Made by a program: the position numbers and the translations under genes
Source: a virus
DNA length: 64,000 nucleotides
Reading direction: 5' to 3' (one strand)
Virus record (IMG/VR): IMGVR_UViG_3300032893_000026
Notes under the pieces: model-generated
What the model was told of the DNA's origin: nothing
The model's database searches: none
The model's input: the letters and a program-made list of their open reading frames with translations, nothing else
Shown: positions 1 to 64,000 of the stretch, one piece after another
How the letters are laid out: every line of letters starts with the position of its first letter
Position numbering within the stretch: the first letter of the stretch is position 1

Positions 1-428
1 TCCGGCTCCCGTAATCCGCCGTGCCCTGGCTGTTGACCTGCGCCGCGCTTCCGATGCAGTAGTCCTGGAATAGGGGCACGCCCGTGCAACTGTCGACCAC
101 CTGCACGAGCAGGTCCGAGGACTGTGTCGCGACGGGCGTCTGGTCGGGACTGGTGGCCGAAATGGTGTGGAAGTTGTACCCCCACAAGTACGCGCCGTCC
201 GCCGCCGCTATCTGGTAGAAGAACGTGTCGAAGGGGTTGACCGGCTCCCCCTGGTCATCCGGCACCACGTACCACCTCGCCCGGTGATTGACCGCTCTCC
301 GCAGGATGTCCATCTGGCCGAGGGCCTGGGGGAAGTATCTGCACGGGAGCAGTTGGAGCGCCGCGTTGTAGGTGAAGGCGTCGACAACCTGTTTGAGCAT
401 ATGTCTCTCCTCTCCTTGTCTCGACGCC

Positions 429-1310
429 TTACCTCGACGCCTTGCACGGGATTCGCCAGACCCCGTCGAGCATCACGTTGTAGGTGATCAGCGTGGAAGA
501 AGCGTTGGGCACCAACGAGGTGATGTCCATGATAATGGCTCCCCCCGCCGGGTAGATCATACTCGGCACTGGGAAAATGGCCTGATACGGCGGCCCCTGC
601 GCGGCGCTCACCCTCCCCGCGTTCAGGTATCCCTGCGGGAGCGGGAGATTGGAGAACTGCCTCTGGTTGGGGTCGTAGAGCGTGATCGAGAAGTCCTGGG
701 TGACGAGCGCCCCGGTGCCGGGCGTGGTGATGTCCGCGATCCTGATGCTCATCAACTCGAAGTCGTACTGCTCCATGATCTGGGAGATACGGGTCGGGGT
801 CTGACCAGCCGAGTAATCGACACTGTTCTGGAAGTTGAGCGAGTAGGAATACTTGACCTCGCGGTAGTCGTAAGGCGTGCGGTGGAAGATCGGGCTCGTC
901 CCCGCCGCGAATCTCTTGACTCCCATGAATGCGATGTAGGCGTAGTACACGCCCGAGTTATTGGCCCTGCTCACGGTGAACAAATCAAAACGGATGGAGT
1001 TATTCACGTCGTAGAGCTTCTCCGGTACGACAGGCCAGCAATTGGGCATGACCATGCCGGTGGTCGGACTGCCGTTCGCGTACGCGCCCGAGGCGTTCTT
1101 CAGATTGAACCTTCCCCCGTTGGCCGCCGTGTCCACCACATTCGGCACTCCGAGGACGCGCCTCAGGACGAACTGCGAATCTCCTTGCAGGGGCAGTGCT
1201 ATGTCGTTGTAGTTCGCGCCGTCCGCGAGGGAGGTCGCGTCATAGACGTAGGCGAAGGGATAATCGACGAACCCCGCCGGGGTTACATAAGGCTCTTCCG
1301 GGAACTTCAT
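429..1310 (-). CDS. Tandem two-domain jelly-roll-like capsid protein (293 aa)
   Basis: Both halves resemble each other and the 149-aa neighbour: DSQFVLRRV/DFELMSIRI/DFAWRAIV; VVPEKLY/FPVPSMIYPAGG/VFPEIIIPAGG; FMGVKRF/LDGVWRI/FRGVKRY. Fold call is inference. Repeated at 58270-59151. Confidence 0.6.
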   Translation of the reverse strand: MKFPEEPYVTPAGFVDYPFAYVYDATSLADGANYNDIALPLQGDSQFVLRRVLGVPNVVDTAANGGRFNLKNASGAYANGSPTTGMVMPNCWPVVPEKLYDVNNSIRFDLFTVSRANNSGVYYAYIAFMGVKRFAAGTSPIFHRTPYDYREVKYSYSLNFQNSVDYSAGQTPTRISQIMEQYDFELMSIRIADITTPGTGALVTQDFSITLYDPNQRQFSNLPLPQGYLNAGRVSAAQGPPYQAIFPVPSMIYPAGGAIIMDITSLVPNASSTLITYNVMLDGVWRIPCKASR

Positions 1311-1348
1311 CTCCAGTCTCCTTTCCTCTTCTTTGCCTTGAGGTCAGG

Positions 1349-1798
1349 CTACTTGGAGATATCCGCCAGCCGGTACCGCTTCACCCCGCGAAAGGCGATC
1401 TGAATCGTGTTCGACTGCCCGCTGATATCCTGAATGTCGATTCCGATCCTGCCGCCCGCCGGGATGATGATCTCCGGGAATACGGGCCAGGGACTCGCCG
1501 CGTCTGCCACGATGTTGGCCGAGGCCACAAACCCGTTGCTCAAATAGTATCCCTGCGAGTCGCTGAAGCGGATCGAAAACGCGCCGGTAGCCAGTCCTAT
1601 CACAATGGCCCTCCAGGCGAAGTCCGCGTCGTTGGTAGTCGCGACGGTCTGGTCGCTGAGCTTCTGGTTGGCGGTGAGGCTCACGTCATACGGGTACGTG
1701 AAGTCGACATCCGTGTACCCTTCCGGGCTGGCGTCCGTCACCCCGTTGAACACGGGAGCGGACTGGGGATTGAAGATCGGGGAATTGAGAGCGCCCAC
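1349..1798 (-). CDS. Single jelly-roll-like capsid protein (149 aa)
   Basis: GTG start with GGAG RBS; alternating beta-strand pattern; clear paralogue of both halves of 429-1310. Confidence 0.6.
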   Translation of the reverse strand: MGALNSPIFNPQSAPVFNGVTDASPEGYTDVDFTYPYDVSLTANQKLSDQTVATTNDADFAWRAIVIGLATGAFSIRFSDSQGYYLSNGFVASANIVADAASPWPVFPEIIIPAGGRIGIDIQDISGQSNTIQIAFRGVKRYRLADISK

Positions 1799-1840
1799 TT
1801 TTGTATCTCCTTCAGTGCCCGGGATCCAATAACCCCAGGC

Positions 1841-1857
1841 GATTTAGACTCTAAATC
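1841..1857. promoter_or_regulatory. 17-bp palindromic operator-like site GATTTAGACTCTAAATC
   Basis: Perfect odd-length palindrome 43 bp upstream of the 1798 start; one of 15 copies in the genome. Confidence 0.8.
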
Positions 1858-2067
1858 CTGCCGCCGCCGGGTGCGCTTCCGGTGCCTCTCCCTATCTGCC
1901 ACTGGCCCTGCTTCCCGCCCCCCGGTCCTGAAGGAGCAACCAGGGGGCGGGAGAGAAGCCATCAGGTACGGGAGCGGGACCGGCCCGGCCTTCGCGGCAC
2001 TTCGGATGGCGTATCGCGCGATGCGTGCCGTCGGCCTGCCGACCAGCCTGCCGATCCACCCGGCTCT

Positions 2068-2670
2068 CTACTGCACGCCGCGTGCGTACAGCCCGTCGAG
2101 CAGGCACACCAGGGTGAGCCCGGTGCCTCCCGAGGCGGAGGCGGTGAGCGTGGCGGAGGTGCCGTTCAACTGGCCGTAGAACGTCATCTGGTTCTCGATG
2201 ACGATAGGGATCGCGAGTTTGTGCATGGACTCGCGCCCCGGCTTGCCGTTGCCGAGGATCGTGGTGGACGAGGTGGTGATCGCGGCGTAGATTCCGCCGC
2301 CCGCATTGTAGTACCAGAGCGGGCCACGCTGATACGGCTTCTGTCCGAGATAGAACTCGAAGCAGAACCCGTTCAGGATGGTGATCAGATCCGTCAGGTA
2401 GATGTCCTCCGAATAACGGATGCGGAAGCCGAAGATCGAGAAGGCCTCCGGGGCGGCCAGTTTCTGCGACTGGGTGAGGTTCGTCAGGGCCAGGGTCTTG
2501 CTGCTGGCCGGGCCCACGTTGGTGAACAGGGCCGTGGTCAACACCGTCACGGACGAGCCCGCGTTGAGGGCCACCGTGTCGTAGAGCGGGGTGTGCTGCA
2601 CGTCCATCCGATTGTTCACGTACACTTCGGAGTTGAACGCATCGACGATCATCTGTTGCTGCGGAGTCAT
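2068..2670 (-). CDS. Candidate major capsid protein, single jelly-roll-like (200 aa)
   Basis: RBS AGAGGA; beta-rich (LYDTV, TNL, PEAFSIFGFRI, IPIVIEN, LLDGLYAR); C-terminus parallels LDGVWRI of 429-1310; follows the Arg-rich core gene. Confidence 0.6.
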   Translation of the reverse strand: MTPQQQMIVDAFNSEVYVNNRMDVQHTPLYDTVALNAGSSVTVLTTALFTNVGPASSKTLALTNLTQSQKLAAPEAFSIFGFRIRYSEDIYLTDLITILNGFCFEFYLGQKPYQRGPLWYYNAGGGIYAAITTSSTTILGNGKPGRESMHKLAIPIVIENQMTFYGQLNGTSATLTASASGGTGLTLVCLLDGLYARGVQ

Positions 2671-2814
2671 TAATTTTTCCTCTGCTGAAGCTGGTTGACC
2701 TACGTTGAATTCGAGGGGCCCGGATCACTTACCCGGGCCCCAGGTCCTAGCAAGGTGTCCAGCACCGGCATCGAGTCCCGGGTCATCCCCGGAACCCCGC
2801 TAAGACGCCGGGCG

Positions 2815-3696
2815 CTAGAAAGCGGTGCCGAAGGCCCGCGCGAGTCCGTTCATGGTGACACGGGCGTTGGTCGGCGTGGCAGGAGCCGGAGCCGGGATGG
2901 CGGCGCGGATCGGGTTCTGCGGAACCACGAACTGGCCGGGCATCAGGTCGCCGAGCCCAATCGGCACTCCCCCGACGGTGAAGCCGGGCAGGAAGGCGTT
3001 CAGGGCCACGGAGGCCACCTGCATGAGGCCGCCGAACATGACGCCGTTGCCGAACTCGGGATCGAGCTTTCCGGCGCCCCAACCGGACGCCACCGCAGCC
3101 ACGGCGGAGATGATCACGCGTCCAAACGTGGTGGAGCCGAACGATCCGGTGATCGAGGTGGGGATGAGGGTGGGGATGAACTTCGTCGCCGCCACGCCCA
3201 CCAGACCACCGCCGATCAGCTTGAGGCTGTCCTTGGAGGTGAACGGGTGTCCGAGCAAGCCCGGATTCCGGCGGCGGTGACTCACGCGCCTCCGGGGGTT
3301 CTTCGCGTAATGACGGCGGCGGTTCCTCCGCTTGGGTGCCACGAACACCACGCGGGTGGCGTTGCGTCGGCGGCGGCGGGCGTAGCGGCGCGGGTTGCGG
3401 GCAACCCGGCGGCGGCGCACGTTCTTCACTTTGCGTCTGCGTCTTACCATGGTGCTTCTCCTTATGGGATTGAGGGACCCGAGTGTCACCACCAGGGCCG
3501 GGTTGGTTCTGCGGGTTCTCCTTCGGCGTGTTTTGCGCGACACCTGGACCTTTCTCCGCTTGGGATTCGTCTTGCGACGTCGGAGGGCGGCCTTCTGCCG
3601 GGCAGTTCCGAAGAACTTGATTTGTTTTGCGGTCATCCGCCTCCGCTTCCGGTGGCGGGAATTAGCCAGCCGCTTGACTTTGGTTGTGACTGCCAT
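2815..3696 (-). CDS. Arg-rich DNA-condensing core protein with C-terminal hydrophobic helices
   Basis: About 145 N-terminal residues dominated by R/K with repeated NP motifs; then GG/A-rich hydrophobic segments; AAGGAG RBS at 3696 and again at an internal ATG (3450). Confidence 0.7.
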   Translation of the reverse strand: MAVTTKVKRLANSRHRKRRRMTAKQIKFFGTARQKAALRRRKTNPKRRKVQVSRKTRRRRTRRTNPALVVTLGSLNPIRRSTMVRRRRKVKNVRRRRVARNPRRYARRRRRNATRVVFVAPKRRNRRRHYAKNPRRRVSHRRRNPGLLGHPFTSKDSLKLIGGGLVGVAATKFIPTLIPTSITGSFGSTTFGRVIISAVAAVASGWGAGKLDPEFGNGVMFGGLMQVASVALNAFLPGFTVGGVPIGLGDLMPGQFVVPQNPIRAAIPAPAPATPTNARVTMNGLARAFGTAF

Positions 3697-3729
3697 CGTG
3701 ACTCCTTTGACTCAGGCCTCCTTAGGCCA

Positions 3730-4068
3730 CTAGGCCGCCAGGGAACAGGGCCGTTGCAGGACCACGATATAAGTCCCGGCGGAACCGGCCACGTTGCCTT
3801 TGCTGAAAGTGACGATATTGGAGTTCGTCAGTACAGCCGCGATGGTGCATACGGCTGTTCCCACCACGTTGGGGGTGATCGTGACGAGCGGGAAGTTGAA
3901 GGCCAACTGCGCCGTCGAGAGCCCCCAGTTGTGGGTCATCACAAAGCTGGTGTCGGTGTCCGCTCCGATTGCCACAGTAGCCGTGATGGTATTGCACTTC
4001 TTTGCCTGTGCGGCAGTGGGAGGCGTAACACCGGCCACCGGGTAAGCGTAAGTGACTGTGACTGCCAT
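3730..4068 (-). CDS. Small beta-rich virion protein (112 aa), possible capsid decoration
   Basis: T/V/A-rich beta pattern with THNWG motif; RBS AAGGAG; lies in the capsid operon. Confidence 0.45.
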   Translation of the reverse strand: MAVTVTYAYPVAGVTPPTAAQAKKCNTITATVAIGADTDTSFVMTHNWGLSTAQLAFNFPLVTITPNVVGTAVCTIAAVLTNSNIVTFSKGNVAGSAGTYIVVLQRPCSLAA

Positions 4069-4097
4069 TTCTTTCTCCTTTCCTTAGCCCTGTGGGG

Positions 4098-4853
4098 CTA
4101 CTGTCTTGCTTCGACTACATCCGTTGCATTCTGGTCCTCCTCCCCCTTGCAAGGGAGGTGGGCCACGGATCTCATGCCGGGCGCGACGGCCCGGACCTTA
4201 AGGTGCACGATCTCCAACCGGGGATCGACCTTGATTACCGCGCCCCCGTCCTTGGCGCGGTAACAGAAACTGATGTCCTCTCCCAAGAAGCCCATCTCTG
4301 TCCTCCCGTCCACAATCGGGCGGAAGGGCCTGTCGCCAGCCATGCGTCCGATCCGGCTGCGCATGAGCACGGCGGGGAACCCGGTCCAGTCCACGGAGAT
4401 CGGGATCTGTCCCAGGAGAGCCGTCACCCGGATCGGCTTGCACCGGATGCCGTCTTCGGAGGAGCGGTATCCACAACTGGGAACGGCGTGGATATCGTAG
4501 CCATCCGGCTGGCAATAGCACCATGCCGACACCATGTCGAGCATGGGATCGTCGAACATGTCGTTGAGCAGGATCTTGAACTGGTCGAAGGTGAGCAGGT
4601 TGTCATCGTCCATCCACAGGATGTAGTCCGCAACGACTCCGCCTTGCCCCTTCATGACCCCGTTCCAGATCGTGGACCTCGTCGCGTACACGTTGGACGA
4701 GTACCCGAGATAGAACTGCACGTTATAGGCGTAATCCGGGTCCATGATCAGTTGGGCCAGGAAAGTTGTCCAGTTACTCACCCACACATTCGGGAATTGC
4801 TCTCCCGGGATGCAGATGGCGAGATTCAATGGCTTCCGCTCGTTCTCACTCAT
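4098..4853 (-). CDS. GT-A (family 2-like) glycosyltransferase
   Basis: Likely start MSENERKP; LAICIPG N-terminal strand, WMDDD DxD motif, TGFPAVL and GEDISFC motifs. Confidence 0.8.
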   Translation of the reverse strand: MSENERKPLNLAICIPGEQFPNVWVSNWTTFLAQLIMDPDYAYNVQFYLGYSSNVYATRSTIWNGVMKGQGGVVADYILWMDDDNLLTFDQFKILLNDMFDDPMLDMVSAWCYCQPDGYDIHAVPSCGYRSSEDGIRCKPIRVTALLGQIPISVDWTGFPAVLMRSRIGRMAGDRPFRPIVDGRTEMGFLGEDISFCYRAKDGGAVIKVDPRLEIVHLKVRAVAPGMRSVAHLPCKGEEDQNATDVVEARQ

Positions 4854-5143
4854 ACGTCTTCCGCTCCTTCGCTTTGACTTGCTCCGCTCGTTCCGCTCGA
4901 TCTCCCCTTGCCGTAGTACTTCCGGTAGAGCCACCACCCCGCCCCCACGGCAAGCAGGAGGAGGATGACGGATTGCGACTGCGATTGCGATTGCGACTGG
5001 TTGGACTGGATCGGGATGCAGTCCCAGAACCCCGTGCTGGCGTCGAGCACCGCGTAGTAGCCCGCGCCGCACCCCGGGTCGACACCGATGCTCTCGGCGG
5101 TGACGCCACCGGCAGGCTGAGATACCAAGTCAGAGAGGTCCAT
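4850..5143 (-). CDS. Small single-pass membrane virion protein
   Basis: Cys pair, QSQSQS linker, hydrophobic VILLLLAVGAGWWLY segment followed by RKYYGKGR. Confidence 0.6.
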   Translation of the reverse strand: MDLSDLVSQPAGGVTAESIGVDPGCGAGYYAVLDASTGFWDCIPIQSNQSQSQSQSQSVILLLLAVGAGWWLYRKYYGKGRSSGTSGASQSEGAEDV

Positions 5144-5145
5144 AT

Positions 5146-6390
5146 CTAGTTCTCGATCCCCGGACTCACGCCGACGAGCGGCTGCTTGATGAAGTACTGC
5201 CCGCCCGTGATGTAGAGCTTCTGGTTCTGCGGCTCGTATTCGAGGTAAGGCCTCTCGCCCGTGTCCTCGCCCAAGTCGTGCTGATAGATGATCTCCTCGA
5301 AGTCATCGAACTTCTTCTTCGTCTTGTAAGCCAGATTCCAGTACCGCTTGTTGTTGGTGGGCTTCGCGCCGGGCTCCGGCTCACTGAATACGCCGAGCAC
5401 CATTCGGTCCTTCAGCCATTTCTTCTCGTCCATCTTGAGCGTCGCCAGATCCACCGACTGGTCGCCGCCCTCGATGTACAGTTGCCTGCCGTCCTCGCTC
5501 GAAGCCAGGAACGGAGGGTTCTTCTCGAAGTCGATTCGGACGCGGATCCTGGTTGGGGTGTCGACGTAGATCTCCGTCAGGGTGCCGAGAGCGGCCAGAT
5601 GCTCATGCTCGTGGTACTCCTCCTCGATCACCACCTCTTCCGTCGACGGAGCGCCGTGGAAGGACTCGTACAGATCGGCGGCGGCACCGGCAGGATTACG
5701 TTTGGCTCTGGGCTTGTAGTCCGAATAGAGGATGTAGTTCTGGCGCCCGGCCCGGTCTTCCTTGTATACACAGGTGGCCGCGTACCCCTTGGCCCGAATG
5801 CTTTGGACAAGCTGGTCCGCATACTGATCGTCTTCCGGGGTAACAGCAGGGAGCTTGAGACTGTATCTGTAACTCCTCCCCCTGAAGGAGAAGGATTTGG
5901 GATTCTTCTTCCAGTCCCACTTACTCCGCTTGTGGCCCCTGGCATACTTCTTTTCCATGGTGGCGCACACCGCTCCCGGATCATATTCCTTCCCTACTCC
6001 CGCCTCGCACCGCTCAAACCACCCTGGCCCCGACCCTGGCCGCGCACCCGAATGGTGCCCCGGATTTGCTTCCCCAAACATGCCCTGATACGGATTGCCC
6101 TTCGACTTACCGAATCCGTGGAGCTTGGCCCTGGCCGCCGCGTAGGCCTCCTCGCGCGTCTTGCCCCCCACTCCCATGGGCTCCCCGGTCTTGTTGAACC
6201 ACTCCCACCTGCCGTCCGACTGGGTGAGCCGGATCTCTTCCGTGCTTCCGTCATCCGTGGTATAGGTGGCCTTGTCCGGGTCCTGCTCGTCTGGAGTCGG
6301 GCCATCCGGGTTAGGCCTTCGTCCCCCGTGTCTCTCCAGCACGTCGAAGTAGGAGGTATCGTGCTGGCCCATCTCAAGGCTCGATGCCAT
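5146..6390 (-). CDS. NP-motif modular virion/core protein (414 aa)
   Basis: Five NP motifs, mostly in a basic context, separate distinct segments; a globular-looking C-terminal domain of about 185 aa starts at KRNPAGAAADLYESFHG. Confidence 0.55.
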   Translation of the reverse strand: MASSLEMGQHDTSYFDVLERHGGRRPNPDGPTPDEQDPDKATYTTDDGSTEEIRLTQSDGRWEWFNKTGEPMGVGGKTREEAYAAARAKLHGFGKSKGNPYQGMFGEANPGHHSGARPGSGPGWFERCEAGVGKEYDPGAVCATMEKKYARGHKRSKWDWKKNPKSFSFRGRSYRYSLKLPAVTPEDDQYADQLVQSIRAKGYAATCVYKEDRAGRQNYILYSDYKPRAKRNPAGAAADLYESFHGAPSTEEVVIEEEYHEHEHLAALGTLTEIYVDTPTRIRVRIDFEKNPPFLASSEDGRQLYIEGGDQSVDLATLKMDEKKWLKDRMVLGVFSEPEPGAKPTNNKRYWNLAYKTKKKFDDFEEIIYQHDLGEDTGERPYLEYEPQNQKLYITGGQYFIKQPLVGVSPGIEN

Positions 6391-6391
6391 G

Positions 6392-7948
6392 TTAGTTGCC
6401 CTCCTCCTTCTCAATGCGTGCGATGGCATTCTTGACCTTCTTCGCCCCGCCCGAGTGTGCGTCGAATGCAATCACAATACCCCTGGACCGCAGCCGGGCG
6501 TCATCGAGACACATGCCACACTTCTTGTGCCCCGGAGATCCCACGCACTGGATATTCTTGTCGATGGCCTCATTCGGGCATGGCTGAATCCACACGCCCG
6601 TCTCCTCGTCCTTGTAGAGTCCCTTCTGCTTGAAGTGATCCACAACCATGGCCGTGCCCCACCCCCGGCTCATGGCCTCCTTGGCATCCGCCGCCGTCTC
6701 GCACGAGGCGAGTACGGAGATCTTCGATCCCCACGAGGAGCGGGAGGTGTCGCGCCATGCGTGGGTATAAGCCCACACTTTCTCGCGCCATCCCTGGCAT
6801 GCATCCGCCAGCATCCGCACCGGTCCGTTGCCTACCGCGTCGCCGACCACATGCAGCCGGAGCGGGAGCCACTTACCCTTGCGCTCGTTGATCTCGATCT
6901 GGGTCTTGATGGCCTCCGCCTCCGCCCTGGCGCAGTCCTCCGCGTCCGCGCCCGAGGAGTTGGCCGCCCGATTGAGCCGGAGCCGGGTGATGTTAGTCGG
7001 CCCATACTCCGCATAACACCCATACCCTAAGAAGGGGCAGGGTCGCGACGAGTTCCCCTGGTTGGGGCACGAGGCGTTGCTCACATAGGTGGCCGAGGCC
7101 ATCCCCACCTTCGCGTTTGCACTGGACTCCGCGAGGGTGGCGAGGGATCCGGGCGCGGCGGAGGGATTGGGCATCGTCCTCTCTCCTGCGGCGGAGATGT
7201 GGGTGACGAGGTCGAATTTAGAATCTAAATCGTGATCCGGGTTGGACACATAGTGCCTCACCAGATGGGCGGGCAGGGTGACCATGTTGGTGGAGAGGGT
7301 GTCGTAGATATCCAGACCGGACTTGACCACGGACTTGGCGACCCTGGCGGCGCGGCGGGCATGGTGTTGGACGGAGGAGTTGTGCTTCTTGCGGCGGGTG
7401 GTGGCCCACTCGTCCAGAAATCTCTTGGCATCGTCGACGGTGTCGAATCGCGAGTAAGGATCGGAGGAGACGCGATAGTCTCCGGTAGGCGTGCGGAAGA
7501 TCTTCTTCCCGCGATATTCCATCACCGGGCCCTCATACTCCTTGCCCGTGCCCGAGGACTTGACTTTCGTACCGGTGCTGGCCCTGGTTGTTTGGGAGGG
7601 GGCCTGGGAAGATGGACTTCGCCCAGGAGCGGTCTGGGCGGCGGAAGACCCGGCCCCCGCATACCTCGACGCCGGGCGGCCAGCCAGCCGGTCATCGAAG
7701 CCTTGATCGTAAGCGGCACGCAGACGCTGGAGGACGGGCCTGCCGTGCGAGGCATACCCGTGGTCGCAGGCCCACTGGTCAAACAGGCCGGTGTCGGGAG
7801 ACTCGAATCCGGCGAGATAGGCCGAGTGGAGGGACTGGGGGAGTGCGCTCTTCGACTTGGCGGCACACTTCCGCGCTTCCTTCTTCCTCCCGAACCCGAG
7901 GAAGTTGGCCTTGCGCCGGATTATGACTCGCCGCTTCATGCCACTCAC
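6392..7948 (-). CDS. Basic NP-motif protein fused to a gp88/DUF7227-like Cys-rich domain
   Basis: C-terminal half: SCP..CPF..GCYA, LRLHVVGD, WAYTHAW, LASCET, CP..C..C.MC pattern. Family recognised by eye only. Confidence 0.55.
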   Translation of the reverse strand: MSGMKRRVIIRRKANFLGFGRKKEARKCAAKSKSALPQSLHSAYLAGFESPDTGLFDQWACDHGYASHGRPVLQRLRAAYDQGFDDRLAGRPASRYAGAGSSAAQTAPGRSPSSQAPSQTTRASTGTKVKSSGTGKEYEGPVMEYRGKKIFRTPTGDYRVSSDPYSRFDTVDDAKRFLDEWATTRRKKHNSSVQHHARRAARVAKSVVKSGLDIYDTLSTNMVTLPAHLVRHYVSNPDHDLDSKFDLVTHISAAGERTMPNPSAAPGSLATLAESSANAKVGMASATYVSNASCPNQGNSSRPCPFLGYGCYAEYGPTNITRLRLNRAANSSGADAEDCARAEAEAIKTQIEINERKGKWLPLRLHVVGDAVGNGPVRMLADACQGWREKVWAYTHAWRDTSRSSWGSKISVLASCETAADAKEAMSRGWGTAMVVDHFKQKGLYKDEETGVWIQPCPNEAIDKNIQCVGSPGHKKCGMCLDDARLRSRGIVIAFDAHSGGAKKVKNAIARIEKEEGN

Positions 7949-7963
7949 TCCTGCTGATCCACT

Positions 7964-8001
7964 TGTTACTTACCTGTTACTTACCTGTTACTTACGTTAC
8001 C
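7964..8001. repeat. 11-bp tandem repeat (TGTTACTTACC) x3 plus partial
   Basis: Read directly; AT-rich, in the intergenic gap upstream of 6392-7948. Confidence 0.9.
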
Positions 8002-8561
8002 TATGAGCCGTACTGGCCGACATACGATGCCGCCCGTTTGTATCCCCTGTATTGGGAGCGCAGGGCCGCGCGTTTCTGGCGGTACTCCGATCCGGACGGC
8101 TCAAAGATGAACCAGAGCACGAGCCCTCCCGCGATCCATCCCCATAACGGGATCTGGAAGCTACCGATCCCGTAGTCGGTGGTGAGGGTGTTCTCGATGG
8201 ACGTGAGCGTCGAGGAGAAGTCTCCCAGCCCCTTCAGCCCTCCCGCACACCCGCACCCGGCGAGGCCAGCGCACCCGCACCCCAGGCCGCTAAGGCCCTG
8301 CCCGGATCCGGCCACCGGGGATATGACGGAGGTGGAGGCGAGAGCGTCGCGGATCGGGTTCTGCGGCACGGCGAACGCGGCGGGGAGCAGTTCCCCGATG
8401 TGGGGCACGTAGGCCGCGTGGCCGCGCATCAGTCCCTGGACGGAGGGCACAAGCGCCGTGCCCGGGTCGTTGGCGTCCGCAATGGGGTTCTGCGGCACAA
8501 CGAAGTTTCCCGGCAACAGGTCGCCGAATCCGGGGGCCGGGTGGAAGTTGAGATGAGGCAT
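8001..8561 (-). CDS. Membrane virion protein with two VPQNPI repeats and GLSGLG motifs
   Basis: GDLLPGNFVVPQNPI and GELLPAAFAVPQNPI; GLSGLGCGCAGLAGCG; TM LWGWIAGGLVLWFIF; basic tail. Confidence 0.65.
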   Translation of the reverse strand: MPHLNFHPAPGFGDLLPGNFVVPQNPIADANDPGTALVPSVQGLMRGHAAYVPHIGELLPAAFAVPQNPIRDALASTSVISPVAGSGQGLSGLGCGCAGLAGCGCAGGLKGLGDFSSTLTSIENTLTTDYGIGSFQIPLWGWIAGGLVLWFIFEPSGSEYRQKRAALRSQYRGYKRAASYVGQYGS

Positions 8562-8574
8562 CGTCTGATATCTC

Positions 8575-8865
8575 CTATTTCGCAACCATGACTACCGCGA
8601 CAATCCCGATAGCCAGGACTGCCAGAAAGATCGGGCCGTTATAGTCGCCCATGACCAGACTGCATGTGGCCGAGGGGCCGAGCACGGAAGAGAGCGTGGG
8701 ATAGTTGGTCGAGGCATAATCCGCGCACTGGGCCTTGTTGATGGCCGCCGTGGCCGAGTCCGCTTCCGACACCGGAGCGCAGGCCGTAATCAGGGATCCG
8801 GAGGCGGGGATCAGGGAACACCACCAGGGGACCGAGGCAGTGCCCGAAGCCGATACGTTCGCCAC
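8575..8865 (-). CDS. Small Cys-containing single-pass membrane protein
   Basis: Four Cys, C-terminal hydrophobic helix ending in K; tightly coupled in the operon. Confidence 0.6.
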   Translation of the reverse strand: MANVSASGTASVPWWCSLIPASGSLITACAPVSEADSATAAINKAQCADYASTNYPTLSSVLGPSATCSLVMGDYNGPIFLAVLAIGIVAVVMVAK

Positions 8866-8868
8866 CGG

Positions 8869-9408
8869 TTACCTCCTCCCCTTCGAGGCGCTCACGCTCG
8901 TGAGCAGGACGAAGAACGCGCCGAATCCCAGAAGCCACCACACCACGGTCGAGGACGTGGGGGTCTGGTTGCCGCCCGTGCCGGATCCCGTGCCTGCCCC
9001 CACGCCCGAGCCGGAGCCCTTGGTGCCGATCCCGGTGCCCTGCGTGGTGGAGCCCCCGGTTGGGAGGCCGGTGCCGCCCGGCGTACCGGTGACTTGGCCG
9101 CCTCCGCCGGTAGAGCCGGTAGAGCCGGTAGAGCCGGTAGCGCCGCCCGTCGAGGGAGTGGTGGAAGTGGTGGTGCAATGGCCTGCCGAGTCGCAGGTGA
9201 TGTCGGGGCCGCACGCGCCGCCCGCACAGATCGTTCCGGCTTGCCCGGACTGGATGCCGGGGTCGACCGAGTTATCGACCGTCGCGATGTAAGTGCAATC
9301 GCCTCCCTGCCCGTCCGTGGCCGGGTCGATGGTGGTGAAGGAATTGCCGTTCACCGTGCAGGAGTAGACATCCACGGTATTGCCGAGTCCACCTAAGTGG
9401 ATCATCAT
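8869..9408 (-). CDS. Cys-rich single-pass membrane protein with G/S/T linker
   Basis: HLGGLG near the N-terminus, six Cys, (GST)n linker, TM VVWWLLGFGAFFVLL, KGRR tail. Confidence 0.65.
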   Translation of the reverse strand: MMIHLGGLGNTVDVYSCTVNGNSFTTIDPATDGQGGDCTYIATVDNSVDPGIQSGQAGTICAGGACGPDITCDSAGHCTTTSTTPSTGGATGSTGSTGSTGGGGQVTGTPGGTGLPTGGSTTQGTGIGTKGSGSGVGAGTGSGTGGNQTPTSSTVVWWLLGFGAFFVLLTSVSASKGRR

Positions 9409-9680
9409 ACGGTCTTCCTCCTCTCCCTATCTCCCACTCTCCGCACGCCTATCTTCGGAGGCCTGGGCCCGGCGCTTTGCCGGATCATGTTGCGGAGCTT
9501 CCGCATGGGCTCGTTGTGCGGGCCCAGGTTGGCCCTGCACACCAGTTCCAGTTCCGGCCTCAACTCGTGATAGATGTCCTTCGCGAGAGGGCTGGCCTTC
9601 ATCTCGACGATACGGTCCAGGACCTTCATCGCCAGGATGTCCAGGCGGCCAGTCGGATCGGTGCTGGTGCGTTTCGCCAT
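9405..9680 (-). CDS. Small basic hypothetical protein
   Basis: Start MAKRTS just after the stop of the 55-aa ORF; stop overlaps the next start. Confidence 0.45.
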   Translation of the reverse strand: MAKRTSTDPTGRLDILAMKVLDRIVEMKASPLAKDIYHELRPELELVCRANLGPHNEPMRKLRNMIRQSAGPRPPKIGVRRVGDRERRKTV

Positions 9681-9682
9681 GC

Positions 9683-9850
9683 CTACTTCTTCTTGGGCCT
9701 GCTGAACAGCACGGCAAGCCCCGCCCCCACCCAGAACCACCACGGCGTCTTGGCGCACTCGGACAATTGATCCGAGGTGGAGCCGGTCTGTCCCTGCGTC
9801 TCAGAGAGGTAACAGCTTTCCAGGGGCCGCCATCCTAACATCTGTGCCAT
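9683..9850 (-). CDS. 55-aa membrane protein missed by the ORF track
   Basis: Translated by hand: AGGAGG RBS, MAQMLGWRPLESCYLSETQGQTGSTSDQLSECAKTPWWFWVGAGLAVLFSRPKKK*. Confidence 0.7.
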   Translation of the reverse strand: MAQMLGWRPLESCYLSETQGQTGSTSDQLSECAKTPWWFWVGAGLAVLFSRPKKK

Positions 9851-9871
9851 CGCATCTCCTCCTTAGGTCAC

Positions 9872-10216
9872 TCACTCATTTACTGTCAGAGGCGGCACGG
9901 CACTGGACCAGGGCGGCACTGGCCCAAGCACCGGCACGCTGTAAGTCGAGATAGACGGAACCAACACGCCAGCCGGTCCCTGCACCGCTCCACCCTGCAC
10001 CGCCACGGGGATCACCGACGCGGCCACGGTGGGCGAGGTCACGGTGGGCTGCACCGTCCCTCCCACCACGCTACCGGCGGGGGCCACCTGGGCCGTGGGA
10101 GAAGTGGCCGTGGCATTGGGACTGGAGCTTGTGGCAGTCGTGGCGGTGCTCGACGATTTCTGGTTGTACAGGTAGTAGAGGAGCGCCGCTCCCCCGAGAA
10201 TCCATGCCCAGTTCAC
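9872..10216 (-). CDS. N-terminally anchored S/T/P/V-rich membrane protein
   Basis: WAWILGGAALLYYLY TM followed by low-complexity sequence; RBS present. Confidence 0.55.
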   Translation of the reverse strand: MNWAWILGGAALLYYLYNQKSSSTATTATSSSPNATATSPTAQVAPAGSVVGGTVQPTVTSPTVAASVIPVAVQGGAVQGPAGVLVPSISTYSVPVLGPVPPWSSAVPPLTVNE

Positions 10217-10240
10217 CGTTATTCTCCTTTCGCGTGGGCG

Positions 10241-10960
10241 CTAGGTGGCCCACCCTCCGTACACTCCGACCGGCCTGCGCCTGCGCCACCCGAGCCCGGC
10301 AAGCCCGCTCGATTGCAGGAACGGGAGCACGGCGGCCCACCAAGTCTGGAAAGTCACGGGCGCGTGGGCATCGCTGGCGTTGGGGAACATGGACTCCGGC
10401 GCGGGCGCGGTGTAGCCAGGGGTCACCTGCATCAGGAAGTAGTTCCAGGTGTCCGGAGACTGGGAGCCGGAGATGTAAGTGGAACTGACTCCCGAGGAGT
10501 TGATGAAGGCCACCACCTTCGCCTGCAACTGATCGGCCTTCGACTGCACGGCAATGGTGGTGGTGCTGGTGCCCTGCGCCGGGGTGGTGGTGGCGCCGGT
10601 TGTGCCGGTGGCGACGGTGGTGCCGGTGGAGGAGGCGAGGGGCTGCATCAAAGTGGGGTACTTGACCAGAGCGGCGTATATGCACGCGGCGGTAGTGGGG
10701 TCGATGTTACCGGACGCCTGGGAGACGAGGCTCTGGTATAGCTGCATGCCCGTCATTCCCTTGTCCGCCGCCGAGGTGTTGTAGGCCGCCGCGACGGTTT
10801 TCAGGTCCGCATCCGATGCCCCGCAGGTGGCAGTGCCCCCCGTGGTGCCCGTGCCGGTGCCGGTGCCGGTGCTGGTGGTGGAAGTCCCGAGCAGTCCCGT
10901 CTGTTTCATCAGAAAGTACGCGGCCACCCCGAGAATGAGGACTAACACTCCGTTCTTCAC
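10241..10960 (-). CDS. Membrane virion protein (N-terminal TM, T/G linkers, GLAGLG near the C-terminus)
   Basis: GTG start overlaps the upstream TGA; VLVLILGVAAYFLM TM; GLAGLG followed by WRRRRP. Confidence 0.6.
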   Translation of the reverse strand: MKNGVLVLILGVAAYFLMKQTGLLGTSTTSTGTGTGTGTTGGTATCGASDADLKTVAAAYNTSAADKGMTGMQLYQSLVSQASGNIDPTTAACIYAALVKYPTLMQPLASSTGTTVATGTTGATTTPAQGTSTTTIAVQSKADQLQAKVVAFINSSGVSSTYISGSQSPDTWNYFLMQVTPGYTAPAPESMFPNASDAHAPVTFQTWWAAVLPFLQSSGLAGLGWRRRRPVGVYGGWAT

Positions 10961-11259
10961 TTTCTCGCTCCTTTCTTGGGCTTGAGCAGGAGATACAGAC
11001 CCACCAGCCCGGCGGCGGCCATCAATGCATGGTTCTGCACCCAGAGATTGAAGTCGCAGAGCCACCCGGTAGCCGTATCAGCCACGGTGCCGGTCTTCGG
11101 CGGGGTGATACTCGGATAGACGGCAGTCAGTGTAATAGGGCCCATATCAGTGCCCGTAGCCGCCGCTTCGGACGGCGAGGAAGCCGGTGCCGAGTTATCA
11201 CCCGCGCCGAGGTATTGCGCGGCCAGCACGCTCTGCACATTCGGATCGGATACAGCCAT
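10957..11259 (-). CDS. Single-pass membrane protein
   Basis: C-terminal TM ALMAAAGLVGLYLLL followed by KPKKGARK. Confidence 0.6.
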   Translation of the reverse strand: MAVSDPNVQSVLAAQYLGAGDNSAPASSPSEAAATGTDMGPITLTAVYPSITPPKTGTVADTATGWLCDFNLWVQNHALMAAAGLVGLYLLLKPKKGARK

Positions 11260-11262
11260 AAC

Positions 11263-11667
11263 TCATCTCCTCTTATTCGCGACTAAGACGGCCACGATTC
11301 CAGCCGCCAGCAATAACGAGCCCCATCCCAACCCGCTCATCCCCGATCCGGACCCCGGGCTTGCGGCCTGGGATTGAGACTGGGACTGCGCCTGGGCTTG
11401 AGAGGACAAGGTCTGCGCCGTGCTCGACACGCCCGACCCCATGGGGACTGATCCCGGCTGATCGGACTGATCGGACTGATCGGACTGATCATATTGGTCG
11501 ACGAGCCCGGCGATGGTCACCGGCTTGGGGTGGTTGTGGAAATACCACGGCCCCCTGCCCTCCACCATGGTGGTGGGGTTCGATCCAAGCCTGTTCAGCA
11601 TCCGGCTGATCTCCATGTCCCACGTCGTGGAGTGCAGTTTGAAGGGAGAGATAGCTACCTGTGGCAT
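11263..11667 (-). CDS. Single-pass membrane protein with GMSGLG before the TM
   Basis: Likely start MPQVAISP; (DQS)n and QSQ linkers; TM; NKRR tail. Confidence 0.6.
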   Translation of the reverse strand: MPQVAISPFKLHSTTWDMEISRMLNRLGSNPTTMVEGRGPWYFHNHPKPVTIAGLVDQYDQSDQSDQSDQPGSVPMGSGVSSTAQTLSSQAQAQSQSQSQAASPGSGSGMSGLGWGSLLLAAGIVAVLVANKRR

Positions 11668-12581
11668 TACTTCTTTCCTCCCATGACCAGGAACAGGCCT
11701 ACCGCCGCCGCGCCGATGACTAACAGGCTGGTGGTCTGGCTCATGCCGAACAGGCTGAATCCCGCGCCGGATCCTGTTCCACTGGTGGAGCCGGTGCCGG
11801 AGGTCTGCTGGGTGGCCGTCTGCACAATCCCCCCGCCGTTGGACGTCGAGGTCCCTCCGCCCGTGCTGGTAGTAACAGGTATGCCAGTGCCCGTGCCCGC
11901 GCCTGCACCCGTGCCTGTGCCTGTGCTGGCGCCTGCGCCGGTCACAACCGTCCCCGTGGATGAGGGGAGGGTCTGCTGCGCCTGCTCCTGCGCCACCTGC
12001 TGCGCCGCCGCTTGGCTCTCGGCCACGTCTGCCTGCCAGTTGGCATCGAGTTGCGCGTTGAAACTCGTGTACCCCAATGCCTCGATCTTCGCCGCCCAGA
12101 CATCCGCCGGAGGCGCTACGAAGTGATGCACGGCGCGGGTCGCATCGCGGGCCACGAGATCTTGCAGGTAGGGGCTCCAGGACCGTTCCAGCGTGCCGTC
12201 CGGATTCACTATCATCAACGTTCCGGAACTCTCCACCGTGTAGGGCATCGAGTAACTCGGGTTGTACACGGCGTTGATCATCTGTGTGTACATGCCGGAA
12301 TAGTCGGGCGCGTAAACTGTCTGTCCACCCGCCGTCTGCCATTCCTGCCCGATGCTGCCGTAGAAGGCCGCGATGTTGGCGGCCAACGAGCCCTGGTCTT
12401 GTGGGACGAAGTTTCCCGCCCCGGCCACCACCCCCATCCCTCCGAATCCGTTGAGCCCCATTCCCGACATTCCCGAACCGGGGACGTTGATCTGTTTCAT
12501 CCCGAGCCGGGAGAACGGACTCCTGTCCATGCTATGTGGGTGCACTTGAAACTGGAACGGCCTTACCCGGATGTTAGCCAT
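11667..12581 (-). CDS. Membrane virion protein (304 aa) with GMSGMG leader motif
   Basis: Basic leader, GMSGMGLNGFGGMG, globular segment, T/G linker, C-terminal TM ending GGKK. Confidence 0.65.
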   Translation of the reverse strand: MANIRVRPFQFQVHPHSMDRSPFSRLGMKQINVPGSGMSGMGLNGFGGMGVVAGAGNFVPQDQGSLAANIAAFYGSIGQEWQTAGGQTVYAPDYSGMYTQMINAVYNPSYSMPYTVESSGTLMIVNPDGTLERSWSPYLQDLVARDATRAVHHFVAPPADVWAAKIEALGYTSFNAQLDANWQADVAESQAAAQQVAQEQAQQTLPSSTGTVVTGAGASTGTGTGAGAGTGTGIPVTTSTGGGTSTSNGGGIVQTATQQTSGTGSTSGTGSGAGFSLFGMSQTTSLLVIGAAAVGLFLVMGGKK

Positions 12582-12582
12582 G

Positions 12583-13434
12583 TTAGTTGTCCCCCATAAC
12601 CAGGACCAGGGCGATGGCCCCGAGTCCCAGGTAGGCCAGAGATTTAGAGTCTAAAGAAGTAGTGCCGCCGCTGGAGGCCGAGGTGGAAGTGGAGGTAGAG
12701 GCCGAAGTGGAGGTCGAGGTCCCGGAGTCGAGGGAGATATCGGCGGCCACCGTCTGGTCGTTGGCTACGATGTCGCGGTAGCCGTTGAACCAGTTCCAGC
12801 ACTGCCCGGGCTGAGGCTCACCGGGATAGGAGAGCAGGGGGGAGGTGGTGGTCTGAAGCCACTTGCAGGCCCCGGCCTGACGGTCCGCGATGCAGTTCTG
12901 TCCCGCCGTGCCGAGCCCCGCCTGACTGCACCTCTGCACCAGCCCCTGCCATGCCGCGTCGATGACTCCGAGCACGGCATTCTGCGCCGCCTGGGTGCGG
13001 GGAGCGGGGAGTGCGAAGTAGGCCTGGACGGCCTGCTTGATCGTGTCCTCGGCTTGGTTGGCCCATTCGGAAGTGACCACGCAAGTCTCGCCGCATCCCC
13101 TGCCGAGCAGGACGGTGATGGCAAGCATGGCCCCCGCGATGATGGGGCCGATGAAGGGCACGATGCCGGAGGCCGCGATGGCCGCGCCAAGTCCCGTGGT
13201 GGCTCCGGCGGCGGTGGCGGAGGCGGCCAGGGCACCGGCCACGGCGCCTGCGGAAGAGAGGGTAGCGCCCGCGATGGCGGAGGCCTGCTTCTCGGCGGGG
13301 CTCATATCACCCAATCCGGCAAGCCCGAGCCCGAGGCAAGGAAGACAACCCACCCCACTGCCGGTGCGGTAGCGCACGGGGCTACGCATGACTGCATATC
13401 CGTGGGCCGCGCGGTATGGGGTGAGTTGGCGCAT
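12583..13434 (-). CDS. Membrane virion protein (283 aa) with GLAGLG leader motif and Cys-rich domain
   Basis: Basic leader ending GLAGLG-D, Ala/Gly-rich hydrophobic hairpin, six further Cys, S/T linker, C-terminal TM. Confidence 0.65.
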   Translation of the reverse strand: MRQLTPYRAAHGYAVMRSPVRYRTGSGVGCLPCLGLGLAGLGDMSPAEKQASAIAGATLSSAGAVAGALAASATAAGATTGLGAAIAASGIVPFIGPIIAGAMLAITVLLGRGCGETCVVTSEWANQAEDTIKQAVQAYFALPAPRTQAAQNAVLGVIDAAWQGLVQRCSQAGLGTAGQNCIADRQAGACKWLQTTTSPLLSYPGEPQPGQCWNWFNGYRDIVANDQTVAADISLDSGTSTSTSASTSTSTSASSGGTTSLDSKSLAYLGLGAIALVLVMGDN

Positions 13435-13437
13435 GAG

Positions 13438-13740
13438 TTAGGAGATCTCCGTGGGCTTGGTGGCCGAGGCCGGAGCCGGAGCCGGAGCCGCAGAGCCGTA
13501 GCCGTGAGACTCCATCCAGGCCTCGATCAACTGGTCCGTCTCCTCGGCGGATTGGACCGCACCGTCCTGGATGGTCTGGATCTGGACGGTGATGTCGGAG
13601 GAGGAGGACTCGAAGAGAGCCTTGATCTTGAGCGCCGCCTCGATGCCGGTGGGGACGAGGGTGGCGAGGAGCGAGACACCCTGGAACACGAGAGCGATGA
13701 CGTTGGCCGCCGTACCGGTCGGAACAATCGGAGTCGCCAT
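13438..13740 (-). CDS. Small membrane-associated protein
   Basis: Hydrophobic N-terminal helix; directly coupled to 13741-14250. Confidence 0.5.
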   Translation of the reverse strand: MATPIVPTGTAANVIALVFQGVSLLATLVPTGIEAALKIKALFESSSSDITVQIQTIQDGAVQSAEETDQLIEAWMESHGYGSAAPAPAPASATKPTEIS

Positions 13741-14250
13741 TTACTTTGCTCCCTGGGCAGTGGTTACCGCCACGGTGATGGACTGCACGATGGTCTGGAT
13801 CGAGCGCACCAGCGAGATCACGAGCGGAGGAGTGGCCGTGGTCTGCGCGAGGTAGGGCTTGACCGAGTCGGGCAGGCTCATGCGGTTGAGGTCTGCCTGG
13901 ATCTGGATGACGAAGGTGGGCCAGTCGATGGACTTCGCGGTCACGGCTTTGAGCGTGATCTCGGACGCCTCGACGGCCAGGGCCACGTTGCGGCTCCAGT
14001 CGAGGATCGCCTTGGCCTCCGCCTGGGAGATGAGATTGGCGGCCTGCACAGAGATGACACCCTGCGCCACGGCTTCGTTTCCCGTGCTGATCGCAGCCAC
14101 GGTCTGGTTGATGGTGAGGAGCGCCTTGGTCTGCGCGTCCGTCGAGTTGATGGTGGCCGAATGCATACAGCTAATGGATGTGAGTACGCCCGCCAGGAGC
14201 AGGACCACTGCCGCGCGGGCGAGTTTCGCTTGTGTGGTCATAGAAGTCAT
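13741..14250 (-). CDS. Signal-peptide or lipoprotein-like helical protein
   Basis: KLARAAVVLLLAGVLTSISC, a weak lipobox-like Cys; amphipathic helical body. Confidence 0.5.
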   Translation of the reverse strand: MTSMTTQAKLARAAVVLLLAGVLTSISCMHSATINSTDAQTKALLTINQTVAAISTGNEAVAQGVISVQAANLISQAEAKAILDWSRNVALAVEASEITLKAVTAKSIDWPTFVIQIQADLNRMSLPDSVKPYLAQTTATPPLVISLVRSIQTIVQSITVAVTTAQGAK

Positions 14251-15026
14251 ACTCGTTGGTACTGGAACCTCTCCTCCTGGGTCATGCCCGGCTCCCCGGC
14301 TGCTTTGAGCAACTTGTTGGTGAGCGGAGGGAGGAAGTGGGAGATGATGGCAGTCCGCAGGGAGCCGTGCTTGGCCTCTGAATCGACCTGATGTAACGCG
14401 CCCATGTAGTGGCCGAGGGCATAGTGGTTGTAGTAGGGCTTGGCCGATTGCTTGCGGTCATACTCCGTCAACACATGAAGCAGTTTGGCGTGCGTGCGCT
14501 CATCGATTGGATTGGAGCGCACCCACTTCTGCAAAGCCCGCGCGATGCGCTTCGTCTTCGACGGGTTTTGTCTTCGCGCCCTCCGCTTCGAGGAGGACTT
14601 GGACTTGGTGCGCCGCTTGGTGGCCGAGCGCCTGCCGCGTGCCGTCTTGCGTCTGGTTTTGGCTTTGGGCTTGGTCCCGGCGTATACGACACGCTTGCCG
14701 CCCGGCCCCTTGCGCGTCAGGTAGCGCGGGCCCATCTGATCGGTGCGGGCGCCGTACTCGTCGCCTGCCCGCTCCTCGTCGTAGTCTGCGCTCCGGCGCA
14801 GGGGGTGGAACTTTCCACCGGCCCAGAACCCGGCCTGCACGTTCCGGCGCACCGGATTGTGCTTACTGCGGTTGGCCTTGATCTCCACCCGCATGTGCAG
14901 CTTGTTGGCGAGTTTCTGCGCGTAGGTGCGGGCCGCCGAGTCCGACTTGAGATAACGTCCGTCCGTGGCGTGGGGACTGCCGCCCGCGACTCCCACCGGG
15001 TATGCGTTGAATGTGTACCAGCCCAT
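14247..15026 (-). CDS. Basic NP-motif core protein (259 aa)
   Basis: KHNP, RRQNP and RSNP separate segments; central K/R-rich tract. Confidence 0.6.
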   Translation of the reverse strand: MGWYTFNAYPVGVAGGSPHATDGRYLKSDSAARTYAQKLANKLHMRVEIKANRSKHNPVRRNVQAGFWAGGKFHPLRRSADYDEERAGDEYGARTDQMGPRYLTRKGPGGKRVVYAGTKPKAKTRRKTARGRRSATKRRTKSKSSSKRRARRQNPSKTKRIARALQKWVRSNPIDERTHAKLLHVLTEYDRKQSAKPYYNHYALGHYMGALHQVDSEAKHGSLRTAIISHFLPPLTNKLLKAAGEPGMTQEERFQYQRV

Positions 15027-15036
15027 GACGCTCTCC

Positions 15037-15705
15037 TTACTTCTTGCTCATCATGAAAATGAATAACAGCAGCCCGCCGCCGATCAACAGGACGGTGGTT
15101 CCACTGAGCACGGTGGATCCGATCTTGACCGTCCCCGTCTGGGAGGTGATCGGGTAGCCTGTGGTCTGCCGCGAGGTAGCTCCCGTGGACGTCTGCACCG
15201 TGCCGGGCTGGATGGCCTCCAGCTTGGCGACATCGAGGATGCCCTGCGTGGCGGCGGTGATGACGGGGGTCCAGTTGGTGGAAGTCGTACCGGAAGGAGT
15301 GGAGGCCGGAGTGCCGGTGCTCGATCCGCCCCCGGTATAAGTCACCGTGCCGGTTGGCATGCCGGGATAGTTGAGGACGGTAGTCGAGGTTCCGCCGCCC
15401 GATCCTGTCGATCCGCTGCCGGAGCAGGGGTCCGGGTCCATGCATGCGCCGCTCTCGTCCACCATCGAGCAATCGCATCCCAGTCCCGAGATTCCGAGAC
15501 GGGACTTGATTCTCTGGATCGCGGCGCGGCGGCGGGCCAGCACCTGCGGGCGCACCACGCGCCTGACGGGCGCTGCACGCACTCCCAGGCCTCCCAGGCC
15601 TCCCAAGTCTCCGAGCCCGGCCATGGACTTCGACGCGAACAGATCCTGGACCTGGGAAGGCGAGAGCATCGAGTCCGGGACCACGGTATAGGACGGAAGC
15701 ATCAT
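15037..15705 (-). CDS. Membrane virion protein with repeated GLG motifs and a Cys-rich mini-domain
   Basis: ATGA overlap with the upstream stop; MAGLGDLGGLGGLG and ISGLG-CDC; G/S/T linker; TM; MSKK tail. Confidence 0.65.
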   Translation of the reverse strand: MMLPSYTVVPDSMLSPSQVQDLFASKSMAGLGDLGGLGGLGVRAAPVRRVVRPQVLARRRAAIQRIKSRLGISGLGCDCSMVDESGACMDPDPCSGSGSTGSGGGTSTTVLNYPGMPTGTVTYTGGGSSTGTPASTPSGTTSTNWTPVITAATQGILDVAKLEAIQPGTVQTSTGATSRQTTGYPITSQTGTVKIGSTVLSGTTVLLIGGGLLLFIFMMSKK

Positions 15706-16391
15706 ACGGGCAATCCTTTCGCTAACAGGTATGCCGCGCCCCCCACTGCCGCAACCAGGGCCAGCACGTTGATTGAAGACTCCGTGGACACGGGGACATC
15801 CACGGACCATTCCCTGCGCCGGTAGACTCCCTCCGTCACCTCCCACCCGACGTAGGGCCCATGCGAGAAGTCGACGGGCGTGCGCTGGCCGCCGGGATAG
15901 GCGACGCAGTAAACGTGGGACCAGTTGCGGGGAAGCTGGGGATCGGCGGCCACGGTGCAGAAGTTGATCTTGATGCCCGAAGCACGGAGGAGCGCCGCGC
16001 CGTACATCACGTAGTCATCGCAGTCTCCCTGGGCCCGCGAGGCCACGCTCATGTCGCGCGGGCGGATCAGCACCTCCGCCACGTCCTCGTTGCTGCCAAC
16101 CAGGGAGGCGACCGGCCTGCCGGTGTCCTCGTCGCGTACGAAGTGCATCCGGCTGCGCACCCAGTTGAACACTCCGGCGACGGGATCCGCGCCCATGTTC
16201 GCGTCGCGGAGGAAGGCCGCGTCCATCCGTATCTCCGGGCTTGCCGTATCGGTGCGGACGTAGGAGGCCATCAACGCGAGGACCTGGGCGCACTGCGTGT
16301 CGGGATCGTCGCTCACCACGTCGATGCGGTAATGCAGTTGTTGCCCGAAGCCGGGATGGTAGAGAGTGCCGGTGAGGCCGCTCAATTCCAT
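15702..16391 (-). CDS. Transglutaminase-like cysteine protease with C-terminal membrane anchor
   Basis: GDCDD (Cys), SHVY (His), PVD (Asp) triad pattern; upstream FNWVR..F..D; C-terminal TM; first gene of the virion operon. Confidence 0.8.
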   Translation of the reverse strand: MELSGLTGTLYHPGFGQQLHYRIDVVSDDPDTQCAQVLALMASYVRTDTASPEIRMDAAFLRDANMGADPVAGVFNWVRSRMHFVRDEDTGRPVASLVGSNEDVAEVLIRPRDMSVASRAQGDCDDYVMYGAALLRASGIKINFCTVAADPQLPRNWSHVYCVAYPGGQRTPVDFSHGPYVGWEVTEGVYRRREWSVDVPVSTESSINVLALVAAVGGAAYLLAKGLPV

Positions 16392-16724
16392 CCGGCGCAC
16401 CTCATATAAGGAAGGCCGGGACGGGGATCGGCGGGACCGGCGGGGAGGATCTCCACCGGGCAACAACGAGGACTAGCGAGGCCACTGGTTGGCAATCCGG
16501 CTTGCCCCGGCCCGGCCCCCAGGTGACTCGCCCGAGCACCTGGAGCTTGGGATCTCAGCACGGGCCCCACCATAACGCCATGCCGTTTGCCGCGCCATAC
16601 ACGGTGTTGTGGAAGCCCATTAAGTATTACCGGCGGAGCGCATCGATCCCCGGGCAGGAGGCCGAGTGCGGGTACAATCGCCATATCAGGACACATTCCA
16701 AACGTGGAACAGGAGGCAATTATC

Positions 16725-19247
16725 GTGGCAAGCAACAGATACAACAGGCCCACCAAACTACCAAAATCGACCACTCACGAGATGCTGGACCTCAACCAGT
16801 CGGTCTATCCCGAGGATTCGCCCGCTTCGCCCTCTCCTCCCGTGGCCGTGGCCGATCCCACGCCGTCCAATGCCGGGATCCAGGGAGTGGAGGCGGCGGC
16901 CCCCATGCCTGAGCCGGGCGGTGATCCGGAAGGTGAGCCGGAACAGGACCCGGAGGATCCAGTAAGGCCTATACGGGCCCCAGATCCAGGCCCCGGACCT
17001 CACCCGGACAAAGACAGGGAGCCAGGACCGGCTACAGGCCCGATCCCTGTGGCGCAGAGCCCGGCCAGAGCCTCCCAGGCCAGGGGGGAGGTGGTATCAG
17101 ACCCCCCGGCGCCCCGAGAGCCTGTAGGGCCAGCCACGGGGCCTGCTGCAGGGCCTGCTACAGGGCTTGATACGAGGCCGGGAGCGGGGTACTCCAAGCC
17201 CCGTCCCGGGGCAGGCCTGGACACCCCTACAGTCAGGGCGGAGGCCCGCCATAGGGGCGAGGTGACCGGGCCTGGGGCCAGGGAGCGCAGGCAGGAGCCA
17301 AAACAGAGCCCGAGGACGGAAACGCCTCAGCCGGGCATGACCGACATCGGCTCTCCCTTCCCCACGCCGAAGCAGTTTGACCTCTCGCCCGAAGACTTCT
17401 TCACGTACTGGAGAGATCTCCGTCCGAGCGACCAGGACCGGGTGATGGTGTACGCCTACCGGTTGTGGCCGGTGTGCGACGTGTTGCAAAATCTCCCGCC
17501 GGAGGAGATCGAGGCCATCGCGCGGAAGGAGAAGCCCAAGCCCCCGGTCAACATCGCCAAGTTCGTCTCGCCGTGGGGCACCGCCCAAACCTACCGGCAG
17601 GACATCCTGCACCGCTTCGGGAGCGGGGATTACAATTTCAGGCTGAACGACACCTCCGCGCCCCTGCCGAGCGGCAAGCGGGGGAGCCGCACCGTCTGCA
17701 TGACCACGGTGAGCGGGCTGCGCGACTTCGATCATTACCCTCCCGTACTGGACGTGAGCGAACTGGTGGTGGCAGACCCCGCCAACCAGAGTTACGTGCG
17801 GTGGAGGCAACTCAAGGGTCTTAAGACGCCCGGCGCGGAGAGTGACCGGATGGAAGGAGATGACGAAATGGCGGGAGCCGAGGCAGTCAAAGCACTCACG
17901 GGCACCGTGGCATCGCTCACGGAGAAGCTCACCAACCAGAAGATGGATCCCAACATGGCCGCGACGGGCCGCGCGGCGGAGGTGGTGGCCGATGCCGCCA
18001 AGCAAGGACAGCAGATTATTGCGGAGGCAATGCGGGTGGCGCGGGAGACTGCCGCCGCCAGCCAGAACCCCCACGCCTATCACGAGGACATCATGAACGC
18101 AGCCAAAACTCTCACCCCGCCTCCTCCGCCGCCCGGATCCTCCATCGGGGTCGCCGAGATCCTGGGCATCTTCCAGACCTTCATCGCGTCGCAACAGACC
18201 CAGTTCTCCTCGATGCTCTCGCTCGTTCAGGAGAACGCACGCACACAAATGGAGGAGATGCGGACGCGTCTCAAAATCACCGAAGAGCGGCTCACTGCGG
18301 CCCTCACTCCCAAAACTGAATCCAACTCCGGCAACTCCGGATCCTCCACCAGCAACCCGAAGCCGAAGGGATTGCTGGAACAGTTGAAGGAGATGAAAGA
18401 GGTGGTGGACATGTTTGGGGGCCTGAACGAGGCCTCCGAGAAATCCGGCATGCCGGGGTGGGTGCCGATTGCGGCCCAGGCGGCCCAGGGAGTCCTGGGC
18501 AACTTGGCTACGCTCGTCTACAACATGAAGCTCCAACCGGGCCAAGCGCCCATGGCTCCCATGCCTCCTGCCCAGGTGGGCGAGACGGAGGAGTTGGAAC
18601 CCGAGCCGGGGCAGGAAGAGGAGACGGAAATGGGAATGGTACTGAATCTGGTGAAACAGCTAGAAGCCCCCCTGTTGAACGCCTTGCAGCAGGGCAAGAC
18701 GGGCTATCAATTCGGCGCGGAGTTCCTGTTGCAGCAGGGAGACATGGCGTACTCATGGATGTGCGAACAGGGATCCGACAAACTGCTTACCTACCTGCAA
18801 CTGCACCCGCCGCTCTGGGCTCAGTTGATCCGCATCCCGGACCGCTTCGCGCAGTTCCTCAACCAGTTCCTGGAGAGGGACAAGGTGCTCTCCCTGGCGC
18901 AGAGGATGCGCATGGCGGCCTCCGGTGTCCGCGTCCCCCAGCCCATTCACCAATCCGCCCAGGCTCCCCCACCTCCGGCCAGACCCATGACCCAGGCTCA
19001 CCCGGCTTACCCGCCCCCGCCTCAAGCCCCATCCCCGGCTCCAGCCCCCACCCCAGCCCCCACTCCAGCCCCCACTCCCGTCTCCGGCTCCAACACCACC
19101 GTCATCCGCCCCGAGGTGCAGACCGTGATCATGGACCCGGCGCAACGGATGGGCCCGGGCCGGGGGGTGTCCAGACCGAAGGTTGTGACGGTGGAGGGTG
19201 TGGAGAGCACGGAGGGAACGGCTCAAGGAGGAGAGCCCGCCAAATAA
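16725..19247 (+). CDS. Large Pro-rich/helical protein of unknown function (about 840 aa)
   Basis: GTG start with AGGAGG RBS; P-rich termini, central HRFGSGDYNFRL domain, long predicted helices; own terminator. Confidence 0.7.
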   Translation: MASNRYNRPTKLPKSTTHEMLDLNQSVYPEDSPASPSPPVAVADPTPSNAGIQGVEAAAPMPEPGGDPEGEPEQDPEDPVRPIRAPDPGPGPHPDKDREPGPATGPIPVAQSPARASQARGEVVSDPPAPREPVGPATGPAAGPATGLDTRPGAGYSKPRPGAGLDTPTVRAEARHRGEVTGPGARERRQEPKQSPRTETPQPGMTDIGSPFPTPKQFDLSPEDFFTYWRDLRPSDQDRVMVYAYRLWPVCDVLQNLPPEEIEAIARKEKPKPPVNIAKFVSPWGTAQTYRQDILHRFGSGDYNFRLNDTSAPLPSGKRGSRTVCMTTVSGLRDFDHYPPVLDVSELVVADPANQSYVRWRQLKGLKTPGAESDRMEGDDEMAGAEAVKALTGTVASLTEKLTNQKMDPNMAATGRAAEVVADAAKQGQQIIAEAMRVARETAAASQNPHAYHEDIMNAAKTLTPPPPPPGSSIGVAEILGIFQTFIASQQTQFSSMLSLVQENARTQMEEMRTRLKITEERLTAALTPKTESNSGNSGSSTSNPKPKGLLEQLKEMKEVVDMFGGLNEASEKSGMPGWVPIAAQAAQGVLGNLATLVYNMKLQPGQAPMAPMPPAQVGETEELEPEPGQEEETEMGMVLNLVKQLEAPLLNALQQGKTGYQFGAEFLLQQGDMAYSWMCEQGSDKLLTYLQLHPPLWAQLIRIPDRFAQFLNQFLERDKVLSLAQRMRMAASGVRVPQPIHQSAQAPPPPARPMTQAHPAYPPPPQAPSPAPAPTPAPTPAPTPVSGSNTTVIRPEVQTVIMDPAQRMGPGRGVSRPKVVTVEGVESTEGTAQGGEPAK

Positions 19248-19262
19248 TTTAGAATCTAAAAG
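19246..19262. promoter_or_regulatory. Palindromic site copy (1 mismatch)
   Basis: AATTTAGAATCTAAAAG overlapping the stop codon of 16725-19247. Confidence 0.65.
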
Positions 19263-19286
19263 AGGGTCTTTGCTTCCATCAAGCAG

Positions 19287-19335
19287 GGGCGGCCTCCTCC
19301 CCACTGGAGCGTGGGAGAGGAGGCCGCCCTTTTTT
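19287..19335 (+). terminator. Rho-independent terminator
   Basis: 13-bp stem GGGCGGCCTCCTC/GAGGAGGCCGCCC with an inner CCCAC/GTGGG extension, followed by T6. Confidence 0.85.
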
Positions 19336-19358
19336 ATTGCGGGAGAGACGAGGGAGAG

Positions 19359-19928
19359 CTAGTCGGGAATCGTCAGGGTGTCGGAGCCGGGGTCAGAAGC
19401 GGGGATGCCAAGGGTGGCGTCCACGATAGTGACGGCGGGATCTCCGATGGAGACAGCCAAAGGGTTTCCGGGAGGCCCGTCGAAGTTGAGTTGGAACGAG
19501 TAGTTGGGGAGGGCCGTGCCGTTCGCGTCCGTCGCCATGAGGGTCACCGTGCATGGGGTTGTCTGGCCGGAAGGCAGGGTGACCTTCCGGGCAATGTAGA
19601 TGTCGCCGTGCCCGGCATCCAGGCCCGCGAAGAAATTGGTGTAGTCGCTTACCTGCACCTTGCGGCCCTTGAGTTGCGCCGGGTTGGAGTTGGTGTCGAC
19701 TCCGGTGGGGAATGAGAACTTCGCCGCGTGCCCATTCGGGACAGTTAGTGGTGAAAGTGGCATGATCGTTTCCGTGTCCTTTGCTGGTTGATGTTGATGT
19801 TGGTATTGGTGTTGGTACTGCTGGTGCACCGGGCGGGCCATCTCGCTTATCGCCGTGGCCGCCGCGAGGGTAAGCAGGGAAGGAATCAGCAGGAGGATCA
19901 GATTGCAGAGGTGGGTGACAGGGTCCAT
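19359..19928 (-). CDS. Secreted-looking beta-sandwich protein
   Basis: Hydrophobic N-terminus, QHQYQH linker, beta-rich C-terminal domain; start could instead be 19763. Confidence 0.45.
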   Translation of the reverse strand: MDPVTHLCNLILLLIPSLLTLAAATAISEMARPVHQQYQHQYQHQHQPAKDTETIMPLSPLTVPNGHAAKFSFPTGVDTNSNPAQLKGRKVQVSDYTNFFAGLDAGHGDIYIARKVTLPSGQTTPCTVTLMATDANGTALPNYSFQLNFDGPPGNPLAVSIGDPAVTIVDATLGIPASDPGSDTLTIPD

Positions 19929-20036
19929 GGATCCGTCCGGGCACCCATGAGATTAACACGGCGCCTGAGTCAGGGCCTGAGGTTAGGGCCTGGGGCCAGG
20001 GACTGGCGCCCGGACGGCAAACTGCGGATACTGCGG

Positions 20037-20399
20037 TTAGCGCCTGCGGGACTGGGTGCGGGGGCGGCGGGTCTGGATGAACTCGCGGTACTGCATTTCC
20101 TGCAATGCCCGGTCTGCCGCCAGGGCCGCCAGCCGCACGGCCTCCTCGATCTGTTCCTGGGAAGGGAGCGTGCGGAACATGGTGGAGTTGTCCCCCTGCT
20201 CGATGGTGTCTTCGCCAACCAGGGCCGCCACCATCGCGCCCGAATAGTCTTGCAGGAGGTCCGTCCAGATGTCCCGGTACTCGATGCCCCAACGGGGGAG
20301 AGGGAACCGTTGCGGGTCCCTGTCGGGCAGTTGCCGCGCCTCCTCCCTCTCCCTGCGTTCGCGATCCCGATCCCGATCCTTGGTGCCGTCGCCGTTCAT
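20037..20399 (-). CDS. Hypothetical protein
   Basis: Start MNGDGTK just after the ParB stop; plausible globular core. Confidence 0.45.
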   Translation of the reverse strand: MNGDGTKDRDRDRERREREEARQLPDRDPQRFPLPRWGIEYRDIWTDLLQDYSGAMVAALVGEDTIEQGDNSTMFRTLPSQEQIEEAVRLAALAADRALQEMQYREFIQTRRPRTQSRRR

Positions 20400-20415
20400 A
20401 AGAGTGCTCCTGTGT

Positions 20416-21315
20416 CTATTTCTTCGAGCAGAGGTCCGCCAGCTTGGAAAGAATGCTGCGGGCGGAGACTTTTCCGGTGCAGAAGCGGCAGAAATCCTGG
20501 CACCAGATCTGCCACGGCTCCGCCTCTCCGCCTTCCGGAATCTTCGCAAAGGCCTCCTCGAAGGGCAACCGGATTTCCTTCGCCGTGCGGGCCTTCTGCG
20601 CGGCCTCCGGCTTCTGCTTGCTTTTCTGTTTCCGCACCGCCGTGCGCGTGACTTTGCCGCCGCCCGTCTGGGCCGCCTTGAGGGCCTTGGCCCGCTCCTC
20701 CGGCTCCAGGTCCGCAAGCTCGTATGCCGTGGCGACTGCGATGCCCTTCTTGCCGCCCGTCTCCTCATGCTGCGCGACGAGCTTCTGCTCCGAGGGGGAG
20801 AGCTTGGTCAGCTTCAGCGTCTGCGTGACCCAACCCTCCGACACGTTCATCGAGCGGGCGATCTCCTTGCCGGTCATCTCGAATCCGCCCTCCGCGATGG
20901 GAGCTTTCATGCGGGAGATGTTGTGGGCCTTGTCCACGCTCGTGAGTTCCTTGCGGTGCAGGTTCTCCACGGCGTTGGCGAGAAAGGCCAGCTTGGGATT
21001 CCACGGCATGTCCTCGTAACGCAGGGCAAAGTAATCCTCGCCCTCCGGCATGAGCCCGTCTTCGGTTATCTTGACGGCGGCCAGAGCCCGGCGGAATCCG
21101 AAGATCACGTACCGCTTGCCGTCCTCCGGGTTGACCGAGGTCCTGATCGGGCTCTCCTGCCCGTGCTCCAGCAGGGAGGCCATCATGTCTTCGATCTTGC
21201 CCGGATACCGGCGGCCATTGCGCTCCAGGTCGATGACCAGGGTACGGGGGTCGATGGACGGGGCCAGGGCCGTAGCCTGGGCCGCGCTTTCGGTTACTGC
21301 TTCCACTTTCGGCAT
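20416..21315 (-). CDS. parB: ParB/Spo0J-family protein
   Basis: NGRR, GQESPI, GFRR (GxRR-like), ENLHRKEL motifs, then an HTH (TGKEIARSMNVSEGWVTQTL). Confidence 0.8.
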   Translation of the reverse strand: MPKVEAVTESAAQATALAPSIDPRTLVIDLERNGRRYPGKIEDMMASLLEHGQESPIRTSVNPEDGKRYVIFGFRRALAAVKITEDGLMPEGEDYFALRYEDMPWNPKLAFLANAVENLHRKELTSVDKAHNISRMKAPIAEGGFEMTGKEIARSMNVSEGWVTQTLKLTKLSPSEQKLVAQHEETGGKKGIAVATAYELADLEPEERAKALKAAQTGGGKVTRTAVRKQKSKQKPEAAQKARTAKEIRLPFEEAFAKIPEGGEAEPWQIWCQDFCRFCTGKVSARSILSKLADLCSKK

Positions 21316-21362
21316 TTTGCTAGTCCTCGTTCTTCAAAAGTTTTTTCTGCATCGTGCCACAA

Positions 21363-21407
21363 TACGGGCGCGTACAGGGACTACAAAATTCCTGTCCCGC
21401 GCCCGTA
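21363..21407. promoter_or_regulatory. Intergenic hairpin upstream of parB
   Basis: TACGGGCGCG...CGCGCCCGTA outer stem with an ACAGG/CCTGT inner stem. Confidence 0.55.
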
Positions 21408-21422
21408 CTGCAACGGCTGTAA

Positions 21423-21833
21423 TCAATTGATCTCATCGTCCCCGGATCCGGGCTCTCCGTCATCCACGATGACGGCGCTCTCGTCTTCCGGTTCGTCCTC
21501 GTAATCGGGGACCTCGACTTCCGCCTCCTCCTCCTCGAAATCGTCCTCCTCCTCATCGTCGCCTTCGTCGCCTTCGTCGCCTTCCTCCACGTCGCCTTCC
21601 TCCACCTCCACTTCCTCGTGGACGGTTTCGACGGGTCCGACAAAGGCGTACTTATCGACGGCGGGGAAAGTATCGGCGTCCGGGTCCTCGATCAATACGC
21701 TGTACATGTCGTTTCCAATCAGCAGGCAAGCCCGCTCCCCGTACGGGACGAAGTCTCCCTCGTCCCCGGTCGGGCTGGTGATGCGGTACTCCTCGTCTCC
21801 TAATTCGGTTGTGAATTCCGTGGGCGTGGGCAT
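21423..21833 (-). CDS. Extremely acidic protein (136 aa)
   Basis: C-terminal half is mostly D/E (EEGDEGDEGDDEEEDDFEEEE). Confidence 0.7.
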   Translation of the reverse strand: MPTPTEFTTELGDEEYRITSPTGDEGDFVPYGERACLLIGNDMYSVLIEDPDADTFPAVDKYAFVGPVETVHEEVEVEEGDVEEGDEGDEGDDEEEDDFEEEEAEVEVPDYEDEPEDESAVIVDDGEPGSGDDEIN

Positions 21834-22252
21834 AAGCGGTCCTCAGTCTGAGAGCGTACCACGGCTCACAGGATGACCCGTTCCCTCTCTCCCTCAAATC
21901 TCTGCTCCAATGCCTCGCTCACCTCCCAGGCGTCGCGCCCGGCGGCGGCCACCAGGATCATTTTTGGGACGGGGGATCCCCTCTGAATCATGGAGACGGC
22001 GATGACAGACCGTTCTTCGGCCTCCTCCGCCTCCCGCATCGCCTGCCAGAGACGGAGGCACAACCGCAGATAGTACAAGAAGTCCAGAGACATAGACAGG
22101 GACAGCTTCATTTGATCCTCCAGTCGAGCGGATACCGCATCTGGCATTTCACACACTCGTAGTGCCCGAAGTGCGGCCTCGACAGATACCTGTCTCCATG
22201 CCAGACGATGCACCAATACCTGCGCACGATGTAGACGAGCCTGATCATGAGA

Positions 22253-22669
22253 TCACCCCGCGCTCGTGTAGCCGAGGCTCTGGAGGGCCGCGCGGGTGAG
22301 GGTGTCGAGATTGACCGTGCCCCGGTTGGCCCTGACGGTGGCCGAGGCCATCCGCATCGCATGCGTGCGCGATACGCCGGAGGCCGCGTCCTGGATGCAG
22401 GAGGCCAGGGCACGCACCAGATCGAGCGGCACTGCCTCCGCGTTCGAGGGGCTGCCCTCCACGTCCAGCCCCCCGGAAGCCGCTTGGCGCCTGCGGTGTC
22501 CGTAGGCCTCGCGCCCGGCGTCTACGGACCACGCCAGGGCCCACAGGGCCTCGCAGAACCGGCGGATAAGGCCGGGGGCGGCCACCAGGGCCACCCCCGA
22601 GATCGACGCCATGGCGGCCAGCGTGAGGCCCGCCACGGCCAAATCATGAGCGAGTCGCATACCCTGCAT
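22253..22669 (-). CDS. Hypothetical membrane-associated protein
   Basis: Start MQGMRL coupled to the upstream stop; N-terminal hydrophobic helix. Confidence 0.4.
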   Translation of the reverse strand: MQGMRLAHDLAVAGLTLAAMASISGVALVAAPGLIRRFCEALWALAWSVDAGREAYGHRRRQAASGGLDVEGSPSNAEAVPLDLVRALASCIQDAASGVSRTHAMRMASATVRANRGTVNLDTLTRAALQSLGYTSAG

Positions 22670-22671
22670 GG

Positions 22672-23631
22672 TTACTCCTCCTCCCCCTCTTTCCCGTCGC
22701 CGGTATCGAGGTTCCAGGTGCTGGTGATGTGATCGGCAACATCCGGCCACTTGTCCGACGCCACCGTTAGGACTTTGCGGTCCTCCTCCTGGCGTTCCTT
22801 GCGCGTCTCAAACATCTCCATGTCGAGTGCGCCGATGATGTGTTCGCGCACCAGATCCTGGATGAACTCCGGCGTGAGTGCGTCCAACTCCCAGGACTCT
22901 TCGCCATGCTCCTCGATGTAAGCCGCCGCGCGGGAGTCGGTCACTTTCGCTGGATTGGGCGGCAGGCCGAGCGTATCAACCTGCTGCCGCGTAAGCGCAA
23001 TCCTCCGCACTTCGAGATAGGGAGCCAGCCACCGCATAAAAATAGCCATGCGGTCCCGGATATCTCGCGTCATGTCGAGGCCCGAGGGATCGTGGTCCCC
23101 GAGATGCAAAATGAGCGCCCGCTTGTGGTCGCGTCGTATCTTGTACAGGATGCGCTGGGCCGCTCCCCACATCTCCGTGGCACTGGTGTATCCCCTGCAA
23201 CTGAAGTGGGGCACGTCCCACTCATAGCACACACCTTCGAGCACTCCCACCAGTGCGTCCTTCTCGATCCACGCCTCGACATACAGCGGTTGGCCCCTCC
23301 ACAGATTGATGTGATAGGATTGCGCCGCACTCTCGATGATGGAGGCCGGATTCTCCCAGGCGCTCAACGTGCGCAGATTGCGCGTGCGGTCCTCCAGCGA
23401 CTCCCAGTCCACCAAGCCCGCGTACCGGGCATCGTTGATCAGCGCACCCAGATTGTCGTACTCCTTGGGCTTGTTCGCGATGATGTTCTGGCTGACCAGC
23501 TGGTAGTAGAGTTGCCTGAGGGTGAGCGTGAATCCCGCCGCAGTGTACTGCGCAATAATCGCGTTGGATTTATCGATCAGTTCCAGGCTGCGTCCCCGGA
23601 ACGCCTTCTCGATGTAGCAGATTTTCGGCAT
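22672..23631 (-). CDS. Topoisomerase VI subunit A/Spo11-like TOPRIM protein
   Basis: TLRQLYYQL (putative catalytic Tyr), WIEKDAL, RGYTS, GDHDPSG, ELDAL motifs. Confidence 0.8.
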   Translation of the reverse strand: MPKICYIEKAFRGRSLELIDKSNAIIAQYTAAGFTLTLRQLYYQLVSQNIIANKPKEYDNLGALINDARYAGLVDWESLEDRTRNLRTLSAWENPASIIESAAQSYHINLWRGQPLYVEAWIEKDALVGVLEGVCYEWDVPHFSCRGYTSATEMWGAAQRILYKIRRDHKRALILHLGDHDPSGLDMTRDIRDRMAIFMRWLAPYLEVRRIALTRQQVDTLGLPPNPAKVTDSRAAAYIEEHGEESWELDALTPEFIQDLVREHIIGALDMEMFETRKERQEEDRKVLTVASDKWPDVADHITSTWNLDTGDGKEGEEE

Positions 23632-23646
23632 ATGTCCAGTCCTTTG

Positions 23647-23663
23647 AATTTAGAGTCTAAATC
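23647..23663. promoter_or_regulatory. Palindromic site copy
   Basis: AATTTAGAGTCTAAATC; supplies the stop of 23657-23935 and lies 16 bp upstream of the next start. Confidence 0.75.
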
Positions 23664-23935
23664 CTTCCACGGTTGACCGCGTTGCGGAGGGCGCGGGCCG
23701 CGTCCCTCACGCGCTTCTGTTGCAGGGCCTGCTGCGCCTTTTCGAGGGCTTGCTGGCGGGCCAGGATCTTGTACCCGAGCGTGAGCACCGACTCATAGTC
23801 GACCGAGACGGTGTGAGAGGAGCGTTTGGTGCGGAGCGTGAGGTACTTGGCGTGGAGTTCGATGATGATCGGCTTGCCGCGAAACAGGGAGTCCGTCTCG
23901 CGGCGCACGAGCGAAGAGGTGGAGATGCGCGTCAT
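23657..23935 (-). CDS. Small hypothetical protein
   Basis: RBS present; start overlaps the upstream stop. Confidence 0.5.
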   Translation of the reverse strand: MTRISTSSLVRRETDSLFRGKPIIIELHAKYLTLRTKRSSHTVSVDYESVLTLGYKILARQQALEKAQQALQQKRVRDAARALRNAVNRGRI

Positions 23936-24252
23936 TGGACTGTACCCCCTCCCTCTCCCCCTCCGGATATCGGGTTGAGCTTGTTCAGTCTTGCTCTAGA
24001 GGCCTTTTCATTCATGCCCTCGACAACGTGATTGTACCGGACAACTAGAGCACAGATGAGATCCAACAACGTGTCCGGTTCACCAATGTAAGCAGTGGTG
24101 CTACCAATCAGTCCCTTATCATCAGCGATGCGTATCTCCATCACATAAGGCTCACCCTGGATGAATTCGATGGCCCACTGATCGGCGACTCCCACCCACG
24201 CGGATGGGAATAACTTCATCAGGTCGCTTTTAGGATCGGGTGTCCGAGGCAT
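23932..24252 (-). CDS. Small hypothetical protein
   Basis: GAGGT RBS; non-repetitive globular sequence. Confidence 0.5.
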   Translation of the reverse strand: MPRTPDPKSDLMKLFPSAWVGVADQWAIEFIQGEPYVMEIRIADDKGLIGSTTAYIGEPDTLLDLICALVVRYNHVVEGMNEKASRARLNKLNPISGGGEGGGTVQ

Positions 24253-24586
24253 GTTACCTCACTCCCTTCGAGTTATGGGTCATGACGAAGGCCGATAAGC
24301 ACAGGAAGAAGAGGATGCCGTAGAGGGCCCAGTCAAGGGCCCCCCACGTTCGCAGTTGCGCGAGGAAATGCGGGTACCATCCGCGCAGAAGGGCGAGTAG
24401 GTGAGACATGAGTTACTTGTCCTCCTTGGTGGAATGATGCTTGGGGTGGATGATAGCCTCCTCCCAGTAGCGGACCGGATTGCCCTGCGCGTCGTAGTTG
24501 TTGGACTTGCAGATCGAGCAGTAGAGGAACTTACTGCCGATGTTATGGCGGCTCATCTGGCCGCAGTGGCCGCACCACCGTGTCAT

Positions 24587-24835
24587 CTACTTGTCCTCCC
24601 ACCAGTCGAAGTAGAAACGCGGGGAGTGCTGGAAGGTGAGCGTGCCACGGCAGCGGTCCGACTTGCGGCGCACGATCACGAAGGGTGAGGCGAAACCCAT
24701 AACCTCATATTCGAGGGTGAGTTCATGGGTGTCCCAGACTTTGCCGTACTGGGCCTCCAACGCGGCGCGACTGCCCGGCTCCGCGTTGATCTCGGCCACC
24801 AACCGGCGGCGGATGTCTTCCGTCTCGTCGGCCAT
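24587..24835 (-). CDS. Small conserved-looking phage protein (82 aa)
   Basis: WDT.EL...GFASPFV.VRRKSD..GTL.FQHSPRFYF pattern; coupled to its neighbours. Confidence 0.6.
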   Translation of the reverse strand: MADETEDIRRRLVAEINAEPGSRAALEAQYGKVWDTHELTLEYEVMGFASPFVIVRRKSDRCRGTLTFQHSPRFYFDWWEDK

Positions 24836-25117
24836 CTACTTGTCCCCCTTCAGTAGCCGCGTGGCCTGGAACTCGATGTCTAGGGCGGCGCTCCTCAGTG
24901 ATCCGAGGGCGGAGGAGATGGCGCGGGGATCGGATCCGCCGATGAGTTGCTCCATGGCCGTGCCCAGTAAGTCGAGATCAACCCTGAGTTTGTTGATCGT
25001 GATGATTACCCGGCTGGAGGTAAGGCGTCCCTCGCCGTTCTCCTGATCGGCGGCAGGCTTTTGCCCCTGCCCCTGCCCCTGCCCCTGCGTCAAGATCGCG
25101 TCTAAGTTGCTTGCCAT
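24836..25117 (-). CDS. Small hypothetical protein
   Basis: RBS AAAGGA; GQ repeat then a helical body. Confidence 0.45.
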   Translation of the reverse strand: MASNLDAILTQGQGQGQGQKPAADQENGEGRLTSSRVIITINKLRVDLDLLGTAMEQLIGGSDPRAISSALGSLRSAALDIEFQATRLLKGDK

Positions 25118-25204
25118 TGTGCGTTGTCCTTTCGTATCCCTCTACCTTATGTAGGTGGAGGCGGAGCCCCCTCCGCATGGGAGAGGGACCGTCACCACCT
25201 ACAG

Positions 25205-25777
25205 CTATCTCTCGTCCCTGTCCTTCCAGATCTGGAGAGCCTTGTCTATAGTGAGGTTGGGGTTGGTCCGCCGCATGGCCCTGATCACCTCGTCCCGGGC
25301 ATTCTCATCGTCCTCCGGAGTTACGACGAGAACGATGCCATCGAGGTAGTACTGGATGTATCTGGGGTATCCGGGGGCGGTCCGTATCCAGGAGTATGTC
25401 AGCCGGGGTCTGCTTGCCAGGGCCTGGGCCCAAGCCAGGGCGACTGCCTGGGCCTCATCCCGAGCCCTGGCCTCCCTCTCTATGGCCTTGCCCCAAGCCA
25501 GGAAGGCCTGGGACGGGCCGTTGGCCTGGGGGGTGCCGGAGGCCGGGGACTGGGGATCCGGATTGCTGGCGGCCTCCGCAGGCCCTTCCGTATGGCTGTT
25601 ATCGCAGACCGGGCATGCCGTACGTCTGTTATCCCAGTCCCATGCCTTGGCCCGGAGACTCTCGTAGGCCTTCCGCTGGGGGCTGGAGGGCGGGTACAAA
25701 TGCTGCGTCAGTATAAGAGCTTGGCAAATCAGATCCGCCTCCTCCTGCGTGACGCTGAGATTGAGTGTCGTTTCCAT
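25205..25777 (-). CDS. Hypothetical protein
   Basis: Start METTLN with GGAG RBS. Confidence 0.45.
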   Translation of the reverse strand: METTLNLSVTQEEADLICQALILTQHLYPPSSPQRKAYESLRAKAWDWDNRRTACPVCDNSHTEGPAEAASNPDPQSPASGTPQANGPSQAFLAWGKAIEREARARDEAQAVALAWAQALASRPRLTYSWIRTAPGYPRYIQYYLDGIVLVVTPEDDENARDEVIRAMRRTNPNLTIDKALQIWKDRDER

Positions 25778-25848
25778 TTCTGCATCTCCATTTCCAGGCC
25801 GGGCCGGGCCCCCTGAGATAGAGGGCCCGGTCAACCGGGTATCGGATG

Positions 25849-26970
25849 CTACGCGGCCTTGAGCGTGTCCGCGTACTCCATCATCAGGTCGAGGGCCTGC
25901 CGCTTCACTTGGGCGCCTTCGCCAAAGAGTGCCGCGTTGAGCCCCGAATCGGCATTGCGTCCCCGCTCGTGGTCGACATAGTAAGTCACCGCGTTGAATG
26001 CGTTCCACACGGTGTTGGGGGCCATGGCCGCGCCGGGCTGATTGGGAATCAGTTCGATGACGCGATTGGTCGAACGCGCGAACATATCGGGAGTAATCAA
26101 ACGCTCGTCGCGCCCCACGATCTCCTCCAACAGGCCCGCCGCGTTGTAGCCGTTGATCAACTCATGTCCGCCGCCGTACTCGCCGGGGTCCTGCACGCGG
26201 GCGGTCAGTCTGCCCTGCGACACCATATCGTCGAGCAGCTTGGGCTGGAGTAACTGGATCACGGCTAACTCGGACTCGCGCCTGTCCATCTTGACCTCGC
26301 GCATTACCCGAGCCTTGGCCTCGTAGACGGCAAACTGCGACTTACTGCGGTCCAGGATTGCAGCCACCTGCTGGCGCTTGTCATCGTCCCACCGAGTCGA
26401 GTGGACCATGCGGAACTTGCCAACCTGCTCCGAGATTTTCGCGCCGTTGGTACAGATCAGCCGCTCCGCCAGGAACTCGATGGTCAACGCCATTCCCGGC
26501 ACGTGGCCGGAGCCCACCAAAATCTTGAGCACGGTGGCGTCGCCTTTGACCCAACTGGTATCTCCGCCGTGCGGGGTCTGCATCCTCCGCTCCCACTCCG
26601 GCGACACCGGCAGGCTGAACCCGGAGTCAGGCACGGTCCCTATCGCCCACACGCGGCGCCCCTCGTCGAGAGTACCGGCCCTGTCGAGCACGACATTGAC
26701 CGAGCCAGCCGCCGCCCGCATGGCCTCGATCAACTGGTAGTTATGCACGGGGGAGTAGTCATCCGTGCAGCACCCGAGTTCAACGCCGTTGTCCGAGCGG
26801 ACGAGCGACCTGAACTGCGAGGGCCGCCTCTCACGCTTGCCGACAATCTCAAGGGGCAGCTTGATCGTCTTCCAGTCCATGCCTGCCTTCTGTAGCGCGT
26901 CCGTGTTGTTGAGGCCCGCGATGTTAGCGCCGAGCCCGCGATATTGAGTCGAAGTTCCGTCTGCGAACAT
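25849..26970 (-). CDS. DUF932/DUF945-family phage/plasmid protein
   Basis: AGMDW, VRSDN..LG...Y.P.HN, AGTL.EGRRVW, RLICTN, TVWNAFNAVTYYVDH, LFGEG..K motifs. Confidence 0.8.
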   Translation of the reverse strand: MFADGTSTQYRGLGANIAGLNNTDALQKAGMDWKTIKLPLEIVGKRERRPSQFRSLVRSDNGVELGCCTDDYSPVHNYQLIEAMRAAAGSVNVVLDRAGTLDEGRRVWAIGTVPDSGFSLPVSPEWERRMQTPHGGDTSWVKGDATVLKILVGSGHVPGMALTIEFLAERLICTNGAKISEQVGKFRMVHSTRWDDDKRQQVAAILDRSKSQFAVYEAKARVMREVKMDRRESELAVIQLLQPKLLDDMVSQGRLTARVQDPGEYGGGHELINGYNAAGLLEEIVGRDERLITPDMFARSTNRVIELIPNQPGAAMAPNTVWNAFNAVTYYVDHERGRNADSGLNAALFGEGAQVKRQALDLMMEYADTLKAA

Positions 26971-27027
26971 ATGAGTTACTTCCTTTTGGAGTTAGTGGCC
27001 AATCCCGTGGCAGGGACGGTCGGTGTG

Positions 27028-27044
27028 GATTTAGAGTCTAAATC
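27028..27044. promoter_or_regulatory. Palindromic site copy (perfect)
   Basis: GATTTAGAGTCTAAATC, intergenic, 58 bp upstream of the DUF932 start. Confidence 0.8.
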
Positions 27045-27122
27045 GGTGGTTGAGGGTTTCCCGGCTTTGCCCGGCTGGGGCCGGGCTTGGCGCGGGGCAA
27101 TCCGTTGCGCGAGGATCATGAC

Positions 27123-27482
27123 TTAGACCATCTCCTCCATGCCGGAGGCCTGGATAGCGGAGGTCGCCCCCGCATCATTATTAATGATGGCCGTTTGGGC
27201 CAACCGCTCCTGCGCCTCGTTGTGCCGGGCGGCATACTTCTCCGCTTCGGCAACGGCCTTACCCAGGGAGGAGCGGGGGCCGGTGTGCCGGGAGTAGCCC
27301 TCGCCGAAATAGTGGATCTCGATGCCCCGCTTTTCGAGGATGTCCCGGCGGAGATAGGGAGGAAGCGCGACTCCCTCCGGGGTGATAGTGACCGCGACAT
27401 AGGTATCGGGTCCGCGATCTCCGGAGAGGCTGGTTTTGGCGTGTTGCGAACGGGTGTGGACTGTTGCGTAAGTGCGTGGCAT
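27123..27482 (-). CDS. Hypothetical protein
   Basis: GGAG RBS; plausible composition. Confidence 0.5.
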   Translation of the reverse strand: MPRTYATVHTRSQHAKTSLSGDRGPDTYVAVTITPEGVALPPYLRRDILEKRGIEIHYFGEGYSRHTGPRSSLGKAVAEAEKYAARHNEAQERLAQTAIINNDAGATSAIQASGMEEMV

Positions 27483-27747
27483 GTTAGTTAGTCTCCTTGA
27501 TTACAAATGAGCAGTTATCCGGGTTAGGATAGTTGAAATTCATTTCAGTCCACTCCTCTGTTGTCTCGTCTTGACTGGAGTGCTCCACCCGCATCCGCCG
27601 CAATACCGATATTGCAGACCCTCGAATCCACCAATATGCTTCCCGTCCACGATCTCGGTACTGGTAGCCCCACATTTTCCGCACCGCATGTTGCGGATGC
27701 GATTGCTTTGTTGGATGGCCTCGCGGCCCTCGTCACTTAGTGCCATG

Positions 27748-28068
27748 TTACTTGACCTCCGATTGATTGATATACACTGCGTCCACCCAGGAGCGGCCTG
27801 TCTCGCGCGAGGTGAAGATGTGGTACACGGTGTCGCTGCAAGCATGCACGTAGTAGGCCCGCGAGAACCTGCTCGTGGGTGTGTTGAGCTTTTTGCTTGA
27901 GATGCGTTGTGCAAAGACCATTACGGCAGGAATCCATCTGCCCTGCACTTGCGTTGCTTTGCCGTTCAGCCAGTAGCCATGTTTCGAGCGTTCGATGGTC
28001 ACGTTCTGCTGGTAGGCCAGCCGGGTGGTGGCCACGTTGTCGGTGCTGGTGTTGCGTTCGTCCTTCAT
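27748..28068 (-). CDS. Hypothetical protein
   Basis: Start MKDERN with AAAGGA RBS. Confidence 0.45.
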   Translation of the reverse strand: MKDERNTSTDNVATTRLAYQQNVTIERSKHGYWLNGKATQVQGRWIPAVMVFAQRISSKKLNTPTSRFSRAYYVHACSDTVYHIFTSRETGRSWVDAVYINQSEVK

Positions 28069-28350
28069 GTCCTGTCCTTTCATTGGGCCCCCCGAAGCAG
28101 GGGGGCTTGATCCAAGAATAAGACTTTGCGGACATGGTATGGGGGAAGCCCGACATCTGTTCTCCAACGATAGGTACTGGGGGAGTACCAATTCCCCCCA
28201 CATGGGGGTAAAAAACAGTTAACGATGGGTAGCGGTCAGGCCCCGGCGGCGGGCCTGGCGGCGGGCCTCCTGGCAGGCCTCCCGGCAGGCCCCCTGGCGA
28301 GGGGCCTGCGCCCTGGTGAAACAGGAGGTCCATTGTCCTGATTGATCTGG

Positions 28351-28704
28351 TTATGACTTCGGTTGGGGTACGGAGCCGGGGACTGGGCTGGCACGTTGGC
28401 TGGTAGGTTGGTTGGTACGTTGGCTGGTACGTTGGCTGGCGTATCGGTTGGCGACCTCTCCCTTTCCTCTCTCCACCTCCTCCAGGATGGCCGTCTTCAG
28501 ATCTCTCGCGAACTTGTCGGCCAGCCGTTGGATGGTGGCGTCCAGCCGGGCTCCACTGATCCAAAACCCTCTCCGCGCGTGCCGGGCTTCGAGCTTGCAC
28601 TTTTTCTGGCAGTATATCTGCCAGGGGCGGGTGGGGATGAACTGCGATCCACAGTGTTCACAACAGATAGGATTGTACGAGTGCACCACCCGTTCCTTGG
28701 GCAT
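28351..28704 (-). CDS. Small Cys-motif protein
   Basis: CEHCG..F.P....Q.YC..KC zinc-binding pattern; C-terminal 12-bp tandem repeat. Confidence 0.5.
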   Translation of the reverse strand: MPKERVVHSYNPICCEHCGSQFIPTRPWQIYCQKKCKLEARHARRGFWISGARLDATIQRLADKFARDLKTAILEEVERGKGEVANRYASQRTSQRTNQPTSQRASPVPGSVPQPKS

Positions 28705-28770
28705 AAGTCACCTACGGTTGATGTCCGAGCCCACCCCCCGTCCGAATAACTCCACCGCTGCCTCCCGTAC

Positions 28771-29223
28771 TTATCCCCTGCCTCTGCCTCTGCCCCTGCC
28801 CCTGCCACTCTCGAGTTCCGATTCGGGCTTGCTGGCCTCGCGGACGGACACCCCGGTCCAGTCCTCGCGGCAGGTCCCGGCCTCGATCTGATCCGGCAGC
28901 ACCCCGGCATTCAGGAGCATCACCTTCTCCAACCAGACCGCAGTCCCCCGGATCTTGTACACGTTGAACTCGCCCGTGCGGACGCCGTCGATCACCCCCT
29001 GCGGCAGGGCCTCCAGGAGTTCCTGGAACCGATCCTTTATGCCCGGGTGTCTGACACCCTGCGAGTCCTTGTACCCCTCCTCCTCATCGAGGCCCTTCCG
29101 CTCGATCTGGATCTGCACCAGCCGGGCCGCGATCTCGTTCAACTCCAGAGCCACTTCGACGGGAATATCATCTCTGCCGAGCATCGACTCCAGACTGAGA
29201 TACACCTTCGTCTTCGCCGCCAT
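28771..29223 (-). CDS. Hypothetical protein
   Basis: Plausible start and composition. Confidence 0.5.
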   Translation of the reverse strand: MAAKTKVYLSLESMLGRDDIPVEVALELNEIAARLVQIQIERKGLDEEEGYKDSQGVRHPGIKDRFQELLEALPQGVIDGVRTGEFNVYKIRGTAVWLEKVMLLNAGVLPDQIEAGTCREDWTGVSVREASKPESELESGRGRGRGRGRG

Positions 29224-29962
29224 CTTTCCGTCCTTTCTCCGCCACGCTCTTCTCCAGCTTGTTCAACAACGCAGTGAACCTCGCGTGCCAACCACAATAG
29301 AACTGCTCCTGCCTATGATCGATCCCCTTCCACTGCGCCACGCCGTCCTGACAGGTCCTCCGCGCCACATTGAGCGCCCGGATCACCGTCTCCCAATCCT
29401 CTCCCTCCCCCACGATGATTCCCTTTCCCGAATCGCCCGTCTTGTCGCCCGTCTTGTCGCCCGTCTTGTCCGAGTAACTCTTCGCCTCCGCTCCTGCTCC
29501 CGACCCCGACCCCGACCCCCTTTGTTCCATCACCGACATCCTGGCAGCCTCCACATGGGACATTCCGTGAAACTGTATCCTGTGCCTGTTCGCCGCCGCC
29601 CATTGCCGATAACTCGCCGACTTGAATCCTTCACTCATGTTGTATCTCCTTCGACACCGGATCCTTCCACCCCTCCTCCCCGCACAACATAAACCCCACC
29701 CCGATCTTCTCTCTGGCCTTATCCGCCAACCCCAGATCTCTTATCTCCGCGTCCGTCTTTCCCTTCATCTTGTGGGCCATCTTGGACAGCGTGTACAATC
29801 CCCCCATCGCATCCGCCAGCCACCCGGACACCCTGTTGTATTGGGCACTGAGTGCATCGAACTCCTTTCTCCAGTGATGGAGCGCCATCCTCTGTGCCTC
29901 GATAACTACTTTCATCCGGGCTATCTCATTATCCTCCTCCCCCTCCCGACTTACCTCCCGGC

Positions 29963-30262
29963 TCATATTCCCAACACTCCCTGTATTCTCGATATCAACG
30001 GCCCCTGCCACGTTTTGGTGAAGTATCCACCACTCGACTTATTCAGTATCTCCCTGAGAATCAACTCATATGTCTCGACCTTCTCCTGTAACAACAGCGT
30101 GTTCCCCGACTCCGGCAGGACAGCATCGATGACCTTCTTGAGCGAGGCCAGCCGGTCAGCCACATCCGCCAACCTCTCCTGGCACGCGGCCACCCGCGAC
30201 ACCAGTATCTCATTCCTACCTTGGATCACCACTCCTACAGCCATACCGGTATTCGTACTCAT
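29963..30262 (-). CDS. Coiled-coil hypothetical protein
   Basis: Heptad-like composition; palindromic site 26 bp upstream. Confidence 0.45.
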   Translation of the reverse strand: MSTNTGMAVGVVIQGRNEILVSRVAACQERLADVADRLASLKKVIDAVLPESGNTLLLQEKVETYELILREILNKSSGGYFTKTWQGPLISRIQGVLGI

Positions 30263-30287
30263 ACTCTATCTTTCACCTCGTTTCCTC

Positions 30288-30304
30288 AATTTAGACTCTA
30301 AATC
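30288..30304. promoter_or_regulatory. Palindromic site copy
   Basis: AATTTAGACTCTAAATC, intergenic. Confidence 0.75.
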
Positions 30305-30559
30305 CCTGGACCTTACCTATCGAATCTCATTGCACCGCCCCGGAACCACCGGTATGGAGATCGGAGGTTTCGCCAATAACTTGGTAGAAGCGGTGAATTT
30401 TTCCACCCCGAATTATGGCATACGCATCGTAGGCGAGTGTTGCACCAATGCTGTCGCCTTCGTCGGGCCGGTACAAAGCACCTTCGGTCATCTGCTCGTT
30501 TCCCCAAAAAATCAGCGGAATGCCGTGCAGCGTCACATCAGTTTTTATTTCTCTCCCCA

Positions 30560-30970
30560 TTACTTCATCTCTCCCCACTTCTCGGCCAACGGGTTCCTCC
30601 GCCACCCGGACGGATCCTCCCCGCCGGATATCCCCACCCGGCGCATCTTGCTCCGCATCTTGTGTTTGCGGAGATAGGCACGCCACAGGGTCTTAGGCTT
30701 GATCGGAGGCCTCCCCGGACGTGGCTTGGGGTTGATGATAGCCCCCAGTTTGATTACCCATGCCATATCACTCTCCCTTGGCCAGATGTGCCACTCTCCA
30801 TCAATTCCCTTGACGATAGCCCTGCGGCATACGAGGCATTCCATCCTCGACTGGTTGTAGATTGGGACGGAGACGTTGCAGCATACCACCAATCCCACCT
30901 GATCGGAGTAGTCCCCGTGTCCGGTAGTTACTAGTCCAAAGGTATACTCACATGCTGATCGGAAAGTCAT
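30560..30970 (-). CDS. Cassette-like hypothetical gene between 29-bp direct repeats
   Basis: Start MTFRSA with GGAG RBS; ends with the same AEKWGEMK* as the polymerase. Confidence 0.5.
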   Translation of the reverse strand: MTFRSACEYTFGLVTTGHGDYSDQVGLVVCCNVSVPIYNQSRMECLVCRRAIVKGIDGEWHIWPRESDMAWVIKLGAIINPKPRPGRPPIKPKTLWRAYLRKHKMRSKMRRVGISGGEDPSGWRRNPLAEKWGEMK

Positions 30971-31022
30971 ATCTTCTCCATACCCCTTATGTCTTACTTC
31001 ATCTCTCCCCACTTCTCGGCCA
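30560..31022. repeat. 29-bp exact direct repeat TTACTTCATCTCTCCCCACTTCTCGGCCA
   Basis: Copies at 30560-30588 and 30994-31022. Confidence 0.9.
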
Positions 31023-32403
31023 CGTCCGAGCTACTGTCTACAGGCACGTCGAGCCTGACTGCGTTCTGCATCACGTACCTCACCTCGTGTCCGAAGTCCT
31101 CCGCCAGATCGTCCTGCACCTCGAAGATCAACTCATCGTGTATCTGTAACAGGGGTAACACGAGATACTGCTGCGACTGGTAGTAAGTCACCAGATTGTA
31201 CACCTCCCCCATAACCAGCTTGATCACACCTTGGGCCGAGGCCTGGATCGGCATATTCCCCGCCTCCCTCAGCCCCTCGTTGACCTTGGCCGGGATGACT
31301 GACCTTACTTCGGGGATAAGTCTGGTCCTGCCAAACATATCCCACACCATCTCTTCCGCCTTGGCCCTCCGGTACTGCTCCTCCATCCAGTCCCGGATCC
31401 CGGGATAGGCGTCGAACCAAGCGTCAATGTACTTCTGGCACTCCTCCTCGCTCAGTTCCGGCCCGCCTTCGGCCATGATGTTGGCCCTCAGTCCCGGGGC
31501 GGTAAGCCCATACAACACACCGAATCCCAAGTTCTTGGCCGGGGCCCGCTGATTCTGCTTGAAGTTCTTCCACTCAGCCGCTTCCTCGGGAGTTAGCGTC
31601 TTGGACTCGTTCTTCTGCGCGAGATAGTTGATCCTCTCTATGGACAGCTTGAACAGGGCGCAGGCCGTGCGGTTGTGGATGTCGAGCCCCTGGATGAAGA
31701 TCTGCTGCATGGCCTGATCGCCACTCAGGTGGGCGGCTATCCGCATCTCGATCTGGCTGAGATCGCCTCCTACCAGCTTGGTGCCTCTTGAACCGACGAA
31801 GGCATTCCTGATCAGCTTGCCGTAGTCCCCCCTTATCGGGATGTTCTGCAAGTTGGGCAAGCCCTGCTTCCTGTCCCCCGAGCTAAGTCTCCCCGTGGTA
31901 GTGCGGGTGGCCTTGAATACCGTCCTCAGCCTTCCGTCCGCTCCCACCAGCAGGGGCAGGGGGCCGGTGTAAGTACTTCTCAACTTGGTGATCTCGCGGA
32001 AGTCCTGGATGCTCTTGATGACGGGGTGGAGGTTGACCATCGAGGCCAGCACTTCGTCTTCCGTGGTGTATCTCCCGCTCTTGAGTTTCCTCGGATCCCC
32101 CGGCGGCTTGAGTTCCATCCGTTCAAACAACAGATTGGCGACCTGATCCGGCGACCCCGGGCTGAATCCGGGGTATATGTCGTTCGTCCACAACCGGATC
32201 TCGTCGACTATCTCCGCCTCGCGGACGGAGAATTTAGAGTCTAAATCCAGGAGGTAGGGGACATCGATCCGGATGCCGTGCCGGTGCATCTGCGCGATCA
32301 TGGGCCACGCCATGCGGTCCAGCCTCGCGACGTTGGAGAGGGAGGGGCTGTCGACGAGCCGCACTCCCCCGAAGCATTTCTGGCCTACCCAATGAGGAAC
32401 CAT
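30994..32403 (-). CDS. polA: Family A DNA polymerase, polymerase domain only
   Basis: TGRLSS, PNLQNIP, motif A DLSQIEMR, motif B RAPAKNLGFGVLYG, motif C QIHDEL; own GGAGG RBS before ATG 32403; no exonuclease motifs. Confidence 0.92.
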   Translation of the reverse strand: MVPHWVGQKCFGGVRLVDSPSLSNVARLDRMAWPMIAQMHRHGIRIDVPYLLDLDSKFSVREAEIVDEIRLWTNDIYPGFSPGSPDQVANLLFERMELKPPGDPRKLKSGRYTTEDEVLASMVNLHPVIKSIQDFREITKLRSTYTGPLPLLVGADGRLRTVFKATRTTTGRLSSGDRKQGLPNLQNIPIRGDYGKLIRNAFVGSRGTKLVGGDLSQIEMRIAAHLSGDQAMQQIFIQGLDIHNRTACALFKLSIERINYLAQKNESKTLTPEEAAEWKNFKQNQRAPAKNLGFGVLYGLTAPGLRANIMAEGGPELSEEECQKYIDAWFDAYPGIRDWMEEQYRRAKAEEMVWDMFGRTRLIPEVRSVIPAKVNEGLREAGNMPIQASAQGVIKLVMGEVYNLVTYYQSQQYLVLPLLQIHDELIFEVQDDLAEDFGHEVRYVMQNAVRLDVPVDSSSDVAEKWGEMK

Positions 32404-32795
32404 CTGTACCTCCGGGGGACAGGTCTGCGCTCCTCGCGGCACAGGTAGCAGAGTATCCGCCCACCCGTGTAGCGGGGAGACACGTAAGTCCTGCGCCCGC
32501 ACTTGGAGCATTTGGAAGAATCGCGTGATCCGTCTTCCGGATTGTCTTCAGTCTTGTGACTCATGCATGTGCCACTTTCTCTTCTCCTCTTCGGAGATAG
32601 AACGGATCTGGTAGGAGTACTTGGCATTGGTCCTCCAATGGTGAAGGCAACGCAGACACACGAGGGCCGAATAGTCGGACGGGGTGGTGTGATAACCGTT
32701 GAATGCCGAGTGGTTGCACTTCCAATCCACCACGCGCCAGTACTTGCGGTCACATTCGCAATGGCCGTGTATTCCGGACCTGCTGATAGGTGTGC

Positions 32796-33197
32796 TCATT
32801 CGACCTCCCACCTGGATTTCTCTCGCGGGCTGAGGTCCCACACAATCCTTCTCCTTCCGCTACTCGCCACCCTCCTCTCGCCTGTGTCTACCACATACCC
32901 TTTCCGGCATAGCGGGGCCAACCGGGGGCTGGAGGTAGGGATGTCGAGGGCCAGCTTGATGGAAATCTCCTCCACGGTCAGGCCCGGCTTGCCCCCTTCC
33001 TTGTGGATGGGAAGCCCGGTGCGGTATAGGCGGATGCAATGAAAGACAATATCCTCCAACCCCCTGACATCGATGGACTCGGCGGCCTCAAGGGAGGTGT
33101 CGGGATCATCTTTCCTGCACCCCCCTATTTCATGTATCCCCGTCCCGCGTTTCTCGTGTTGCTCGTGTTGCTCGTGTTGCTTGTAATCGGGATTCAT
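32796..33197 (-). CDS. Winged-HTH-like phage protein
   Basis: DPDTSLEAA...GLT.EE...SPRL..L...G.V.D.G.RR...SGR...VW pattern. Confidence 0.6.
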   Translation of the reverse strand: MNPDYKQHEQHEQHEKRGTGIHEIGGCRKDDPDTSLEAAESIDVRGLEDIVFHCIRLYRTGLPIHKEGGKPGLTVEEISIKLALDIPTSSPRLAPLCRKGYVVDTGERRVASSGRRRIVWDLSPREKSRWEVE

Positions 33198-33655
33198 TCG
33201 ACCCTCCGCAGCACAATCATCGGAACCCCTCCTAACGACTGGGGATCGAATCCCGGATCGTGGGCGCACTGGGGGCTCAGATTGGCGTGCTGGTTGAGCG
33301 CCTGCCTCACCGCCGCCATGAGGTGGTCGAACATGGATGAGTGCAGATCGGAGGATAGGAGATAAAGCTCTCCCCCAGCCCCGCACTCCGCGCACGTCCA
33401 ACAGACCGCCTTGTCCATCCTCAAAGACCTCTCCAGCGTGTCCCACAACCTGCCGCACACCCTCATCCAGTACTCCGTCTCCAGGAGTTCTCCCTCAAAC
33501 GCCTCCGTGGACTTAGGCATGGACTTAGGCGTGGGCGTAGGCATGGTCCTGGATATAGTCCTAGACTCGTGTCCCGGGACTATGTCCATGGCTGGTTGGG
33601 GAGATTTAGAGTCTAAATTTCCGGGAGAGGATTTAGAGTCTAAATTGTCTGGCAT
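33194..33655 (-). CDS. Hypothetical protein starting with two palindrome-encoded LDSK repeats
   Basis: MPDNLDSKSSPGNLDSKS; CxxC motif. Confidence 0.45.
   Translation of the reverse strand: MPDNLDSKSSPGNLDSKSPQPAMDIVPGHESRTISRTMPTPTPKSMPKSTEAFEGELLETEYWMRVCGRLWDTLERSLRMDKAVCWTCAECGAGGELYLLSSDLHSSMFDHLMAAVRQALNQHANLSPQCAHDPGFDPQSLGGVPMIVLRRVE
33603..33646. promoter_or_regulatory. Tandem pair of palindromic sites
   Basis: GATTTAGAGTCTAAATT at 33603-33619 and 33630-33646 (27-bp period). Confidence 0.8.
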
Positions 33656-34104
33656 CAGTTCTCCTTGCTCCGCTGTTTGTCGGCTCTGCCCTTGCGGCGG
33701 GGGATGTAGTCGATGCTCTTCTTGTGGAACTTGTGCGATCCCCGCCGGTAGGCTCCGGCGCGGGCCACGGCCCGATGGTACTCGGGGTCGTTCCAGTAAG
33801 CCGATTGATGAACCTGCTTGGTGCAGTCCCGGCAGGTTGACCGGTGGCCGTGGAGGCGGGATCTGTCGACTGAGAAATTGGATATGGTCATCCAACGGGA
33901 GCAACGGGGACAGTATAAGAGGTCGAAGTCGAAGGCCTCCCGGATGTCCCGCTCTATGGCTTGGCGCAGGGTGCCCGACCTGCGTTCGCCGTCGATCCGC
34001 TTGGCCGAGCGCACGATGAGCAGGACCTTGGATATGATGGACTCCTGCTCTTTGATCCGTTTGTCCAGTTCCGCCATTTCCGGGTCTATGTCCAGTGACG
34101 CCAT
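33655..34104 (-). CDS. Zn-ribbon protein
   Basis: CPRC....ISNF..DRSRLHG..STCRDC pattern. Confidence 0.55.
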   Translation of the reverse strand: MASLDIDPEMAELDKRIKEQESIISKVLLIVRSAKRIDGERRSGTLRQAIERDIREAFDFDLLYCPRCSRWMTISNFSVDRSRLHGHRSTCRDCTKQVHQSAYWNDPEYHRAVARAGAYRRGSHKFHKKSIDYIPRRKGRADKQRSKEN

Positions 34105-34106
34105 GC

Positions 34107-34514
34107 TTATCTCTCCCTGTCCTTGTATTCCGGGCTTGCCGGTATGGGCCTGGGGTGGGATTCCTGTGAGCCTTCCTTCTCGCGGCGCATATGGCTCAGG
34201 AGGAGGTTGGGGGAGGGCTTCGAGTAGTAGGCTACGTGGAGGTAGGCCGTAGCCATGGAGCAGGTGAAGAGGATGCCGAAGTCCGACTTGGTGACTCCGT
34301 CCTCGATGGAGGAGAGAGACTCGGACCAGTAGGTCCCGTAGTTGCGGGCTGATATCCCGACGCCGAACAGTCCCAGGCGGTATATGACCTGGGAGGTGTC
34401 CTTGGCGCGGATGCAGAAGTGGACCCGGCCATGCATGTCCGCGTCCGGGTGGTTGGGCCAGTAGACGATGCCGGAGTAGACCCGGCGCTTGGCGGGCTGT
34501 TCAGGTATTGGCAT
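34107..34514 (-). CDS. Hypothetical protein
   Basis: Coupled in the gene run; plausible composition. Confidence 0.45.
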   Translation of the reverse strand: MPIPEQPAKRRVYSGIVYWPNHPDADMHGRVHFCIRAKDTSQVIYRLGLFGVGISARNYGTYWSESLSSIEDGVTKSDFGILFTCSMATAYLHVAYYSKPSPNLLLSHMRREKEGSQESHPRPIPASPEYKDRER

Positions 34515-34757
34515 CCACGCTTCTCCTTTCGAGGATGGACCTCATGATGCGCTGGGGTATGTCGGACACGGTGCCATCTTCCCGCAAATGGTGTTGGCTG
34601 CAAGGGAACTCGATCACCTCCCGGACACAAGCGGTGACTCCGGGATTGTTGAGGACATAGATGGCGGCCCATTCGAGAGCACCCTCCTGGGTTGCGTGGT
34701 AGGTGTGGACTTCCCGTTCAACGGGTTGGGGTTCGATGTAGCAGTGGTATTTGAGCA

Positions 34758-35135
34758 TCAGAGCTTGCCTCCTTTGGCGTAAGTCTCGAATTGGGAATGC
34801 ATGGCCTGCTCCGCGAGATAGTTGGCGACGTAAGTCAGTCCTTTCGCGCGGGCCACCTCCGCCAGAGCGTTCAACGTGGTCTTGGATGAGCGGGGAGTTC
34901 GCCCAACCGCGAGATTGGTGATTGTGTCGAGGCTCACTCCGGCGGCGCGGGCCAGCATGGACCGGCTGCCCATACGCTCCACCAGCCGCTTGACGGCGTC
35001 TTCGGTGTAGAGAACGGGCTTGTCGGAGAGGAGGCGGCGGCGCATGTGATCCAGGTATAGCTGTCGGATGTGCGCCTGCGTCTCCGGCGAAGTGGGACTG
35101 ATGATCGGATTGATGTCGCCGAAAGGATTGCTCAT
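34758..35135 (-). CDS. XRE-like HTH protein
   Basis: SRSMLARAAGVSLDTITNLAVGRT..S..TLNALA; GGAGG RBS. Confidence 0.65.
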   Translation of the reverse strand: MSNPFGDINPIISPTSPETQAHIRQLYLDHMRRRLLSDKPVLYTEDAVKRLVERMGSRSMLARAAGVSLDTITNLAVGRTPRSSKTTLNALAEVARAKGLTYVANYLAEQAMHSQFETYAKGGKL

Positions 35136-35449
35136 GCTTCCTCCCGGGATTGCACAGTCAGGTTCATCGCATGGATCATCTCCGCCTCCACGGCGGTCCT
35201 GATCACCGCCGCGAGTACGGGGGTGAGGCGCGTGGTGTAACTGCCTTTGTGTTTCCACGGTATGATGACGGCTTCCCGTTCCCAGACCTCGTGGTGACTG
35301 TAAAGCACCTTGACCGACTGGGGATCCGAGAAGTCGATGTCGCAGACAATGACGGACCGGCTGCCGAATCCGGTCAACTCATCCGGCTGGTCCACGTTGA
35401 AGGCCGGGCACCGCATCTTCAGGACCTGTTTATTAGGCGATAGCTCCAA

Positions 35450-35705
35450 CATCCTTTCCTGCCTTTCCAGGCTTTTACACCAGCTTCTTCCGGTGATCGA
35501 AGCCCTGTATTTATATATAGTCAAAACGGCTTTCGTTACGTAACGAATGCTGAAGAACAATACTGAAAATCAAAAACGTACTTTTCCACAGGCTAAGTGG
35601 GGGTACTCCACCCCATTTAATTTTTTCAGACTCGTATGTCAAAAACGGAGTAAAAAAGGGCAAAAACTCGCTATAAGTGGGGCTGGGTATGTAACCCATG
35701 AGTAA
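35450..35705. promoter_or_regulatory. AT-rich divergent promoter / candidate origin
   Basis: The most conspicuously AT-rich stretch by eye; perfect 16-bp palindrome TTCGTTACGTAACGAA (35532-35547); TTTTCCACA DnaA-box consensus (35582-35590); CAAAA(A)C x4. Confidence 0.6.
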
Positions 35706-35708
35706 AAC

Positions 35709-36122
35709 ATGGTGTATTATGTTGGACGAGAAAGGAAGCCAATCGTGCCCTTCAAAGTGTGGTTCAACCCCCGGAAGCGGAAGCCCCGCTACCTGATCCT
35801 CGACTGCATGTGCTGCGCCTACCACTGGACGAAAAGCCAGTTGAAACTGCCGAAGGTCTGCCCCCGGTGCCGGAACCGCCGATGGAACGACCCCACCTTC
35901 CGGTGGATCGATTATGTCTGCTCCCTGTGCGGCCACAAATGGCGCTCCAGCCACCCCAACCGGCCCCGCAAGTGCCCGAAGTGCTCCCGGTACATGTGGG
36001 ATGTCGATCAGGCCCTCGCCGTAACTCAAGGGCCCCTGTCCGAAATGGGTGTGCCGGATGAGGACCAAAGCCTCCCGGACGGCACCCCACCCTACGATCC
36101 AAATCCGGTCAAGCTGGATTAG
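35709..36122 (+). CDS. Double Zn-ribbon protein
   Basis: Two copies of C-x2-C-x-[YH]-x-W-x7-P-x2-CPxC-x4-W. Confidence 0.75.
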   Translation: MVYYVGRERKPIVPFKVWFNPRKRKPRYLILDCMCCAYHWTKSQLKLPKVCPRCRNRRWNDPTFRWIDYVCSLCGHKWRSSHPNRPRKCPKCSRYMWDVDQALAVTQGPLSEMGVPDEDQSLPDGTPPYDPNPVKLD

Positions 36123-36256
36123 TAGGCGCCTGGGCCTTCCCGGACTCCCAGGACTACTCCCAGGCTCACCCAGGCCTCTCCGGCCTCCTGGCGGGCCTGG
36201 GAGCGGCCTCAGAACCGATCCTGGCGAGGCTTTAGACCCTGAATCTCCGGACTGCC

Positions 36257-37750
36257 TCATGCCTGGGCCCTCCTCACCCTCCTGCCCCTCTCGGCCATCC
36301 GGGCCACCAAAGGGGACTTAATTCGTCTGGTTGCGTCCGCGTCCCGGCAGGCGTACCAGATGACTTTCTGCTCCGGCACCTGGGTGATCGAGGGCTTCTG
36401 CATAGTCCCGATACTGGCCTCTACAGGGGATCGATCCTCCGCCGGTATCGCCGCCCACCGCTTGATCGGATCGGAGTTCTTGGCCTCCACGTCGCGCAGG
36501 ATGGCGGCGGCCCTGTCCCACGGGTACTGCTTGCCCTCCTTGTCGCGTTCCATCTTGCTGCCGTCCTCCTCGAAGGGCTTGCCGCATTCGATGCAGTGCT
36601 GCACTCCCGGCTGGTCGAACAGAACCGGAGTCGAGGGATGCTTGCCGCCGTAGAATTTCCCTCCCGAGCAATGCCTCACCTTCAATTTCCACGGCTGGGC
36701 CTCGACGATCTCCGGCCACCTCAGCTTGCTGACCGCCTGGAGATACTCGATTGCCATCTCCCGCGCGTAGGGCAGCACCAGATCCTCATACTCCTGCATC
36801 TCCATGCCGAGATTTCTCCACGCCAGCACCTTCAGGCTCTGCGCCACATCCCCCAGCGTGTAGGCGTCCTCCATGGTGTCGTGCCACCTGTAGTCCACGA
36901 TCCCGGCCCCCTCCTCCAACATGGGAGCGTCGTACAACCAGTTGTGGAACACGAGCAGGGGCCTCTCGCGCCGGGCCCAGGAGTACCACTTCTGCATGAG
37001 CGGATTGTCCGCGCGGATCATATACCCGGTCCCCGGCGCCGGGCTCCAGGTCATGCACCACAGTTTCCCCCTGTCCGTCTCCGTATCCACTCCTACTTCC
37101 ATCCCGCGTACATCGAATCCCTCGCGGTAGACTACCCGCTCCAGCACATTCAACAGATCGTCTTCCGTCCTGAGGTGCCGGTAGTCGGGCTTGGGGAACC
37201 TGTCGTAGGGCAGCACCAGCTTGCCATGCCTCCACAACCACAACCGGCGGAAGTCCTCCTGGATCCGAATCATGAAGCTCGATTCCCTCAGCCCCGCCGC
37301 CGGGTGATAACACGGAAACACCGTGCCCTGCCACCCTCCGTAGTACTGCTCTTCCAGCGGGAACCCGTGCACCATCTCCAAGTCCACGTCCGTGTTGAAT
37401 ATCCGGAGGGCCACCGCTCCCAGCGTCACCACGTACTGCGGGTCCGTCTCGCAGAGTTCCCTCGGCAAATGGTGTCTTGCGCAGGCCTCCACGTCCTCCG
37501 GGTAGGGATCGTCGCCGTCCTTCGCCCCCTGCCTGCAATGGATGGCGTTGTCGATTCTCACGTCGCTCCTGGTGACCCCCGCCATGGGCATGTACTGGTA
37601 AGTCAACTCCCTGCCGCTCCTCCCCACGAACGGCACCCCCCTTCTGTCCTCCTCCTGCCCCGGCCCCTCTCCCAACCACAGGGAATTGCAAGGCTGCGGC
37701 CCGACTGCGGGGACCGGCCTCCGGCGTCTGCATCTCTCGCAACAGTCCAT
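36257..37750 (-). CDS. Family-4 uracil-DNA glycosylase fused to a PolA-type 3'-5' exonuclease
   Basis: CCERC, GEGPG..E...G.PFVG.SG, NAIHCR, YHPAAGLR; then ExoI DTET, ExoII HNWLYD, DTM, ExoIII YACRDAD. Confidence 0.9.
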   Translation of the reverse strand: MDCCERCRRRRPVPAVGPQPCNSLWLGEGPGQEEDRRGVPFVGRSGRELTYQYMPMAGVTRSDVRIDNAIHCRQGAKDGDDPYPEDVEACARHHLPRELCETDPQYVVTLGAVALRIFNTDVDLEMVHGFPLEEQYYGGWQGTVFPCYHPAAGLRESSFMIRIQEDFRRLWLWRHGKLVLPYDRFPKPDYRHLRTEDDLLNVLERVVYREGFDVRGMEVGVDTETDRGKLWCMTWSPAPGTGYMIRADNPLMQKWYSWARRERPLLVFHNWLYDAPMLEEGAGIVDYRWHDTMEDAYTLGDVAQSLKVLAWRNLGMEMQEYEDLVLPYAREMAIEYLQAVSKLRWPEIVEAQPWKLKVRHCSGGKFYGGKHPSTPVLFDQPGVQHCIECGKPFEEDGSKMERDKEGKQYPWDRAAAILRDVEAKNSDPIKRWAAIPAEDRSPVEASIGTMQKPSITQVPEQKVIWYACRDADATRRIKSPLVARMAERGRRVRRAQA

Positions 37751-37770
37751 ACCCCTGCCTCTTCTGCTTC

Positions 37771-38166
37771 CTACTGCCGCCCTTCCGTGCCCTGCTCCTG
37801 GACACGTACTACCGGCCCCTTGCACTTGGGGCACACGTACACGGCCTCCTCGCCGTCGTATTTCGGCGCCCTGATCCTGAGATAGGCCCCTAATGTCTTG
37901 AGCCTGCACTTCTCGTTCATGCACTGCCACACGGCCTTCACGTCAACCAACAGCCGCGCCCGCACGTTCCTGAACTTCTCCCTCGCCGCATTGAGTTGCT
38001 CCGGCGATATTCCCACCAGACTCTGGTAATCCTCCGGCTTCTGGCCCGGCAGCCGGAACTTGCCCTCCTTGATCGCCAACTCGTCCGCAGTCAGGTCCGA
38101 CAGGCTTAGGTTGCTTGTTTTTCCTCTTACCGGGACGCTGAACTTCTTTTTGGTGAAGTCGCTCAT
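37771..38166 (-). CDS. Small Zn-binding protein
   Basis: CMNEKC and CPKC motifs. Confidence 0.5.
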   Translation of the reverse strand: MSDFTKKKFSVPVRGKTSNLSLSDLTADELAIKEGKFRLPGQKPEDYQSLVGISPEQLNAAREKFRNVRARLLVDVKAVWQCMNEKCRLKTLGAYLRIRAPKYDGEEAVYVCPKCKGPVVRVQEQGTEGRQ

Positions 38167-38337
38167 GCAATTCCTTTCTCGCCTCTCTCATGGAGGTGAC
38201 ATACACTCTAACGTTGGGGTAATCGTAGGGGCTCGATGCCTCCCACGTGTTGTTGTAATCCCTCACTCCGTCATCGCGGAACCCTGCGCCGAGCAGATCG
38301 AACGTCTCCTCGCCGCCGAGTGGATCAACCATACTTT

Positions 38338-39150
38338 TCAGTCCGATTTAGACTCTAAATCATCACCGGCATCCCAGTCCGTCTGGGAGTCGAGGTCCTT
38401 CTCTCCGTGGATCCAGTTCAGGATTTTCCTCGCCGTCTTGGGGCCCACGCCGGGAAGAGACTGCCAGTCTTCGGAGGTGGACATGGCGATCATGTCGAAG
38501 GGAGATCGCCACTTCATCTGGCAGGCGAGAGACTTCTCGACGCCGATGCCGGGCAGTTCCCGCGCGACGGATCGAACCGGGTTCTCGCGGGATTGCAGGG
38601 GGATCACGTTCCATGGGTCGAAGTACATCGTCCTCAGGGATTTGTGATCTTTCCACTCGCGTTGGTGGTAGGAGTGGAGGGAAATGATGTTGCGGACGGT
38701 GTTGGCCTCGCCGGTAGTGCGGCGCACACGGACAGGAGTCCACTCAAGACTACACAAGAAATGATCGAAGTGCTCCCACATGAAACGCTGGCGCCCGAGC
38801 GTGACCTCGCGCCACCAGATGCGCTTGTGGTCCTTGGCGTCCTCGCACGCCTCCTCCAGCATCCCCGTCCAGGGATTGGCCCGGCACAGGCCCTCCACGA
38901 TCAGGTAACTGCGGTCGTAGAGATCCAGCATGCGGGGTATCTGCACGTCCACCAACCGGCCCGACTGCATGGACTGGAGGAGGTCGCGGATCGTCTTGCG
39001 CTCGACCCCCAGGCGCGAGGGGCCTTTGGGGGTGTTGCCGTCGAAGGCGAAGTCCCCGGCCTCCAACTGGCCCAGGGTGTACTTGGCCCCGATCTGCTCG
39101 AAGAGCGGGGCCAATTCCTTCGATCCCGTGCGGCTGTCAATCACGATCAT
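38338..39150 (-). CDS. ERCC4/XPF-family nuclease with HhH motifs
   Basis: IDSR, GDF, VERKT..DL..S...GRL, LIVEG; PGIG and LPGVGPKTA HhH; ends in a palindrome copy (38345-38361). Confidence 0.85.
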   Translation of the reverse strand: MIVIDSRTGSKELAPLFEQIGAKYTLGQLEAGDFAFDGNTPKGPSRLGVERKTIRDLLQSMQSGRLVDVQIPRMLDLYDRSYLIVEGLCRANPWTGMLEEACEDAKDHKRIWWREVTLGRQRFMWEHFDHFLCSLEWTPVRVRRTTGEANTVRNIISLHSYHQREWKDHKSLRTMYFDPWNVIPLQSRENPVRSVARELPGIGVEKSLACQMKWRSPFDMIAMSTSEDWQSLPGVGPKTARKILNWIHGEKDLDSQTDWDAGDDLESKSD

Positions 39151-39160
39151 CCGGAGGCCC

Positions 39161-39943
39161 TCAGTTCTTCATCCCTTGTATGTCGAACATGTGGGCCAAC
39201 TGCCGGGTCTGTTGCGTCTGACTTATGTCCACGGCGGTGATGCACCCGATCAGCATGCCCATGGTGAAGTACTGGACGAGACACCCCAGTAATCTTTCGG
39301 AAAACATACTGGGTTCCTTGACAGCGGACTCCAGCATGAATGGGGCAAGCCTGTCGAACACGGAGTTGTGGTGTGGATCACCCGACAACTTGGACTCGAC
39401 CGTGGTGAGGTTGGAGATACCGAGAAATCCGGCGCTCAGCACCAAGTCCCAATTGGTGGCGAAGGTGGGAGACTGCATGAGCATATTGATGGACATGCCA
39501 ATCCCCCTCTCGATGGCCTCCTGAGACAGCCCTTTCGCGTCGAGCCAATCCATCCCTTCCAGTCCCCCTTCCATCCGCACCGTACCCTCCGGCCCCGGCC
39601 CGTCGTGGAGAGTGTTGCAGAGAGCGTCGGCTAGGGGGATGACCAGTAAGTTGTAGGCCATGAGCGGGCAATTGGGCTTGCCGTCCGGGCGAGTTCCATG
39701 GCACTTGCATCCGGGGCCTCTCTCCCGCTCCTTCACGGCCTCCTGTTTGCTGCGGTAGATCTTGGCATGGAACGGATCGGATGTCAGCACCAGCCTGCCC
39801 CCCTTGTAAGTGCCGTCCGGTTCATGGATGGATGGATCGTAATCCTGGATGAACAGCCACCCAAGGTAGGGTATGGGTTTGCCGGAGGCAAGCCCTGCGA
39901 TGTGGATCAGAAACCCGGCGTTGTCCTTGTTCTCTTCGGGCAT
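39161..39943 (-). CDS. Hypothetical protein (260 aa)
   Basis: Coding-like composition, coupled in the gene run. Confidence 0.5.
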   Translation of the reverse strand: MPEENKDNAGFLIHIAGLASGKPIPYLGWLFIQDYDPSIHEPDGTYKGGRLVLTSDPFHAKIYRSKQEAVKERERGPGCKCHGTRPDGKPNCPLMAYNLLVIPLADALCNTLHDGPGPEGTVRMEGGLEGMDWLDAKGLSQEAIERGIGMSINMLMQSPTFATNWDLVLSAGFLGISNLTTVESKLSGDPHHNSVFDRLAPFMLESAVKEPSMFSERLLGCLVQYFTMGMLIGCITAVDISQTQQTRQLAHMFDIQGMKN

Positions 39944-40341
39944 TAGTGTGTCCTCCCTTCATAGTCCATCCCCCGTAACTCGAATTGCTTCTCGATACGG
40001 CGAACTAACTTGGCGATGGATCTCTCGCTCATGCGGTCCTTCACCGCCAGCTTTTCCAGTGCGTTGCACAAGAAGTAGATTCCCGCCTTTCTCGGCAGGG
40101 TGTGGGGAGGCAGTATGCACACAACGATCCTGGTTGCCTCCGAGTCGTGGTCGGGATGGCCCTCTTCATCGATGAACAGGGGGCACGCAAACAGCAGGGG
40201 GAAGGTGTTGCACGTCGTTTTCGGCCACTTCTCCATGAGCAACGTCTGAAGAGTCTTGTACTCCACCCGCTTCGGGTCCTCCGGTGTGGGGGATGGCCGT
40301 ATTTGGAACTTGATCTGTAGGATCGCTTCGGATGCTTTCAT
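39943..40341 (-). CDS. Hypothetical protein
   Basis: Stop overlaps the next start. Confidence 0.45.
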   Translation of the reverse strand: MKASEAILQIKFQIRPSPTPEDPKRVEYKTLQTLLMEKWPKTTCNTFPLLFACPLFIDEEGHPDHDSEATRIVVCILPPHTLPRKAGIYFLCNALEKLAVKDRMSERSIAKLVRRIEKQFELRGMDYEGRTH

Positions 40342-40613
40342 ATATCTTCCTTGGAGCGGACCTGTACTTGGCGTAGTATCTGTTTCTTCTGTATCCCATT
40401 AGGTCCTCAGGTCTTTTGGCTGCAAGTTGTCGAACACCTCCTGCGCCTTCTCACGAGTCGGGTAGTAGCCCGTCTCGCGCGAGTACGGGCCGCAGTTGCA
40501 GTAAGTGCCGATGTAGTAACCGGCGGGGGAGTGATAGATTCCCATCCGCACGCTCACACCACATTCAGGGCAGGTGGGCGATGCCCCGCTGGCGATTGTT
40601 TCTCCAGGCAGCA

Positions 40614-41141
40614 TTATCGTATCCCCCATGACTCCCCGGTCATCAGGAAATCCGGGGAGTAGATACCCTCCACCATGCGGAGGGCCCGGCACTGGGCGCA
40701 CCAGTTACCATCGTTGAGCGTGGGATCGGTGTTGTGCCGATCCGTGCCGTGAGCCTTGAGCAACGTCCGGTAGAGCAGGTGGATGAGCTTATCCTTGTTC
40801 TCCTCTTTATGTTTGTCCACAACCAATGAGCGCAACTCCTGGATGGTCTGACCAGTGGTCTGACCGGCGGTCTGACCGTGACCGACCGTCTGACCGTAGT
40901 CGTGCTGGCTCCATTCGGGCTTGTTGCACAGAAGGCGATGCACCTGCGCGATCATGGATTCCAACTCGTCCAGCTTTTGTCCGTTCTTCTCCACCATCTG
41001 AGATATGGTCAAGATGGGATTGGTGCGGGCCGAGATGGTGTTCAACTCCCGCATGACGTAGTTAGCGTGCGCCGCGTGCTCGTTGTGAAAGGAGCGCAGA
41101 CGCCGCAGCATTTTCTTCAGCAGCTTCTTCAGTTCTTCCAT
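40614..41141 (-). CDS. Coiled-coil hypothetical protein
   Basis: GAGG RBS; heptads; GQT tandem repeat. Confidence 0.45.
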   Translation of the reverse strand: MEELKKLLKKMLRRLRSFHNEHAAHANYVMRELNTISARTNPILTISQMVEKNGQKLDELESMIAQVHRLLCNKPEWSQHDYGQTVGHGQTAGQTTGQTIQELRSLVVDKHKEENKDKLIHLLYRTLLKAHGTDRHNTDPTLNDGNWCAQCRALRMVEGIYSPDFLMTGESWGIR

Positions 41142-41205
41142 GTTTGCTCAACTCCTCAGATCCTCGGGCCTCAAGTTGTCGAATCCGAGTCTCCTTTCCT
41201 TTCCG

Positions 41206-42090
41206 CTACTCCCAGAACCCCGCCCCCATGGTTTCGGGGAACATCGATTCCGCCATCATGGCGAAGTTACAGAGTTCTCCCTCCAGCCGCAGTCCCACTA
41301 CCGACAGCATGTTGACGCGGGAGTCGATGATCTCGATGCCGAAGCGGGCCTCCTCGATCAGGTTGTCTCCCTCCATGACCGCCTTCTGGAAGAAGTGCTT
41401 GACGTTGACATCCACGATGTAAGGCAGATCTCCGAATCCGGCCCTCTCCCATTTCCCGGTGAACACTTCCTTGCCGTCCTTGCCGAGCGCCTTGTACTCT
41501 TTTTTGACCTTGTGGATAAGTATGACGTTCAGGTCCTCCCTGTCGTAGGCCTTGTTGATGAGGGCTTTGAACTCGGCGTTGACCGGGCCGTAGTGGTGCG
41601 GCATCACTTGAGTGAGCTTCCCGAATCTGGCGAGGCGGCATAACTCCCACATCTCCGTCGCCGTGTCCACCACCATGGAACGGAAGCGGGTGTCCTCGAT
41701 GACCTGGGTGTAAGAGGCCTTCATCCGCTCCCATTCCCTCTCGGCGGCGGCCTGGGCCTTCTTCTCCTCGTTCTCGATGATCTCGTTGGCGGGGCGGAAC
41801 TGGTTGAGCACAATCTTCCTCCCCTTCCGCCGGAATCCCTTGGCGATCTCTATCGTCCCCGCATCCGTCGAGATGGCCGCAATCGGAGTCGGGGCGGTGA
41901 GGGCAAAGGTGGTCTTACCGGATTTCTCGGAGGCCGTGGTGCAGACCACCAAGCGGTAGGCCACGGAGTCGGTCACCTCCTCGAAGCCCAGCTTGGTGAG
42001 GGGGGCCGTCTTGGGGTTACCGGCCACCAGCAGACCGGTAGGGACCAACGAGTTGCCCACACTGCTCGAATTACTCGCGTTACTCGCCAT
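41206..42090 (-). CDS. Sak4-like (AAA_24) ATPase / strand-annealing protein
   Basis: SEKSGKTT Walker A, MVVDTATE Walker B, LNVILIHK; adjacent to an exonuclease gene. Confidence 0.7.
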   Translation of the reverse strand: MASNASNSSSVGNSLVPTGLLVAGNPKTAPLTKLGFEEVTDSVAYRLVVCTTASEKSGKTTFALTAPTPIAAISTDAGTIEIAKGFRRKGRKIVLNQFRPANEIIENEEKKAQAAAEREWERMKASYTQVIEDTRFRSMVVDTATEMWELCRLARFGKLTQVMPHHYGPVNAEFKALINKAYDREDLNVILIHKVKKEYKALGKDGKEVFTGKWERAGFGDLPYIVDVNVKHFFQKAVMEGDNLIEEARFGIEIIDSRVNMLSVVGLRLEGELCNFAMMAESMFPETMGAGFWE

Positions 42091-42571
42091 TGTGATCCAC
42101 CTTCGGCCTGGGCTCCGTGCTCTGCGACTTCAGCCCGGCCAGCCACTTGCCAACCCGCACCGACCACCTCCGGCGCTCGATCATCAAGTGGTGGATGGCC
42201 CACTCCGTCACCGTGCTGAACTTTCCCGCCGTGTCCGGATAGTTGGTGAACATGAACGTGGAGAGGGTGGCCTCCCGCATCCTCAGGTCCATGTACTGGT
42301 CCCAGTTGATTTTCTGGATGGCATTCGAGTCGCCGCTGGCGTTCACCAGATCCTTGATGCTCTGTTCCATCAACTCCACGGCTTTGTCGGCGTCATCCGC
42401 CTGAACTCTCGCCACCTGCACCTTCCTCTGGCTGATCAGCGTGAGGTTGTAGACCGTGTCTCCCGCAACGGCCCCCGATACAAAGTGGCCTTCGGCCTGG
42501 AACTGCGTCTTGTTGGCTATCTCCAGGTCGCACACAAACTCGACTAACACACTCATTGTGCGTTTCTGCAT
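42080..42571 (-). CDS. Hypothetical protein
   Basis: Overlapping coupling on both sides. Confidence 0.5.
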   Translation of the reverse strand: MQKRTMSVLVEFVCDLEIANKTQFQAEGHFVSGAVAGDTVYNLTLISQRKVQVARVQADDADKAVELMEQSIKDLVNASGDSNAIQKINWDQYMDLRMREATLSTFMFTNYPDTAGKFSTVTEWAIHHLMIERRRWSVRVGKWLAGLKSQSTEPRPKVDHNGE

Positions 42572-43260
42572 CTTTCCTCCATCAGTCTCTTTCCGACAAT
42601 CTGCATCTGTTTCCAGGTAGTCAGTATTTCCTTGGGCATGAACTTGAGCAGATAAGTGCGGTACTCCGGGCCGGATCCCTTATAATTGCCGTTGACCCAC
42701 ATTACGTGCAGCATGGCCCGCGTACATATATCTCCGGGAAGAGAAGCGAGGTAGCAGTAACTCTTGCACTGCGCGGGCCAGAGCCACTCCGTGCTGAACC
42801 TTTCCTGCGCCGATTCCCGATCCGAGCGGGATGACTTCCACGTCAGTTTGATCTCATGCACCAGCGGACCCCACTCGTCGAACTGCAATCCGTCGAGAGA
42901 TCCTATAATCCCGTCCCTCTCCAATTCCCCCAACCCGTGGAATCCGAACTCCGGGTGCCTCGCGCCGAGCCACTCCTCCCACGCCAGCCCCAACGCCACG
43001 CGATAGATGGCAGCCGGATAGAGAGACACAAAATCCTCGCCCCTCTGGAGCTTGTATCTGGCGAGAGTCCAGTCAAGCTCGTTGCTGTCCTCCCTCTTCA
43101 AAATCCCCACTCCCGTGGCTATCTCGCGAATGATCTCGCTGACATGCAGTCCCTCAGACCTTACTCCGGGCTCATATCTCCTGATCTCGGAATCCTGATA
43201 TCCGATCCACTTGCCCTGCATTTCGAGATCAAAATCGCTCTGTATCTCGATTACTTCCAT
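42553..43260 (-). CDS. PD-(D/E)XK (Cas4/RecB-like) exonuclease
   Basis: LHVSE, GSLDG, HEIKLT, QCKSY motifs. Confidence 0.8.
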   Translation of the reverse strand: MEVIEIQSDFDLEMQGKWIGYQDSEIRRYEPGVRSEGLHVSEIIREIATGVGILKREDSNELDWTLARYKLQRGEDFVSLYPAAIYRVALGLAWEEWLGARHPEFGFHGLGELERDGIIGSLDGLQFDEWGPLVHEIKLTWKSSRSDRESAQERFSTEWLWPAQCKSYCYLASLPGDICTRAMLHVMWVNGNYKGSGPEYRTYLLKFMPKEILTTWKQMQIVGKRLMEERCRNAQ

Positions 43261-43571
43261 GGCGCCCCCGTCGTATGCCCCAACAGCCTCCACAGGACTT
43301 CCAGGTCCTCATACTCGGACATCATGAGCTTCCTTACGCCCTCGTCCTGCATCGCCCGCTTGAGCATCCTGCCCGTCAGGTCGAAATGCGTTCCTCCCCT
43401 CCCCTCCCTCCTCTGCACCCACTCCGGCTTCGCGCCGAGCACCCCTACCGCGTAACTCAGCAGTTCCTCCTCCGTGTCCGCGAACAGGTGGGCCGCCAGC
43501 CTCCCGCGAAAGCAGACGGGGGCCCGCAGATCGGTCTTGCTTATGCGCCTGGGTTGGTCCATGTACATCAT
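43251..43571 (-). CDS. DUF4031-family protein
   Basis: YMD, HLFADTEEEL..A..LG....W.Q, HFDL motifs; palindrome variant immediately upstream (43575-43591). Confidence 0.75.
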   Translation of the reverse strand: MMYMDQPRRISKTDLRAPVCFRGRLAAHLFADTEEELLSYAVGVLGAKPEWVQRREGRGGTHFDLTGRMLKRAMQDEGVRKLMMSEYEDLEVLWRLLGHTTGAPWK

Positions 43572-43692
43572 AGGAATTTACACTCTAAATTGGCCGGGCC
43601 CCCTCGCCCTTGCCCCTTGCTGTACGGGAGCAGGAGAGGACCCGGCCTGGGGGGTGGGGGACTGGACTACCCCAGACCCCCGAATCGGGTGG

Positions 43693-44574
43693 CTAGGACT
43701 CGATGGTGATGCCCGCGTCCGACACCGACACCTTGTTGGCGGTGAGCCACGCCGTGTTCTTCAACAGTGCCATGGCCTCGTTGACCATGACGTTGCGCTT
43801 GGAAGCCGGAGCATTCTGCAAGGCCTGGAAGACCCGGACCTTGAGGTCGGTGGGCTTGGCGATAACCGTGTTCTCCTCGATGATCTTGAGAACCAGGGCT
43901 CCGACTTCGTCCGCGCCCGCCGCCGAGCCGTTCGCGCCTTCGCTGGCCGGAGCCGCAGCCGTATCCGCCGCCGCCGCCGGAGTTGCAGCCGCAGCCGCAG
44001 CCGGAGCCGCGTTGGCCGCCTGCGCCGGGGGCCTGATCGCCTGGGTGCGTCCCTGTCCTCTCGCCCACGGAGCGGAGATGATCTTGTTGGCGATGAGGAT
44101 CTGGTTGTCCCTGCCGTCATCCCTGGCGCGGGTGGAGACGAGCCCCTCGCGCTTCGGAGGAGCGGTGCGGATGCAGTGGAACTTAAGGTTCTGGAGGTGG
44201 GAGAGGGATCCGTCCGCGAGGAAGTCATCCGGCATGCCCAGCCCCCACAGGGAGGAGAGGAAGAGATAGAAGTTGCTGCCGATGGTCAGGGCCGTCTTCG
44301 ACCCGGGCATGAGTTTGTAACCGTCCTGCGAGATGATCACTTCGCTCTCCTTCGGACCGCAGGACCAGTACTGCTGCACTACCGCGACTTCGGCGTTCTC
44401 CTTGCCCTTCTCGTCGAGGGTGCCGAGTTCCATCATGACCGCCAGGACATTGTCCGCAACCGCTCCCTGGTAGTCCCACCCCACATACTGGATGGACTTG
44501 ATGATCACGTCCACGTCGTTGATAAGCCCGCCTTGGACGAAGTCCTTCTTGGCAAGGCCGATGAATTCTGCCAT
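43693..44574 (-). CDS. Possible ssDNA-binding protein
   Basis: Beta-rich N-terminal domain, Ala/Pro linker, small C-terminal domain; sits beside Sak4, the exonuclease and the helicase. Context-based guess. Confidence 0.35.
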   Translation of the reverse strand: MAEFIGLAKKDFVQGGLINDVDVIIKSIQYVGWDYQGAVADNVLAVMMELGTLDEKGKENAEVAVVQQYWSCGPKESEVIISQDGYKLMPGSKTALTIGSNFYLFLSSLWGLGMPDDFLADGSLSHLQNLKFHCIRTAPPKREGLVSTRARDDGRDNQILIANKIISAPWARGQGRTQAIRPPAQAANAAPAAAAAATPAAAADTAAAPASEGANGSAAGADEVGALVLKIIEENTVIAKPTDLKVRVFQALQNAPASKRNVMVNEAMALLKNTAWLTANKVSVSDAGITIES

Positions 44575-44616
44575 GTTCGTTTACCTTTCTTTGACCTTTC
44601 TGTGCTGAGTTATGAG

Positions 44617-46386
44617 TTATGCCCCGGACTCCATACCCTGGGATAACTGTTTGGAGAGCGGAGGCGGAGGTTGCGGGACGGTACTGCGCCGCTGATAGAG
44701 GCGGCGGAACCAGCCCGGGAATTCATTGCGACAGGAGTTCCACACCCACTGCATGTTGTTGTCGAGAACGAACGTCTCGCCCTGGTCGAACTCGCTTCGC
44801 ATGATGCGACCACAGGACTGCACCAGTCGCATGATCATGAGGTGGTCCCGGTACTTGGGGTCACCGCCCTTCTTTTTCAGACACCGGGCTTCCATGATCC
44901 TGGACCCCTTGACTGCGGGGAAGGGGAGCTTGGGAATGATTTGATACTCGGCCACCCGTCCGGGGAAGTCCCAACCGGTATCCACGCTGGGAGAGACGAA
45001 CAGGGCGGGCGGCAGAGCGTGCTTGAAATTTCGGACCTCTTCGGTGGTGGAGTCGGAGTTGCGCTCATGCGAGAGACACCACTGGGAGAAACTGGTATCC
45101 TTCATGATCTTGTCTCTCAGCTTGTAACTCACCGAGTGGATGATGCCCTTGCGGTCGGTCCTGGGATAGACGATCTCTCCCATGCGCTTATAGAGATCGT
45201 CGTAGTCCTCCCAGGTCGAGTCGTAGTTCAGTCCGACTGTCGGAATGAAATACACCGGACAGCGGCGGATCGGGAAGATGAAAGGGTATTCGCGGAAGAT
45301 GTAGTCCTGCGGATCGAGTCCGAGCAGGTGCATGGTGTAGCGCGTGATGGTGGCCGAGGTGAGATACACGCGCGGGATTCCGCAGAACAGCTTGTCGCGG
45401 TACTCTCCCGGCCATAGCGGCTCGATCAGGTACCCGGCATCCCTGTCCTCCCTCTCGGCCCTCCGCCTCTCGCTGGCCCACGGTCCATGAGCGCCCGCCA
45501 GGGTGGTTAGCTTGTGGGTGAGCGCCTTCCAGCCCCTCGACTTGCGCAACAGATCGGAGTCGGGCACGCCCCCTCTCAACGCGATGGCTTGGCCTACCAC
45601 CTCCAACTCCTGCATGGCACGCGGCAGCATGGCCTGCGACCAATACCTCCAGGTGTTGATGGAGGCATCGTCCGCGTCATCCGGCCACCTCGTGTGCAGC
45701 ATGTTGTAGCACTCGTGTCCCGATATCCCCACGCTCATCAGGGAGGTGATCTCCGCCGGGGCCTCGTGTGCCTCGTCGATCACCAGTAAGTCAAACTCCC
45801 CGAGCCCCTCTCCATACATGTTCGCCAACATGAAGTAGGCCGGGTTGGTGACTACCAGCTTGGCCGCCAGCATCTTGTCCCTGGCCTTGCGGTAGGGGCA
45901 CGTACAGCCCATGAACTCATGCCGCTGGCCGTAGGCGCATTTGGCGTGCCCGCCGTCCTCGCACGTCAATCCCTCCGCCATGTGGCAGGCATAGTTGGCT
46001 CGTCCCCGGATATCGACCAATCCGATGCCGCCGAAGTCATCGAGCAACTGGTCCTGCAATCCCTTGGTGGAGGTGAGTACGCAGACGCGGTATCCGAGCA
46101 GAAGGGCAAGGGCCACGTAAGTGACCGACTTACCCGTGCCGACCGGGCTGCAATTCACCACCACTCCCCTTTGCTGTAAGTCATCGATGGCGTTAGTGAT
46201 GGCAGACCACTGGTTGGGACGCCACACCTGGAATTTCGGAGGCAGGCCCAACTCCTCGGGAGTGAACTCCACCTGCGACTCGGACAAATCGCTCTGCAAT
46301 TCGTCCTGCGAATCCGCGTCGAAGTTGAAGGCGGCCTGCTGTTCCTGATCCTCTTCCGGCTCTCTCTGCTCTTCCTGCTCGTCCAT
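44617..46386 (-). CDS. dinG: DinG/XPD-family SF2 helicase with Fe-S Cys cluster
   Basis: WRPNQ Q-motif, PVGTGKS, TKGLQDQL, RGRANYAC..C..C..CPY, IDEAH, SAT, QSCGRIMRS. Confidence 0.9.
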   Translation of the reverse strand: MDEQEEQREPEEDQEQQAAFNFDADSQDELQSDLSESQVEFTPEELGLPPKFQVWRPNQWSAITNAIDDLQQRGVVVNCSPVGTGKSVTYVALALLLGYRVCVLTSTKGLQDQLLDDFGGIGLVDIRGRANYACHMAEGLTCEDGGHAKCAYGQRHEFMGCTCPYRKARDKMLAAKLVVTNPAYFMLANMYGEGLGEFDLLVIDEAHEAPAEITSLMSVGISGHECYNMLHTRWPDDADDASINTWRYWSQAMLPRAMQELEVVGQAIALRGGVPDSDLLRKSRGWKALTHKLTTLAGAHGPWASERRRAEREDRDAGYLIEPLWPGEYRDKLFCGIPRVYLTSATITRYTMHLLGLDPQDYIFREYPFIFPIRRCPVYFIPTVGLNYDSTWEDYDDLYKRMGEIVYPRTDRKGIIHSVSYKLRDKIMKDTSFSQWCLSHERNSDSTTEEVRNFKHALPPALFVSPSVDTGWDFPGRVAEYQIIPKLPFPAVKGSRIMEARCLKKKGGDPKYRDHLMIMRLVQSCGRIMRSEFDQGETFVLDNNMQWVWNSCRNEFPGWFRRLYQRRSTVPQPPPPLSKQLSQGMESGA

Positions 46387-46420
46387 CTTTCCGCTCCGCT
46401 TCTGTTCTGTTCCCGCTTCT

Positions 46421-46437
46421 GCTTTAGAGTCTAAATT
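46421..46437. promoter_or_regulatory. Palindromic site copy (1 mismatch)
   Basis: GCTTTAGAGTCTAAATT; forms the stop of 46431-47048 and lies 35 bp upstream of the helicase start. Confidence 0.65.
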
Positions 46438-47048
46438 TCGCTCTGGTCCTCTTGCTGCTCCGTGGTGGCGGCTTCCTCCGCGCGGGCCTTCATCCGCCCA
46501 TAGAGTTGCTCATACTTGCGGCTGAACGTCTCCAGCCACTGCCGTTTCCATCGGCTGTCGGGCAGGTTGATCATCTTGCTCCTGGCGGCCTGCAACATCT
46601 TGATGGCCTCCGTCTCGTCGTTGGTGGCTACCAGGACGTCGACCATATGATCCAGTTGCTTGAATGTGTCCTGCATCAACGTGCGCGTCTGGGTGTCGGC
46701 GACTACTTCGAGGATGGCGTGCATGGCCGTGTTGTAGTGCCGGGGGATGTCGGGCTCCAGACGATGCAGCCAGTTGGAGTGGCGGTAGAGCGCATGGCGC
46801 ACGATGTCCGTCGTGGTGCGGTACGGGAACTTGCGCGACTGAACCAGGATTTCCAACTCCCGCTCGATGGCGGGAGGGATGCGCACGGTGAGACGTGCGC
46901 TGGCCCCGCGATCATCCTGGCCCGGCGCCAGAAATTCCTGGAGGTCGTACTTCCAGTCCTGCGCGTCGAACGTGATCGGCGGCCTTCCCCGGCGGGGCTT
47001 GTCGCCCGCCCCATTACTAGGCAAATCTTTCTCTTTGCTCTGCGCCAC
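46431..47048 (-). CDS. Ribbon-helix-helix-like regulator
   Basis: RLTVRIPPAIERELEILV..KFPYRTTTDIVRHAL RHH pattern. Confidence 0.6.
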   Translation of the reverse strand: MAQSKEKDLPSNGAGDKPRRGRPPITFDAQDWKYDLQEFLAPGQDDRGASARLTVRIPPAIERELEILVQSRKFPYRTTTDIVRHALYRHSNWLHRLEPDIPRHYNTAMHAILEVVADTQTRTLMQDTFKQLDHMVDVLVATNDETEAIKMLQAARSKMINLPDSRWKRQWLETFSRKYEQLYGRMKARAEEAATTEQQEDQSEI

Positions 47049-47191
47049 CGTGGGTGTCCAGTCCTAAGTGCGCTGAATGCCCCGGCCAACAATCCGTAGT
47101 CCGGGCCGTGGCCCATCCTGCCGACCGCTCCGGGGCACTCACCAATTTACCCCCGCTCGTCCTGCTGAGGTAGTCTAAATCACGTTGTAAA

Positions 47192-47923
47192 TCAGGCCCG
47201 GGTAACATCCTTGGATGGTACTGGTACTTCAATACCTACTTTGGTGCCCCAGGCCGGAGCCCCGGGAGACGAGTCCATCTCCCTTACCAGCCGCTTGGTG
47301 TCGTATACCGTGGTGCGGGAGCAGTTGAAGAGCTTCATCAGGCCTTTGACGTCATAGAGCTTCATGGCCTCGCGGAACCGGTTGAGGTCATCGATGGCGC
47401 GGGGCTTGGGCTTCCAGGTCCCGGCGGCCTTCGAGCGGGCAAGCCCGGCCTTGACCCGCGCCGAGATCCTCTCCCGCTCCTGTTTGGCGATGACAGCCAG
47501 GATCGCGACTATCGCATCCTTGAATACGCCGCAGGTGTCGAGATACTGCTCCGTGTATGAACAGTAGGAGACGCCGTGCGTGGAGAGTTGGTTGAGGTAG
47601 TTGAGGGTCTGGAGGGCGCCTTCGCGGGTGAGCCGGTCGAGGGCCCAGAACACGAGCACGTCGAACTTGCCCTCCTTGGCGTCCTGCATCATGCGGCGGA
47701 ACATGGGACGGTCCGATTTGGCGCCGGATCCGTACTCGGCGTATTCGCGGGTATGGATCCAGTCCTTGTGCATGTCCATCAGGGTCTGGAGTTGGGCCCG
47801 CTGATTTTCCACGTCCTGGCGGGATTCGAGGGACCTTTCTCCGGTCACCCGGCTTCTCACGTTGCGCTCCGGGTCCGAGCACCGCAGGTAGGTGACCACG
47901 CGCAGGGCTTCGAGGGATGCCAT
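47192..47923 (-). CDS. Small serine recombinase (resolvase/invertase)
   Basis: YLRCS catalytic Ser, Q..QL, GSG...DRP, LDRLTR, ERERIS.R.KAGL; short C-terminal HTH, no large recombinase domain. Confidence 0.92.
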   Translation of the reverse strand: MASLEALRVVTYLRCSDPERNVRSRVTGERSLESRQDVENQRAQLQTLMDMHKDWIHTREYAEYGSGAKSDRPMFRRMMQDAKEGKFDVLVFWALDRLTREGALQTLNYLNQLSTHGVSYCSYTEQYLDTCGVFKDAIVAILAVIAKQERERISARVKAGLARSKAAGTWKPKPRAIDDLNRFREAMKLYDVKGLMKLFNCSRTTVYDTKRLVREMDSSPGAPAWGTKVGIEVPVPSKDVTRA

Positions 47924-47924
47924 A

Positions 47925-48857
47925 CTACCGCCCTATCCCCGGATCCGTCCTCTGGCCCATGCCCCGGATCTGGGAGCACCACTCCTCATCCAACCAGTTG
48001 TCGGCGAAGTATGCGGGGTTCATGCCGTCGGACACCCACCTCTCGGCCTCCTCGATCTGTTCCGGCCAGTAGACGTGGTACGGCGTGCAGGAAACGCTGG
48101 CCCAAAGCGTCACGTTGGTCACGATTGCCCTGGTGCAGAAGTACCTGTCCTCCCCCATGGGCGGCAGGTTGCCGAGCGGGCTGTAGTTCACGTACCCCTC
48201 TTCGAGCACCCGGCGCGGAATCAGCGAACACGCCCCCAGGCCTCCGACATGGTATCTGCCGGGCGTGACCAGTTGCAGGATGTGATCGCTCGACGCGAAG
48301 GCGTATGGATGCTGTTCCCACACGTTGGGCAGGTAGGGAGTGAGCCCTCCCCGGCCATCCGGCCAGCGGCTCCAGAAGACCTCACAGACCACGTCCTTTT
48401 GGTAAGGAGCGATTCCGTGCAGCGACGTGCCGTCTATGCCAATGCTCCCCCCAGCGAGGCACTCAAGCAAATCGTTCCTCATCCACACGTCCGCGTCGAC
48501 GGAGAACAGAAATGAGCAGTCGGATTCGAGGAACCTCTGGATGGCCGCGTTGCGGATCCTCGACAGCCTCTCGGTCTTGTTCCAATCCCACACATGGAAC
48601 TCCGACCGGTAACTGGAGGGATCAACCACCGGGCATCTGAGCAGGTGGAAGGGCCGCCCCTCCCCCGCCGCCTGTACTTCAGTCTCGGCTATCAGGTCCC
48701 GGCACTGTTGGTCCTCCTCGTCGTTGTAGTAGAGAAACTCGTCCACGCCCCTCAGTTGAGAATGCAGCCGCAGGCTCATCCCCAAGATGAGCGGGTTGCC
48801 GGTGCGCAGGGGCGAGAAGAGCATCGTTTTGTGATTGCCGTACTCGTTCTGTACCAT
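47925..48857 (-). CDS. GT-A glycosyltransferase
   Basis: RIRNAAI..FL, FSVDAD DxD motif, VGGLGACSLI, GEDRYFC.RA. Confidence 0.8.
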   Translation of the reverse strand: MVQNEYGNHKTMLFSPLRTGNPLILGMSLRLHSQLRGVDEFLYYNDEEDQQCRDLIAETEVQAAGEGRPFHLLRCPVVDPSSYRSEFHVWDWNKTERLSRIRNAAIQRFLESDCSFLFSVDADVWMRNDLLECLAGGSIGIDGTSLHGIAPYQKDVVCEVFWSRWPDGRGGLTPYLPNVWEQHPYAFASSDHILQLVTPGRYHVGGLGACSLIPRRVLEEGYVNYSPLGNLPPMGEDRYFCTRAIVTNVTLWASVSCTPYHVYWPEQIEEAERWVSDGMNPAYFADNWLDEEWCSQIRGMGQRTDPGIGR

Positions 48858-48894
48858 ATGGCCTCGCTTGTCCCTCCCGTTGATCTCAGGTCAC

Positions 48895-48943
48895 AAAAAA
48901 ACGGGGTGCAGACCGCCTCCCGGAGGAAACGGCACTGCACCCC
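48895..48943 (-). terminator. Rho-independent terminator
   Basis: GGGGTGCAG/CTGCACCCC stem followed on the minus strand by G-T7. Confidence 0.8.
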
Positions 48944-48998
48944 ATCCCGGCCCAGCCCCCTGTCGTTGGATCGCAGGGGGCGGAGCCCGTGCCAGGGA

Positions 48999-49523
48999 CT
49001 AGCTCGTAGCGGACGGCGTCTTGGGCTGCACCTGATTCAGCACGTTCGCAATGGAGGTGGTGGCCGTCGCCAGCACCTGCATCAACTGCTCGATGGCGGA
49101 GGTGACGGACGCGGGGATGGTGGAGGCCACCCCGGCGGAGGCCACGTCGGTGGCGCGGTTGGCGGGGACGGCGCCAGCGGTGAGATTCATGCCGGTCCCG
49201 GCGCTCACCGGGTTCCAGTACGAATCGTGGGCGAGGTTGTTGTGCTCCAGGTAGCTCTTCGCCGCCAGATTCGCGTTCTCCACGGCGTTTTGCAAAGCCT
49301 GCACCATGATGCCGTGGACCGGGCTGGTGCCCAACTGGCCCTGGATCAGAGCCATGGTGTCCAGCGTCTGGTGCAGGTCATAGGTGCGCTTGAGATTGGA
49401 GAAATTCAAACGCTGATTCTCCGCGTGCGCCCCCATGCCCTGCCCGGTGGTGGCGTTGAAGAACTCGTCCTGCGTGTCTGCCGTCTGATCGGCCTGCGTG
49501 GCTGCTACTTTTTCGGGGTCCAT
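48999..49523 (-). CDS. Ala/Thr/Gln-rich helical protein
   Basis: AAAGGA RBS and own terminator; no family assigned. Confidence 0.6.
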   Translation of the reverse strand: MDPEKVAATQADQTADTQDEFFNATTGQGMGAHAENQRLNFSNLKRTYDLHQTLDTMALIQGQLGTSPVHGIMVQALQNAVENANLAAKSYLEHNNLAHDSYWNPVSAGTGMNLTAGAVPANRATDVASAGVASTIPASVTSAIEQLMQVLATATTSIANVLNQVQPKTPSATS

Positions 49524-49603
49524 GTTCGCTTTCGTTCCTTTCGTTTCGTCTGTATTGCTATTGGTGCCAACTGCTAACCACGATTATTGTATCCCCCGGC
49601 ACG

Positions 49604-50083
49604 TCACTCCCCCGTGTAGCTCAAACGAGTGCTACCGGGGCGTGGAGGATCGTCCGGTCCTGTTGCCTGTGATTCCGGCTGCGATTCCGCCTCGTCTTCA
49701 AACTCGGCATCGATCTCGATACCGAGGTCGACGCCGAAGCCATCAGGGAACGGGATGCCATGATTCCCGGCGTACATCACAAAATCCCGCGCCGCCTCTC
49801 CGGTGAGTGTCCGCTTGCCATATTTGAAGGATATGGTGTACCCATCGTTGTCTTTCCGAATGGAAGTGCGCTCCGCACCCTCGAACAGCTTCCAGAGATT
49901 GACGATCTCGATCTCCGTGGGCGAGGCCGTTATAACCGAAAATCCGGAGCGTACCGGACCGGCAAACTTCAACTCCATGACCGGAGTTTGCGGAGGCGGC
50001 GGAGGCTCCAGTATTTCGTTTATCAGTGCGGACCACGCTTCGATCAGTTTGGCCCGCGTTTCCGGTTTCAAGTTCATGAACAT
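49604..50083 (-). CDS. Hypothetical protein
   Basis: GGAGG RBS; shares SQPESQATG with the upstream gene. Confidence 0.5.
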   Translation of the reverse strand: MFMNLKPETRAKLIEAWSALINEILEPPPPPQTPVMELKFAGPVRSGFSVITASPTEIEIVNLWKLFEGAERTSIRKDNDGYTISFKYGKRTLTGEAARDFVMYAGNHGIPFPDGFGVDLGIEIDAEFEDEAESQPESQATGPDDPPRPGSTRLSYTGE

Positions 50084-50153
50084 TCGTCGAATTCCTCCCT
50101 TTGGTCAACGTCTTTTGTATCCACACCTGTTGCTTGTGATTCCGGCTGCGATT
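49659..50153. repeat. 28-bp direct repeat (1 mismatch)
   Basis: CCTGTTGC(C/T)TGTGATTCCGGCTGCGATT at 49659-49686 and 50126-50153. Confidence 0.85.
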
Positions 50154-51249
50154 TAGAGTCTGAATTCTCATTCAGCTTTTCGAGGATCAGGCGGCAGTAA
50201 TCCATGATCTGGGAGAGGTATCTGAGGCCTATCGGGGCCTCCTCCATACGGGCTATCAACTGCGCAGTGCCATGCATCAGGAGCACGTAGAGCAGTTCCA
50301 ACTCGGAGGGGACGGGGAAGGGAAAGTCGGGCAAGCCCATCGGGGCGTGGGAAACCTCCGGGGGATCCGGCTCCGGCGCACTTGCTGGCTCTGGCCACAA
50401 CCCGACAGGCTGGCCGTGCTCCTGGGAGTAAGGCTGGCGCGGATTGAACTCCTCCTCGTCGAAAAGGCCGGAGGGGGTGTTGTAGCCAAGGAAGCCCACC
50501 ACCAGATTCTGGAGCAAGGCGTCCGGGTCGAGGTCCACCTCGGTGCCATTCATCGTGGCGCACCGGAGCGCATACTTCCCGGCGGCGCGGAGGGCTTCGG
50601 ACCACCACTGGCGCCCGGGGTGGTTGGTGCCCTGGAGGAGCGGGATCGGCGGGACGTTTTGGCCGGGCTGGGTAAGCCAATGACTCTTCGGCAGGGGGAA
50701 GGAGGCGGTAATGAAGCCCGAGTCATCCGGCAGGACCACCGGTCCGTCGACCACCTCGCCGCCGAGGTCGTGGATCAGATTCCTGACAGCCTCCTCCACC
50801 GGCAGAGCGTGGACGGCGGAAATGCCTTCAGACTGCCGCCGCCCGGAACTGTCCGTGCTCTCCCCGCCCGCGCTCTTCTCGTCTGTGCTCTTCTCGTCCG
50901 TGCGTTCCCCCTGCATGCGCTCCTCACGCATATGCTCCCCGTCTTCGCGCATGGTGATGCCGGGCTGCTTCATGAGATGGTTGTAACCGACAAAGAAGTC
51001 GCTGAACCCGGCTATGACTCCTATGAGCGCCTGTATCTGCTCCTGGGTGCAGCGGTCCTCCTCGCACAGGGACAGGTACTTGTGGAGCAGGGGCAGGGCC
51101 AGCCGGTCCCTGGCGCGGAGCAGGAAAAGCGGCTCCCAGTCGGGGATGGCAACCCCGGTTGCTGTCTTGACAATTTCCGGCCGTTCCTCTCCGTCGAGGC
51201 GTTCGCGGACCTCGATGTGGTACTTGGCGTCGATCCTGCGTCTGAGCAT
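50074..51249 (-). CDS. Multi-module hypothetical protein (391 aa)
   Basis: EPLFLLRARD module and ATMNG..DLDPDALLQNL module joined by low-complexity linkers. Confidence 0.55.
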   Translation of the reverse strand: MLRRRIDAKYHIEVRERLDGEERPEIVKTATGVAIPDWEPLFLLRARDRLALPLLHKYLSLCEEDRCTQEQIQALIGVIAGFSDFFVGYNHLMKQPGITMREDGEHMREERMQGERTDEKSTDEKSAGGESTDSSGRRQSEGISAVHALPVEEAVRNLIHDLGGEVVDGPVVLPDDSGFITASFPLPKSHWLTQPGQNVPPIPLLQGTNHPGRQWWSEALRAAGKYALRCATMNGTEVDLDPDALLQNLVVGFLGYNTPSGLFDEEEFNPRQPYSQEHGQPVGLWPEPASAPEPDPPEVSHAPMGLPDFPFPVPSELELLYVLLMHGTAQLIARMEEAPIGLRYLSQIMDYCRLILEKLNENSDSKSQPESQATGVDTKDVDQREEFDECS

Positions 51250-51491
51250 CCATCCTCGCTTTCCGGCCCGTCATCCCCGTCCGACTAACAGGTGTCATTC
51301 GGAGGGGATCCCGGACCAGAAAAGCGTACCACCAGTGCCGTTGGATTGGAGGGCCTTAGCGGGCCTCCAGGCGGGCCATGTGATCCGGACGGGGCGATTC
51401 CATGGCCGGAGACCTCCCGGCCCCGTGGAGGCCCGGGAAACGCCGGGAATCGAGCCTACAAGCGATTGAGGGGGCGGTAAGGACGGGGGAA

Positions 51492-51529
51492 TGGTCTTAG
51501 GGGCTGGTCTTAGGGGCTGGTCTTAGGGG
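51492..51529. repeat. 13-bp-period tandem repeat TGGTCTTAGGGG(C) x3
   Basis: Read directly, inside the 51250-51831 noncoding gap. Confidence 0.9.
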
Positions 51530-51717
51530 TAGGGGTAAGGATCGAGTCGGAGGCCCCCTGGGTCAGGAGAGGGCCTCCATACTCTGTGCCCTGGCAACTC
51601 CATTGTCGGGCACCTGCCCCAGGCCCAAGGAAGGAAGCCTGGGGTTTCGCGAGTAGAACCATGGTAGATCCCAGGCTGTCGGGGAGATGTCGAATCGGGC
51701 AAGCCTGAATTGATTGA

Positions 51718-51758
51718 GTGTGGCCGGGCACCGCCTCAAAAGGGGCACCCGGCCACAC
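51718..51758. terminator. Hairpin at the end of the virion operon
   Basis: 11-bp perfect stem GTGTGGCCGGG/CCCGGCCACAC; no clear U-tract. Confidence 0.45.
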
Positions 51759-51831
51759 CGGACAAGCAGCCCAGAAAGGAATCTTTGTGGTGCTGCGGAC
51801 TGGACACACTGATGATAACCAGTTGACGGCG

Positions 51832-52497
51832 TTAGGTCAACGCATAGATGAGGAGCAGGACTCCACCGGCCAGAGCGAGTATCTCGGGTGTGCCGATAGT
51901 ACCCTCGCCGCCGTCATCGTCGGAATTATCTGTGCCTTGTGCCACACTACTGGCTGGTAGTGTGTCACCGGAAGTATCACCTCCGGCGCCTCCGGATCCA
52001 CTTCCAGCACTACCCCCGGTACTTTGGTCCCCTGTGCTTTGTCCGGTACTGTCTGTATTGCCTGATACCAGATCGCTCAGCGGGGTGTTGGGATCGATGC
52101 CCAATTGGCTGGCTACGAAGGCCGCGTACTGGTTGGGGTTGTTGGAGTCGGCCTGGGGCGCATAGCCGGGGTAGACGCCCGGCTTGCCCGCGAAGAACTC
52201 TTCGAGCGTGAGGCCCTTATTGATGTTGAGTTGGATCTGATTGTCGAGCGCCGCCCACCCCGTAGCCAGATCGGGAAAGACGGCGTACCCGCCGCTCGTC
52301 CCCGTCTGCCCCACGCCCGCTCTCAGATTCCCGGGGTTGTTGTTGCGGACGGCGATGGACGATGCCCCGGAAGTGAAGCCCTCGAATTGGGCTATCGACT
52401 GGGCCATGTCCGTCACCAGGGTCGAGTACCCCAGGCCCAAGCCCCCGAGTCCGGGCCTGCCCCACCTGTATCGGGATGGAATCCTTCCGGTCAACAT
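51832..52497 (-). CDS. Lysozyme-like virion protein (RNNNPGN family) with C-terminal TM
   Basis: IAQFEG, RNNNPGNLR, YAVFPD..TG..A, YAP..DSNNP..Y; GLGGLG leader; S/T/G linker; TM. Confidence 0.75.
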   Translation of the reverse strand: MLTGRIPSRYRWGRPGLGGLGLGYSTLVTDMAQSIAQFEGFTSGASSIAVRNNNPGNLRAGVGQTGTSGGYAVFPDLATGWAALDNQIQLNINKGLTLEEFFAGKPGVYPGYAPQADSNNPNQYAAFVASQLGIDPNTPLSDLVSGNTDSTGQSTGDQSTGGSAGSGSGGAGGDTSGDTLPASSVAQGTDNSDDDGGEGTIGTPEILALAGGVLLLIYALT

Positions 52498-52501
52498 AGG
52501 A

Positions 52502-52720
52502 TTAGGTGGCCCACGGGTTGAACCTGACCATTCTGTCGAGAGCGTCTCTCCTCTGCTTGCACCCGCCGCAGGGCTCTATCCCGAGGGCCCTGGTGAATCT
52601 CTCGATTGCGCTCCCCGCCCCTATCGCGCTATGCAGGCCCGGCACCGGAATGGCAAACCTGGGATCCTGCCCCTGGCTCTGGGCTTGTTGGGCTTGCCCG
52701 GAATTCAAGTCGATTTGCAT
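52502..52720 (-). CDS. Small CGGC-motif protein
   Basis: T.ALGIEPCGGCKQRR..L pattern; start lies within a palindrome variant (52712-52728). Confidence 0.55.
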   Translation of the reverse strand: MQIDLNSGQAQQAQSQGQDPRFAIPVPGLHSAIGAGSAIERFTRALGIEPCGGCKQRRDALDRMVRFNPWAT

Positions 52721-52753
52721 TCTAAATCCTCCCTCTCCCGCCTCAGTCTTATT

Positions 52754-53251
52754 CTACCTGCCGAGTACCTTGAGCAGGATGGCGATGACCCAACCGATGA
52801 TAGCCACAAAGGTCATGCCGGTCTTCCAACTCCACCGGAAGCCCGTCTCGGCGGCGGCCTTCTCGGCCTTCAGCACGTTGACCTCTTCCTGAATCTCCTT
52901 CACCTCCCGCGCGATGTTGGCGGCGGTAGTTTCCGCCATGACAATCTTGGCCGCCATGTTGGAAAGGGAATCGAGTTGACTCTGCGCCGCCACCCGCGCG
53001 TCTCCCCGCATGTCTTCGAGGATCTTCCGCATCTGCCGCCGGTCCTCCCTGCTTTCTTCCTTGAAACCGGAGAAATCGAGGGCCTCGAAGCGGGCTTCCA
53101 GCTTGGTGATCCGCGCGTCGTTCTCGCGCACGGTGCCCATGCCGTCGATCACCGTGCTCACCTGTGCCTCCAGCCGGGCCAGAGCTTTGTGTAGCTCCTT
53201 CTCGAAGGTCACACAGTAGGGGCTGAATGGGGGGTTGTCAGACTCCGACAT
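52754..53251 (-). CDS. Coiled-coil protein with C-terminal TM (holin-like)
   Basis: Long heptad region, then MTFVAIIGWVIAILLKVL. Confidence 0.5.
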   Translation of the reverse strand: MSESDNPPFSPYCVTFEKELHKALARLEAQVSTVIDGMGTVRENDARITKLEARFEALDFSGFKEESREDRRQMRKILEDMRGDARVAAQSQLDSLSNMAAKIVMAETTAANIAREVKEIQEEVNVLKAEKAAAETGFRWSWKTGMTFVAIIGWVIAILLKVLGR

Positions 53252-53322
53252 GCGGCGCTCTCCACTCTCCTCAGAGCGGGGTGATCGAACCATCTTCACC
53301 ACGGCTCCCATACATCTTCTCC

Positions 53323-54621
53323 TCACACACTGTACAAGGTCAGGTAGCGCGGCCAGAAGAATCCATACAGGGCGGCGGTGACCTTGCTGGTGCCCACCTG
53401 GATCGATCCCGAGGTGTTGGGCACGTTGACGATGGCGTTGACTGTCCAGTGACTGAGCAGGACCTGCCCCTCAGTGAGCGGAAACGGGCTTGCCGGGCTT
53501 CCCAGCAGGAACGGGCAGTTGCCCAGGTCCTTGAGGTAGCGCCGGTTGATCTGGATGCGGGTGAGAATGTCTCCTCCACCCTGCACAAAGCCGGTGCCCG
53601 AGTACTCCCACCAGAACCCCGTCAGAATTCCGTCGTACCCGGTGGGCACGGTGAGGGAGCAGATGAGATTGTCGCCGGAGGCCGCCGTCGGGGTGGTGAT
53701 CGACTGGGATATGCGGAACGGGACGGCCTGTGGAGGCACGGCGGAGAACTCGTCCTCCCACGGCAGGAGGTTGCGCCACTGGGCGGGGATCGAGCACAAG
53801 TCCAGGAATCTCACTCTCTTCCACCGGGCCTTCTCGATGGCGAGGCAGTTGTCGTAGAGGTTGGGGCGGAAGCAGTTCGCGCGGGGAGCGGGCGGCCCCC
53901 CGGGAGAGACGGGATTGTCGACGGGATTGATCGGCGGCGGGGGCGTGGGCCCCGGCAGCACCAGGATCTCGATCACCGACTGATCCACATCCGCCGGGGT
54001 GTGGGTCAGGGCCACCGTTTCGATCACCGACTGGTCCACGTCTCCCGGCGGAGTGACGTAGGAGAGGACCTCGATTACGGATTGGTCCACGTCCCCCGGC
54101 GAGTGGGGCAGGACGGTGGCCTCGATGGACGAATAATCCACGCGGATGCGGTTGGTGGTGGCTGTAGATTCCCCACGGGCTACCGCCACTCCCTCCGCCT
54201 TGATGAACTGCACGGCCACTGCGCCGCCGCCGGGCGAGGCGTTGCCCTCCGCAGTCACCAGGATGACCGCATAGGCTTCCCCATATGCCTGCGCCAGACC
54301 TTCTGCGGTGGGGGAGTAGACAAGCTGTTTGATGCGGAACGGGATGGGCCCGAAATAGTATCCGTTGCCACCCCATTCCGTGAAGTCAATCCCGAGCCCA
54401 CCCATGGGGGTGTCTGTGTAAGACCCGGTGGGGGCGTAGGCAAACTGCCCGATCTCAACCAGCCCGTACCCTCCCGGGTCGGGGAGATAGGACACGATCT
54501 CCGGCTGGAAGGACCCCTGGGCCATCGCGACAAACGAAATGGCAAGCCCCGTCATGAGCACCTGGGAGGGGGCCCCTGTGTGCTCGACCTGCGCCGCGTA
54601 TTGGATGATGGTCTGCGCCAT
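53323..54621 (-). CDS. Spike-like protein with C-terminal jelly-roll-like domain
   Basis: Three DVDQSVIE repeats, PTPPPP hinge; C-terminal region of about 190 aa paralogous to 57055-57693. Confidence 0.6.
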   Translation of the reverse strand: MAQTIIQYAAQVEHTGAPSQVLMTGLAISFVAMAQGSFQPEIVSYLPDPGGYGLVEIGQFAYAPTGSYTDTPMGGLGIDFTEWGGNGYYFGPIPFRIKQLVYSPTAEGLAQAYGEAYAVILVTAEGNASPGGGAVAVQFIKAEGVAVARGESTATTNRIRVDYSSIEATVLPHSPGDVDQSVIEVLSYVTPPGDVDQSVIETVALTHTPADVDQSVIEILVLPGPTPPPPINPVDNPVSPGGPPAPRANCFRPNLYDNCLAIEKARWKRVRFLDLCSIPAQWRNLLPWEDEFSAVPPQAVPFRISQSITTPTAASGDNLICSLTVPTGYDGILTGFWWEYSGTGFVQGGGDILTRIQINRRYLKDLGNCPFLLGSPASPFPLTEGQVLLSHWTVNAIVNVPNTSGSIQVGTSKVTAALYGFFWPRYLTLYSV

Positions 54622-54655
54622 ACCCGGGTCCTCAGGCCCGAGGCCTTACGTCAGT

Positions 54656-55561
54656 CTACGATGTGGCGATCCAGAGCGAAACTTTGGTCTGCGAGGTGTT
54701 GGAGTCCGTGATGCAGACCCAGTTATGAGTGTCGAACGCAGTGACCGTGTCCATCGCGAACGGCCCACAGATCAGGAGCGCGTCCCAAAGCTGGCAGGCA
54801 ACTTTTGGCTCGTCTCCGAAAGCCGTGAGCCCCCAAGCCAGCATGGCGTCCATGGAGAACAGGTTGCCGTTCTGGTAGCGGTAGAATCGTTCGCTGCCCG
54901 CAGTCACGTTGGCGTTCCCGCCCCAGGCCGATATCGGAGTAACGAAGAGCGGCATGGAGGGGTAGTTGGAATTGTTCCATCGATTGTTGGCATTCTCCCA
55001 TATTGAAGTCCCGAATAAGCAGACGAAATTCGGAGCCGCGTTCTGCCCCCAGTCGACGGCTGAGTACCGGAAGTTGTTCTGCGGATCGTCCGTGCTCGAA
55101 TCCGACAGCGTGTTGGTATGCAGGATCCCGATGTATTGCGGCATGGGAAGGAAGAATGAGGGGACGTAGGGGCACGAGAACAGGCAGAACTCGCGGGCCA
55201 CCGTCGAATCCCCCGGCACCCACAGGACAAACTGGTAAGGGTTGGCTACAATCTGCCACACCTTAGCCACGCCGGGCAGGAGCGAGGCGCCATAAGCGGT
55301 CCCCACCGTGCTTGCCTTGGCCCCGTCCGTGGTGACCATGCTGACCTGAATGCAGGTCCCCCCATTGTCCTTGAAGTGGGCGCGTAGCGCATATCCCTGC
55401 GAGGTGGTACCGGTCTGCAACACCATGTCGGTGGTGCCGTGGCCGCTGATCGTGCTCCAGCCAGCCGCGTTGAGGGCCGCCTCGACCCCGGCGCAGATGT
55501 TGGCCTTGGTGTCCCCAGTGAAGGTGGTGGTGTATCTGGTGGTTGCGTATTGGACTGCCAT
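54656..55561 (-). CDS. Virion spike/fibre-like protein
   Basis: T/G/N/aromatic beta-rich; LNAAGWSTISG N-terminal motif; lies in the spike cluster. Confidence 0.5.
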   Translation of the reverse strand: MAVQYATTRYTTTFTGDTKANICAGVEAALNAAGWSTISGHGTTDMVLQTGTTSQGYALRAHFKDNGGTCIQVSMVTTDGAKASTVGTAYGASLLPGVAKVWQIVANPYQFVLWVPGDSTVAREFCLFSCPYVPSFFLPMPQYIGILHTNTLSDSSTDDPQNNFRYSAVDWGQNAAPNFVCLFGTSIWENANNRWNNSNYPSMPLFVTPISAWGGNANVTAGSERFYRYQNGNLFSMDAMLAWGLTAFGDEPKVACQLWDALLICGPFAMDTVTAFDTHNWVCITDSNTSQTKVSLWIATS

Positions 55562-55565
55562 GGCA

Positions 55566-55997
55566 TCACTCCTTGAACACGAGATTGCCCGCCGCGATGC
55601 TCAACTGGGCACCGTTGGCGAGGCTGTAGGTTACCGGGGCGGCCCACGATCCGAACGCGGCCACGCGCCCGAAGTTGCCGCCCGTCGGCGCGTCGAACAA
55701 CGCGATGCCCGCCACTGTGATCGGAGAGGTGAGCCCGGCCACTATCGCGAACGTGACGCTCGTCCCCACCACAACCGTCTCCACACCGGACACCACCGAA
55801 GGCGGGGGGAAGTTTCCGGAATTATTGGTTATGGGAATACGGGCAAGCCCGGTGTAGGAGGCCTGCACCAGTCCCGTCCCATCCCCGGCGGTAGGCAGGG
55901 AGACGAGCAGCTGCGCGTACCACGTCGCCGGAGCCCCCGATCCCAGGTCCTGCTGCAAGTTCGCGGACGCATAAGTGTTTCCGATTCCTGCGCTCAT
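55566..55997 (-). CDS. Tail-fibre-associated-type beta protein
   Basis: YTG.ARI...GIALFDAPTGGN...G.L.F pattern familiar from phage tail modules. Confidence 0.6.
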   Translation of the reverse strand: MSAGIGNTYASANLQQDLGSGAPATWYAQLLVSLPTAGDGTGLVQASYTGLARIPITNNSGNFPPPSVVSGVETVVVGTSVTFAIVAGLTSPITVAGIALFDAPTGGNFGRVAAFGSWAAPVTYSLANGAQLSIAAGNLVFKE

Positions 55998-56020
55998 GTG
56001 TTGCTCCTATACCTCTACCT

Positions 56021-57037
56021 CTATACCTCTACCTTCGGACCGAACGGGACCGTGGCGAAGTCCGATATGTCCCACGGATTGCCGCTCACCGGGTTGATGT
56101 CGTAAGGCGCCCAAAGCATGTGGTACGTGGTGGTGAGCGCCATGCCCGCCATACCCGTGCCGTTGGCGCACACCGAACTCACCTTCCGCACGCCCACCGT
56201 GTCCACCTGTGCGTTGAGCACATGCTGTACCGCTTTGATGGTGCTGGTGACCGGAACGGCACTGACCGAATGGATGTACTGATCCACGTCTCCCACCGTG
56301 GCGTCCGTCACGTAGGTGGCCGGGTTGGGCGGGATCGAGGACACCAGATTGAAGTGCGTCGCCCCGGCGGATGTGATCCATTGCAGGGGAGTCGAGTCGC
56401 TGACCGGAGGCCCCGAGTACACTCGCACCGGCCCGAGGAAGTCATCGTTCACCCCGCCCGAGGTGTCGCAGATGTAGTAATCGTCGATGGCCACGCTCAG
56501 CCCGCTGCCAGGACCCGAGAGCTGCACCGTGTTGGGGCTGCCGTAGCCGAACGGATCCGTGTTGATGCCCGTATAGTGAAGCACCTGGAATCCGTTGACG
56601 TTGACCGTGATGTGTCCGCCCGAGGTGGCGAACTTGATCTTGACCTCCAGGTAGTTCCAGTTATTGCTCTGAACGACTCCGGGGGCCGATGGGCCATAGT
56701 AGAGGTTGGCGGGATCCGGCCCGATCTGGACAAACACGGACCCATCCGAGTTGACTCTGAGGGAGCCGCACTTATTGCCCGTGGTGCCTCCCGCCAGAAA
56801 GATGATGAAATTGCCTGCGCTCACCCCGGTGACGTACTTGGCGCCCGCTCCGGCAATCCAGGTATCGCGTGCGGTGAACGATACCGCAGGCCCAATCGGC
56901 CCTCCCTCATAGCACTGAGGACCGGTCCTCGCGAGTCCCGGCGTGGCTACGATGGAGCCGCACCCAATCGGCACTTCGGTGTATTTCTGGCCGAGATCGA
57001 TGTAGTGATCGAACGAGTCCGTAAACAGTAAGGCCAT
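56021..57037 (-). CDS. ConA/laminin-G-like receptor-binding virion protein
   Basis: MALLFTDSFDHY, W.YLEVK, DDYYICD.SG..NDDFLG.VRV, NP.SG.PW motifs. Confidence 0.65.
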   Translation of the reverse strand: MALLFTDSFDHYIDLGQKYTEVPIGCGSIVATPGLARTGPQCYEGGPIGPAVSFTARDTWIAGAGAKYVTGVSAGNFIIFLAGGTTGNKCGSLRVNSDGSVFVQIGPDPANLYYGPSAPGVVQSNNWNYLEVKIKFATSGGHITVNVNGFQVLHYTGINTDPFGYGSPNTVQLSGPGSGLSVAIDDYYICDTSGGVNDDFLGPVRVYSGPPVSDSTPLQWITSAGATHFNLVSSIPPNPATYVTDATVGDVDQYIHSVSAVPVTSTIKAVQHVLNAQVDTVGVRKVSSVCANGTGMAGMALTTTYHMLWAPYDINPVSGNPWDISDFATVPFGPKVEV

Positions 57038-57054
57038 GGCAGTCTCCTCGTCTC

Positions 57055-57693
57055 CTATCTCGGATAGAACCAGCCGAACAGGGCGCACACGATCCTGCCG
57101 CCTACCAGTGCGCTCGTCGCCGCGTGATTGACCAGATACCTCACGATCTGTCCCGACTGCAATCGGATCGCGCCGGAATTGATGGCGTAAGGAGTAGTGA
57201 GGGATCCGAGCGTGGTGTTGATCGCGCCGTAGTCTTTGGCGTAGCGGCGGTTGATCTGTACCCGCCAAGTCAAATCCCCTCCGCCTTCCACAAACCCCGT
57301 CCCGGTCCACAGATTGACGTTGGAGATGATCACCCCATCATGCCCTACAGGCACCTGGAAACTGAGCACCTGCACGTCCGTGCCGGAGGCCGCAGGCAGG
57401 GGTATGGAGGAGATCTTCGAGTATCTCTGCCCCTGCAAGGGCTGCTTGACCCACGGCGGCTCCGGGTATCTGTGGCCGGGACAGAGATTCGCCAGCCCCC
57501 CGCACCGCACGATCTCCATCCACAGGGCGTACTCCTGCATGAGCATCCAGTTGAACTCATTGGGAGGCCACACCCGTTGCAGCAGGTTGCGCGGCACAGG
57601 CGTCCCCTGCGGCCCGTCCTGGCCCCACATGAGCCCGGAGTAGAGGTCCGCAGAGTAGTTGGTGAGCTTGGGAGTCAGCAAAGGTCTGGGCAT
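57055..57693 (-). CDS. Jelly-roll-like minor capsid/vertex protein (212 aa)
   Basis: VPVGHDGVI..WTGTGFVEGGGDL..RVQINRRY.KD.G..ALFGWFYPR matches the C-terminus of 53323-54621. Confidence 0.6.
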   Translation of the reverse strand: MPRPLLTPKLTNYSADLYSGLMWGQDGPQGTPVPRNLLQRVWPPNEFNWMLMQEYALWMEIVRCGGLANLCPGHRYPEPPWVKQPLQGQRYSKISSIPLPAASGTDVQVLSFQVPVGHDGVIISNVNLWTGTGFVEGGGDLTWRVQINRRYAKDYGAINTTLGSLTTPYAINSGAIRLQSGQIVRYLVNHAATSALVGGRIVCALFGWFYPR

Positions 57694-58241
57694 TTGGCTT
57701 TCTCCTCGACTAACAGGCACGGCTCCGTGAACATGAGCAGAAGCTGGCAGTAGATCGTGTTGGCCGTGCGATTCGAGATGTACACGTTGACCAGGGCCGG
57801 GTCCAGTATCAACCGTGGCTGAGTGAGCAGAACCGGGCTCATCCGGCTCCCGTAATCCGCCGTGCCCTGGCTGTTGACCTGCGCCGCGCTTCCGATGCAG
57901 TAGTCCTGGAATAGGGGCACGCCCGTGCAACTGTCGACCACCTGCACGAGCAGGTCCGAGGACTGTGTCGCGACGGGCGTCTGGTCGGGACTGGTGGCCG
58001 AAATGGTGTGGAAGTTGTACCCCCACAAGTACGCGCCGTCCGCCGCCGCTATCTGGTAGAAGAACGTGTCGAAGGGGTTGACCGGCTCCCCCTGGTCATC
58101 CGGCACCACGTACCACCTCGCCCGGTGATTGACCGCTCTCCGCAGGATGTCCATCTGGCCGAGGGCCTGGGGGAAGTATCTGCACGGGAGCAGTTGGAGC
58201 GCCGCGTTGTAGGTGAAGGCGTCGACAACCTGTTTGAGCAT
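57675..58241 (-). CDS. Jelly-roll-like minor capsid protein (188 aa); 5' part duplicated at 1-400
   Basis: LLVQVVDSCTG..LFQ and LLTQPRLILDPALVNVYISN echo FSIRFSDSQG and FPEIIIPAGG.I.IDI of the 149-aa protein. Confidence 0.5.
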   Translation of the reverse strand: MLKQVVDAFTYNAALQLLPCRYFPQALGQMDILRRAVNHRARWYVVPDDQGEPVNPFDTFFYQIAAADGAYLWGYNFHTISATSPDQTPVATQSSDLLVQVVDSCTGVPLFQDYCIGSAAQVNSQGTADYGSRMSPVLLTQPRLILDPALVNVYISNRTANTIYCQLLLMFTEPCLLVEEKAKCPDLC

Positions 58242-61200
58242 ATGTCTCTCCTCTCCTTGTCTCGACGCCTTACCTCGACGCCTTGCACGGGATTCGCCAG
58301 ACCCCGTCGAGCATCACGTTGTAGGTGATCAGCGTGGAAGAAGCGTTGGGCACCAACGAGGTGATGTCCATGATAATGGCTCCCCCCGCCGGGTAGATCA
58401 TACTCGGCACTGGGAAAATGGCCTGATACGGCGGCCCCTGCGCGGCGCTCACCCTCCCCGCGTTCAGGTATCCCTGCGGGAGCGGGAGATTGGAGAACTG
58501 CCTCTGGTTGGGGTCGTAGAGCGTGATCGAGAAGTCCTGGGTGACGAGCGCCCCGGTGCCGGGCGTGGTGATGTCCGCGATCCTGATGCTCATCAACTCG
58601 AAGTCGTACTGCTCCATGATCTGGGAGATACGGGTCGGGGTCTGACCAGCCGAGTAATCGACACTGTTCTGGAAGTTGAGCGAGTAGGAATACTTGACCT
58701 CGCGGTAGTCGTAAGGCGTGCGGTGGAAGATCGGGCTCGTCCCCGCCGCGAATCTCTTGACTCCCATGAATGCGATGTAGGCGTAGTACACGCCCGAGTT
58801 ATTGGCCCTGCTCACGGTGAACAAATCAAAACGGATGGAGTTATTCACGTCGTAGAGCTTCTCCGGTACGACAGGCCAGCAATTGGGCATGACCATGCCG
58901 GTGGTCGGACTGCCGTTCGCGTACGCGCCCGAGGCGTTCTTCAGATTGAACCTTCCCCCGTTGGCCGCCGTGTCCACCACATTCGGCACTCCGAGGACGC
59001 GCCTCAGGACGAACTGCGAATCTCCTTGCAGGGGCAGTGCTATGTCGTTGTAGTTCGCGCCGTCCGCGAGGGAGGTCGCGTCATAGACGTAGGCGAAGGG
59101 ATAATCGACGAACCCCGCCGGGGTTACATAAGGCTCTTCCGGGAACTTCATCTCCAGTCTCCTTTCCTCTTCTTTGCCTTGAGGTCAGGCTACTTGGAGA
59201 TATCCGCCAGCCGGTACCGCTTCACCCCGCGAAAGGCGATCTGAATCGTGTTCGACTGCCCGCTGATATCCTGAATGTCGATTCCGATCCTGCCGCCCGC
59301 CGGGATGATGATCTCCGGGAATACGGGCCAGGGACTCGCCGCGTCTGCCACGATGTTGGCCGAGGCCACAAACCCGTTGCTCAAATAGTATCCCTGCGAG
59401 TCGCTGAAGCGGATCGAAAACGCGCCGGTAGCCAGTCCTATCACAATGGCCCTCCAGGCGAAGTCCGCGTCGTTGGTAGTCGCGACGGTCTGGTCGCTGA
59501 GCTTCTGGTTGGCGGTGAGGCTCACGTCATACGGGTACGTGAAGTCGACATCCGTGTACCCTTCCGGGCTGGCGTCCGTCACCCCGTTGAACACGGGAGC
59601 GGACTGGGGATTGAAGATCGGGGAATTGAGAGCGCCCACTTTTGTATCTCCTTCAGTGCCCGGGATCCAATAACCCCAGGCGATTTAGACTCTAAATCCT
59701 GCCGCCGCCGGGTGCGCTTCCGGTGCCTCTCCCTATCTGCCACTGGCCCTGCTTCCCGCCCCCCGGTCCTGAAGGAGCAACCAGGGGGCGGGAGAGAAGC
59801 CATCAGGTACGGGAGCGGGACCGGCCCGGCCTTCGCGGCACTTCGGATGGCGTATCGCGCGATGCGTGCCGTCGGCCTGCCGACCAGCCTGCCGATCCAC
59901 CCGGCTCTCTACTGCACGCCGCGTGCGTACAGCCCGTCGAGCAGGCACACCAGGGTGAGCCCGGTGCCTCCCGAGGCGGAGGCGGTGAGCGTGGCGGAGG
60001 TGCCGTTCAACTGGCCGTAGAACGTCATCTGGTTCTCGATGACGATAGGGATCGCGAGTTTGTGCATGGACTCGCGCCCCGGCTTGCCGTTGCCGAGGAT
60101 CGTGGTGGACGAGGTGGTGATCGCGGCGTAGATTCCGCCGCCCGCATTGTAGTACCAGAGCGGGCCACGCTGATACGGCTTCTGTCCGAGATAGAACTCG
60201 AAGCAGAACCCGTTCAGGATGGTGATCAGATCCGTCAGGTAGATGTCCTCCGAATAACGGATGCGGAAGCCGAAGATCGAGAAGGCCTCCGGGGCGGCCA
60301 GTTTCTGCGACTGGGTGAGGTTCGTCAGGGCCAGGGTCTTGCTGCTGGCCGGGCCCACGTTGGTGAACAGGGCCGTGGTCAACACCGTCACGGACGAGCC
60401 CGCGTTGAGGGCCACCGTGTCGTAGAGCGGGGTGTGCTGCACGTCCATCCGATTGTTCACGTACACTTCGGAGTTGAACGCATCGACGATCATCTGTTGC
60501 TGCGGAGTCATTAATTTTTCCTCTGCTGAAGCTGGTTGACCTACGTTGAATTCGAGGGGCCCGGATCACTTACCCGGGCCCCAGGTCCTAGCAAGGTGTC
60601 CAGCACCGGCATCGAGTCCCGGGTCATCCCCGGAACCCCGCTAAGACGCCGGGCGCTAGAAAGCGGTGCCGAAGGCCCGCGCGAGTCCGTTCATGGTGAC
60701 ACGGGCGTTGGTCGGCGTGGCAGGAGCCGGAGCCGGGATGGCGGCGCGGATCGGGTTCTGCGGAACCACGAACTGGCCGGGCATCAGGTCGCCGAGCCCA
60801 ATCGGCACTCCCCCGACGGTGAAGCCGGGCAGGAAGGCGTTCAGGGCCACGGAGGCCACCTGCATGAGGCCGCCGAACATGACGCCGTTGCCGAACTCGG
60901 GATCGAGCTTTCCGGCGCCCCAACCGGACGCCACCGCAGCCACGGCGGAGATGATCACGCGTCCAAACGTGGTGGAGCCGAACGATCCGGTGATCGAGGT
61001 GGGGATGAGGGTGGGGATGAACTTCGTCGCCGCCACGCCCACCAGACCACCGCCGATCAGCTTGAGGCTGTCCTTGGAGGTGAACGGGTGTCCGAGCAAG
61101 CCCGGATTCCGGCGGCGGTGACTCACGCGCCTCCGGGGGTTCTTCGCGTAATGACGGCGGCGGTTCCTCCGCTTGGGTGCCACGAACACCACGCGGGTGG

Positions 61201-64000
61201 CGTTGCGTCGGCGGCGGCGGGCGTAGCGGCGCGGGTTGCGGGCAACCCGGCGGCGGCGCACGTTCTTCACTTTGCGTCTGCGTCTTACCATGGTGCTTCT
61301 CCTTATGGGATTGAGGGACCCGAGTGTCACCACCAGGGCCGGGTTGGTTCTGCGGGTTCTCCTTCGGCGTGTTTTGCGCGACACCTGGACCTTTCTCCGC
61401 TTGGGATTCGTCTTGCGACGTCGGAGGGCGGCCTTCTGCCGGGCAGTTCCGAAGAACTTGATTTGTTTTGCGGTCATCCGCCTCCGCTTCCGGTGGCGGG
61501 AATTAGCCAGCCGCTTGACTTTGGTTGTGACTGCCATCGTGACTCCTTTGACTCAGGCCTCCTTAGGCCACTAGGCCGCCAGGGAACAGGGCCGTTGCAG
61601 GACCACGATATAAGTCCCGGCGGAACCGGCCACGTTGCCTTTGCTGAAAGTGACGATATTGGAGTTCGTCAGTACAGCCGCGATGGTGCATACGGCTGTT
61701 CCCACCACGTTGGGGGTGATCGTGACGAGCGGGAAGTTGAAGGCCAACTGCGCCGTCGAGAGCCCCCAGTTGTGGGTCATCACAAAGCTGGTGTCGGTGT
61801 CCGCTCCGATTGCCACAGTAGCCGTGATGGTATTGCACTTCTTTGCCTGTGCGGCAGTGGGAGGCGTAACACCGGCCACCGGGTAAGCGTAAGTGACTGT
61901 GACTGCCATTTCTTTCTCCTTTCCTTAGCCCTGTGGGGCTACTGTCTTGCTTCGACTACATCCGTTGCATTCTGGTCCTCCTCCCCCTTGCAAGGGAGGT
62001 GGGCCACGGATCTCATGCCGGGCGCGACGGCCCGGACCTTAAGGTGCACGATCTCCAACCGGGGATCGACCTTGATTACCGCGCCCCCGTCCTTGGCGCG
62101 GTAACAGAAACTGATGTCCTCTCCCAAGAAGCCCATCTCTGTCCTCCCGTCCACAATCGGGCGGAAGGGCCTGTCGCCAGCCATGCGTCCGATCCGGCTG
62201 CGCATGAGCACGGCGGGGAACCCGGTCCAGTCCACGGAGATCGGGATCTGTCCCAGGAGAGCCGTCACCCGGATCGGCTTGCACCGGATGCCGTCTTCGG
62301 AGGAGCGGTATCCACAACTGGGAACGGCGTGGATATCGTAGCCATCCGGCTGGCAATAGCACCATGCCGACACCATGTCGAGCATGGGATCGTCGAACAT
62401 GTCGTTGAGCAGGATCTTGAACTGGTCGAAGGTGAGCAGGTTGTCATCGTCCATCCACAGGATGTAGTCCGCAACGACTCCGCCTTGCCCCTTCATGACC
62501 CCGTTCCAGATCGTGGACCTCGTCGCGTACACGTTGGACGAGTACCCGAGATAGAACTGCACGTTATAGGCGTAATCCGGGTCCATGATCAGTTGGGCCA
62601 GGAAAGTTGTCCAGTTACTCACCCACACATTCGGGAATTGCTCTCCCGGGATGCAGATGGCGAGATTCAATGGCTTCCGCTCGTTCTCACTCATACGTCT
62701 TCCGCTCCTTCGCTTTGACTTGCTCCGCTCGTTCCGCTCGATCTCCCCTTGCCGTAGTACTTCCGGTAGAGCCACCACCCCGCCCCCACGGCAAGCAGGA
62801 GGAGGATGACGGATTGCGACTGCGATTGCGATTGCGACTGGTTGGACTGGATCGGGATGCAGTCCCAGAACCCCGTGCTGGCGTCGAGCACCGCGTAGTA
62901 GCCCGCGCCGCACCCCGGGTCGACACCGATGCTCTCGGCGGTGACGCCACCGGCAGGCTGAGATACCAAGTCAGAGAGGTCCATATCTAGTTCTCGATCC
63001 CCGGACTCACGCCGACGAGCGGCTGCTTGATGAAGTACTGCCCGCCCGTGATGTAGAGCTTCTGGTTCTGCGGCTCGTATTCGAGGTAAGGCCTCTCGCC
63101 CGTGTCCTCGCCCAAGTCGTGCTGATAGATGATCTCCTCGAAGTCATCGAACTTCTTCTTCGTCTTGTAAGCCAGATTCCAGTACCGCTTGTTGTTGGTG
63201 GGCTTCGCGCCGGGCTCCGGCTCACTGAATACGCCGAGCACCATTCGGTCCTTCAGCCATTTCTTCTCGTCCATCTTGAGCGTCGCCAGATCCACCGACT
63301 GGTCGCCGCCCTCGATGTACAGTTGCCTGCCGTCCTCGCTCGAAGCCAGGAACGGAGGGTTCTTCTCGAAGTCGATTCGGACGCGGATCCTGGTTGGGGT
63401 GTCGACGTAGATCTCCGTCAGGGTGCCGAGAGCGGCCAGATGCTCATGCTCGTGGTACTCCTCCTCGATCACCACCTCTTCCGTCGACGGAGCGCCGTGG
63501 AAGGACTCGTACAGATCGGCGGCGGCACCGGCAGGATTACGTTTGGCTCTGGGCTTGTAGTCCGAATAGAGGATGTAGTTCTGGCGCCCGGCCCGGTCTT
63601 CCTTGTATACACAGGTGGCCGCGTACCCCTTGGCCCGAATGCTTTGGACAAGCTGGTCCGCATACTGATCGTCTTCCGGGGTAACAGCAGGGAGCTTGAG
63701 ACTGTATCTGTAACTCCTCCCCCTGAAGGAGAAGGATTTGGGATTCTTCTTCCAGTCCCACTTACTCCGCTTGTGGCCCCTGGCATACTTCTTTTCCATG
63801 GTGGCGCACACCGCTCCCGGATCATATTCCTTCCCTACTCCCGCCTCGCACCGCTCAAACCACCCTGGCCCCGACCCTGGCCGCGCACCCGAATGGTGCC
63901 CCGGATTTGCTTCCCCAAACATGCCCTGATACGGATTGCCCTTCGACTTACCGAATCCGTGGAGCTTGGCCCTGGCCGCCGCGTAGGCCTCCTCGCGCGT
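57842..64000. repeat. Wrap-around duplicate of 1-6159 (circular genome overlap)
   Basis: Start, end and all ORF translations match at an offset of 57841. Confidence 0.95.

Follow-up and report, generated by a model that had tools for sequence, protein, structure and literature searches.

A tail-anchored enzyme with a predicted transglutaminase fold opens an 8.4-kb module of 14 small, mostly single-pass membrane proteins on the minus strand (8001-16391), and a short glycine-leucine-glycine motif, [LMI]xG[LM]G, is enriched and conserved in the proteins that follow it. The window, which is the whole 64,000-nt stretch of DNA that was analysed, is one 57,841-bp unit, wrapped, and its source is an uncultured virus of soil Acidobacteriota. 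The initial annotation had paired the enzyme with the motif, and this observation is confirmed for the window; the description of an enzyme-led membrane-protein module with a conserved motif is very probably correct. The motif may be a cutting or a sorting signal for particle building. The proposed mechanism as a whole, in which the motif is a signal and a LapG-like enzyme trims the membrane proteins of the particle, is tentative and is given a probability of roughly one in three. No paper describing the pairing of the enzyme and the Gly-Leu-Gly motif was found in the literature.

The virus is probably tailless and membrane-containing. No terminase, portal, or HK97 capsid protein was recognised in its genome, and the candidate major capsid protein is modelled by AF2 as two beta-sandwich, jelly-roll domains (pLDDT 93.0), an arrangement that the model would share with the two jelly rolls of the adenovirus hexon. 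The top Foldseek matches of this protein are the double jelly-roll capsid proteins of an iridovirus, PBCV-1, PRD1, and STIV, with E values of 2e-5 to 1e-3 and TM scores of only 0.16-0.28, and residues 147-293, which make up one domain only, gave VIA Z scores of 6-8 against viral jelly rolls. The enzyme gene diverges from a large gene, and in all related loci where this region is visible a large gene (349-807 aa) has the equivalent place and orientation and therefore marks the start of the module. The features are collected in Table 1.

Table 1. Positions of the enzyme, the module genes, and the motif sites in the window, with the SSIP-1 homologue given in the numbering of its own record.
Feature	Coordinates	Strand	Remarks
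Enzyme (P0001), 229 aa	15702..16391	-	Tail-anchored, transglutaminase-fold Cys-His-Asp enzyme; heads the module
Asp123-Cys124-Asp125 codons	16017..16025	-	Around the catalytic Cys
His159 codon	15915-15917	-	
Asp174 codon	15870-15872	-	
Tail-anchored protein (P0241), 222 aa	15037..15705	-	Next after enzyme; four motif sites
P0241 motif sites	15610-15624, 15592-15606, 15583-15597, 15478-15492	-	MAGLG, LGGLG twice, ISGLG
Basic protein, 259 aa	14247-15026	-	No strict motif
Other module genes	13741-14250, 13438-13740, 10957-11259, 9872-10216, 9405-9758, 8575-8865	-	No strict motif
Membrane protein, 283 aa	12583..13434	-	Conserved Cys-rich domain; LAGLG (13309-13323) closes the leader
Tail-anchored protein, 304 aa	11667..12581	-	MSGMG (12456-12470), then immediately LNGFG and FGGMG
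Tail-anchored protein, 134 aa	11263..11667	-	MSGLG (11326-11340) abuts the C-terminal transmembrane helix, then KRR tail
Protein with N-terminal hydrophobic segment, 239 aa	10241..10960	-	GTG start; LAGLG (10289-10303)
Tail-anchored Cys-rich protein, 179 aa	8869..9408	-	LGGLG, residues 5-9 (9382-9396)
Membrane protein (P0121), 186 aa	8001..8561	-	LSGLG (8280-8294), LKGLG (8223-8237), also LAGCG
Lysozyme-like protein, 221 aa	51832..52497	-	Outside module; LGGLG, residues 17-21 (52435-52449)
Large divergent gene, 886 aa	16587..19247	+	Position and orientation conserved
Candidate major capsid protein, 293 aa	429..1310	-	Context only; models as two jelly-roll domains
SSIP-1 gp34 (Salisaeta icosahedral phage 1, JN880423)	21296-22210		Annotated 'structural protein'; record without function

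The enzyme starts at Met26 of the longest open reading frame and features the motifs GDCDD, SHVY, and DxSHG. It has no signal peptide and is instead anchored by a C-terminal transmembrane helix (approximately residues 204-224) that adjoins the catalytic domain without a linker. Cys124, His159, and Asp174 are invariant and occur in this order in an alignment of 58 homologues (A1), as is the stretch D123-C124-D125, and more than 227 homologues were found. Some of the homologues carry a precomputed PF01841 match; the enzyme itself lies below the threshold of the Pfam PF01841 Transglut_core profile (17.1 bits vs a cut-off of 23, E 0.0067). The AF2 model (pLDDT 93.5) aligns over 135-160 residues with structures of the transglutaminase superfamily at VIA Z scores of 10-12.8, which include 12.8 for 3kd4, 10-11 for PNGase, TG2, TG3, and FXIII, and 10.3 for 3isr, and Foldseek also assigned the transglutaminase-core fold with a probability of 1.0. 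The model and the alignment together indicate that the enzyme is a real transglutaminase fold with an invariant catalytic triad, and they bear out the initial reading of a membrane-anchored, transglutaminase-like Cys-His-Asp enzyme at the head of the operon. No other protease-like family was found among the approximately 60 proteins that were scanned. The N-terminus of the enzyme forms a hairpin, L-S-G-x...H-P-x-[LF]-G, that is related to the motif and packs onto its own domain.

Cross-linking enzymes, amidases, and cell-wall isopeptidases share the modelled fold as well, and the structure searches showed no preference for LapG over them; the PF06035 (BTLCP/LapG) profile gave no match to the enzyme at an E value of 0.01 or better. 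It is improbable that the enzyme is carried on the particle as a cell-wall peptidase for entry or exit, comparable to the pseudomurein endoisopeptidases PeiW and PeiP, and is unrelated to the motif. These proteins from methanogen viruses (MEROPS C71) are virus-encoded transglutaminase-fold Cys-His-Asp hydrolases that match the model with Z scores of 8.8 (PeiW) and 9.1 (PeiP), the homologue in the phage SSIP-1 carries a structural-protein annotation, and the genome also encodes a membrane-anchored lysozyme-like enzyme. Glycosidase and peptidase pairs are common in phages. The Z scores to PeiW and PeiP are, however, below those to other superfamily members, and PeiW and PeiP are soluble lysins with N-terminal wall-binding repeats, whereas the Pfam search revealed no wall-binding domain or repeat in the enzyme and no sequence match to these proteins. 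Additionally, the catalytic domain sits directly on its anchor, so that its reach to the wall would be limited, and a wall peptidase leaves the motif unexplained.

The enzyme and the motif-bearing proteins have a common tail-anchored layout. In the protein encoded next to the enzyme, a Cys-rich region and then an S/T/G stalk come after the motif sites, and the C-terminus consists of a transmembrane helix with a KK tail. Both motif positions are preserved in the orthologues from five related loci (L001, L002, L005, L006, and L009), and the 27 N-terminal residues that precede the first site are conserved in this family as well. In the family of the 283-aa protein, the length of the leader before the motif varies greatly between orthologues, which retain G[LM]GD or ELGD immediately ahead of the conserved region. 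In the 239-aa protein, LAGLG lies 15 residues from the C-terminus, ahead of a basic tail; no match was found for an orthologue, and other module proteins of related loci, which may not be its orthologues, share this layout. P0121 features two copies of a module of approximately 20 residues, GLGD...VPQNP, a GLGC/GC-rich centre, a transmembrane helix, and a basic tail. Its 111 homologues conserve two Cys residues and both G[LM]G sites, which are retained in at least approximately 90% of them, together with the VPQNP modules, whose cores vary little or not at all. The module genes without the strict motif encode mostly small proteins with a single hydrophobic helix, and they belong to no Pfam or PHROG family, showing weak sub-threshold Pfam matches only. 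The lysozyme-like protein encoded outside the module shares the layout of the motif-bearing module proteins: the motif comes first, then the enzyme domain, and an S/T/G/D stalk leads to the transmembrane helix at the C-terminus. Its PHROG matches are the lytic domains of tape-measure proteins and endolysins.

All motif instances listed in the initial annotation were found in the genes named, including LGGLG in the lysozyme-like protein. That the motif ends an N-terminal leader holds for five of eight proteins; in the 134-aa and 239-aa proteins it lies near the C-terminus and in P0121 it is internal. The leaders had also been described as basic, which not all of them are. The pattern [LMI]xG[LM]G is present as proposed, but it extends at both ends to the full consensus (G/S)-[LMI]-x-G-[LM]-G-(D/E/Q/C). 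The codons differ between the sites and the motif is therefore a peptide feature and not a DNA repeat.

The motif occurs 11 times in 7 of the 14 proteins downstream of the enzyme, where 0.51 and 0.50 sites were expected from within-protein shuffles, which ignore local composition, of this curated set, and the maximum among 3000 shuffles was four. Seven related loci contain 28 sites downstream of the enzyme vs 3.2 expected, with a slight excess upstream (5 vs 1.6). The 37 IMG/VR loci, among them distant ones in which the enzyme is only 28-35% identical, contain 65 sites vs 12.1 expected downstream of the enzyme and 7 vs 5.8 upstream. Approximately half of the sites lie within the first 50-60 residues, and the motif is associated with C-terminal membrane anchors (29/41 vs 37/125, Fisher p 6e-6; in a second count 36/59 vs 92/286, p 5e-5). 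It is quite unlikely that the motif reflects the structure (a turn) or the composition of glycine-rich linkers with no shared recognition, or that it is cut by a host protease and not by the viral enzyme. Several sites do sit in Gly-rich runs, whose local composition the shuffles do not preserve. However, [LMI]xG[AVST]G, taken as a control, shows no enrichment (0 sites vs 1.6 expected) and G[AV]G only a weak one (9 vs 6.1), the residues that flank the motif are also biased, with G/S before it and D/E/Q/C after it, its position is retained in orthologues at 30-50% identity, and the upstream genes show little or no excess. The motif is non-random, family-wide, and module-specific.

Cleavage of the motif by the enzyme, in the manner of adenovirus, is plausible by analogy. 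The motif peptide would be a common recognition signal on proteins of the particle membrane, and the enzyme would be a site-specific, LapG-like cysteine protease, perhaps calcium-dependent, on the same face of the membrane. During assembly or maturation it would cut at the motif sites, trimming short leaders from N-termini, basic tails from C-termini, and also some internal linkers, as a functional counterpart of T4 gp21 or adenain with a different fold. The motif has a hydrophobic residue two positions ahead of a small one, which fits the specificity of papain-type enzymes and counts for cleavage. Single proteins carry up to five sites and would yield very small pieces if all were cut, which counts against it, as does the module of approximately 20 residues that the motif heads in part of the proteins, which is more suggestive of a docking peptide than of a protease site.

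The motif could instead be an uncut sorting or docking tag, possible but on balance doubtful, that binds a common partner (the capsid base, a scaffold, or an organiser of membrane patches) and brings the tail-anchored proteins into the particle membrane, with the enzyme serving a separate purpose. The module GLGD-x-L-P-G-x-F-V-V-P-Q-N-P, which has an invariant or nearly invariant core, is headed by the motif in several proteins and is used again at the C-terminus of a protamine-like protein (2815-3696), and the repeats within single proteins suit multivalent binding. The link with membrane anchors, the conserved residues ahead of the first site in P0241, and the motif-related hairpin of the enzyme also favour a tag. 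The long module is, however, absent from most sites, and the variable leader of the 283-aa family is typical of leaders that are removed. To our knowledge, a short motif common to many particle proteins is a cleavage site in T4, phiKZ, adenovirus, ASFV, and poxvirus, which argues against a tag. The co-occurrence check that the initial annotation proposed was run, and every sufficiently complete relative has both the enzyme and the motif; as the two belong to the core of the entire clade, the result is uninformative and cannot discriminate between the readings.

The VPQNP modules also bear on cross-linking. A true transglutaminase could cross-link particle proteins and stabilise the contact of shell and membrane, for example through the near-invariant Gln of these modules, although this is very unlikely. 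The model has Z scores of approximately 10.5 to TG2, TG3, and factor XIII, the Gln is found in 109/111 and 102/111 homologues, and many basic, Lys-rich partners are encoded nearby. The sequence Q-x-P presumably resembles the glutamine-donor preference of TG2. VPQNP is, however, limited to two or three protein families, while G[LM]G is widespread and holds neither Gln nor Lys, and Glu replaces the second Gln in six homologues. Other bacterial transglutaminase-like proteins that have been studied are mostly hydrolases. LapG and DvhG are hydrolases too (PMC13090378).

The proposed trimming of particle proteins by the enzyme can be compared with several known systems. The profile built from the 58 enzyme homologues matches gp34 of SSIP-1, a cultured membrane-containing tailless phage, with an hmmsearch E value of 3.3e-15 (48 bits), a homology at the profile level, while BLAST showed no similarity. 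Like the enzyme, gp34 has the C-D...H...D order and a C-terminal transmembrane helix, and its gene lies close to the start of a late module that encodes many tail-anchored proteins; gp34 differs by approximately 90 extra residues between the domain and the anchor. Several of these SSIP-1 proteins have G[LM]G close to the N-terminus, but they do not keep the motif's hydrophobic position. The SSIP-1 proteins taken as motif-bearing are gp37, gp53, ORF36, and ORF52. Within the first 45 residues, G[LM]G occurs in four late proteins vs 0.87 expected, and 21 of 2000 shuffles gave a count as high or higher. The SSIP-1 study reportedly characterised the phage and its structural proteins.

LapG and DvhG, which are bacterial transglutaminase-like cysteine proteases, share the predicted fold (Z 9.5 and 8.8) and the Cys-His-Asp triad. 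DvhG is a proven protease of this fold in which the acidic flanks of the catalytic Cys, D316-C317-E318, form a calcium site needed for activity (PMC13090378), and the invariant D-C-D of the enzyme may be its equivalent. On substrates held at the membrane, both proteases cleave close to the N-terminus at [T/A/P]AAG, a short motif of small residues (PMC13090378). LapG is, however, a soluble protein of the periplasm under the control of LapD and c-di-GMP, whereas the enzyme is viral, tail-anchored, and paired with a different motif, and the Pfam scans revealed no LapD-like gene. Adenain (MEROPS C5) cuts at (M/I/L)XGX-G and (M/I/L)XGG-X. The proteins described here match and are enriched in this pattern, which is a likeness of pattern and not of cleavage, and the initial annotation was right to treat it as an analogy: adenain has a clan CE fold with the order His, Glu/Asp, Cys, whereas the enzyme has a transglutaminase core in which Cys precedes His and Asp. 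In adenovirus, several particle proteins carry a site near their ends and the enzyme is packaged, and packaging of the enzyme would be alike here. The T4 prohead protease gp21 offers a candidate parallel in that many T4 particle proteins carry short terminal signals, the capsid-targeting leaders of internal proteins, which direct them to the capsid and are cut off at L/I-x-E. T4, a tailed phage, uses a serine protease and soluble core substrates, whereas the substrates here would be membrane proteins.

The motif [LMI]xG[LM]G is concentrated in 14 mostly small membrane-protein genes (the module), which lie downstream of the gene for a tail-anchored transglutaminase-fold enzyme. Every instance of the motif listed in the initial annotation is found in the sequence, and the module is enriched in the motif: seven of the 14 curated module proteins hold 11 sites, against 0.51 and 0.50 expected from shuffles, none of 3000 of which gave more than 4 sites. 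Look-alike control patterns show no enrichment, and the rest of the genome outside the module has 5 sites against 1.4 expected. The codons differ between the sites, so the signal resides in the peptide and a DNA-level repeat is ruled out. A lipoprotein or Sec signal peptide was rejected because a hydrophobic core is absent ahead of the motif, a sortase, exosortase or rhombosortase C-terminal sorting signal because the motif stands directly before the anchor in only one protein, and a glycine zipper within membrane helices because hydrophobic segments contain only 3 of 54 sites. The ten module proteins queried against PHROGs have no family there. One of the 5 sites outside the module is in the lysozyme-like protein, which has the leader-domain-stalk-anchor layout of the motif-bearing module proteins and is probably a particle-borne wall hydrolase held in a membrane.

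The same distribution is seen in related viruses. Downstream of the enzyme, seven related loci feature 28 sites where about 3 are expected, spread over 21 of 84 proteins, and upstream they feature 5 sites against 1.6. A further 37 IMG/VR loci, gathered with the enzyme profile and including enzymes only 28–35% identical, have 65 sites downstream (12.1 expected) and 7 upstream (5.8 expected). The flanks of the motif are biased, with Gly or Ser before it, Ser, Arg or Ala at x, and Asp, Glu, Gln or Cys after it. About half of the sites in the relatives fall within the first 50–60 residues, a smaller set is located 15–35 residues from the C-terminus and is followed by a basic tail, and tail anchors are much commoner in the motif-bearing proteins than in their neighbours (p = 6e-6 and 5e-5). 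Within single families, named here by the start coordinate of the gene, both sites of the 15037 family hold their position in the orthologue alignment, the 8001 family retains its two G[LM]G sites in 100 and 91 of 111 homologues, and in the 12583 family the conserved part is immediately preceded by G[LM]GD or ELGD, with leaders of very different length ahead of it. A short motif near the ends of many otherwise unrelated particle proteins is a signature of maturation cleavage in T4, phiKZ, adenovirus, ASFV and poxviruses. That the motif is instead a passive structural feature, or that a host protease is involved, is unlikely. The C-terminal arrangement of the 10241 protein, a motif followed by a short basic tail, recurs in six related loci (L005, L006, L009, L044, L046 and L052) and resembles adenovirus pVI, where cleavage at a C-terminal site frees the basic cofactor peptide pVIc.

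The enzyme gene lies in an open reading frame at 15702–16466 and most likely starts at Met26 (16391); the resulting protein is identical to a database protein. It has at least 227 homologues, many on contigs of 52–68 kb, and in an alignment of 58 homologues D123, C124, D125, H159, D174, S176, H177, G178 and W183 are invariant and a C-terminal hydrophobic helix is always present. The Pfam transglutaminase-core match is below threshold, a sequence-profile search of solved structures gave nothing significant, and neither an IMG/VR scan with the single protein as query nor a tblastn search of cultured phages gave a match; relatives beyond these searches were reached solely by profiles. The model of the enzyme (pLDDT 93.5) has Z-scores of 10–12.8 against transglutaminase-superfamily structures, including a Parabacteroides putative protease, PNGase, TG2, TG3, factor XIII and 3isr, and scores of 9.5 and 8.8 for LapG, 9.1 for PeiP and 8.8 for PeiW. 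The protein falls outside PF01841 (by profile), PF06035, clan CE and C71, and is placed by its transglutaminase fold, its triad and its homology to gp34 of SSIP-1 (the cultured Salisaeta icosahedral phage 1). The modelled fold and triad are secure; they do not show whether the enzyme is a protease, cross-linker, amidase or wall isopeptidase. A wall-peptidase role is improbable. Additionally, the enzyme homologues P0031, P0033, P0005 and P0007 bear the motif themselves (LQGLG, LHGLG, GGLGS), in an N-terminal extension or at the extreme N-terminus just ahead of the catalytic domain, and the enzyme of the window starts M-E-L-S-G-L-T-G. This N-terminal motif could be a self-processing site.

The initial annotation had looked to the co-occurrence of enzyme and motif across related genomes; the two are found together, but this does not discriminate between the readings. 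Two loci reached through the 8001 protein (L008 and L009) also have the enzyme at the same place (E = 1e-81). Among 14 IMG/VR loci gathered via this protein, the enzyme is on the same contig in 12. The remaining two loci come from fragmentary sequences (68% and 21% complete), so the enzyme could lie beyond their ends; the query gene of the larger fragment is 4.5 kb from the contig end. No case of the motif without the enzyme occurs among these 14 loci, a comparison that has no power. The capsid alignment is too divergent for a contig scan, so relatives were not gathered independently of the enzyme by way of the capsid.

Bases 1–6159 of the window recur identically as bases 57842–64000, which makes the window a single wrapped unit of 57,841 bp from a circular or terminally redundant genome. 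The GC content is about 62%, there are no tRNAs, nearly all genes are on the minus strand, and the early half consists of phage-type replication genes. A scan of about 60 proteins revealed no terminase, portal or HK97 capsid, and a tailed-phage genome was rejected on this ground, though one podophage fibre-like domain is present. The candidate major capsid protein has 308 homologue clusters in metagenomes and, modelled with an alignment, features two beta-sandwich (jelly-roll) domains (pLDDT 93). Foldseek searches of solved and viral structures place double jelly-roll capsids (iridovirus, PBCV-1, PRD1, STIV and a tectivirus) at the top of the lists with low TM-scores, and VIA-align gives Z 6–8 against viral jelly rolls for one domain. 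Based on these results, a tailless jelly-roll virus is likely, not proven. A relative of the whole module (L003; GCA_046331605.1, JAXLQN010000013.1, 13741–34451) lies within a 358-kb contig of a Bryobacteraceae genome bin, where it is probably an integrated copy; this indicates Acidobacteriota as hosts. Two adjoining genes encode fibre parts of tailed-phage type in this genome without tail, portal and terminase genes. In every related locus seen, a large gene (349–807 residues) divergent from the enzyme gene has the place and orientation of the large plus-strand gene of the window.

Features of the window that are discussed in the text
Feature	Coordinates	Strand	Description
Candidate major capsid protein	429-1310	-	293 aa; AF model and fold matches
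Protamine-like protein	2815-3696	-	VPQNP module once, near the C-terminus
8001 protein	8001-8561	-	VPQNP module twice
10241 protein	10241-10960	-	Motif and short basic tail in the last 20 residues
Transglutaminase-fold enzyme	15702-16391	-	229 aa; Cys124, His159, Asp174
Sole large plus-strand gene	16587-19247	+	886 aa; Pro-rich start; no family
Phage 'DNA topoisomerase' family protein	22672-23631	-	phrog_6247, E = 5e-107; Pfam empty
Lysozyme-like protein	51832-52497	-	LGGLG at residues 17-21; acidic S/T/G stalk; C-terminal membrane anchor
Adjoining fibre-type genes	55566-55997; 56021-57310	-	PF23140 domain (fibre I protein gp80, podophage GP4), E = 3.9e-10, beside phrog_2448 member, E = 7e-29
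Split family A polymerase; UDG-exonuclease fusion; DinG-like helicase; ERCC4 nuclease; AAA_24; resolvase; DUF932	early half		
ParB and topoisomerase	early half		

The motif opens a module of about 20 residues, H-P-A-P-G-[LF]-G-D-L-L-P-G-x-F-V-V-P-Q-N-P-I, in the families of the 8001 and 2815 proteins; the core residues of this module are invariant or nearly so in 111 homologues. This VPQNP module may serve for docking or as a Gln donor. Its resemblance to a docking peptide, together with the presence of up to five sites in some proteins, disfavours cleavage and argues for a motif that serves as an uncut docking or sorting tag, a possible but doubtful reading. A docking signal of this kind would act as a transferable label that directs proteins into viral membranes. 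The near-invariant Gln of the module could even be a cross-linking site; that the enzyme acts as a cross-linker is very unlikely. A complex prediction of enzyme residues 1–203 with residues 1–135 of the 8001 protein scored 0.00, with the partner poorly folded, and weighs on neither side.

Cleavage of the motif sites by the enzyme, a candidate function, is given a probability of about 0.35. It fits with the only protease-like enzyme found among about 60 proteins scanned, which shares its membrane layout with the motif-bearing proteins and has its catalytic domain directly on the membrane in the model; the active site of this enzyme also resembles that of LapG-type proteases. In the proposed mechanism, a membrane-anchored transglutaminase-fold protease would cut at G-hydrophobic-x-G-L-G sites to trim a dozen tail-anchored membrane proteins and so mature the particles. 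A role for such trimming throughout a large clade of bacterial viruses that contain a membrane and lack a tail, from 35–68-kb Acidobacteriota soil viruses to the halophilic SSIP-1, is a tentative extension that is on the unlikely side. A cut site would also offer a handle on the sorting of membrane proteins into an internal viral membrane. The words protease, proteolytic, cleaved and processing are all absent from a 2019 review of membrane-containing phages (PMC6356626), and a literature search for the pairing of enzyme and motif found no description.

The nearest relative of the enzyme with any experimental footing is gp34 of SSIP-1, a cultured phage with an internal membrane; gp34 has no assigned function. 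The profile of the 58 enzyme homologues matches gp34 with E = 3.3e-15, a link that BLAST alone misses, and gp34 shares the order of catalytic residues and the C-terminal anchor. Its annotation as a structural protein in the SSIP-1 record is consistent with cleavage. Four late proteins of SSIP-1 feature G[LM]G within the first 45 residues where 0.87 are expected, a weaker version of the motif signal, and the existence of this cultured relative makes either reading directly testable. The nearest working model is LapG/DvhG. DvhG is a proven protease of this fold in which the acidic flanks of D316-C317-E318 make up a calcium site that its activity requires, and both DvhG and LapG cleave a short [T/A/P]AAG motif (PMC13090378). 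The invariant D-C-D of the enzyme looks, in sequence, like the D-C-E of DvhG. Adenain and T4 gp21 offer no more than analogies. To our knowledge, maturation proteases of jelly-roll viruses are otherwise known only from eukaryotic lineages; if the cleavage reading is true, the enzyme would be the first maturation protease known among prokaryotic jelly-roll viruses, and adenovirus-style processing at glycine sites would have a separate origin in bacterial viruses, with a different enzyme fold.

Follow-up and report, generated by a model that had tools for sequence, protein, structure and literature searches.

Organization of the locus

The window, the whole 64,000-nucleotide stretch of DNA that was analysed, derives from an uncultured wetland virus of about 58 kb. 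Positions 1-6159 are identical to 57842-64000, indicating that the window wraps round a circular or terminally redundant genome of 57,841 bp. The earlier note placed this PolA in a type of virus with which it is seldom associated; on that point, no tailed-phage hallmark genes were detected among 20 proteins searched against PHROGs (ten of these 20 also against Pfam).

PolA is normally a single chain, and its polymerase domain is thought to depend on the exonuclease domain for stability. In the window, two minus-strand genes were found instead, in the order UDG-exonuclease gene (36257..37750, 497 aa, P0243), spacer (32404..36256) and polymerase-domain gene (30994..32403, 469 aa, P0003). The first was identified by Pfam, PHROG_17, an alignment of 47 homologues and structure matches, and the second by Pfam, an alignment of 104 homologues, alignment with the Klenow chain and its ribosome-binding site. 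A stop codon at 36257 follows ExoIII, and the polymerase has a separate start at 32403, 3,853 bp away; this distance follows from taking ATG 37750 and ATG 32403, the starts of the earlier note, as the likely true ones, with which the database gene calls agree. The two ORFs cover adjacent parts of the PHROG_17 profile (519-830 for the exonuclease half, 843-1234 for the polymerase).

The UDG-exonuclease gene

In the enclosing ORF (36257-37930, minus strand), Pfam detected a UDG domain at residues 82-218 (E 6.8e-19), while the match to DNA_pol_A_exo1 was weak (19.4 bits, below the 23.6 cut-off). Family 4 UDGs are characterized by GE[AG]PG (motif A), HP[AS] (motif B) and a set of four Cys residues for a 4Fe-4S cluster. 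Across the 47 aligned sequences, G27, N68 and C90 were invariant, E28, P30, H149, P150, A151 and C72 were conserved in at least 90%, and an N-terminal CxxC was present in the consensus. The closest solved structures were the family-4 UDGs 1vk2, 1ui0 and 4zbx (E about 1e-19 for 1vk2 and 1ui0). Judged by these motifs and matches, the domain is a uracil-DNA glycosylase of family 4, and the enzyme is apparently active.

The hallmarks of the DnaQ-like 3'-5' proofreading exonuclease of PolA are ExoI (DxE), ExoII (NxxxD) and ExoIII (YxxxD). In the same alignment, D222, T223, E224, D274, Y466 and D470, including the ExoI-III carboxylates, were invariant and N270 was conserved in at least 90%, which identifies the domain as an exonuclease of this type. 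The protein stops about 20 residues past ExoIII, in a short basic tail.

The polymerase gene

The ORF enclosing the polymerase gene (30994-32511, minus strand) matched Pfam DNA_pol_A with an E value of 8.4e-93, and a GGAGG ribosome-binding site precedes the ATG at 32403. The protein contains the thumb, palm and fingers and begins where the PolA polymerase domain begins, with Klenow chain residue 207 aligning to its residue 29. Family A polymerases are recognized by D..SQIE (motif A), R...K...FG..YG (motif B) and HDE (motif C). The corresponding residues here are D214, Q217 and E219 (motif A), R286, K290, F294 and Y298 (motif B), and H422 and D423 (motif C); in the 104 sequences all were invariant except Y298 which, like G299, was conserved in at least 90%. 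By these signatures the product is a family A DNA polymerase. It also carries an N-terminal extension of about 21 aa that is conserved in the clade, in which G13, D18 and P20 are invariant or nearly so.

The spacer

The earlier note on this DNA had described a UDG-exonuclease chain ending just after ExoIII, a polymerase beginning at the PolA polymerase domain with its own ribosome-binding site, and about ten genes in the 3.85 kb between them, together with an AT-rich region, a Zn-ribbon gene and small HTH/Zn genes. All of these features were recovered, and the spacer was found to hold 11 ORFs, ten on the minus strand and one on the plus strand.

The sole plus-strand gene of the region (35709..36122; GC3 0.80) is convergent with the exonuclease gene and encodes a 137-aa Zn-ribbon protein with several CxxC motifs, although its Zn-ribbon Pfam matches were all sub-threshold. 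It recurs in the spacers of two relatives, as reverse-strand homologues in the same place (L001, 4173-4688; L003, 4967-5449). Next to it lies a divergent AT-rich intergenic region (35561..35708), within the lowest-GC stretch of the whole 57,841-bp genome (GC 0.40 around 35400-35700 vs a genome mean of 0.62). At all five loci for which DNA was available, i.e. the window and L001-L004, a comparable trough follows the exonuclease gene. The region may serve as a promoter, a control region or an origin; a search for the sigma-70 consensus within it gave no match, and no promoter was identified there.

The remaining spacer genes are on the minus strand. The first after the AT-rich region (35132..35560, likely start near 35452) encodes a conserved protein of 107-142 aa with no Pfam or PHROG match; it has homologues in L001, L002 and L003, the one in L002 being fused to an HTH domain. 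It is followed by a Cro/CI-type HTH protein of 125 aa (34758..35135), which gave weak HTH_31 and HTH_3 matches and PHROG repressor matches and has homologues in L001 and L002, and by an 85-aa ORF (34501..34758; GC3 0.70) with no Pfam or PHROG matches. A 135-aa protein with an HP-x-AD-x-HG motif (34107..34514) has homologues in three relatives' spacers (L001, L002 and L003); its AF2 model (pLDDT 71) had no fold match in the PDB. Closer to the polymerase lie a Cys-rich protein of 149 aa (33655..34104), weakly endonuclease VII/HNH-like (PHROG E about 5e-5) and with a homologue in L001, and a putatively coding 153-aa ORF (33194..33654; GC3 about 0.65). The 133-aa winged-helix-like protein (32796..33197; phrog_1123, E 1.2e-9) has a homologue in L001 that sits downstream of the polymerase. 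The last two ORFs encode a Cys/His-rich protein of 83 aa (32548..32799), 63% identical to a homologue in the L001 spacer, and a 59-aa Zn-ribbon ORF (32385..32564) that overlaps the polymerase start by 19 nt and is not conserved in the relatives.

Conservation and origin of the split

The same split was found in five relatives, from independent assemblies of other samples. Four of their polymerases are 66, 53, 49 and 41% identical to that of the window, and the fifth, which bears an intein, is 39-54% identical over its two parts; the spacers measure 5856, 2448, 5009, 1684 and 1532 bp. Thus 3-13 genes over 1.5-5.9 kb separate the halves in the relatives, and in two with short spacers the gene calls are all co-directional. 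The loci of these five were inspected gene by gene, and the rest of the clade was assessed from protein lengths and N-terminal alignment. Every genome inspected had both halves, always in one and the same order, and their divergence was correlated (r=0.94 over 55 genome pairs, the pairwise values not being independent).

All of the best 120 near-length polymerase homologues are polymerase-only and share a common start point. For the exonuclease half, 510 clusters were obtained at E<=1e-30; of the best 150 representatives at 50% identity, 118 stand alone, against 30 that are fused. The fused forms closest to the split proteins are 29-39% identical to them, and an alignment with nine fused relatives placed the break exactly at the exonuclease/polymerase linker.

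In the phylogenetic tree, 57 split polymerases formed one clade (support 100/100) nested among the fused UDG-PolAs, and cellular Pol I fell outside. Because of this nesting, the split polymerases are regarded as a derived offshoot of the UDG-PolA group, and the tree points to the split having arisen once, long ago. These results bear out the proposal in the earlier note that this is a natural two-gene PolA, for which it had suggested a phylogeny against contiguous homologues: the arrangement is shared by five independent assemblies and a large clade, with the catalytic residues kept.

Predicted complex and proposed mechanism

Modelling of the two products as a complex, also suggested earlier, passed its controls, with an ipSAE of 0.84 against 0.56 for the best control, an unrelated one. 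Among solved complexes, 58 of 80 attain this mark, as do 2 of 110 mismatched pairs. At least 95% of the contacts were common to three runs, and the partner pLDDT was 87. Contacts were modelled for the UDG domain, the exonuclease domain, the exonuclease C-terminal tail and polymerase residues 19-41, with the UDG domain placed against both the exonuclease and the polymerase parts. The model supports binding of the halves, although its score may reflect likeness to single-chain PolA structures that are well known to the predictor.

It is quite probable that a single ancient fission of a UDG-PolA gene at the exonuclease/polymerase linker gave rise to a two-gene replicase whose products most likely re-associate non-covalently. 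The UDG-exonuclease-polymerase gene would have been divided once, long ago and exactly at the domain linker, into one subunit with the family-4 UDG and the proofreading exonuclease and another with the polymerase domain. The subunits would most likely rejoin through the native interdomain surfaces, probably aided in docking by two gained elements, the short basic exonuclease tail and the polymerase N-terminal peptide of about 21 aa, giving a three-site enzyme as in single-chain UDG-PolAs. The intervening DNA would since have turned into a variable slot, in which a partly conserved module (the convergent Zn-ribbon gene, the AT-rich region, and the small protein plus HTH) is combined with changing accessory or mobile genes. 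There are precedents for re-association in the model of the S-SBP1 PolA (PMC10201439), the co-purifying 43A/43B proteins of T4-like phages (PMC2988022) and the PhiKZ PolB complex (PMC13648687).

These data show the split itself, its conservation, its origin in one event and the keeping of catalytic residues; from them we infer assembly of a heterodimer, and likewise any separate regulation of its halves. The latter, proposed in the earlier note, is plausible, as the Zn-ribbon gene, the AT-rich region and the HTH gene directly follow the exonuclease gene and recur in relatives, but no promoter was identified and in two relatives with short spacers all gene calls run in one direction. A more far-reaching version appears improbable: here the two-gene replicase would be both ancestral and obligatory in a large, undescribed family of probably non-tailed viruses of about 57-68 kb, and the spacer module would act as a genetic switch or origin that assigns the uracil-scanning and proofreading subunit and the synthesis subunit to separate transcription units, the make-up of the holoenzyme thereby shifting during infection.

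Alternative explanations

The two products may form no stable enzyme, leaving a polymerase without intrinsic proofreading and a UDG-exonuclease that works apart from it, as a nuclease for repair or against uracil, or on host DNA. The distance between the genes (1.5-5.9 kb), the possibility that part of the clade has the halves in different transcription units, and the full catalytic residue set of the stand-alone UDG-exonuclease are compatible with such a division of labour. We nevertheless consider it quite improbable, since the halves co-occur in a constant order and co-diverge, their conserved new termini are located in the predicted interface, and PolA polymerase domains reportedly depend on the exonuclease domain to be stable (PMC10201439).

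That the halves are rejoined into a single mature chain, whether through splicing of an intron, through split inteins that trans-splice or through recoding, is very improbable. Relatives are indeed invaded by such elements: in seven long polymerase homologues, four sites are occupied by insertions of about 310 aa (with intein Pfam domains in one homologue and an HNH domain in one), Pfam intein domains were found in the relatives' polymerases P0089 and P0132, and two exonuclease-half homologues contain LAGLIDADG insertions. In a split-intein pair, an N-intein ends the first product and a C-intein, with HN followed by C, S or T, opens the second. Neither half gave an intein Pfam match, only about 8 residues lie beyond the exonuclease core and about 21 before the polymerase core, and homologue alignments showed no conserved HN[CST] junction at the new termini of either half; a split-intein pair was therefore rejected. 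Polymerases of the SPO1 and Twort type have an intron ribozyme between exons, with a continuous frame after splicing. A search of 30500-38500 matched no Rfam family, and hence no intron model, at E<=1, and the spacer, which ranges from 1.5 to 5.9 kb, contains protein genes that have counterparts in relatives, including one on the opposite strand, so a group I or II intron was rejected as well. The absence of intein and intron hallmarks reported earlier was thus upheld.

An artefact or decay, i.e. an assembly chimera (one of the outcomes that the earlier note had named as refuting its reading) or a polymerase freshly broken by a cassette and heading for loss, has a negligible chance despite the mobile-looking spacer genes (EndoVII/HNH-like here; DUF559, Mom and a methyltransferase in relatives), and is contradicted by the conservation data, since independent assemblies of other samples share the layout, Logan contigs from the source sample span exonuclease to spacer and spacer to polymerase at even depth without joints, the catalytic residues are invariant in a clade diverged to 40% identity, and the tree indicates one old origin.

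Comparison with known split and fused polymerases

Split exonuclease/polymerase PolA genes are already known; the subfamily, the ancient split and the multi-gene spacer are different here. In the literature covered, mostly outside subscription journals, the only published exonuclease/polymerase fission found is recent and concerns a few T7-like cyanophages. It was described in 2023 for S-SBP1-like phages (Czernecki et al., NAR, PMC10201439), and split PolAs are also reported for MAGs of uncultured cyanophages (bioRxiv 10.1101/325100) and for the OM43 phages MEP401/402 (PMC10580990). The earlier interpretation of this DNA had overlooked the cyanophage case (PMC10201439). Like the present enzyme, all of these belong to family A, are cut at the 3'-5' exonuclease/polymerase boundary and have products predicted to assemble into the usual fold. 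Their genes, however, are adjacent or overlapping (with a +1 frameshift, called 'recent') or one small ORF apart, whereas here 1.5-5.9 kb and 3-13 genes intervene; they are of the T7-like subfamily without a UDG domain, and their new termini are described as solvent-exposed rather than conserved and in the predicted interface. The split described here is old in comparison (divergence to 40% identity; 118 of the 150 best clusters stand-alone). With distant genes, a UDG domain and UDG-PolAs as the nearest fused relatives, assignment to the S-SBP1-like group was rejected.

Single-chain UDG-PolAs (SPO1, SP-15/YerA41/phiLo and N4-like; PMC10201439, PMC13697223) have the same domain order of family-4 UDG, 3'-5' exonuclease and polymerase. 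The UDG catalytic motifs are kept here, which also holds for the 'active UDG' group of SP15-like enzymes, and the predicted position of the UDG against the exonuclease and polymerase parts agrees with that described for the single-chain enzymes. Those enzymes are one polypeptide, whereas here there are two, with the stop after ExoIII (36257) and the separate start (32403) placing the locus outside that group; the closest fused relatives found are only 29-39% identical.

Two-cistron replicative polymerases that form an active complex are also known from the T4-like phages 25 and 44RR (43A/43B; PMC2988022) and from PhiKZ (DNAP-N/DNAP-C; PMC13648687). They differ in belonging to family B and in their split positions, and the T4-like cases have at most one intervening gene, a homing endonuclease gene in phage 25.

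With the present locus, a rare split-polymerase layout extends to a further lineage, one that is new, old and widespread. It suggests that a two-subunit PolA can last through deep divergence (more than 100 clusters at 50% identity, identities to about 40%) and persist in a different subfamily, where the UDG is apparently active and kilobases separate the genes. As a natural system, it lends itself to asking how modules for proofreading, uracil scanning and synthesis dock when no covalent link joins them, whether the stoichiometry or the timing of the subunits is under control, and what short peptides suffice to hold PolA domains together, the last being of use in split polymerase engineering. 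For annotation, it is a warning that a PolA gene of the 'polymerase-only' kind in a metagenome may be matched by an exonuclease gene some distance away.

A 15-bp palindrome, ATTTAGA-N-TCTAAAT, was found within the polymerase coding sequence (32232..32246) and proved to be a genome-wide repeat, with 16 copies in the window vs 0.05 expected by chance. Two tandem 15-bp palindromes (33604-33618 and 33631-33645) lie inside the first codons of the 153-aa spacer ORF.

The two polymerase genes

The genome in the window is 57,841 bp long, circular or terminally redundant, and wraps round (1-6159 and 57842-64000 are identical). It has 62% GC, and the minus strand bears nearly all genes. On this strand, the ORF at 36257-37930 matched Pfam UDG (E 6.8e-19) and, weakly, the 3'-5' exonuclease of family-A DNA polymerase (PolA), while the ORF at 30994-32511 matched DNA_pol_A (E 8.4e-93). 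The two cover neighbouring positions (519-830 and 843-1234) of PHROG_17, a long phage polymerase profile. The ATG at 37750 is likely the true start of the UDG-exo gene (exo half), giving 497 aa identical to database protein P0243, and the ATG at 32403, preceded by GGAGG, is likely that of the polymerase gene (pol half), giving 469 aa identical to P0003, which leaves a spacer of 3,853 bp. The earlier note had described two separate genes, pol having its own ribosome-binding site, and this was confirmed; the start codons it used are the likely ones and match the database proteins.

Occurrence of the split in relatives

On all five contigs from other samples that carry the closest pol homologues, a UDG-exo gene, a spacer and a pol gene lie on one strand. 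Pol identity and spacer length are 66% and 5,856 bp (13 called genes) in L001, 53% and 2,448 bp (7 genes) in L002, 49% and 1,684 bp (3 genes) in L004, and 41% and 1,532 bp (6 genes) in a fifth contig known from gene calls only; in L003 pol has a probable intein (insertion of about 310 aa) and the spacer measures 5,009 bp (12 genes). The best 120 near-length pol-half homologues (40–66% identity) were all polymerase-only with a common starting point, and many of them come from contigs 50-69 kb long. When searched exhaustively, the exo half gave 510 clusters (50% identity) at E<=1e-30. Among the best 150 of these 510 representatives, 118 were stand-alone (<=600 aa), 30 fused (>=800 aa) and two intermediate (646 and 689 aa); the 90 stand-alone proteins in which ExoIII could be recognised ended a median of 25 residues past that motif. 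The nearest fused UDG-exo-pol proteins were 36–39% identical to the pol half and 29–31% to the exo half.

By polymerase alignment, the roughly 185,000 prokaryote species genomes of GTDB yielded cellular Pol I alone (<=38% identity) and no member of the split clade, and thus no prophage copy. The deposited phages of INPHARED likewise held no clade member; the best pol matches were below 35% identity, and UDG-exo matches were fused polymerases or UDG-only, record MW202489 being a fused gene (780 aa). An IMG/VR scan with polymerase peptide words gave no matches.

Assembly artefact, intron and intein

An assembly chimera was rejected. In Logan contigs of the probable source run, the exo-spacer junction was bridged over 33546-38300 and the spacer-pol junction over 30500-33461 at even depth, and no joints were found across the locus, the sole irregularity being a small strain bubble (33432-33575). 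A run from a second study contained fragments of exo, spacer and pol, mostly at least 99% identical to the window; DNA contigs of two runs besides the likely source gave low-depth fragments over parts of the stretch only. The relatives' loci, which share the gene order in other samples, are stronger evidence against an artefact than the source-run contigs. In the source-sample assembly graph, the bubble consists of two alleles (depths 4.5 and 9.2) that show 9 differences over 144 nt, so that sample contains two coexisting strains of the virus.

An intron was rejected since an Rfam search of 30500-38500 gave no family at E<=1, and a split intein since neither half has an intein Pfam domain, in agreement with the earlier note, which saw no hallmarks of either.

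Origin of the split and conservation of the halves

In a maximum-likelihood tree of the polymerase domains, the 57 split sequences formed one clade (100/100) within the fused UDG-PolAs, and cellular Pol I lay on the other side of the tree. Because the split sequences are monophyletic and nested among fused forms, the tree indicates that a UDG-PolA ancestor was split once.

In 47 exo-half homologues, the UDG motifs GE-PG and HPA, the recognition Asn and the Fe-S Cys residues were invariant or at least 90% conserved, as were ExoI D222/E224, ExoII N270/D274 and ExoIII Y466/D470. Motifs A, B and C were invariant in 104 pol-half homologues. Across 11 genomes with both halves, pairwise identities of the halves were correlated (r=0.94; the pairs are not independent). 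Both halves are thus under selection and travel together, and with such conservation a pseudogene reading was rejected.

Alignment with nine fused relatives showed that the exo protein stops just past the helix after ExoIII, with about 8 mostly basic residues added, and that the pol protein starts about 21 residues ahead of the polymerase domain's first helix. By sequence alignment, pol residue 29 corresponds to residue 207 of the Klenow chain, near the exonuclease/polymerase domain boundary. The 21-residue N-terminal peptide is absent from the fused enzymes, yet is conserved among the split forms (G13, D18 and P20 each at least 90%).

Predicted complex of the halves

Complex prediction, which the earlier note had proposed, was carried out from homologue alignments of the two halves (A1 and A2) and gave an ipSAE of 0.84 in three runs, compared with 0.56 for the best control. 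Of 80 solved complexes, 58 reached the ipSAE mark of this test, as did 2 of 110 mismatched pairs. The three runs agreed in at least 95% of contacts, and the partner pLDDT was 87. In the predicted interface, UDG residues 44-52 and 154-164 face pol 359-380, exo residues 271-304 face pol 19-41 and 165-169, and the exo C-terminal tail (482-495) faces the start of the pol chain. The pass may reflect mere likeness to single-chain PolA structures, since these are abundant. The model supports binding of the exo half to the pol half.

Comparison with known split polymerases

A 2023 paper described fission of the exo and pol genes of PolA in S-SBP1-like T7-like cyanophages as "observed for the first time"; there a frameshift has left both genes overlapping, the event is termed recent, and an AlphaFold model of both products can be superposed on the intact enzyme (PMC10201439). 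Cyanophage MAGs with split PolAs have been mentioned too (bioRxiv 10.1101/325100), and in OM43 phages one small ORF separates the halves (PMC10580990). T4-like phages (PMC2988022) and PhiKZ (PMC13648687) have split family-B polymerases whose parts assemble. A split PolA is therefore already known as a kind. Whereas the S-SBP1-like genes overlap and their split is recent, the clade described here has a multi-gene spacer and an old split. As far as the literature searched shows, four features are new: the enzyme belongs to the UDG-PolA subfamily, the clade with the split is old and large, the spacer holds several genes and is conserved in part, and the new termini are conserved.

Spacer genes and regulation

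Codon-position GC and ORF layout gave ten spacer ORFs on the minus strand and one on the plus strand, a Zn-ribbon ORF with several CxxC pairs (35709-36122). The adjoining AT-rich intergenic region, within about 35400-35700, has the lowest GC of the genome (0.40). The gap of about 3.85 kb with an AT-rich region, an opposite-strand Zn-ribbon gene and small genes was thus described correctly in the first reading. No spacer ORF reached the Pfam thresholds.

Several spacer genes recur in the relatives' spacers, so the spacer is not a random recent insertion. The 135-aa protein at 34107-34514(-) has homologues in L001 (6303-6632), L002 (9412-9801) and L003 (8292-8603); this family of about 105-135 aa, found in the spacers of four genomes, has an invariant HP-x-AD-x-HG motif. 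Its AF2 model (pLDDT 71, alpha/beta) matched no fold in the PDB at E<=0.001, and the protein could be a replication accessory factor. The first gene past the AT-rich region, 35132-35560(-), has homologues in L001 and L003. In L002 a 209-aa protein (8229-8858) fuses homologues of this gene (unknown domain) and of the next, 34758-35135 (HTH), which suggests that the two products work together as one regulator. Two more spacer genes recur in L001. DUF559, Mom and methyltransferase genes in relatives are variable, a wHTH gene sits after pol in L001, and the gene directly upstream of pol shows no conservation across the relatives.

Homologues of the Zn-ribbon gene lie directly past the exo gene, on the same relative strand, in L001 (4173-4688) and L003 (4967-5449). 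At L001 4134-5027 the automatic call probably picked a shadow ORF (297 aa, plus strand), and the true gene seems to be the Zn-ribbon homologue on the reverse strand, with AT-rich non-coding DNA after it. In each of the five loci with DNA, the exo gene is followed by an AT-rich trough. No convincing common sequence was found between the AT-rich regions of the window and L001; the repeats there are only short, two-copy ones.

The opposite-strand Zn-ribbon gene, the trough and the layout past the exo gene give some support to the exo gene ending one transcription unit and pol lying in the next, at least in the window's subclade. A sigma-70 promoter scan of 30800-38400 found 0 sites against 2.6 expected, and terminator-like sites there were no commoner than in shuffles; no transcription-unit boundaries were therefore set. 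Separate regulation of exo and pol, as the earlier note proposed, would fit the layout in this subclade, but the scan identified no promoter, and gene calls in the shortest spacers are co-directional only. A replication origin is an equally possible role for the AT-rich region; cumulative GC skew gave no origin signal at the spacer.

Mobile elements and other genome content

Among the 120 pol-half homologues, seven long ones (P0071, P0089, P0091, P0103, P0113, P0116 and P0122) represent the polymerase-only protein enlarged by insertions of about 310 aa, which fall at four sites (around residues 180, 216, 290 and 388); intein/LAGLIDADG Pfam domains occur in one of the seven and an HNH domain in one. 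The exo-half homologues P0250 and P0291 carry LAGLIDADG insertions. Judged from these sequences, both genes are mobile-element hot spots.

Genes for dCMP deaminase and NUDIX proteins adjoin pol in L002 (11654-12653), and Mom and N6/N4 methyltransferase genes lie in the L003 spacer (7750-9832). Together with the apparently active UDG, these hint at nucleotide-pool control or DNA modification in the virus group.

Twenty window proteins compared with PHROGs had no terminase, portal or HK97-type capsid family match. The replication module includes a DinG-like helicase, a Sak4-like AAA_24 protein, an ERCC4-HhH nuclease, DUF932, ParB, a serine recombinase (47192-47923(-); Resolvase domain, E 2.4e-26) and a topoisomerase-like protein (22672-23631(-); PHROG "DNA topoisomerase" family, E 4.6e-107, no Pfam match).

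The 15-bp palindrome ATTTAGA-N-TCTAAAT occurs 16 times in the window, compared with 0.05 expected by chance. One copy lies within the polymerase gene (32232-32246) and two in tandem at the start of ORF 33194-33654 (33604-33618 and 33631-33645), all three coding in the same frame for Leu-Asp-Ser-Lys; there are 13 other sites.
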